The notes below the pieces were generated by a model, which was not told the DNA's origin, searched no databases, and saw only the letters and a list, made by a program, of their open reading frames with translations. A program made the translations under genes and the position numbers. DNA of 32,113 nucleotides from Macrostomum lignano (lineage: Eukaryota), in assembly GCA_002269645.1 (NCBI GenBank), contig NIVC01004893.1:1-32113 (forward strand), read 5' to 3'. Positions 1 through 32,113 of this stretch are shown in pieces; within the stretch, counting starts at the first letter, position 1, and each line of letters begins with the position of its first letter.

Positions 1-181
1 GACTTCAGGAATGATTGTGAGACTTCAGGAAGATTGCGAGACTTCAGGAATGATTGTGAGACTTCAGGAATTATTTGAGACTTCAGGAAAGATTGTGAGA
101 CTTCAGGAATGATTTTGAGACTTCAGGAATGATTTGAGACTTCAGAGAAGACTGCGAGACTTCAGGAATGATTGTGAGACT
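1..181. repeat. 19-20 bp minisatellite (GAGACTTCAGGAATGATTGT-like), cut by window start
   Basis: About 9 visible tandem copies of gacttcagga(a/t)gatt(g/t)tga. Confidence 0.9.
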
Positions 182-246
182 TTATGAGAGAATATCTCAA
201 CCGATAACACCATATGACTCTGCATTCTGAATCAGCCAATCTCCAG

Positions 247-801
247 GCGTGGCCGCAGGCGAGGCACTCGATGTGTGTCTGGCAGCCGCACCGGCCAGCT
301 GTACGCTTTCGGCGATCCCCAGCACGGCAAGCTGGGATTCAAGCCCGGGACCTCAGGCGGCGGGGGCGGCGGCAGTCGATACTCTTCCTCAGCTTCTGGC
401 GGCTGCCTGTTCGAGCCCACGCTGGTGACCGCCTGCGCCGATCAGCGTCCAGCAGGTGGTCTGCGGCACCCTCCTGACGCGTGCTTGCCGTGCCCGCCAA
501 GGACGCCGGCGGCGGCAGCGGGGCAGCTCCTCGCTGGCAGGCCGGGTCGAGCAGCGAAACGAGGCCGACGACAAGCTGCCGGCGCTGCGCGGCCGAGCGA
601 GCTCCTCGGCAGGCGGGGCAGCTTCCAGGAGCTCAACAATAACAATAGCGCATCGGCACCTCGCGTCTCTGGCCGACAGGCGGGTCGGCGGCGGCCGGCT
701 GGCGCCGTTGTCGTTGAACGCGCGAAAGACCGGCGCCGAGCGCTCTCTGGATCGGAGCGGCAGATTCTCGCCGTTGGCGCTGCGGGCAGCTCAAGTCGCG
801 A
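247..801 (+). CDS. RPGR: RPGR-like exon: last RCC1 repeat plus low-complexity linker, with several frameshifts
   Basis: Acceptor ctccag ends at 246. Piecing frames gives VAAGE / HSMCV / SRTGQLYAFGDPQHGKLGF...CLFEPTLV / ISVQQVVCG / VLAVP. This follows the last RCC1 repeat of vertebrate RPGR as I recall it ([30 protein letters not shown]...FIPTL...VKLVACGGCHMVVFAAP). At least 4 frame changes are needed. The 3' boundary (GTGGGT at 802) is tentative. Confidence 0.6.
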
Positions 802-845
802 GTGGGTTGGGGCGTTTCTGTGGGGGTTGGCGGTCAAGGTGGTCA

Positions 846-950
846 ATCTGTGGGAATGAAGCATAGAGATCTGTGGGAAGAGAGCTTAGGGATCTGTGGG
901 AAGAGAAGCTTAGGGATCTGTGGGAAGGGAAGCTTAGGGATCTGTGGAAG
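846..950. repeat. short ~23-24 bp tandem repeat (GATCTGTGGGAAGAGAAGCTTAGG) in intron
   Basis: 4-5 imperfect copies. Confidence 0.8.
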
Positions 951-998
951 AGAAGTTTTCCAGAGCATCTTTTACGCATCCACGCATCCTAATTTCAG

Positions 999-1037
999 GG
1001 TTATGGCTCCGACTCAGACGCTCTGAAGCCCTCAAAG
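999..1037 (+). CDS. RPGR: putative 39-nt exon of RPGR-like gene (GYGSDSDALKPSK)
   Basis: aatttcAG acceptor ends at 998; aag|GTAAAC donor at 1038; 13 codons open in phase 0. Confidence 0.5.
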
Positions 1038-1114
1038 GTAAACACGTTTGCACACTGTATATCTCAATTAACTGCTTTTGCAGTTTTGTGCAATTGGCCA
1101 AACGGAAATTTTAG

Positions 1115-1196
1115 AAACTGGATCCCATCAAACAGCGAGACGGAGACCTAGCTGGCTCCAGCAGAAGACCCAGAAACTCCCACAGCAGCAACCAAG
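1115..1196 (+). CDS. RPGR: putative exon of RPGR-like gene (KLDPIKQRDGDLAGSSRRPRNSHSSNQ)
   Basis: ttttAG acceptor ends at 1114 (an in-frame alternative cAG ends at 1135); caag|GTGAGT donor at 1197. Confidence 0.5.
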
Positions 1197-1295
1197 GTGA
1201 GTCCACAGGGGCTCACTTTCACTCTGCCTCTCATGGCGGTTTTAATCCCAGTTTTCCTCCATGTAGACTCCTTAAACTCCTCATCCCTTATTATT

Positions 1296-1903
1296 CTCCC
1301 AGTCTCCCTCCCAGTCTCCCTCCCAGTCTACCACCCAGTCTCCTCTGAATCTCCCTCTGAATCTCCCTCTCAATCTCCCTCCCAGTCTCCCTCCCAGTCT
1401 CCCTCCCAGTCTCCTCCCAGTCTACCACCCAGTCTCCCTCTGAATCTCCCTCTGAATCTCCCTCTCAATCTCCTCCCAGTCTCCCTCCCAGTCTCCCTCC
1501 CAGTCTCCCTCCCAGTCTCCCTCTGAATCTCCCTCTCAGTCTCCTTCAATCTCCCTCTCAGTCTCCTTCTCAGTCTCCTTCTCAGTCTCCCTCTCAGTCT
1601 CCCTCCCAGTCTCCCTCTCAGTCTCCCTCTCAGTCTCCCTCCCAGTCTCCCTCTCAGTCTGCCTCCTAGTCTCCCTCTCAGTCCGCCTCCCAGTCTCCCT
1701 CTCAGTCTCCTCCCAGTCTCCCTCTCAGTCTCCCTCTCAGTCTCCCTCCCAGTCTCCCTCTCAGTCTGCCTCCTAGTCTCCCTCTCAGTCCGCCTCCCAG
1801 TCTCCCTCCAGTCTCCCTCCCAGTCTCCCTCCGTCTCCCTCCCAGTCTCCCTCCCAGTCTTCCTCTCAGTCCGCCTCCCAGTCTGCCTCCCAGTCTCCCT
1901 CTG
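1296..1903. repeat. 12-bp pyrimidine-rich minisatellite (CCCAGTCTCCCT / CTCAGTCTCCCT), intronic
   Basis: About 50 imperfect tandem copies; explains the repetitive ORFs at 1197-2058. Confidence 0.92.
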
Positions 1904-1937
1904 AGCGCCCTGCTCCTCCATCTCTCATACTTTACAG

Positions 1938-2030
1938 TTTGACAGTCTCCTAATGGGTCCGTCTGACTCTCAGGACTCTCAGAGCGACAATGAAGACGAA
2001 AAACGACTGAAAGGGTCCGGCAGTCGGCAG
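1938..2030 (+). CDS. RPGR: putative 93-nt exon of RPGR-like gene (FDSLLMGPSDSQDSQSDNEDEKRLKGSGSRQ)
   Basis: tttacAG acceptor ends at 1937; cag|GTGAGT donor at 2031. Open only in phase 0, which does not match the phases of the neighbouring exons as written. Confidence 0.45.
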
Positions 2031-2207
2031 GTGAGTTATAGTTTTTGAAACCGCTCACTCAAAATAGATGCAAGCTATTCTACTGACAGTAGAAAGTAAG
2101 AAACATTAGTTTTTTCCAAAAGCGTAAAAATTGTTTGATATATCAAAATAGGCTACTCTTAGTAGAAAGTAAGTAATATAAGCAAAATTTTCCTTTCAAA
2201 ACTGCAG

Positions 2208-2668
2208 CGCGGCAAGCCCTCGGGTCGGCTGGTCGCGACCAATCGCCGCCGCCTTCAAGCCGCGCCGCCGGCCGTTCCGGTGGCCGCGGCGGATCGAAGC
2301 CACTGAAGCCGATCGGCCACTCGGATGAAGACGAGGAGAACAGCGACAAAGACTTTGGCAGAGGCCGAGCCGGCCGAGGCGGCCGCAAAGACGGCAACAA
2401 CAAGATCAAAGACGCCGCCGACAGTCGACGAAAGACGCGCGGCCGCGCACTGTCAAGGTCAGAGGATGAGGATGACGAGACAGATGAAGAGAACGACCGG
2501 CGGCTGACTTCGCCCTCGCGACGGCGTCGAATGTCCAGCGAAGGCAAGGAGCCGGCTGGTCGGAGGGACAGCAGAGAAGGCGACAGCGGTGTTGCCAAGG
2601 GCATCGGCTGCGGTCGCGGAGGCAGGTCGGGCGGCGATGGCAAAACCAGATCGTGCCAGGTCCTGTGA
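2208..2668 (+). CDS. RPGR: terminal exon of RPGR-like gene, charged low-complexity tail ending in CaaX motif (KTRSCQVL*)
   Basis: ctgcAG acceptor ends at 2207. The frame with codons starting at 2210 is open to TGA 2666-2668: ...SDEDEENSDKDFGRGR...SEDEDDETDEENDRR...GGDGKTRSCQVL*. The constitutive RPGR isoform ends in a similar CaaL motif (SCTIL, from memory). Absent from the ORF track because it has no upstream start. Confidence 0.72.
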
Positions 2669-3621
2669 CTGAGTGCAGTTTAAAATGGGACTGGGAAGGC
2701 CAGATGCCAGGGCAGCCTGTAGCCCGGCGCTCCGAGCGTTTCTGTTCCAAGTTTGACCCGACGCGAGTTCGAATCCTGGCAGCTTAGTAATAGTAGAAAC
2801 CATGGGATTAATTTGAATTATTTGATTGCCCTACTAATAGTAGCTTATTAGTAGACGCGAGTTTGAATCTCAATAGCAATCAAAAAATTGAAAAGATAAT
2901 CATTTCAAATGCTCGATTGCCTTACTAATAGTAGTTTTCCGAAATTAGTAGATTTGGATTGTAAAAACCTTAAAGGAAATGAAAATATCTACTTTGAAGC
3001 AGTGTGCAGACACAGATTTAAATTTAAATTATTCAAATCCCCAAGCCTAAAGGCGAACTCTGGTTGCAATATTTTACATTTATAACTTTCTTATATGCAT
3101 ATTCTAATCTTTCCGCTACCAGTAGGCAGTTTTGCGTTTTGCAAAAAATCCACTATAACCCGCGACTCTCTTTAAGTAGCTCTGCCTACCTATTCAAACT
3201 TGACGATGAATTTTTTATGATTTCAGATTTCAGTGCAAAAAAGTCACGCCAGACTCGAGCAATTTTGATTTAGATTTATATTTTTGTTTCTTACGACAAT
3301 TACTCGCTGACTTCCTTGGTCTGACATATATTGTTGTTCGACACAAGTTTCACTCGCAATATTTTGGTGAGGCGGCCTGCCGACCTGCGATATCCAATGC
3401 CTCTAGTCGTGCCCTCTTTAAAGCTGCCACGTCTGTTTACTCAGTCGATAATCTTTTCGCAATATTTAATTTTAAAACGAGACTTTGTCATATGATTGAA
3501 TATTTTTAATATATTATCATTATATAATTGTTGAGACAGCAGAGATGCTGCCGTATACACCTCTACCTGCCTGCCTTCTGGCACCTGCAACTGAGAAAGC
3601 TGTGTTTCATTCAGCTTATTT

Positions 3622-4711
3622 TTGCATTGCAGTGTGTGGGGTTTGCATTGCAGTGTGTGGGGTTTGTGTTGCAGTGTGTGGGGTTTGTGTTGCAGTGTGT
3701 GGGGTTTGTGTTGCAGTGTGTGGGGTTTGTGTTGCAGTGTGTGGGGTTTTCATTGCAGTGTGTGGGGTTTTCATTGCAGTGTGTGGGGTTTGTGTTGCAG
3801 TGTGTGGGGTTTGTGTTGCAGTTTGTGGGGTTTGTGTTGCAGTGTGTGGGGTTTGTGTTGCAGTGTGTGGGGTTTGTGTTGCAGTGTGTGGGGTTTGTAT
3901 TGCAGTGTGGGGTTTGTGTTGCAGTGTGTGGGGTTTTCATTGCAGTGTGTGGGGTTTTCATTGCAGTGTGTGGGGTTGTGTTGCAGTGTGTGGGGTTTGT
4001 GTTGCAGTGTGTGGGGTTTGTGTTGCAGTGTGTGGGGTTTGTGTTGCAGTGTGTGGGGTTTGTATTGCAGTGTGGGGTTTGTGTTGCAGTGTGTGGGGTT
4101 TGCATTGCAGTGTGTGGGGTTTGAGTTGCAGTGTGTGGGGTTTGTGTTGCAGTGTGTGGGGTTTGTGTTGCAGTGTGTGGGGTTTGTGTTGCAGTGTGTG
4201 GGGTTTGTGTTGCAGTGTGTGGGGTTTGTGTTGCAGTGTGTGGGGTTTGTGTTGCAGTGTGTGGGGTTTGCATTGCAGTGTGTGGGGTTTGTGTTGCAGT
4301 GTGTGGGGTTTGTGTTGCAGTGTGTGGGGTTTGTGTTGCAGTGTGTGGGGTTTGCATTGCAGTGTGTGGGGTTTTCATTGCAGTGTGTGGGGTTTGCATT
4401 GCAGTGTGTGGGGTTTGTGTTGCAGTGTGTGGGGTTTGTGTTGCAGGGTGTGGGGTTTGTGTTGCAGTGTGTGGGGTTTGTGTTGCAGTGTGTGGGGTTT
4501 GTGTTGCAGTGTGTGGGGTTTGTGTTGCAGTGTGTGGGGTTTGTGTTGCAGGGTGTGGGGTTTGAGTTGCAGTGTGTGGGGTTTGTGTTGCAGGGTGTGG
4601 TGTTTGAGTTGCAGTGTGTGGGGTTTGTATTGCAGTGTGTGGGGTTTTGTGTTGCAGTGTGTGGGGTTTGTGTTGCAGTGTGTGGGGTTTGTGTTGCAGT
4701 GTGTGGGGTTT
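3622..4711. repeat. 21-bp minisatellite (TTGCAGTGTGTGGGGTTTGTG)
   Basis: About 52 tandem copies; source of the LQCVGFV / CCSVWGL / TPHTATQ pseudo-ORFs. Confidence 0.95.
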
Positions 4712-5261
4712 TACATATAGATCCAATATTCATAATCAACTTGGGTTTGTACTAAAGTAAACGGAAGTGGTTTCAGGAAGATATGCCACAGAGACCCTGT
4801 GCAATCAGAAAGCACTCTGACCAATTTAAAGCGGCAATGTGGAACCCATTCCAGGTTAGCGGACCCATTCCACTAGCATTCGTGCTCCTCTTATCGCGCT
4901 TTAACGAGTAGTCCTCTCGCTAGATGCCAGGCACATTTTCAGTGAGCACATCAGTCGCATAAACCCTGTACAACCCCATATAGCTACTGACTGTTTTTTT
5001 TTCGTTTCCATGGAAACACGCAGCATCAATTTATTTGAACGAGTCAGCAGACAATTACCCGATGCAGTTTCGCAAGAGTGATTGGCACATGGGGTAAGGA
5101 AATCTGATCTTTCATCGCATTGCAAATGCTTTGCAGTTGCAGTTTCCAGAAATAGAAAGCACCATTCATGTCAGCTCTCTCAGTCCCGTTAATCCGTTCG
5201 GTGCATGCAGCGTCGCATAAATTTGTTCAGGCCTGCCTCTGCTGCCTCTCGATTATATTGA

Positions 5262-5803
<542 letters not shown>

Positions 5804-6029
5804 GTTAAGAATTCGTGCACTTCTGCACGTCAGTGTCAAAGCATCTGCTCACTTCCCGGCTTAGTGCAGATCTTGCCTCAGCTCAGCGCGGCACTGAGTT
5901 TACAAACCCAAGCACAGAACCCGACACCTTCAATTAAACACAAATCGACCTGAATTTTGCTTTTTTAGTGAGACAGAAGTTTCTAAAAGGCTGCATCGTC
6001 ATTTCAATCGATAGCGTTGACTGCCCCTC

Positions 6030-7732
6030 TGCATCTCTCTCTCTCTGGCATCCCCCATCATTCACTTTCTCTACTATCTCCCACCTCCCTCTCCCATCCC
6101 TCTCTCCCTACCCTCTCCCATCCCTCTCTCCCATCTCCCTCTCCCATCTCTCTCTCCCACCTCCCTCTCCCATCTCTCTCTCCCATCTCCCTCTCCCATC
6201 TTCCATCTCCCTCTCCCATCTCCCATCTCCCTCTCCCATCTCACTCTCCCACCTCCCTCTCCCATCTCACTCTCCACCTCCCTCTCCCATCTCTCTCTCC
6301 CATCTCTCTCTCCCATCCCTCTCTCCCATCTCCCTCTCCCATCTCTCTCTCCCATCTCTCTCTCCCATCTCCCTCTCCCACCTCCCTCTCCCTCTCCCAT
6401 CTCCCATCTCCCTCTCCCATCTTCCATCTCCCTCTCCCATCTCCCATCGCCCTCTCCCATCTCCCAACTCCCTCTTCCACCTCCCTCTCCCATCTCTTAT
6501 CTCCCTCTCCCACCTCCCTCTCCCATCTCCCATCTCCCTCTCCCATCTCCCATCTCCCACTCCCATCTCCCATCTCCCACTCCCATCTCCCATCTCCCTC
6601 TCCCATCTCCCATCTCCCTCTCCCATCTCCCATCTCCCTCTCCCATCTCCCATCTCCCTCTCCCATCTCCCTCTCCCATCTACCATCTCCCATCTCCCAT
6701 CTCCCATCTCCCTCTCTCATCTCCCATCTCCCTCTCACATCTTCCATCTCCCTCTCCCATCTCCCATCTCCCTCTCCCACCTCCCTCTCCCATCTCCCAT
6801 CTCCCTCTCCCATCTCCCATCTCCCTCTCCCTCTCCCATCTCCCTCTCCCATCTCCCATCTCCCTCTCCCATCTCCCATCTACCACTCCCATCTCCCTCT
6901 CCAATCTCCCTCTCCCATCTCCCTCTCCCATCTCCCTCTCTCATCTCCCTCTCCCATCTCCCTCTCCAATCTCCCATCTCCCATCTCCCTCTCCCATCTC
7001 CCTCTCCCATCTCCCTCTCCCATCTCCCTCTCCCATCTTCCATCTCCCTCTCCCATCTCCCATCTCCCTCTCCCATCTCCCATCTCCCTCTCCCATCTCC
7101 CATCTACCACTCCCATCTCCCTCTCCCATCTCCCTCTCCCATCTCCCATCTCCCTCTCCCTCTCCCATCTCCCTCTCCCATCTCCCATCTCCCTCTCCCA
7201 TCTCCCATCTACCACTCCCATCTCCCTCTCCAATCTCCCTCTCCCATCTCCCTCTCCCATCTCCCTCTCTCATCTCCCTCTCCCATCTCCCTCTCCAATC
7301 TCCCATCTCCCATCTCCCTCTCCCATCTCCCTCTCCCATCTCCCTCTCCCATCTCCCTCTCCCATCTTCCATCTCCCTCTCCCATCTCCCATCTCCCTCT
7401 CCCATCTCCCATCTCCCTCTCCCATCTCCCATCTACCACTCCCATCTCCCTCTCCCATCTCCCTCTCCCATCTCCCTCTCCCATCTCCCTCTCCCATCTC
7501 CCTCTCCCATCTCCCTCTCCCTCTCCCATCTCCCTCTCCCATCTCCCATCTCCCTCTCCCACCTCCCTCTCCCATCTGCCATCTCCCTCTCCCATCTCCC
7601 ACCTCCCTCTCCCATCTCCCATCTCCCTCTCCCATCTCCCACCTCCCTCTCCCATTTCTCACCTCCCTCTCCCATCTCCCTCTCCCATCTCCCATCTCCC
7701 TCAATCTCTTATCTCCCTCTCCCATCTCTCTC
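6030..7732. repeat. pyrimidine-rich satellite of CTCCCAT / CTCCCT units with an internal ~329-bp higher-order duplication
   Basis: + strand is almost all C/T with sparse A. The diagnostic variant run taccactcccatctccctctccaat recurs at 6881 and 7210. Confidence 0.92.
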
Positions 7733-8039
7733 ATTGCGGGGCTTTATTTTGTCCTACTTCTGCGCATCAGTGCTGGCACAGAGCTCAGTGCATCGCTGCA
7801 AGCATCGGGACACTCTCATCTTCTGCTCAGCGTACAGCTCAGACTGAGACAGACAGTGCGAAAAGAAGCTGGGGAGGGGAGATGGGGCAAGAGGAATGGA
7901 ATCAAACAGATTCGAGCTCTCTTCGAGTTCGCGGGCTCTGATCCCCCGACCCTGCCATCCGGTTTGGAAAACGAGGAAGAAAAACAAGGGGGAGAGAGAG
8001 ACAGGTGAGAACCTGGCCCGCACGACTCGAATCTAACTG

Positions 8040-8204
8040 GGATTGGCTAGACTGAGGTGAGCTGCAGCCGCATACAGCACAGGTGGTAGTATATATCACT
8101 ATTTAACAGTGCAGTCTCATCATATTATTAAGCCTGCCGAATACTACAAGAGATCATCTATAATTCATTTATAATTCATTTCATATCTATTCGAATCGGT
8201 AAGC
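8040..8204 (+). promoter_or_regulatory. cassette upstream block, putative 5' non-coding exon ending at a conserved GTAAG donor (copy A)
   Basis: Homologous to 12098-12248, 15908-16060, 20387-20495 and 27063-27216. All five end attcga(a/t)t(c/t)g|GTAA. Confidence 0.5.
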
Positions 8205-8258
8205 TTAATTACATTTTTATTACTTAGGTGCCTTTTTGCAATTATACGAGTTCACAAT

Positions 8259-9132
8259 GGGAATTGTGAAGCTGGGGATTGTGAATCTGGGGGATTGTGA
8301 ATCTGAGGGCATTGTGAATCTGGGAATTGTAAATCTGGGGATTGTGAATCTGAGGGCATTGTGAATCTGGAGGATTGTGAATCTGGGGATTGTGAATCTG
8401 GGGGATTGTGAATCTGGGGGATTGTGAATCTGGGAATTGTGAATCTGGGGCATTGTGAATCTGGAGGCATGGTGAATCTGGAGGCATGGTGAATCTGGGG
8501 GAATTGTGAATCTTGGGGATTGTGAATCTGGGGCATTGTGAATCTGGAGGGATAGTGAATCTAGGGCATTGTGAATCTGGGGGGTGTGAATCTGGGCATT
8601 GCGAATCTGGAGGGATAGTGAATCTAGGGCATTGTGATCCTGGGGTGTGAATCTGGGGCATTGTGAATCTGGAGGGATAGTGAATCTAGGGCATTGTGAA
8701 ACTGGGGGTGTGAATCTGGGGGACTGTGAATCTGGGGCATTGTGAATCTGGGGACATTGTGAATCTGGGGGATTGTGAATCTGGGGGAATTGTGAATCTG
8801 GTGGATTGTGAATCTGAGGGCATTGTGAATCTGGGGGGGGGGTTGTGAATCTGGGGGGGGTTGTGAATCTGTGGGATTGTGAATCTGGGGGATTGTAAAG
8901 CTGGGGATTGTGAATATGGGGGATTGTGAATCTAGGAGATTGTGAATCCGGTGGGATTGTGAATCTAGGGGGATTGTGAATCTGGGGGATTGTGAATCTG
9001 GGGGGGATTGTGAATCTGGGGGGGATTGTGAATCTGGGGGGGATTGTGAATCTGGGGGGATTGTGAATCTTGGGGGATTGTGAATCTGATGATTGTGAAG
9101 CTGAGGGATTGTGAAGCTTGGGGATTGTGAAG
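8259..9132. repeat. 15-19 bp minisatellite (GATTGTGAATCTGGGG variants) upstream of PLAC8 copy A
   Basis: Tandem array; a diverged homologue of the GATTGTGAAGCTTGGG arrays upstream of the other copies. Confidence 0.92.
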
Positions 9133-9332
9133 ATTTAAGGAATATTTAAATTATAAGAAGACAATCTAACCGTCTTTCTAATCTCAGTATATCTGATACT
9201 CGGTACGTAGGATCTTCTTTGGGAAGTAAACGGTTGCATTTCTTCAGTCGCATTAGTCAGCCGAAGCAGCTAAGTCAAAAAGATTTTCCAACCTAAATAT
9301 GCTGCCTCCTACCCGGCTGTCAGTCCGCAGTG

Positions 9333-9782
9333 ATGCAGCCTCAAGCGGTGCACCCGGTGATGTCCCAGCCGCAGCCGTACGCCATGTACCCGTCTGCGCC
9401 ACCCGCCGCCCCGGTGGTTGGCCAGCAGCCGGTGCCACTGCAGCATCCGCCGCAGCAGCGCCAGTGGAACTCCGGCCTGTGCAGCTGCTTTGAAGACGTT
9501 GGCGGCTGCTGCCTGACCTACTTCTGCGGCCCCTGCGAGCTCTGCTGCTGCGTCTCGGAGCGCATGGGCGAGCAGTGCTGCACCCCGATCTGTCTGGGCT
9601 GCCTGGGCAGCTCCGTGACTCTCATCGCCTACCGAGTGAAGCTGAGGGCCAGGTACAACATCCAGGGCAGCATCTTGGACGACTGTTGCACCACGGTGTG
9701 CTGCGCCAGCTGCATGCAGTGTCAGCTCAAGAGGGAGCTGAACTACATTGAGAACCAGCTGGGTTACAAGCCGGCTTTTTGA
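9333..9782 (+). CDS. PLAC8: PLAC8/cornifelin-family cysteine-rich protein, copy A (149 aa)
   Basis: QWNSGLCSCFEDVGGCCLTYFCGPC...RMGEQCC...YRVKLRARYNIQGSILDDCCTTVCCASCMQCQLKRE matches the PLAC8 family pattern (W.SGLC.C.ED..C...FC.PC; R.RY.I.GS..DC...CC.C..CQ..RE). 19 Cys and a P/Q/Y-rich N-terminus. ATG is 2 nt after a CAG acceptor. Family-level call; orthology not established. Confidence 0.92.
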   Translation: MQPQAVHPVMSQPQPYAMYPSAPPAAPVVGQQPVPLQHPPQQRQWNSGLCSCFEDVGGCCLTYFCGPCELCCCVSERMGEQCCTPICLGCLGSSVTLIAYRVKLRARYNIQGSILDDCCTTVCCASCMQCQLKRELNYIENQLGYKPAF

Positions 9783-9882
9783 GAACTGAGAACTTGAGAA
9801 CTTGAGACCTTGGGAACTTGAGAACTTGAGAACTAGGGATTTATTGGCGACTGGGGTGGCACGCGCTTTGGAGTGTGGGCGT

Positions 9883-10515
9883 CTGTGGTAGGGAGCTGTG
9901 GGTGTCTATGGTAGGGAGCTGCTGGTGTCTATGGTAGGGAGCTACTGGTGTCTATGGTAGGGAGCTACTGGTGTCTATGGTAGGGAGCTACTGGTGTTTA
10001 TGGTAGGGAGCTACTGGTGTTTATGGTAGGGAGCTACTGGTGTCTATGGTAGGGAGCTACTGGTGTTTATGGTAGGGAGCTACTGGTGTCTATGGTAGGG
10101 AGCTACTGGTGTTTATGGTAGGGAGCTACTGGTGTCTATGGTAGGGAGCTACTGGTGTCTATGGTAGGGAGCTACTGGTGTCTATGGTAGGGAGCTACTG
10201 GTGTCTATGGTAGGGAGCTGCTGGTGTCTATGGTAGAGAGCTGCGGGTGTCTATGGTAGGGAGCTACTGGTGTCTATGGTAGGGAGCTACTGGTGTCTAT
10301 GGTAGGGAGCTACTGGTGTCTATGGTAGGGAGCTACTGGTGTTTATGGTAGGGAGCTACTGGTGTTTATGGTAGGGAGCTACTGGTGTCTATGGTAGGGA
10401 GCTGCTGGTGTCTATGGTAGGGAGCTACTGGTGTTTATGGTAGGGAGCTACTGGTGTTTATGGTAGGGAGCTACTGGTGTCTATGGTAGGGAGCTGTGGG
10501 GTGTCTATGGTAGAG
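9883..10515. repeat. 23-bp minisatellite (GGTGTCTATGGTAGGGAGCTACT) downstream of copy A
   Basis: Period 23 (e.g. 9901, 9924); about 27 copies. Confidence 0.93.
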
Positions 10516-11013
10516 ATTTCATCTATGTGAATTTTAATTTTGCATCCCGTGAAGTGAAAGCTATTGCTCTCGAAACTATTTAATATTGATGTCGTTCCCT
10601 TGATACTACTAACAGCTATATGTTCTTAACGCTGTCACCTTCATGTAAGTTAAGATAGAGTTTAGTAATTTTTTTATACATGTGCACGAAACATTTCTTC
10701 TTAACTTGTATACTATCTTGCCTTTATCTGAAATTGTTTATCGAAAACTCTCCCTTCTTTGAAACCGGATCTAAACGTCATTTGTTTAATACCTTTCAAG
10801 CTACAAAGCAACTCTTTAAATTTGAAGGAATACTTTTTCTAATTTTCTACTTTCTCTTCTATCGTAATACAAGATAAAAAGGAATTGATATTCAACTTTA
10901 AGTTATTCTTTTAATTCAGCAAGTAAAGCACAATAAAACGCACTATCTGAGCATATTTCCACCTAATACTGAATGTCGAATATTTTTTTTTTCAGCTACA
11001 AGTATTCCGTTCG

Positions 11014-11275
11014 AGACTGAGGTGTGGGGTTCGGGACTGAGGTGTGGGGTTCGGGACTGAGGTGTGGGGTTCGGGACTGAGGTTTCGGATTAGGTACTGA
11101 GGGTTGGGATTCGGTACTGAGGTTTCGGATTTGGTACTGAGGGGTGAGATTCGGTACTGAGGGGTGAGATTCGGGACTGGGGTGTGGGAATCGGGACTAA
11201 GGTGTGGGAATCGGGACTGGGGTGTGGGAATCGGGACTGGGGTGTGCGAATCGGGACTGAGGTGTGGGATTTGGT
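11014..11275. repeat. 20-bp G-rich minisatellite (GGGACTGAGGTGTGGGGTTC variants), unit 1
   Basis: About 13 imperfect copies. Confidence 0.88.
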
Positions 11276-12424
11276 ACTTTTTTTGCAGCTCCATATCCTG
11301 CATATGGTAAAAGAATGTAGTTCATTTACGAGGCCTGCCCTACACAGGATTTGGTACTGAGGGGTTGCGAACAGGTTAGCTGTCCTTATCCGTCCTCTCT
11401 AAAACGGTTAGGAGAGAGAAGAAGAAAGGTAGATGTACACAGAGAGAGAAAGAAGAGCGGTCACGGCGTATTTAGTAAATAGGCTACCAGTTTCAAGCCT
11501 GTGGGCTCTTCGTCAGGCCAAAAAAGTGTGTGTGTGAGTGTGTGAATGTGTGTGTGTGTGTGTGTGTGTTGAAGTCTAAGAGAGACAAATAATTCATTAA
11601 ACATTTCGTCAGTCTGCGGGTGCAGAGCTTCGAGAATAGCACTACATATTGCTACTGATAGCTATTTATATTCTCCTGTCATCTTCAGTTCACATAAGAG
11701 AAAGAATTTCAAACACAATGGCCTCTAAAGAGCCTAATATGAATACGAGGCTCACATCTCAGTACTCGCAGTACCGAGTATTATCTAAAGGCAGTGTTTT
11801 TTTATTTTGAGAACTAAAACGCATAGGCACAACACGGGTTTGAGGGGTTTGGGGTTTTGTGGGGTTTACGCTGTGCAGCTTCTCTCTGTTCTGTATCCTT
11901 ACTAGGCAACCATCAGCAACCCCAAAACATTCTGTGCCACGTGTTGTCAAGCTACTGGCTTGGCCCTCAAACCTTAGCTTTAGCTATATTTTCATTCGGG
12001 CATTGAGATCGGCTATAGTCTAGAGCTGGTCTGCTTGCGTATCTGCGGTCGAGACACGTAGAGGTCGTTGTTTTTTCTGCTCTGATGTTTTCGCAGATTG
12101 GCCAGACTGAGATGGGCTGCAGCCGCATACAGGGCGGGTGGAGTATGTCTCACACTTCACTATTTACACTGCAGCTGCTTCATTTCTTAAAGGCTGCCGG
12201 AGCTTAAGAGAGATTTGAATAAATTCATTCATATTCGATTCGGTAAGTTAACTGCATTTTCATTAACTCGTAGTTCCGCTACATCTTGTTAGTCTGTGGG
12301 TTCAGCGCTATTAATATAATAAATAGCACTACATATTGGGTACTTTCATAAACCCAAACATGTCACATTTCCTAGGTCGAATTGCTATTCACAATCATCT
12401 AACTGACGTAACTATGTGAACGAA

Positions 12425-12831
12425 AAGCTTGGAGATTGTGAAGCTTGTGGATTTTCAAGCTTGGGGATTGTGAAGCTTGTGGATTGTGAAGCTTGGGGAT
12501 TGTGAGGCTTGAGGATTGTGAGACTTGGGGATTGTGAAGCTTGGGGATTGTGAGGCTTGGGGATTGAAGCTTGGGGATTGTGAAGCTTGGAGATTGTGAA
12601 GCTTGTGGATTTTCAAGCTTGGGGATTGTGAAGCTTGGGGATTGTGAGGCTTGGGGATTGTGAGGCTTGGGGATTGTGAAGCTTGGGGATTGTGAGGCTT
12701 GAGGATTGTGAGGCTTGAGGATTGTGAAGCTTGGGGATTGTGAAGCTTGGGGATTGTGAAGCTTGTGGATTGTGAAGCTTGGGGATTGTGAAGCTTGTGG
12801 ATTGTGAAGCTTGGGGATTCTGAGGCTTGGG
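12425..12831. repeat. 16-bp minisatellite (GATTGTGAAGCTTGGG) upstream of copy B
   Basis: About 25 copies. Confidence 0.92.
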
Positions 12832-13079
12832 CAACGTAAAGTAAATTCAGGGACTGTGAAATTTCAGCCAAATAAAGTAAGTAGATGGAATTTGAAATTT
12901 AAGGAAAGTTAAATTATAGGAAAATCTTTCTTTCTAATCTATGTAAATTTCATAACACTGTTGGATTTTTGTTAGAAATTGAAAGATTGCATTTTTCACT
13001 CATTTGAATTCTGAGATGTATAAGTTTGAATTTTCCTACCTAAATATGCTGCCTCCTACCCTGCCGTCAGTCCGCAGTG

Positions 13080-13487
13080 ATGCAGCCTCAAACAGTGCAC
13101 CCGGTGACCTCACAGCCGCAGGCGTACCCGATTGCTGTGGTTGGCCAGCAGCCGCCGCAGCAGCGCCAGTGGAATTCCGGCGTGTGCGGCTGCTTTGAAG
13201 ACATCTGCGGCTGCTGCCTGACCTACTGGTGCGGCCCCTGCGAGCTCTGCTGCTGCATCTCGGATCGTATGGGCGAGCAGTGCTGCACCCCGATCTGTCT
13301 GGGCTGCCTGGGCAGCTCCGTGACTCTCATCGCCTACCGAGTGAAGCTGAGGGCCAGATACAACATCCGGGGCAGCATCATAAGCGACTGTTGCACCACT
13401 GTGTTCTGCGGCAGCTGCGTGCAGTGCCAGATCAAGAGGGAGATGGATTACATTGAGAACCAGCTGGGCTGCAAGCCGGCTTTTTGA
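13080..13487 (+). CDS. PLAC8: PLAC8/cornifelin-family protein, copy B (135 aa)
   Basis: Intact ORF with the same motifs as copy A, a shorter N-terminus and 20 Cys. Family-level call. Confidence 0.92.
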   Translation: MQPQTVHPVTSQPQAYPIAVVGQQPPQQRQWNSGVCGCFEDICGCCLTYWCGPCELCCCISDRMGEQCCTPICLGCLGSSVTLIAYRVKLRARYNIRGSIISDCCTTVFCGSCVQCQIKREMDYIENQLGCKPAF

Positions 13488-13525
13488 GAACTCCTTGGAT
13501 AAAAACTCATTGACGACTGTGGGTT

Positions 13526-14329
13526 GTCTATGGTAGGGAAGTGTAGCGTGTCTACTGTCTATGGTAGGGAGCTACTGGTGTTTATGGTAGGGAGCTACTG
13601 GTGTCTATGGTAGGGAGCTACTGGTGTTTATGGTAGGGAGCTACTGGTGTCTATGGTAGGGAGCTACTGGTGTCTATGGTAGGGAGCTACTGGTGTCTAT
13701 GGTAGGGAGCTACTGGTGTCTATGGTAGGGAGCTGCTGGTGTCTATGGTAGAGAGCTGCGGGTGTCTATGGTAGGGAGCTACTGGTGTTTATGGTAGGGA
13801 GCTACTGGTGTCTATGGTAGGGAGCTACTGGTGTCTATGGTAGGGAGCTACTGGTGTCTATGGTAGGGAGCTGCTGGTGTCTATGGTAGAGAGCTGCGGG
13901 TGTCTATGGTAGGGAGCTACTGGTGTCTATGGTAGGGAGCTACTGGTGTCTATGGTAGGGAGCTACTGGTGTCTATGGTAGGGAGCTGCTGGTGTCTATG
14001 GTAGAGAGCTGCGGGTGTCTATGGTAGGGAGCTACTGGTGTCTATGGTAGGGAGCTACTGGTGTCTATGGTAGGGAGCTACTGGTGTCTATGGTAGGGAG
14101 CTACTGGTGTTTATGGTAGGGAGCTACTGGTGTTTATGGTAGGGAGCTACTGGTGTCTATGGTAGGGAGCTGCTGGTGTCTATGGTAGGGAGCTACTGGT
14201 GTCTATGGTAGGGAGCTGCTGGTGTCTATGGTAGGGAGCTACTGGTGTTTATGGTAGGGAGCTACTGGTGTTTATGGTAGGGAGCTACTGGTGTCTATGG
14301 TAGGGAGCTGTGGGGTGTCTATGGTAGAG
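13526..14329. repeat. 23-bp minisatellite downstream of copy B, starting with a C-type 31-bp unit
   Basis: About 33 copies of the A-type unit after one gtagcgtgtctact-containing unit. Confidence 0.92.
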
Positions 14330-14826
14330 ATTTCATCTATGTGAATTTTAATTTTGCATCCCGTGAAGTGAAAGCTATTGCTCTCGAAACTATTTAATAT
14401 TGATGTCGTTCCCTTGATACTACTAACAGCTATATGTTCTTAACGCTGTCACCTTCATGTAAGTTAAGATAGAGTTTAGTAATTTTTTTATACATGTGCA
14501 CGAAACATTTCTTCTTAACTTGTATACTATCTTGCCTTTATCTGAAATTGTTTATCGAAAACTCTCCCTTCTTTGAAACCGGATCTAAACGTCATTTGTT
14601 TAATACCTTTCAAGCTACAAAGCAACTCTTTAAATTTGAAGGAATACTTTTTCTAATTTTCTACTTTCTCTTCTATCGTAATACAAGATAAAAAGGAATT
14701 GATATTCAACTTTAAGTTATTCTTTTAATTCAGCAAGTAAAGCACAATAAAACGCACTATCTGAGCATATTTCCACCTAATACTGAATGTCGAATATTTT
14801 TTTTTTCAGCTACAAGTATTCCGTTC

Positions 14827-15089
14827 GAGACTGAGGTGTGGGGTTCGGGACTGAGGTGTGGGGTTCGGGACTGAGGTGTGGGGTTCGGGACTGAGGTTTC
14901 GGATTAGGTACTGAGGGTTGGGATTCGGTACTGAGGTTTCGGATTTGGTACTGAGGGGTGAGATTCGGTACTGAGGGGTGAAATTCGGGACTGGGGTGTG
15001 GGAATCGGGACTAAGGTGTGGGAATCGGGACTGGGGTGTGGGAATCGGGACTGGGGTGTGCGAATCGGGACTGAGGTGTGGGATTTGGT
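14827..15089. repeat. 20-bp G-rich minisatellite, unit 2
   Basis: Copy of 11014-11275; one substitution seen. Confidence 0.88.
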
Positions 15090-16240
15090 ACTTTTTTTGC
15101 AGCTCCATATCCTGCATATGGTAAAAGAATGTAGTTCATTTACGAGGCCTGCCCTACACAGGATTTGGTACTGAGGGGTTGCGAACAGGTTAGCTGTCCT
15201 TATCCGTCCTCTCTAAAACGGTTAGGAGAGAGAAGAAGAAAGGTAGATGTACACAGAGAGAGAAAGAAGAGCGGTCACGGCGTATTTAGTAAATAGGCTA
15301 CCAGTTTCAAGCCTGTGGGCTCTTCGTCAGGCCAAAAAAGTGTGTGTGTGAGTGTGTGAATGTGTGTGTGTGTGTGTGTGTTGAAGTCTAAGAGAGACAA
15401 ATAATTCATTAAACATTTCGTCAGTCTGCGGGTGCAGAGCTTCGAGAATAGCACTACATATTGCTACTGATAGCTATTTATATTCTCCTGTCATCTTCAG
15501 TTCACATAAGAGAAAGAATTTCAAACACAATGGCCTCTAAAGAGCCTAATATGAATACGAGGCTCACATCTCAGTACTCGCAGTACCGAGTATTATCTAA
15601 AGGCAGTGTTTTTTTATTTTGAGAACTAAAACGCATAGGCACAACACGGGTTTGAGGGGTTTGGGGTTTTGTGGGGTTTACGCTGTGCAGCTTCTCTCTG
15701 TTCTGTATCCTTACTAGGCAACCATCAGCAACCCCAAAACATTCTGTGCCACGTGTTGTCAAGCTACTGGCTTGGCCCTCAAACCTTAGCTTTAGCTATA
15801 TTTTCATTCGGGCATTGAGATCGGCTATAGTCTAGAGCTGGTCTGCTTGCGTAGCTGCGGTCGAGACGCGTAGAGGTCGTTGTTTTTTCTGCTCTGATGT
15901 TTTCGCAGATTGGCCAGACTGAGATGGGCTGCAGCCGCATACAGGGCGGGTGGAGTATGTCTCATACTTGACTATTTACACTGCAGCTGCTTCATTTCTT
16001 AAAGGCTGCCGGAGCTTAAGAGAGATTTGAATAAATTCATTCATATTCGATTCGGTAAGTTAACTGCATTTTAATAAACTCGTAGTTCCGGTACATCTTG
16101 TTAGTCTGTGGGTTCAGCGCTATTAATATAATAAATAGCACTACATATTGGGTACTTTCATAAACCCGAACATGTCAAATTTCCTAGGTCGAATTGCTAT
16201 TCACAATCATCTAACTCACGTAACTATGTGAACGAAAATC

Positions 16241-16517
16241 TTGGAGATTGTGAAGCTTGTGGATTTTCAAGCTTGGGGATTGTGAAGCTTGTGGATTGTG
16301 AAGCTTGGGGATTGTGAGGCTTGGGGATTGTGAAGCTTGGGGATTGTGAGGCTTGGGGATTGTGAGGCTTGGGGATTGTGAGGCTTGGGGATTGTGAGGC
16401 TTGAGGATTGTGAGGCTTGGGGATTGTGAAGCTTGGGGATTGTGAGGCTTGGGGATTGTGAAGCTTGGGGATTGTGAAGCTTGTGGATTGTGAAGCTTGG
16501 GGATTCTGAGGCTTGGG
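16241..16517. repeat. 16-bp minisatellite upstream of copy C
   Basis: About 17 copies, roughly 8 fewer than the paralogous array before B. Confidence 0.9.
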
Positions 16518-16765
16518 CAACGTATAGTAAATTCAGGGACTGTGAAATTTCAGCCAAATAAAGTAAGTAGATGGAATTTTAAATTTAAGGAAAGTTAAAT
16601 TATAGGAAAATCTTTCTTTCTAATCTATGTAAATTTCATAACACTGTTGGATTTTTGTTAGAAATTGAAAGATTGCATTCTTCACTCATTTGAATTCTGA
16701 GATGTATAAATTTGAATTTTCCTACCTAAATATACTGCCTCCTACCCTGCCGTCAGTCCGCAGTG

Positions 16766-17173
16766 ATGCAGCCTCAAACAGTGCACCCGGTGACCTCACA
16801 GCCGCAGGCGTACCCGATTGCTGTGGTTGGCCAGCAGCCGCCGCAGCAGCGCCAGTGGAATTCCGGCGTGTGCGGCTGCTTTGAAGACATCTGCGGCTGC
16901 TGCCTGACCTACTGGTGCGGCCCCTGCGAGCTCTGCTGCTGCATCTCGGAGCGCATGGGTGAGCAGTGTTGCACCCCGATCTGTCTGGGCTGCCTGGGCA
17001 GCTCCGTGACTCTCATCGCCTACCGAGTGAAGCTGAGGGCCAGGTACAACATCCAGGGCAGCATCATAAGCGACTGTTGCACCACTGTGTTCTGCGGCAG
17101 CTGCGTGCAGTGCCAGATCAAGAGGGAGCTGGATTACATTGAGAACCAGCTGGGCTGCAAGCCGGTTTTTTGA
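16766..17173 (+). CDS. PLAC8: PLAC8/cornifelin-family protein, copy C (135 aa)
   Basis: Intact ORF; 8 nt and 4 aa differences from copy B by manual comparison. Family-level call. Confidence 0.92.
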   Translation: MQPQTVHPVTSQPQAYPIAVVGQQPPQQRQWNSGVCGCFEDICGCCLTYWCGPCELCCCISERMGEQCCTPICLGCLGSSVTLIAYRVKLRARYNIQGSIISDCCTTVFCGSCVQCQIKRELDYIENQLGCKPVF

Positions 17174-17210
17174 GAACTCCTTGGATAAAAACTCCTTGAC
17201 GACTGTGGGT

Positions 17211-17502
17211 TGTCTATGGTAGGGAGCTGTAGCGTGTCTACTGTCTATGGTAGGGAGCTGTGGAGTGTCTAATGTCTATGGTAGGGAGCTGTGGAGTGTC
17301 TACTGTCTATGGTAAGGAGCTGTGGAGTGTCTACTGTCTATGGTAGGGAGCTGTGGAGTGTCTACTGTCTATGGTAGGGAGCTGTGGAGTGTCTACTGTC
17401 TATGGTAGGGAGCTGTAGCGTGTCTACTGTCTATGGTAGGGAGCTGTAGCGTATCTACTGTCTATGGTAGGGAGCTGTAGCGTGTCTACTGTCTATGGTA
17501 GG
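17211..17502. repeat. 31-bp minisatellite (ACTGTCTATGGTAGGGAGCTGTGGAGTGTCT) downstream of copy C
   Basis: Period 31 (agggagctg at 17221 and 17252); about 9 copies, degenerate to about 17600. Confidence 0.9.
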
Positions 17503-18122
17503 TAGAAGTGGGTTGTCTATGGTAGGGAGCCGTGGGTAGTCTATGATAGGGTAGATGTTGGGTGTCTATTTTATTGAGCTGTAGGTAGTTTATGCAATGG
17601 AAACGACTTTTATGTCTAGGATAAGGAGATATGTGGGCTGTCTAGTGGTGAGCTGTACGTGGGTGGGGTGTCGATGGCAGTAAACACCTTGACCTTTTTA
17701 TTGCATCCGGCAAAAAGTTGACTCTATTGCAAGAACAAAAATTCTCAGATATATCATTACACTCTAAACTCTGTTTAAGATTGACGTGCTTCACTTGATA
17801 CTACTATAATAGCTATATGCAGTGAAAATTTTCTTTTTCATTTGTATTCTGTCAGCAGGTCTTTATCTACGATGTCCTTATCTACGTAAAACACTTAATC
17901 AAAAGCTCTCCCTTCTTAATTTTATTTTTAACACTTTTCAAGCAAAAGCAACTTTTAATTATAGTTTCACCGTAAAGAATAAAATAAAATGTATCCTAAA
18001 CATTAAATATTTAGACCAGCAAGAAAAGCACATAAAAAAATTCATTTAGCTTTTTTCACTTAACTGTATGTCTAATACTGTGTTCATTGTTATTTTTCTT
18101 TTAGCTACAAAAATGCGGTTCG

Positions 18123-18419
18123 AGACTGGACTGTGGGTTCCGGACTGAGGTTTGGGGTTCGTGACTGAGGTGTGGGGTTTGTGACTGAGGTGTGGGGTTC
18201 GGGACTGAGGTGTGGGGTTCCGGACTGAGGTTTGGGGTTCGTGACTGAGGTGTGGGGTTCGTGACTGAGGTGTGGGGTTCGGGACTGAGGTGTGGGGTTC
18301 GTGACTGAGGTGTGGGAATCGGGACTGAGGTGTGGGGTTCATGACTGAGGTGTGGGGTTCGTGACTGAGGTGTGGGGTTCGTGACTGAGGTGTGGGGTTC
18401 GTGACAGAGGTGTGGGGTC
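18123..18419. repeat. 20-bp G-rich minisatellite (GTGACTGAGGTGTGGGGTTC) after copy C
   Basis: About 15 copies. Confidence 0.9.
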
Positions 18420-18815
18420 AGAGAAGTGTACAGTTCGATGGCACGCAATGTTGTCTTTTGAGTGGCTGATGCGAGTAACAAATGGTGAAACAAATAATAG
18501 ACAAGTTAATTGCGCAACGCGAGCAGATGTGCAGATTATTCGGGAGAAACCGTTTCACCAAACCAATAATAAAATATATCTTCAAATGGGAATGGCGCTG
18601 GGGACTACGCAATGTAGGATCTTCGGAGACAGCTATAACTGGAGGAAATAACGCTACAAAAATAATTATAAATCATAATTCAGCAAGCCTCCAACCTCAG
18701 GCAACTGCAGTTGAGTAATTTACAACAATTCGAACAGGTTAGCTGCTCTAATCTGTCCTCTCTGAAGCGGTTAGTAGAGAGAAGAAAAATAGAGAGATAA
18801 CCGAGTCAGATAACC

Positions 18816-19887
<1,072 letters not shown>

Positions 19888-20675
19888 CCTCTAATCCCGA
19901 AGGCGCTGACACAGCAAAGCAACAAGACAAACAAAAAAGTTAAGAAGTGTTAGTTGCCGATATTTCGAATTCGAGTAATATCTCGTACTTCCATTTTTAT
20001 AGCAGCGCAGAAAATCGTTGGATAGAGAACTCATGCAGAGAGATTTTTAATAATTCATTCAACATTTCTGTCTGTCTGCGGGTTCAGCGCTCCTAGAATA
20101 GCATTACATATTGCTACTAAAAGCTATTTATATTCTTTTGTCATCTTCTGCTCACATGACCGAAAGACTTTTAAACACCAACACTCGCCTCGAAAAGCCC
20201 CTATTGTGAATGCGAGGCTCACATCTCAAAACTCGCAGTATTATCAAAGGCAGCGCTTTTTACTGCCAACTAAAACGCAAGCTCGGACCACGAACCTTAG
20301 CTTTTGTTATTGTCCTTTGGGCATTGAGATCGGCTATAGTCTAGAGCTGGTCTGCTTGAGGTCCTTGTTTTCTGCTGTTTTTCCGGATTGGCCAGACTAA
20401 GGTGGGCTGCAGCCGCATACTCGTGTTTTCATTTTTAAAAGGCTGCCGAAGCTTAAGAAACTTGAATTATTTCAATCATATTCGATTCGGTAAGTTAACT
20501 GCCTTTTCTTTAGCTCGTAGTTTAGGTAGTTTAGCTCTTTTAGAGTTGCAATACATACATGTACCGGTATTGGGTACTTTCATAATCCCAAAAATATTCG
20601 AATATAACACTTCCTAAGTCGTCTAGCTATTCAAAATCATCTCACTGACGTACCCTAACATGAACGAAGATTGAA

Positions 20676-21249
20676 GATTGTGAAGCTTGGCGATTGCGAA
20701 GCTTGTGGATTGTGAAGCTTGGGGATTGTGAAGCTTATGGATTTTGAGGCTTGAGGATTGTGAAGCTTGTGGATTTTCAAGCTTGGGGATTGTGAAGCTT
20801 GGGGATTGTTAAGCTTATGGATTTTGAGGCTTGAGGATTGTGAAGCTTGTGGATTTTCAAGCTTGGGGATTTTGAAGCTTGGGGATTGTGAAGATTGGGG
20901 ATTGTGAAGCTTGGGGATTGTGAAGCTGGGGGATTGTGAAGCTTGGGGATTGTGAAGCTTGGGGAGTGTGAAGCTTGGGGATTGTGAAGCTTGGGGATTG
21001 TGAAGCTGGGGGATTGTGAAGCTTGGGGAGTGTGAAGCTTGGGGATTGTGAAGCTTGGGGATTGTGAAGCTTGGGGATTGTGAAGCTTGGGGATTGTGAA
21101 GCTGGGGGATTGTGAAGATTGGGGATTGTGAAGCTTGAGGATAGTGTAACTTGGAGGTTGTGAAGCTTGGGGATTGTGAAGCTTGGGGATTGTGAAGCTT
21201 GGGGATTGTGAAGCTGGGGGATTGTGAAGATTGGGGATTGTGAAGCTTA
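20676..21249. repeat. 16-bp minisatellite upstream of copy D
   Basis: About 35 copies of gattgtgaagcttggg. Confidence 0.92.
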
Positions 21250-21576
21250 TGTTAAATTACGTTACATTAGGCGCGCAGCCCAGCCCTACCATTAAATAAA
21301 CCTTCTGCTCTGCCAGCGCTCGCAATTAGCGCTACATCAGAGATTGTGAAATTTGAGCAATTAAAAATTCAATTAAAGATTCAGTTGGAAATTTAATGAA
21401 AGTTGAATTATAGAAAAATCTGTCTTTCTAATCTATGTAAATTTCATAACACTGTTGGATCTTTATTAGAAACTGAGCGATTGCATTCTTCACCTTGACT
21501 TCCGAACCGATTAGATTTATAAATTGATTTTACAACCTAAATATGCTGCCTCCTACCCGGCTGTCAGTTCGCAGAG

Positions 21577-22074
21577 ATGCAGCCTCAAACGGTGTACACG
21601 GTGATGTCCCAGCCGCAGCCGTACCCGTCTGCGTTTGTTGGCCAGGAGCCGTTGCCACAGCATCCGCCGCAGCCGTACCCGTCTGCGGTTGTTGGCAAGC
21701 AGCCGAGGCCACAGCATCCGCCGCAGCAGTGCCAGTCGAACTCCGACCAGTGCAGTTGCTTTGATGACGACTGCAACTGCTGCCTGACCGATTGCGGCTT
21801 CTGCGAGCTCTGCTGCTGCATCTCGGATTGTATGGATTAATAGTGCTGCACCCCGATCTGTCTTGACTGCCTCGGCAGCTCAGTGACTCTCATCGAAAAA
21901 CTCAGAAAAAAAACGAAAAACTGTTATCGTGTAACCCAGGTACAATATCCAAGGCAGCATCATAAACGACTGTTGCACCACTGTGTTCTGCGCCAGCTGC
22001 GTGCAGTGTCAGATCAAGAGGGAGATGGATTACATTGAGAACCATGAAGTTGGGCTGCAAGCCGGCTTTTTTGA
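21577..22074 (+). pseudogene. PLAC8-family copy D, truncated (87-aa ORF, then TAA TAG; 3' half disrupted)
   Basis: Homologous to A-C. Stops at 21838-21843 replace E-Q; an A-rich 40-bp tract at 21896-21935 replaces 21 bp; a further indel lies near 22044-22052. Confidence 0.85.
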
Positions 22075-22111
22075 GAAATCGCTGGATAAAAACTCATTGA
22101 CGACTGTGGGT

Positions 22112-23602
22112 TGTCTATGGTAGGGAGCTGTTGGGTGTCTATGGTATGGAGCTGTTGGGTGTCTATGGTAGGAGAGCTGTTGGGTGTCTATGGTAGGGAG
22201 CTGTTGGGTGTCTATGGTATGGAGCTGTTGGGTGTCTATGGTAGGGAGCTGTTGGGTGTCTATGGTAGGGAGCTGTTGAGTGTCTATGGTATGGAGCTGT
22301 TGGGTGTCTATGGTAGGGCTGTTGAGTGTCTATGGTATGGAGCTGTTGGGTGTCTATGGTAGGGAGCTGTTGAGTGTCTATGGTAGGGAGCTGTTGGGTG
22401 TCTATGGTAGGGAGCTGTTGGGTGTCTATGGTATGGAGCTGTTGGGTGTCTATGGTAGGGAGCTGTTGGGTGTCTATGGTAGGGAGCTGTTGGGTGTCTA
22501 TGGTAGGAGCTGTTGGTGTCTATGGTAGGGAGCTGTTGGGTGTCTATGGTAGGGAGCTGTTGGGTGTCTATGGTAGGGAGCTGTTGGGTGTCTATGGTAG
22601 GGAGCTGTTGGGTGTCTATGGTAGGGAGCTGTTGGGTGTCTATGGTAGGGAGCTGTTGGGTGTCTATGGTAACGAGCTGTTGGGTGTCTATGGTAGGGAG
22701 CTGTTGGGTGTCTATGGTAGGGAGCTGTTGGCTGTCTATGGTAGGGAGCTGTTGGGTGTCTATGGTAGGGAGCTGTTGAGTGTCTATGGTATGGAGCTGT
22801 TGGCTGTCTATGGTAGGGAGCTGTTGGGTGTCTATGGTAGGGAGCTGTTGGGTGTCTATGGTAGGGAGCTGTTGGGTGTCTATGGTAGGGAGCTGTTGGG
22901 TGTCTATGGTAGGGAGCTGTTGGGTGTCTATGGTAACGAGCTGTTGGGTGTCTATGGTAGGGAGCTGTTGGGTGTCTATGGTAGGGAGCTGTTGGGGTCT
23001 ATGGTAGGGAGCTGTTGGGTGTCTATGGTAGGGAGCTGTTGGGTGTCTATGGTAGGGAGCTGTTGGGTGTCTATGGTAGGGAGCTGTTGGCTGTCTATGG
23101 TAGGGAGCTGTTGGGTGTCTATGGTAGGGAGCTGTTGGCTGTCTATGGTAGGGAGCTGTTGGGTGTCTATGGTAGGGAGCTGTTGGGTGTCTATGATAGG
23201 GAGCTGTTGGGTGTCTATGGTAGGGAGCTGTTGGGTGTCTATGGTAGGGAGCTGTTGGGTGTCTATGGTAACGAGCTGTTGAGTGTCTATGGTAGGGAGC
23301 TGTTGAGTGTCTATGGTAGGAGCTGTTGGCTGTCTATGGTAGGGAGCTGTTGGCTGTCTATGGTAGGGAGCTGTTGGTGTCTATGGTAGGGAGCTGTTGG
23401 GTGTCTATGATAGGGAGCTGTTGGGTGTCTATGGTAGGGAGCTGTTGGGTGTCTATGGTAGGGAGCTGTTGGGTGTCTATGGTAACGAGCTGTTGAGTGT
23501 CTATGGTAGGGAGCTGTTGAGTGTCTATGGTAGGGAGCTGTTGAGTGTCTATGGTAGGGAGCTGTTGAGTGTCTATGGTAGATAGACGTGGGGTGTCTAT
23601 AG
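22112..23602. repeat. 24-bp minisatellite (GGTGTCTATGGTAGGGAGCTGTTG) downstream of copy D
   Basis: About 62 copies; source of the GVYGRELL pseudo-ORFs. Confidence 0.95.
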
Positions 23603-23962
23603 TAGGCTGCGCAGAAAAGTTTCTTGTTTATTTGTATTCTTTCTGGCTTTATCTACAGTGAGGTCCTTATCCAAGTAAAATACTTATCAAAAGCTCTCCC
23701 CTCTGAAACCCGATCTAAATTTTATTACTTACTTATTTATCAACTATTTACTTTACAAGGTAAACAGCAATTGTTTAAGTTTTAACGCATGTTTTTAATT
23801 GTCTTATTGTAAAAGATAAAAAAAATTGATCTTAAACATTATTTTAGAAGAAAAGCACATAAAACATATATTTTAGTTTTTTTCACCTGACTGAATGTCT
23901 AATATTGCGTTCATAGTTTATTTCTCCTTTATCTACAAATATGCGGTTCGAGGTGACTGTGG

Positions 23963-24651
23963 GTTAGGGACTGAGGTGCGGGAATCGGGACTGGGGTGTG
24001 GGAATCGGGACTGGGGTGTGGGAATCGGGACTGGGTGTGGGATTCGGGACTGAGGTGTGGGAATCGGGAATCGGGGCTGGGGTGTGGGAATAGGGAATCG
24101 GTACTGAGGTGTGGGATTCGGGAATCGGGCTGGGGTGTGGGAATCGGGAATCGGGGCTGGGGTGTGGGAATCGGGAATCGGGCTGGGGTGTGGGAATCGG
24201 GAATCGGGGCTGGGGTGTGGGAATCGGGAATCGGGGCTGGGGTGTGGGAATCGGGAATCGGGCTGGGGTGTGGGAATCGGGAATCGGGACTGGGGTGTGG
24301 GAATCGGGGCTGGGGTGTGGGAATCGGGAATCGGGGCTGGGGTGTGGGAATCGGGAATCGGGGCTGGGTGTGTGGGAATCGGGACTGGGGTGTGGGAATC
24401 GGGCTGGGTGTGGGATCGGGAATCGGGCTGGGGTGTGGGAATCGGGAATCGGCTGGTGTGGGAATCGGGAATCGGGGCTGGGTGTGGGGTTCGGTACTGA
24501 GGTGTGGGGTTCGGTACTGAGGTGTGGGATTCGGGACTGAGGTGTGGGGTTCGGTACTGAGGTGTGGGATTCGGACTGAGGTGTGGGGTTCGGTACTAAG
24601 GTGTGGGGTTCGGGACTGAGGTGTGGGGTTCGGGACTGAGGGGCGGGGTCC
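23963..24651. repeat. 20-26 bp G-rich minisatellite (GGGAATCGGGACTGGGGTGT variants) after copy D
   Basis: Tandem array dense in GGG runs. Confidence 0.92.
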
Positions 24652-24950
24652 GAAAAGTGTGCAGTTCCATGGCACGCAATCGTGTCTGAGTGTCTGCTGC
24701 GATTAGCAATGGATAAATAATCAGCGGTCGCAGTGCGTGACAACGATTGTCTATGGATCGCGCCTAGACAATCCATTACTACAAACAATGCATTGTTTTG
24801 TAGTAATGGATTGTTCTGCATTAAAAATGTGAATAATGATCGTCAAATTGCTAAACAATGGTTAAATAAATAATTGACAAGTTGCGCTACGCGAGCAGAT
24901 GTCCAGATTACTCGGGAGAAACCGTTTTACCAAACCAATTATCAAATATA

Positions 24951-25000
24951 CTCAGCAACATTGAAAAGTCGCCAGCCTTTGCCCCAGTGAGCAGTGTGTC
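24951..25000. mobile_element. solo end of a TA-flanked MITE-family element
   Basis: TA|CTCAGCAACATTGAAAAGTCGCCA is identical to the 24-bp TIR at 25381. The following bases resemble the reverse complement of that MITE's right subterminal region (ccagtgagca). It interrupts cassette sequence after aaatata. No partner end was found. Confidence 0.6.
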
Positions 25001-25137
25001 TTTCGACCTGCGTCTATCACCTTGCCAACCAATTTGATATAAAAAAATGCTTGAAAAAACTCTAAACTGGCCAACCAGCCTACCCCGATGTACGCTGCTC
25101 TGTGTACATTCTCTCTCTCTCTTGACATGACAATATT

Positions 25138-26179
25138 GGGAGCACCCCAACTGCCAGCCGGAAAACTGCCAGCCGACAACTGCCAGTCGACAACTGCCAG
25201 CCGACAATTGCCAGCCGAGAAAACTGCCAGCCGACAAGTTCTAGCTAATTGAATCTACTGTAGCCTACTTTTAGCTAAGTAAAAAGCACGAAACTGTTTG
25301 GCTAGCAAAAGGCTTGTGGGGTAGCCTTAAGTGTCGCCCTTCCCTAATTTTTTAAGATTTCCATTAGTTAGAAGTATATACTCAGCAACATTGAAAAGTC
25401 GCCATCATGGAAGATTCCGTCTGTGGTCGCCACTTTTGAGAGTGCAAGTCAATTTTGCGAGTGACGTAACTTAGCTACGTCACGCGGCAGACTTGGGTTG
25501 AGGAATGAAGTGGTCGATCGGTGTGCGAGGGTTGGACGGATTTAAGATACCCGATCAGTTTTCTCGATCTTTTATTTCAGAATGGTCCCAGAGAAATTGC
25601 TCACTGGTGCACAGAGTGGCGACTTTTCAATGTTGCTGAGTATATATGCGAAGGAGAAAGCATTCAAATTTCGTATTTTAGGTAGCCTTTGCTCTTTCTT
25701 TGAAAGCTTTATTTAAGTAAAGTAATTTAATAGACTTATCTAGGATTGCGTCATATAGCAATCGCAATCGCAAATTAAATAATAAAGTAAATAAACTTTC
25801 AATACAGAAATATTTACAATAGGCATTACAGAATGCCTTCTCCTTCACATATATACTTCTAATGGAAATCTTAAAAAATTAGGGAAGGGAAGGGCGACAT
25901 TTAAGGCTACCCCACAAGCCTTTTGCTAGCCAAACAGTTTCGTGCTTTTTACTTAGCTAATAAGTAGGCTACAGTAGATTCAATTAGCTAGAACTTGTCG
26001 GCTGGCAGTTTTCTCGGCTGGCAATTGTCGGCTGGCAGTTGTCGGCTGGCAGTTGTCGGCTGGCAGTTTTCTGGCTGGCAGTTTTCTCGCTGGCAATTGT
26101 CGCTGGCAGTTGTCGGCTGGCAGTTGTCGGCTGGCAGTTGTCGGCTGGCAGTTTTCCGGCTGGCAGTTGGGGTGGACCC
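25138..26179. mobile_element. non-autonomous MULE/foldback-type DNA transposon, long TIRs with 14-bp subterminal repeats, 9-bp TSD GACAATATT
   Basis: Exact 9-bp direct repeat at 25129-25137 and 26180-26188. Termini GGGAGCACCCC... / ...GGGGTGGACCC. Left arm (25138-25380 plus 25643-25665) is the inverted copy of the right arm (25831-26179). No ORF. Confidence 0.88.
25381..25640. mobile_element. 260-bp MITE with perfect 24-bp TIRs and TA TSD (Tc1/mariner-like), nested in the left TIR of the MULE-like element
   Basis: ctcagcaacattgaaaagtcgcca (25381-25404) and its reverse complement (25617-25640); TA at 25379-25380 and 25641-25642. Confidence 0.88.
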
Positions 26180-27412
26180 GACAATATTCAGTAGTGATCG
26201 ATTCTTAGTTTTAAAGCCCACTCACTTGCCTGTCTTTTAAGTTTATATATTGGCCTCGCCACCTATCGCACAATCGTTGCAATATTTCGCTCGTCTAAAA
26301 TATTCAACTTCGTACTTGACTCAAACCAAGCCTACGGGCAGCCTTGTCATCGTTTACTGAGAGCGAATTGACATAGAGTGAAGAAGAAAACAGAGAGAGA
26401 GAAAGAGCAAGAGAGAGGGGGAGAGAGAGGAGAGCCTCCAATCCGGGCACTGACACGGTAAAAAGACCATGAAAGGTTTGAATTGTTATAGTTGCCGATA
26501 TTTCGAAATTATTATATTTCTTTGTCAGGGCAAGTGAAACGTTTACAGAGAGCGTTTACCATGCAGAGAGACTGGAAATAATTCAGTAAATTTTTGTCAG
26601 TCTGCGGGTTCAGCGCCTCTAGAATAGCACTACGTAATGGGTACTTGTGACAGTTCACATGATCTGCTCACATGGCAGAAAGACTTTCAAACATTGGCCT
26701 CTAAAGGCCCTATTATGAATGCGAGAGACTCACATCTCAGAACTCGCAGTACCGAGTATTCATTATCTAAGGCAGTGTATTTTATTACCAACTAAAACCC
26801 ATAGGCACAACACGGGTTGTAGCAGTGTGGGGTTTGCGCTGCGCAGCTTCTCTCTGGGTCGTTGCTAGGCAACCATCAAGCCACCCCAAAGCATTTTCTG
26901 CGAGTCTTCTGTGCCACGTATTCTCAAGTTACTGGCTTGGCCCTCGAACCTCAGCTTTGTTATTTTCTTCGGGCATTGAGATTGGCTAGTCTAGAGCTAG
27001 TCTGCTTGGGTAGCTGCGGTCGAGACGCGTAGAGATCCTTGTTTTTCTGCTGTTTTTTTCCGGATTGGTCAGACTGAGGTGGGCTGCAGCCGCATACAGG
27101 GCAGGCGGAGTATGTCTCACACTTCATTATTTAACAGTGCAACTTATTCATTTCTTAAAGCCTGTCGAAGCCTAAGAGAGACTTGAATAAATTCATTCAT
27201 ATTCGATTTGGTAATTTAGTTACCTTTTCATTAGCTCATAGTTTCGGTACATTTTGTTAGTCTGTGGTTTCAGCGCTTCTAGCTCCTACAGTTGCACTAC
27301 ATACATGTATTGGGTACTTTCATAACCCCAAAAATGTCACATTTCCTAGGTCGAATAGCTATTCACAGTCATCTAACTGACGTACCTAACATGAAGGAGA
27401 AGCTTGTGGATT

Positions 27413-28232
27413 ATAAGACTTAGAAATCTGAAACGAATTCAAGAGAGCTCTAGGATAAAATCAGGCAGAAAATAGCAACAGTAGAGAGGGCAAGCACTGA
27501 AAGCAGAGAGGTTAGATGAGGACACGCCCGGCTCACCCTTTCATTACAGCGCGAACGCGGCCCGGACCGACAGCAAAACTGGAACTGGTTGGAACCGGCC
27601 CGCGGGGGACTGATGAGGAGTTGACCTGGACCCCGCCTGGAGACGAAAGCCGGAGAAGGCCGGGACCGCACAAGAAGACCGGATCGATGAAGGGGAAAGG
27701 GATAACGAACAGTAGGAAAGAGATCTCGGTAGAAGCGGGAACACTTCCTAACTTAGCTAATGCGTTTCAGGGCTGCCCCCCCGCTACCATAGAAAAGGGG
27801 TTGGTGTGCCTACCAACCAACTGGCTCAAGGCTTATGAGTTATGACTGCTAGAGTTGAGGCTGTGACCTCGTTCAGGACAAATCCTCTTGCTTGCCGTTG
27901 CTAAGTTTATCCCCTCGGTTTCGAGAAGATTATATAAGTCGGAGCGGAGCGCGGAAAAACGCAACCCCGCGGTTTTGCTAGAGAGTTAGCTTGGAGCTCC
28001 GTTAGGTTAACCTACCAGATAAACATACTGTGTTCGAGTTCTTTCTTGGTCTGATATCCGATCACCGAGGTGAGGATCGAGGAGGGAATTATAGCCGCCA
28101 GCCGGGAAACTGAGTATCGATAGTCGTCAGTAGTTATAGCCTTCAAGTCAACGGACTGCCACAAAACCGCTAGACTACCTATAGGAAAACATAAAGCTGA
28201 AGACACATAGAGAAGCCAGATACGAACGACAC
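27413..28232. other. ~820-bp unique insertion into the start of the 16-bp minisatellite of cassette E (possible retroelement or LTR fragment)
   Basis: Absent from the other four cassettes; splits ggatt|gtgaag. No TSD, TIR or recognisable protein domain seen. Confidence 0.45.
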
Positions 28233-30471
28233 GTGAAGAGCTATATGGATTGTGAAGCTTGGGGATTGTGAAGCTTGGGGATTGTGAAGCTTGTGGATTG
28301 TGAAGCTTGGGGATTGTGAAGCTATATGGATTGTGAAGCTTGGGGATTGTGAAGCTTGTGGATTGTGAAGCTATATGGATTGTGAAGCTTGTGGCTTGTG
28401 AAGCTTGGGGATTGTGAAGCTTGTGGATTGTGAAGCTTGGGGATTGTGAAGCTATATGGATTGTGAAGCTTGGGGATTGTGAAGCTTGGGGATTGTGAAG
28501 CTTGTGGATTGTGAAGCTATATGGATTGTGAAGCTTGGGGATTGTGAAGCTATATGGATTGTGAAGCTTGTGGATTGTGAAGCTTGGGGATTGTGAAGCT
28601 ATATGGATTGTGAAGCTTGGGGATTGTGAGGCTTGGGGATTGTGAAGCTTGGGGATTGTGAAGCTTGTGGATTGTGAAGCTTGGGGATTGTGAAGCTTGG
28701 GGATTGTGAAGCTTGGGGATTGTGAAGCTTGGGGATTGTGAAGCTTGTGGATTGTGAAGCTTGTGGATTGTGAAGCTTGGGATTGTAAAGCTATATGGAT
28801 TGTGAAGCTTGGGGATTGTGAAGCTATATGGATTGTGAAGCTTGGGGATTGTGAAGCTTGGGGATTGTGAAGCTTGTGGATTGTGAAGCTTGTGGATTGT
28901 GAAGCTTGGGGATTGTGAAGCTATATGGATTGTGAAGCTTGGGGATTGTGAAGCTTGGGGATTGTGAAGCTTGTGGATTGTGAAGCTTGGGGATTGTGAA
29001 GCTTGTGGATTGTGAAGCTTGGGATTGTGAAGCTGGTGGATTGTGAAGCTTGTGGATTGTGAAGCTTGTGGATTGTGAAGCTTGGGGATTGTGAAGCTAT
29101 ATGGATTGTGAAGCTTGGGGATTGTGAAGCTTGTGGATTGTGAAGCTTGGGGATTGTGAAGCTATATGGATTGTGAAGCTTGGGGATTGTGAAGAAGCTT
29201 GTGGATTGTGAAGCTTGTGGATTGTGAAGCTTGGGGATTGTAAAGCTATATGGATTGTGAAGCTTGGGGATTGTGAAGCTATATGGATTGTGAAGCTTGG
29301 GGATTGTGAAGCTTGGGGATTGTGAAGCTTGTGGATTGTGAAGCTTGTGGATTGTGAAGCTTGGGGATTGTGAAGCTATATGGATTGTGAAGCTTGGGGA
29401 TTGTGAAGCTTGGGGATTGTGAAGCTTGTGGATTGTGAAGCTTGGGGATTGTGAAGCTTGAGGATTGTGAAGCTTGGGGATTGTGAAGCTGGTGGATTGT
29501 GAAGCTTGTGGATTGTGAAGCTTGTGGATTGTGAAGCTTGGGGATTGTGAAGCTATATGGATTGTGAAGCTTGGGGATTGTGAAGCTTGGGGATTGTGAA
29601 GCTTGGGGATTGTGAAGCTTGGGGATTGTGAAGCTTGGGGATTGTGAAGCTCGGGGATTGTGAAGCTCGGGGATTGTGAAGCTTGAGAATTGTGAAGCTT
29701 TTGGATTTAGAAGCTTTTGGGTTGTGAAGCTCGGGGATTGTGAAGCTCGGGATTGTGAAGCTTGTGGATTGTGAAGCTCGGGGATTGTAAAGCTTTTGGG
29801 TTGTGAAGCTCAGGGATTGTGAAGCTCGGGGATTGTGAAGCTTGTGGATTATGAATCTCGGGGATTGTAAAGCTTGTGCATTGTGAAGCTCGGGGATTGT
29901 GAAGCTCGGGGATTGTGAAGCTCGGGGATTGTGAAGCTCGGGGATTGTGAAGCTCGGGGATTGTGAAGCTTTTGGATTTAGAAGCTTTTGGGTTTGTGAA
30001 GCTCGGGGATTGTGAAGCTTTTGGGCTGTGAAGCTCGGGGATTGTGAAGCTCGGGGATTGTGAAGCTCGGGGATTGTGAAGCTTGTGGATTGTGAAGCTC
30101 GGGGATTGTGAAGCTCGGGGATTGTGAAGCTTGTGGATTATGAAGCTCGGGGATTGTAAAGCTTGTGGATTGTGAAGCTCGGGGATTGTGAAGCTCGGGG
30201 ATTGTGAAGCTTTTGGATTTAGAAGCTTTTGGGTTGTGAAGCTCGGGGATTGTGAAGCTTTTGGGTTGTGAAGCTCGGGGATTGTGAAGCTCGGGGATTG
30301 TGAAGCTTGTGGATTGTGAAGCTCGGGGATTGTGAAGCTTGTGGATTATGAAGCTCGGGGATTGTGAAGCTTGAGGATTGTGAAGCTTGTGGATTGTGAA
30401 GCTCGGGATTGTGAAGCTTGAGGATTGTGAAGCTCGGGAATTGTGAAGCTCGGGGATTGTGAAGCTCGGGG
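28233..30471. repeat. expanded 16-bp minisatellite upstream of copy E (~2.2 kb)
   Basis: About 140 copies. GCTT and GCTATAT variants dominate before about 29650, GCTC variants after. Confidence 0.95.
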
Positions 30472-30729
30472 AACGTACAGTAAATTCAGGGATTGTGAAA
30501 TTTGAGCGATTTAAAATTACTCGTAGTTTGAAATTTAAGGAAATTTAAATTATACATGTAGGAAAATCTCTTTCTAATCTGAGTAAATTTTATAACACTT
30601 GTTGGATATTTATTAGAAACTGAGCGATTGCATTTTTTCACGCATTTGACTTCCGAATCGATTAGATGTATATAAATTCATTTTCCAACCTAAATGTGCT
30701 GCCTCCTACCCGGCTGTCAGTTCGCAGAG

Positions 30730-31207
30730 ATGCAGTCTCATCAAACGCTATACACGGTTATGTCTCAGCCGCAGCCGTACCCGTCTGCGGTGGTTGGCCA
30801 GCAGCCGGTGCCACAGCATCCGCCGCAGCCGTCCCCGTCTGCGATGGTTGGCCGGCAGCCGAGGCCACAGCATCCGCCGCAGCAGTGCCAGTCGAACTCC
30901 GACCTGTGCAGCTGCTTTGATGACGACTGCGATTGCTGCCTGACCGATTGCGGCCCTGCGAGCTCTGCTGCTGCATCTCGGAGTGTATGGGTGAATAGTG
31001 CTGCACCCGATCTGTCTTGGCTGCCTCGGCAGCTCCGTGACTCTCATCGCCTACCGAGTGAAGCTGAGGGCCAGGTACAACATCCAGGGCAGCATCTTGG
31101 ACGACTGTTGCACCACGGTGTGCTGCGCCAGCTGCATGCAGTGTCAGATCAAGAGGGAGCTGAACTACATTGAGAACCAGCTGGGCTGCAAGCCGGCCGG
31201 CTTTTTG
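30730..31207 (+). pseudogene. PLAC8-family copy E, truncated or frameshifted
   Basis: ATG at 30730; 1-bp losses in C-runs at 30954-30956 and 31006-31008; TAG at 30996-30998 at the same codon as in copy D; ccgg duplication just before the ancestral stop. Confidence 0.85.
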
Positions 31208-31282
31208 AGAAATGAGAACTTGAGAACTTGAGAACTAGGGATTTATTGGCGACTGGGGTGGCACGCCTTTTGGAGTGTGGGC

Positions 31283-31552
31283 GTCTGTGGTAGGGAGCTT
31301 TGGGTGTCTGTGTAGGGAGCTGTGGGTGTCTGTGGTAGGGAGCTGTGGGTGTCTGTGGTAGGGAGACGTGGAGTGTCTATGCTAGAGAGACGTGGGGTGT
31401 CTATGCTAGAGAGACGTGGAGTGTCTATGCTAGAGAGACGTGGAGTGTCTATGCTAGAGAGACGTGGGTGTCTATGCTAGAGAGACGTGGGGTGTCTATG
31501 CTAGAGAGACGTGGGGTGCCTATGCTAGAGAGACGTGGGGTGTCTATGGTAG
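31283..31552. repeat. 23-bp then 24-bp minisatellite (GTGTCTATGCTAGAGAGACGTGGA) downstream of copy E
   Basis: A-type units switch to a new 24-bp consensus at about 31365. Confidence 0.88.
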
Positions 31553-31587
31553 GTTGCGCGGAAAAGTTTCTTTTTTAATTTGTATTC

Positions 31588-31856
31588 TGAGGTGTGGAAT
31601 CGGGACTGGGGTGTGGGAATCGGGACTGGGGTGTGGGAATCGGGACTGGGGTGTGGGAATCGGGGCTGGGGTGTGGGAATCGGGACTGAGGTGTGGGAAT
31701 CGGGACTGAGGTGTGGGAATCGGGGCTGGGGTGTGGGAATCGGACTGAGGTTTGGGAATCGGGACTGAGGTGTGGGAATCGGGGCTGGGGTGTGGGAATC
31801 GGACTGAGGTTTGGGAATCGGGACTGAGGTGTGGGAATCGGGATTGGGGTGTGAGG
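31588..31856. repeat. 20-bp G-rich minisatellite after copy E
   Basis: About 13 copies of gggaatcgggactg(g/a)ggtgt. Confidence 0.9.
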
Positions 31857-32113
31857 TCAGAGAAGTGTGCACATCGATGACTCACAATGTGTCGGAGTGT
31901 CTGATGCGATTAACAATGGTTAAACAAAAAATTGACAAGTTAATTGCCCTGCGTGAGCACGTCAGAGCAATTAATATTAGTATATTAGTAAAGACAATTA
32001 ATTTCGGTATAATTAAAACCACATCTGGGCCAGTCGAATGTCCAGATTAATGGGGAAAACTTTTTCCTCTAAACTAACAATTAAAAAAATCTTCCGCAGC
32101 ACTGGGACTACGC

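What the first reader, a model, noticed from the sequence alone, without database searches (positions are those of the whole stretch)
21577..21843. Copies D and E may encode a new ~88-aa Pro/Gln-rich, Cys/Asp-rich mini-protein rather than being dead pseudogenes
Seen: D and E share a CAG>TAG stop at the same codon and a set of upstream changes: a duplicated PQHPPQ segment, R>C twice, W>S, G>D, FED(V/I)(G/C)G>FDDDC(N/D), and a 1-codon deletion. D has a clean 87-aa frame ending CQSNSDQCSCFDDDCNCCLTDCGFCELCCCISDCMD* (12 Cys and 8 acidic residues in 36 aa), and its disruptive indels all lie after the stop. In E, the only pre-stop lesion is one missing C in a C-run; restoring it gives an 89-aa protein ending CELCCCISECMGE*. 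Known: metallothioneins are short Cys-rich metal binders; CYSTM proteins have a P/Q/Y-rich N-terminus and a C-terminal Cys cluster. Inference: truncation may have produced a metallothionein-like or CYSTM-like derivative. Several shared changes are C>T or G>A transitions, which neutral decay would also give.
Basis: partly seen in the sequence, partly recalled or inferred. Interest (0 to 1): 0.7.

Follow-up and report, generated by a model that had tools for sequence, protein, structure and literature searches.

The report
Truncated PLAC8 gene copies in flatworm
Copies D and E are stop-codon-truncated duplicates in a five-copy tandem array of PLAC8 genes of the flatworm Macrostomum lignano; E is broken, D keeps a transcribed, already-annotated 87-codon reading frame, and the sequence evidence cannot settle whether D is an expressed pseudogene (more likely) or a young acidic, cysteine-rich mini-protein.

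Summary
The window is the whole contig NIVC01004893.1 of Macrostomum lignano. It carries five tandem intronless PLAC8 (PF04749) copies. A, B and C are intact. D and E share a CAG>TAG stop, a 54-bp in-frame duplication, R>C twice, W>S, several changes to Asp and a one-codon deletion.

- D's 87-aa ORF is already a CDS in GenBank, and that annotation is RNA-seq-derived.
- D recurs at 99.4-99.5% identity, with the same TAA-TAG stops, on two other contigs.
- E has two 1-bp deletions in C-runs, one on each side of the stop. Its 3' half is 98% copy-A-like, so it is a mosaic.
- Ten of D's 12 Cys are inherited from the PLAC8 parent.
- D matches no PLAC8, CYSTM or metallothionein profile and has no relatives elsewhere.

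Selection tests are split.
- Neutral-looking: the D branch has 10.5 nonsynonymous, 2.5 synonymous and 1 nonsense change, and D-E coding divergence (8.8%) is close to flank divergence (11.4%).
- Not neutral-looking: 5 of 8 shared amino-acid changes (one more creates the stop) give Asp (P about 0.005), no Cys codon is hit (P about 0.05), and D has no pre-stop indel.

Verdict: expressed pseudogene relic about 0.55; functional mini-protein in D about 0.3.

The parts
9333..9782 (+). Copy A: intact intronless PLAC8 gene, 149 aa
   Evidence: ORF. Pfam PF04749, 63 bits. Identical protein P0003 is annotated in M. lignano.
13080..13487 (+). Copy B: intact PLAC8 gene, 135 aa
   Evidence: ORF. Pfam PF04749, 57 bits.
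16766..17173 (+). Copy C: intact PLAC8 gene, 135 aa; annotated on this contig
   Evidence: P0002.
21527..21576 (+). Conserved 50-nt block in front of D's ATG. It contains a TAAATAT motif and a TCAGT motif about 28 nt apart. It could also be read as a pyrimidine tract plus CAG. Its role as core promoter or trans-splice acceptor is inferred, not tested.
   Evidence: The 23-nt core CCTAAATRTRCTGCCTCCTACCC occurs exactly five times, once before each copy, with 0 expected by chance. D and E differ at 2 of 50 positions here.
21577..21840 (+). Copy D: 87-aa ORF (P/Q-rich N-terminus plus Cys/Asp-rich tail) ending at its own TAA; a called CDS in the GenBank record
21612..21727 (+). 54-bp in-frame tandem duplication (2.1 copies) inside the P/Q-rich part, shared with E
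   Evidence: TRF; alignment.
21730..21837 (+). Cys/Asp-rich segment of D (codons 52-87): 12 Cys, 8 acidic, 0 basic residues
21838..21843 (+). Double stop: D-specific TAA (GAA>TAA) followed by the TAG shared with E (CAG>TAG)
   Evidence: The same stops are present in D1 (L002) and D2 (L003).
21844..22074 (+). Untranslatable former 3' half of D's PLAC8 gene, B/C-like. It has an A-rich replacement at 21896-21935 (net +19 nt) and a 4-bp insertion at 22044-22047.
22104..23606 (+). 24-bp satellite directly downstream of D. The equivalent array downstream of D1 on contig NIVC01001403.1 is annotated as a 401-aa CDS (ELLGVYGR repeats), so transcript models run through it.
   Evidence: TRF.
30730..30998 (+). 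Copy E, D-type 5' part: ATG at 30730, 3-bp insertion near codon 3, one C missing in the run at 30954-30956 (frameshift), shared TAG at 30996-30998
30999..31231 (+). Copy E, former 3' half. A second 1-bp deletion sits in the C-run at 31005-31007. The last D/E-shared derived site is 31027. From somewhere in 31028-31097 onward the sequence is copy-A-type (165/168 identical), including the TTGAGAAC repeats. A GCCG duplication lies at about 31192-31201.
   Evidence: Pfam hits the C-terminal half of PLAC8.

Best explanation
D and E are unprocessed, truncated duplicates in a five-unit tandem array of intronless PLAC8 genes of Macrostomum lignano. Each unit has the same layout: 16-bp satellite, gene, 23/24-bp satellite, 20-bp satellite.

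Shown:
- One CAG>TAG mutation in the common ancestor of D and E cut the ORF after the Cys-rich N-terminal half, just before the most hydrophobic segment (CCTPICLGCLGSSVTLIAY) and the C-terminal CQxKRE motif.
- E then lost one base on each side of the stop, and its 3' half was overwritten by copy-A-type sequence.
- D gained a second stop (TAA), a net +19-nt replacement and a +4 insertion in the dead 3' half, and 14 mostly nonsynonymous substitutions in the retained ORF.

Inferred:
- The copy-A-type 3' half of E came from unequal crossing-over or gene conversion.
- D is still transcribed, and so was annotated as an 87-aa hypothetical protein, because the conserved 5' block is intact and the CDS has no intron. 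A premature stop without a downstream exon junction should not trigger junction-dependent mRNA decay.
- The peptide has no maintained function today, so D is an expressed pseudogene relic. This allows that the truncated or pre-truncation form was briefly under directional selection in the D/E ancestor.
For: - Homology and lesions.
- D lineage since the split from E: 10.5 nonsynonymous, 2.5 synonymous and 1 nonsense change. This fits omega = 1 and rejects the omega of about 0.4 seen between intact paralogs (P = 0.037).
- D-E divergence in the retained ORF (23/261, 8.8%) is not lower than in the non-coding upstream flank (22/193, 11.4%; P = 0.43).
- E, the only sister copy, is frameshifted inside the supposed ORF and is not annotated.
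- D has lost the residues that open the PLAC8 domain (W, G). It no longer matches PF04749, while copy A cut at the same point still does (E = 8.6e-5).
- Exhaustive searches find no D-like peptide family.
- A crude neutral model gives D's ORF about a 0.05-0.2 chance of staying open by luck, which is not compelling once the case was picked because the ORF is open.
- Precedent: a 93-aa truncated PLAC8 ORF in soybean (GmFWL13) is read as pseudogenisation (PMC12467093).
Against: - On the shared D/E branch, 12 substitutions in codons 46-89 create 5 new Asp and 2 Cys. P(at least 5 Asp) is about 1e-5 and P(any residue at least 5 times) is 0.004-0.007.
- All 6 charge-changing replacements on that branch go negative (P = 0.03).
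- No Cys codon has been hit in D or E since their split (P about 0.05), nor on the shared branch (P about 0.04).
- D has no indel in 261 nt before the stop, against 2 frameshifting indels in 231 nt after it.
- D's ORF is open on all three contigs.
- D is transcribed and annotated.
- Fast-evolving Cys-rich peptides typically show omega near 1 with an invariant Cys framework, so the N:S ratio alone does not exclude function.
Confidence: 0.55

Rival explanations
1. D (and the D/E ancestor) encodes a functional mini-protein born by truncation. It would be a soluble, strongly acidic peptide (net charge -7, 12 Cys), made from the N-terminal Cys-rich half of a PLAC8 protein and reshaped by directional replacement of hydrophobic or basic residues with Asp and Cys. 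A thiolate/carboxylate metal-binding or redox role is plausible. On this reading E is a redundant copy that died later, or its missing C is an assembly error.
For: - Directional Asp gain and acidification on the shared branch.
- All Cys codons spared.
- No indel and no premature stop in D's ORF, although substitutions accumulated at the neutral rate.
- ORF open on three contigs.
- Conserved 5' block kept.
- RNA-seq-based CDS annotation.
- Both of E's 1-bp losses are in C homopolymers, a typical long-read/454 error context.
- The Cys-rich CC...CPC region of plant PLAC8 proteins is credited with metal recognition (PMC12467093).
Against: - The D branch N:S ratio is neutral. It includes radical changes inside the Cys motif (P75F, L58Q, D67N) and a new nonsense codon.
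- Coding divergence equals flank divergence.
- E is frameshifted as assembled.
- Every positive signal is P = 0.005-0.1 on very few events, and some were noticed after the fact.
- The blocks TGCTGCCTGACC and TGCGAGCTCTGCTGCTGC are identical in all five copies even at silent sites. Micro-conversion could therefore spare Cys codons without selection on D.
- The Asp shift may predate the stop.
- No translation evidence, no homologous family, and no confident fold (pLDDT 51).
Confidence: 0.3
2. The D/E ancestor was for a time a functional, full-length but divergent PLAC8 paralog. The Asp/Cys replacements were fixed by selection in that full-length protein. The TAG came later and both copies have simply decayed since. 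This is a sub-scenario of the pseudogene reading.
For: - The only two D/E-shared derived substitutions in the old frame after the stop (CTG>CTT, CTG>CTC; before position 31027 in E) are both synonymous.
- Cys codons were spared on the shared branch.
- The directional Asp gain needs some selection.
Against: - W>S and G>D remove the residues that open the PLAC8 domain. Y>D plus the codon deletion shorten and acidify the CC...C(G)PC spacer. These changes are hard to reconcile with canonical PLAC8 function.
- Only two informative post-stop sites remain, because both 3' halves were later overwritten by A-type or B/C-type sequence.
Confidence: 0.2
3. The apparent truncation or ORF is an assembly or annotation artefact, or D acts only as RNA.
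For: - The assembly is long-read based with known redundancy.
- D2 shows three 'deletions' exactly at the sites where D has T and E has G, which looks like a consensus artefact.
- A neighbouring annotated 401-aa CDS is merely translated satellite, so the annotation contains spurious CDSs.
Against: - TAA-TAG is identical on three independent contigs, and TAG is shared with E.
- An older assembly's gene model also contains the D-type N-terminus (P0005).
- Nothing points to an RNA-level role.
Confidence: 0.05

Closest known systems
PLAC8 / DUF614 family (Pfam PF04749: animal PLAC8/onzin and cornifelin, plant PCR and FW2.2-like/CNR proteins)
   Same: D and E are PLAC8 genes by descent. Their DNA aligns along the whole gene with intact copies A-C (76-88% identity). 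They sit in the same repeat-unit architecture, behind the same conserved 5' block, and have the same P/Q-rich N-terminus and the Cys cluster CC..C..CELCCC.
   Different: - The ORF stops before the hydrophobic middle segment and the C-terminal CQxKRE motif.
- The W..G opening of the domain is lost.
- The CC-to-C spacer is one residue shorter, and D has lost the Pro.
- D gives no Pfam hit even at E <= 10.
Truncated PLAC8 pseudogenes, e.g. soybean GmFWL13 (93-aa truncated ORF) as described in PMC12467093
   Same: A short ORF left from a PLAC8 paralog in an expanded family, lacking the transmembrane region and C-terminal motif.
   Different: D keeps the whole Cys-rich N-terminal motif region, is annotated from transcript evidence, and shows directional Asp gain and Cys sparing. 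I have not seen either pattern reported for GmFWL13, and I did not examine that gene.
CYSTM (cysteine-rich tail-anchored transmembrane module, Pfam PF12734; Venancio & Aravind 2010, from my own knowledge)
   Same: Small protein with a P/Q/Y-rich N-terminus and a C-terminal Cys cluster. UniProt even names a fused older gene model of this locus 'CYSTM domain-containing protein' (P0005).
   Different: - D, E and P0005 give no PF12734 hit at E <= 10.
- D's Cys tail carries 8 acidic residues. Its best 19-aa hydropathy window is 1.28 and contains 2 Asp and 1 Glu, so it is not a plausible membrane anchor.
- The P/Q-rich N-terminus is inherited from the PLAC8 parent.
Metallothioneins
   Same: The last 37 residues are 32% Cys with CxC, CC, CxxC and CCC spacings, and the size is under 10 kDa. 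A metal-thiolate role is conceivable.
   Different: - No metallothionein profile hit.
- 50 Cys-free N-terminal residues.
- Aromatic residues present (3 Phe, 3 Tyr).
- Cys positions are those of the PLAC8 parent (10 of 12 inherited).
- Metal binding is untested.

Membership tests
PLAC8 (PF04749) | Match to the Pfam profile above the gathering score (34.4 bits) | tested here: not met
   A, B and C score 57-63 bits. D gives no hit even at E <= 10. Copy A truncated at the same codon still gives 23.8 bits (E = 8.6e-5). E's post-stop ORF matches profile positions 55-101.
PLAC8 (PF04749) | Conserved W-x-x-G opening of the domain (W45 of copy A aligns to profile position 1) | tested here: not met
   QWNSG in A-C becomes QSNSD in D and E (W54S, G57D).
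PLAC8 (PF04749) | CC/CL-x4-CPC-type Cys motif (PMC12467093) | tested here: not met
   A-C have CCLTY[FW]CGPC. D has CCLTDCGFC, one residue shorter with Pro lost. E has CCLTDCG followed by a frameshift.
PLAC8 (PF04749) | Hydrophobic middle segment and C-terminal Q-x-x-R-E-L motif in the translated product | tested here: not met
   Both lie after TAA/TAG. In D they are also behind two frameshifting indels.
PLAC8 (PF04749) | Common descent with family members (full-length DNA homology, same locus architecture) | tested here: met
   Alignment A1, BLAST, and the five-fold conserved 5' block.
CYSTM (PF12734) | Profile match | tested here: not met
   D, the E N-terminal piece and P0005 give no PF12734 hit at E <= 10.
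CYSTM (PF12734) | C-terminal Cys-rich hydrophobic transmembrane tail | tested here: not met
   The best 19-aa Kyte-Doolittle window in D is 1.28 (CCLTDCGFCELCCCISDCM) and contains 3 acidic residues. The tail has a net charge of -8.
Metallothionein | Sequence membership in a metallothionein family | tested here: not met
   No Pfam family hit at E <= 10, no PDB relative, and no relatives among 1.84 billion representatives.
Metallothionein | High Cys content in CxC/CC/CxxC motifs, few or no aromatic residues, metal-thiolate clusters | tested here: inconclusive
   Cys are 12 of 37 in the tail but 12 of 87 overall, and 6 aromatic residues are present. Metal binding cannot be tested with these tools.
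Unprocessed (duplicated) pseudogene | Disabling lesion relative to intact paralogs | tested here: met
   Shared TAG. D also has TAA, a +19 replacement and a +4 insertion. E also has two 1-bp deletions and a +4 duplication.
Unprocessed (duplicated) pseudogene | Neutral evolution of the remaining ORF (omega about 1, rate equal to non-coding flank, random lesions) | tested here: inconclusive
   The N:S ratio and the rate look neutral. Asp directionality, Cys sparing and the absence of indels in D do not.
Unprocessed (duplicated) pseudogene | No translation or function of the product | not testable with these tools
   Transcription is implied by the RNA-seq-derived annotation. No Ribo-seq or proteomic data were available.

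The most novel reading that the evidence does not exclude
A microprotein born by nonsense truncation. The N-terminal Cys-rich half of a PLAC8 gene was cut free of its hydrophobic half. It was then driven by selection towards a soluble, strongly acidic, 12-Cys peptide (5 Asp and 2 Cys gained; W, Y, F/W and both Arg lost). It is still maintained (frame and all Cys intact, transcribed) in copy D of M. lignano, possibly as a metal- or redox-active peptide.
Probability: 0.3. Interest if true: 0.6.

Novelty: new member of a known kind. Interest (0 to 1): 0.35.

Why it matters
If D is only a relic, this is an ordinary pseudogenised member of a dynamic tandem gene array in a highly repetitive genome. 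It is mainly useful as an annotation caution. GenBank carries the 87-aa ORF as a protein, and on a sister contig it carries a 401-aa 'protein' that is translated satellite.

If D is functional, it would be a datable example of a new microprotein arising by truncation of a membrane-associated Cys-rich protein followed by directional acidification. It would also give a natural dissection of the PLAC8 Cys motif region, whose biochemical role (metal recognition versus structure) is still debated. M. lignano has transgenesis and RNAi, so the question can be tested directly.

Tried and rejected
It is not interpretable. E's 3' half is 98% copy-A-type and D's is B/C-type, so only about 34 nt of genuine D/E-type post-stop sequence remain.
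- AlphaFold2 on copy A (4-sequence alignment, pLDDT 37) and on D (single sequence, pLDDT 51). Both are too poor to use, so no fold search was run.
- PDB sequence search with A and D: nothing relevant.
- Exhaustive HMMER search with D against 1.84 billion representatives. The single hit, P0006, is a spurious repetitive ORF that matches CGFC.LLCC by composition.
- Word-indexed searches with D and B: only the M. lignano PLAC8 cluster. D itself is absent from that protein collection although it is annotated, so the lack of D-like peptides there is weak evidence.
- Literature searches for Macrostomum + PLAC8 and for the locus tags Mlig028285 and Mlig013937, plus the supplements of PMC5816591: nothing.
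- Name look-up of the 401-aa satellite CDS, to link it to D's transcript: not in the collection.
- E-type copies on the two sister contigs could not be fetched. The loci end 4-5 kb after D1 and D2, and no annotated protein lies beyond.
- The bacterial-type promoter/terminator scan is irrelevant for this eukaryote.
- Stop-codon read-through was rejected for D, because of the double stop plus downstream frameshifts.
- The three indels in D2 (-2, -1 with a restored frame) were not counted as evidence. They sit exactly at D/E-variable G/T sites and look like a consensus artefact.

Full report
**Identity of the window.** The 87-aa query finds one relative, a 149-aa PLAC8 protein of the flatworm Macrostomum lignano. 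Exact look-ups show that the window is the complete 32,113-bp contig NIVC01004893.1 of assembly GCA_002269645.1 (Mlig_3_7). The window carries five same-strand copies of an intronless PLAC8 gene:
- A, 9333-9782, 149 aa
- B, 13080-13487, 135 aa
- C, 16766-17173, 135 aa
- D, from 21577
- E, from 30730

A-C match Pfam PF04749 at 57-63 bits. Every copy sits in the same repeat unit. A 16-bp satellite lies upstream, a 23/24/31-bp satellite directly downstream, and then a 20-bp satellite. D and E therefore arose by segmental tandem duplication, not retroposition. A 23-nt block 38-41 nt upstream of each ATG occurs exactly five times in the window, with 0 expected by chance.

**Checking the observation.**
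- D (21577-21843) reads as 87 codons followed by TAA and TAG.
- D and E share CAG>TAG at the same codon, a preceding GAG>GAA, an in-frame 54-bp duplication, R52C, W54S, G57D, E63D, V/I65D, G67D/N, Y72D, loss of the F/W codon and R85C.
- D's frame-breaking lesions all lie after the stop. They are a 40-nt A-rich stretch replacing 21 nt at 21896-21935, and a 4-bp insertion at 22044-22047.
- E lacks one C in the run at 30954-30956. The two flanking pieces read ...CLTDCG and PCELCCCISECMGE*.

Four additions:
- D's ORF ends at its own TAA, one codon before the shared TAG.
- E has a second 1-bp loss in another C-run after the stop (31005-31007) and a 4-bp duplication near the old C-terminus.
- E is a mosaic. 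Up to position 31027 it is D-type (240/264 identical to D before the stop). From the next informative sites onward it is copy-A-type, including the TTGAGAAC flank repeats (165/168 to A, 140/168 to D). D's dead 3' half is B/C-like.
- The Cys richness is mostly inherited. The same segment has 9 Cys in A, 10 in C and 12 in D. Acidic residues rise from 5 to 8 and basic residues fall from 2 to 0.

**What the public record adds.** The 87-aa D ORF is a called CDS on this contig, and so is C. A, B and E are not. The GenBank annotation of Mlig_3_7 was produced from genome-guided RNA-seq transcript models (StringTie/TACO/TBONE), with ORFs from TransDecoder (PMC5730564). A transcript model therefore exists at a D-type locus. 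This is indirect evidence of transcription and says nothing about translation.

Two other contigs carry the same array at 96-100% identity: NIVC01001403.1 (A', B', D1) and NIVC01002155.1 (A, C-type, D2). Each has one B/C-type unit where the window has two.
- D1 differs from D by one replacement (G40S) before the stop and keeps the 87-aa ORF.
- D2 shows -2 and -1 'deletions' 18 nt apart, and its frame is restored (86 aa). All three missing bases are exactly where D has T and E has G. I read this as a consensus artefact or polymorphism.
- Both D1 and D2 keep TAA-TAG.

Directly downstream of D1, GenBank annotates a 401-aa CDS that is simply the translated 24-bp satellite (ELLGVYGR repeats). Transcript models therefore run from the D region into the satellite, and the annotation contains spurious CDSs. 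The nearest downstream plus-strand AATAAA after each copy lies 0.8-2.8 kb on, beyond the first satellite for A, B and D.

**Family tests.** D and the pre-frameshift piece of E match no Pfam family even at E <= 10. Copy A truncated at the same codon still matches PLAC8 positions 1-34 (E = 8.6e-5). There is no CYSTM (PF12734) or metallothionein hit. That includes P0005, a fused older gene model of this locus that UniProt names 'CYSTM domain-containing'. D's Cys tail contains 8 acidic residues. Its best 19-residue hydropathy window is 1.28, and the only window reaching 1.56 in the intact proteins lies after the stop. D therefore lacks a plausible membrane anchor. The PDB holds nothing related. 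An exhaustive HMMER scan of 1.84 billion representatives returns only a spurious repeat ORF. AlphaFold models of A and D are unusable (pLDDT 37 and 51).

**Selection analysis: what looks neutral.**
- Nei-Gojobori estimates give omega of 0.39-0.57 between intact A and B/C. D versus E before the stop gives 0.48 (6.5 synonymous, 12.5 nonsynonymous changes), which is not significantly below 1 (P = 0.08-0.19).
- Polarising with the other copies, the D branch carries 2.5 synonymous, 10.5 nonsynonymous and 1 nonsense change. This is compatible with omega = 1 and rejects omega = 0.4 (P = 0.037).
- The E branch carries 4 synonymous and 5 nonsynonymous changes.
- D-E divergence in the retained ORF (8.8%) is not lower than in the upstream non-coding flank (11.4%, P = 0.43). 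The last 50 nt before the ATG differ at 2 of 50 positions.

**Selection analysis: what does not look neutral.**
- On the shared D/E branch, 12 substitutions in codons 46-89 produce 5 new Asp, 2 Cys, 1 Ser and the stop. In simulations P(at least 5 Asp) is about 1e-5, and P(any residue gained at least 5 times) is 0.004-0.007.
- All six charge-changing replacements on that branch go negative (P = 0.03).
- No Cys codon has been hit since D and E split (P about 0.05), nor on the shared branch (P about 0.04).
- The D lineage has 14 substitutions but no indel in 261 nt before the stop. Its dead 3' half has two frameshifting indels in 231 nt, which gives a Poisson P(0) of about 0.10. Staying free of premature stops has P of about 0.47.

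Caveats on these signals:
- All rest on a handful of events, and some patterns were chosen after seeing the data.
- The Asp changes may not be independent. GAC-GTC-TGC-GGC-TGC became GAC-GAC-TGC-GAC-TGC, and Y>D accompanies the codon deletion.
- Two Cys-bearing blocks are identical in all five copies even at silent sites, so micro-conversion could protect them.
- The control, D's untranslatable 3' half, also has 0 of 7 private substitutions in Cys codons, but the test has no power.

**Interpretation.** One nonsense mutation in the D/E ancestor removed the hydrophobic and C-terminal half of a PLAC8 protein. E is dead as assembled. D is an open, transcribed ORF that evolves at the neutral rate with a neutral N:S ratio, yet with its frame and Cys framework untouched. 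Because the CDS is uninterrupted, a premature stop would not create a downstream exon junction. A stable transcript is therefore expected whether or not the peptide matters. This step is an inference from the established junction-dependent NMD model.

I rate 'expressed pseudogene relic' at about 0.55 and 'functional acidic Cys-rich mini-protein in D' at about 0.3. A compatible sub-scenario (about 0.2, overlapping the first) is that directional selection acted on a divergent full-length paralog before the stop. The only two shared post-stop substitutions being synonymous hints at this, but n = 2.

**Comparison with known families.** By descent D and E are PLAC8 genes. As products they fail every defining PLAC8 feature tested, and they fail the CYSTM and metallothionein tests that could be run. 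The closest described situation is a truncated PLAC8 ORF read as a pseudogene in an expanded plant family (GmFWL13, 93 aa; PMC12467093). The metal-recognition role credited to the CC...CPC region of plant PCR proteins makes a metal-binding derivative conceivable but untested.

**Verdict.** As a kind of thing it is a new member of a known kind: a truncated paralog in a tandem array, already carried in GenBank as a hypothetical protein. Interest is 0.35, because of the unexplained directional Asp gain and Cys/frame sparing, which cheap experiments in a tractable model could resolve.

Noticed in passing
L002:16097-17302 (NIVC01001403.1), equivalent to window 22104-23606: GenBank annotates a 401-aa protein that is nothing but the translated 24-bp satellite downstream of D1 (ELLGVYGR repeats). 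It is a spurious CDS, and it shows that transcript models run through the satellite.
   Followed up: partly
window 30999-31236 compared with 9600-9834: Copy E is a mosaic. It is D-type up to 31027, then 98% identical to copy A, including the TTGAGAAC octamer repeats of A's 3' flank. This indicates unequal crossing-over or gene conversion within the array. D's 3' half is B/C-like.
   Followed up: yes
window 12425-20000 compared with L002 and L003: The window has two B/C-type units (B and C, 3.7 kb apart, about 98% identical). Each of the two sister contigs has only one (B-type on NIVC01001403.1, C-type on NIVC01002155.1). The copy number varies between haplotypes or homeologs.
   Followed up: partly
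L003:14843-15480 (D2), equivalent to window 21634-21652: D2's three missing bases fall exactly on the three sites where D has T and E has G, next to a G/C difference at 21646. This looks like a consensus artefact at polymorphic sites, or a clustered multi-nucleotide variant. It suggests that a D-type allele with the ancestral AVVGQQPVP sequence exists.
   Followed up: partly
window 9292-9314, 13039-13061, 16725-16747, 21536-21558, 30689-30711: A 23-nt block (CCTAAATRTRCTGCCTCCTACCC) plus the following ~27 nt are almost invariant in front of all five copies, while the rest of the upstream flank differs by 11-31%. It contains TAAATAT and TCAGT motifs about 28 nt apart, and also a pyrimidine tract followed by CAG. 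It could be a core promoter or a trans-splice acceptor. E has TAAATGT.
   Followed up: partly
window 1-2700: The 5' end of the contig is colinear (about 97%) with the 3' part of a 712-aa RCC1-repeat (alsin-RLD-like) gene annotated on NIVC01001403.1.
   Followed up: no
window 1296-1901, 3627-4711, 5262-5803, 6077-7732, 18819-19880, 28247-30472: Roughly half of the contig is micro- or minisatellite. Examples: a 12-bp array, a 21-bp array, (TCTG)135, a 13-bp array of 1.6 kb, (AG)533, and a 2.2-kb 16-bp satellite in front of E. These arrays generate most of the window's long ORFs.
   Followed up: no
window cols 322-333 and 349-366 of alignment A1 (e.g. 21778-21789 and 21802-21819 in D): The stretches TGCTGCCTGACC and TGCGAGCTCTGCTGCTGC are identical in all five copies, including silent sites, although silent divergence elsewhere is 0.13-0.3. 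This may reflect micro-conversion or nucleotide-level constraint.
   Followed up: no
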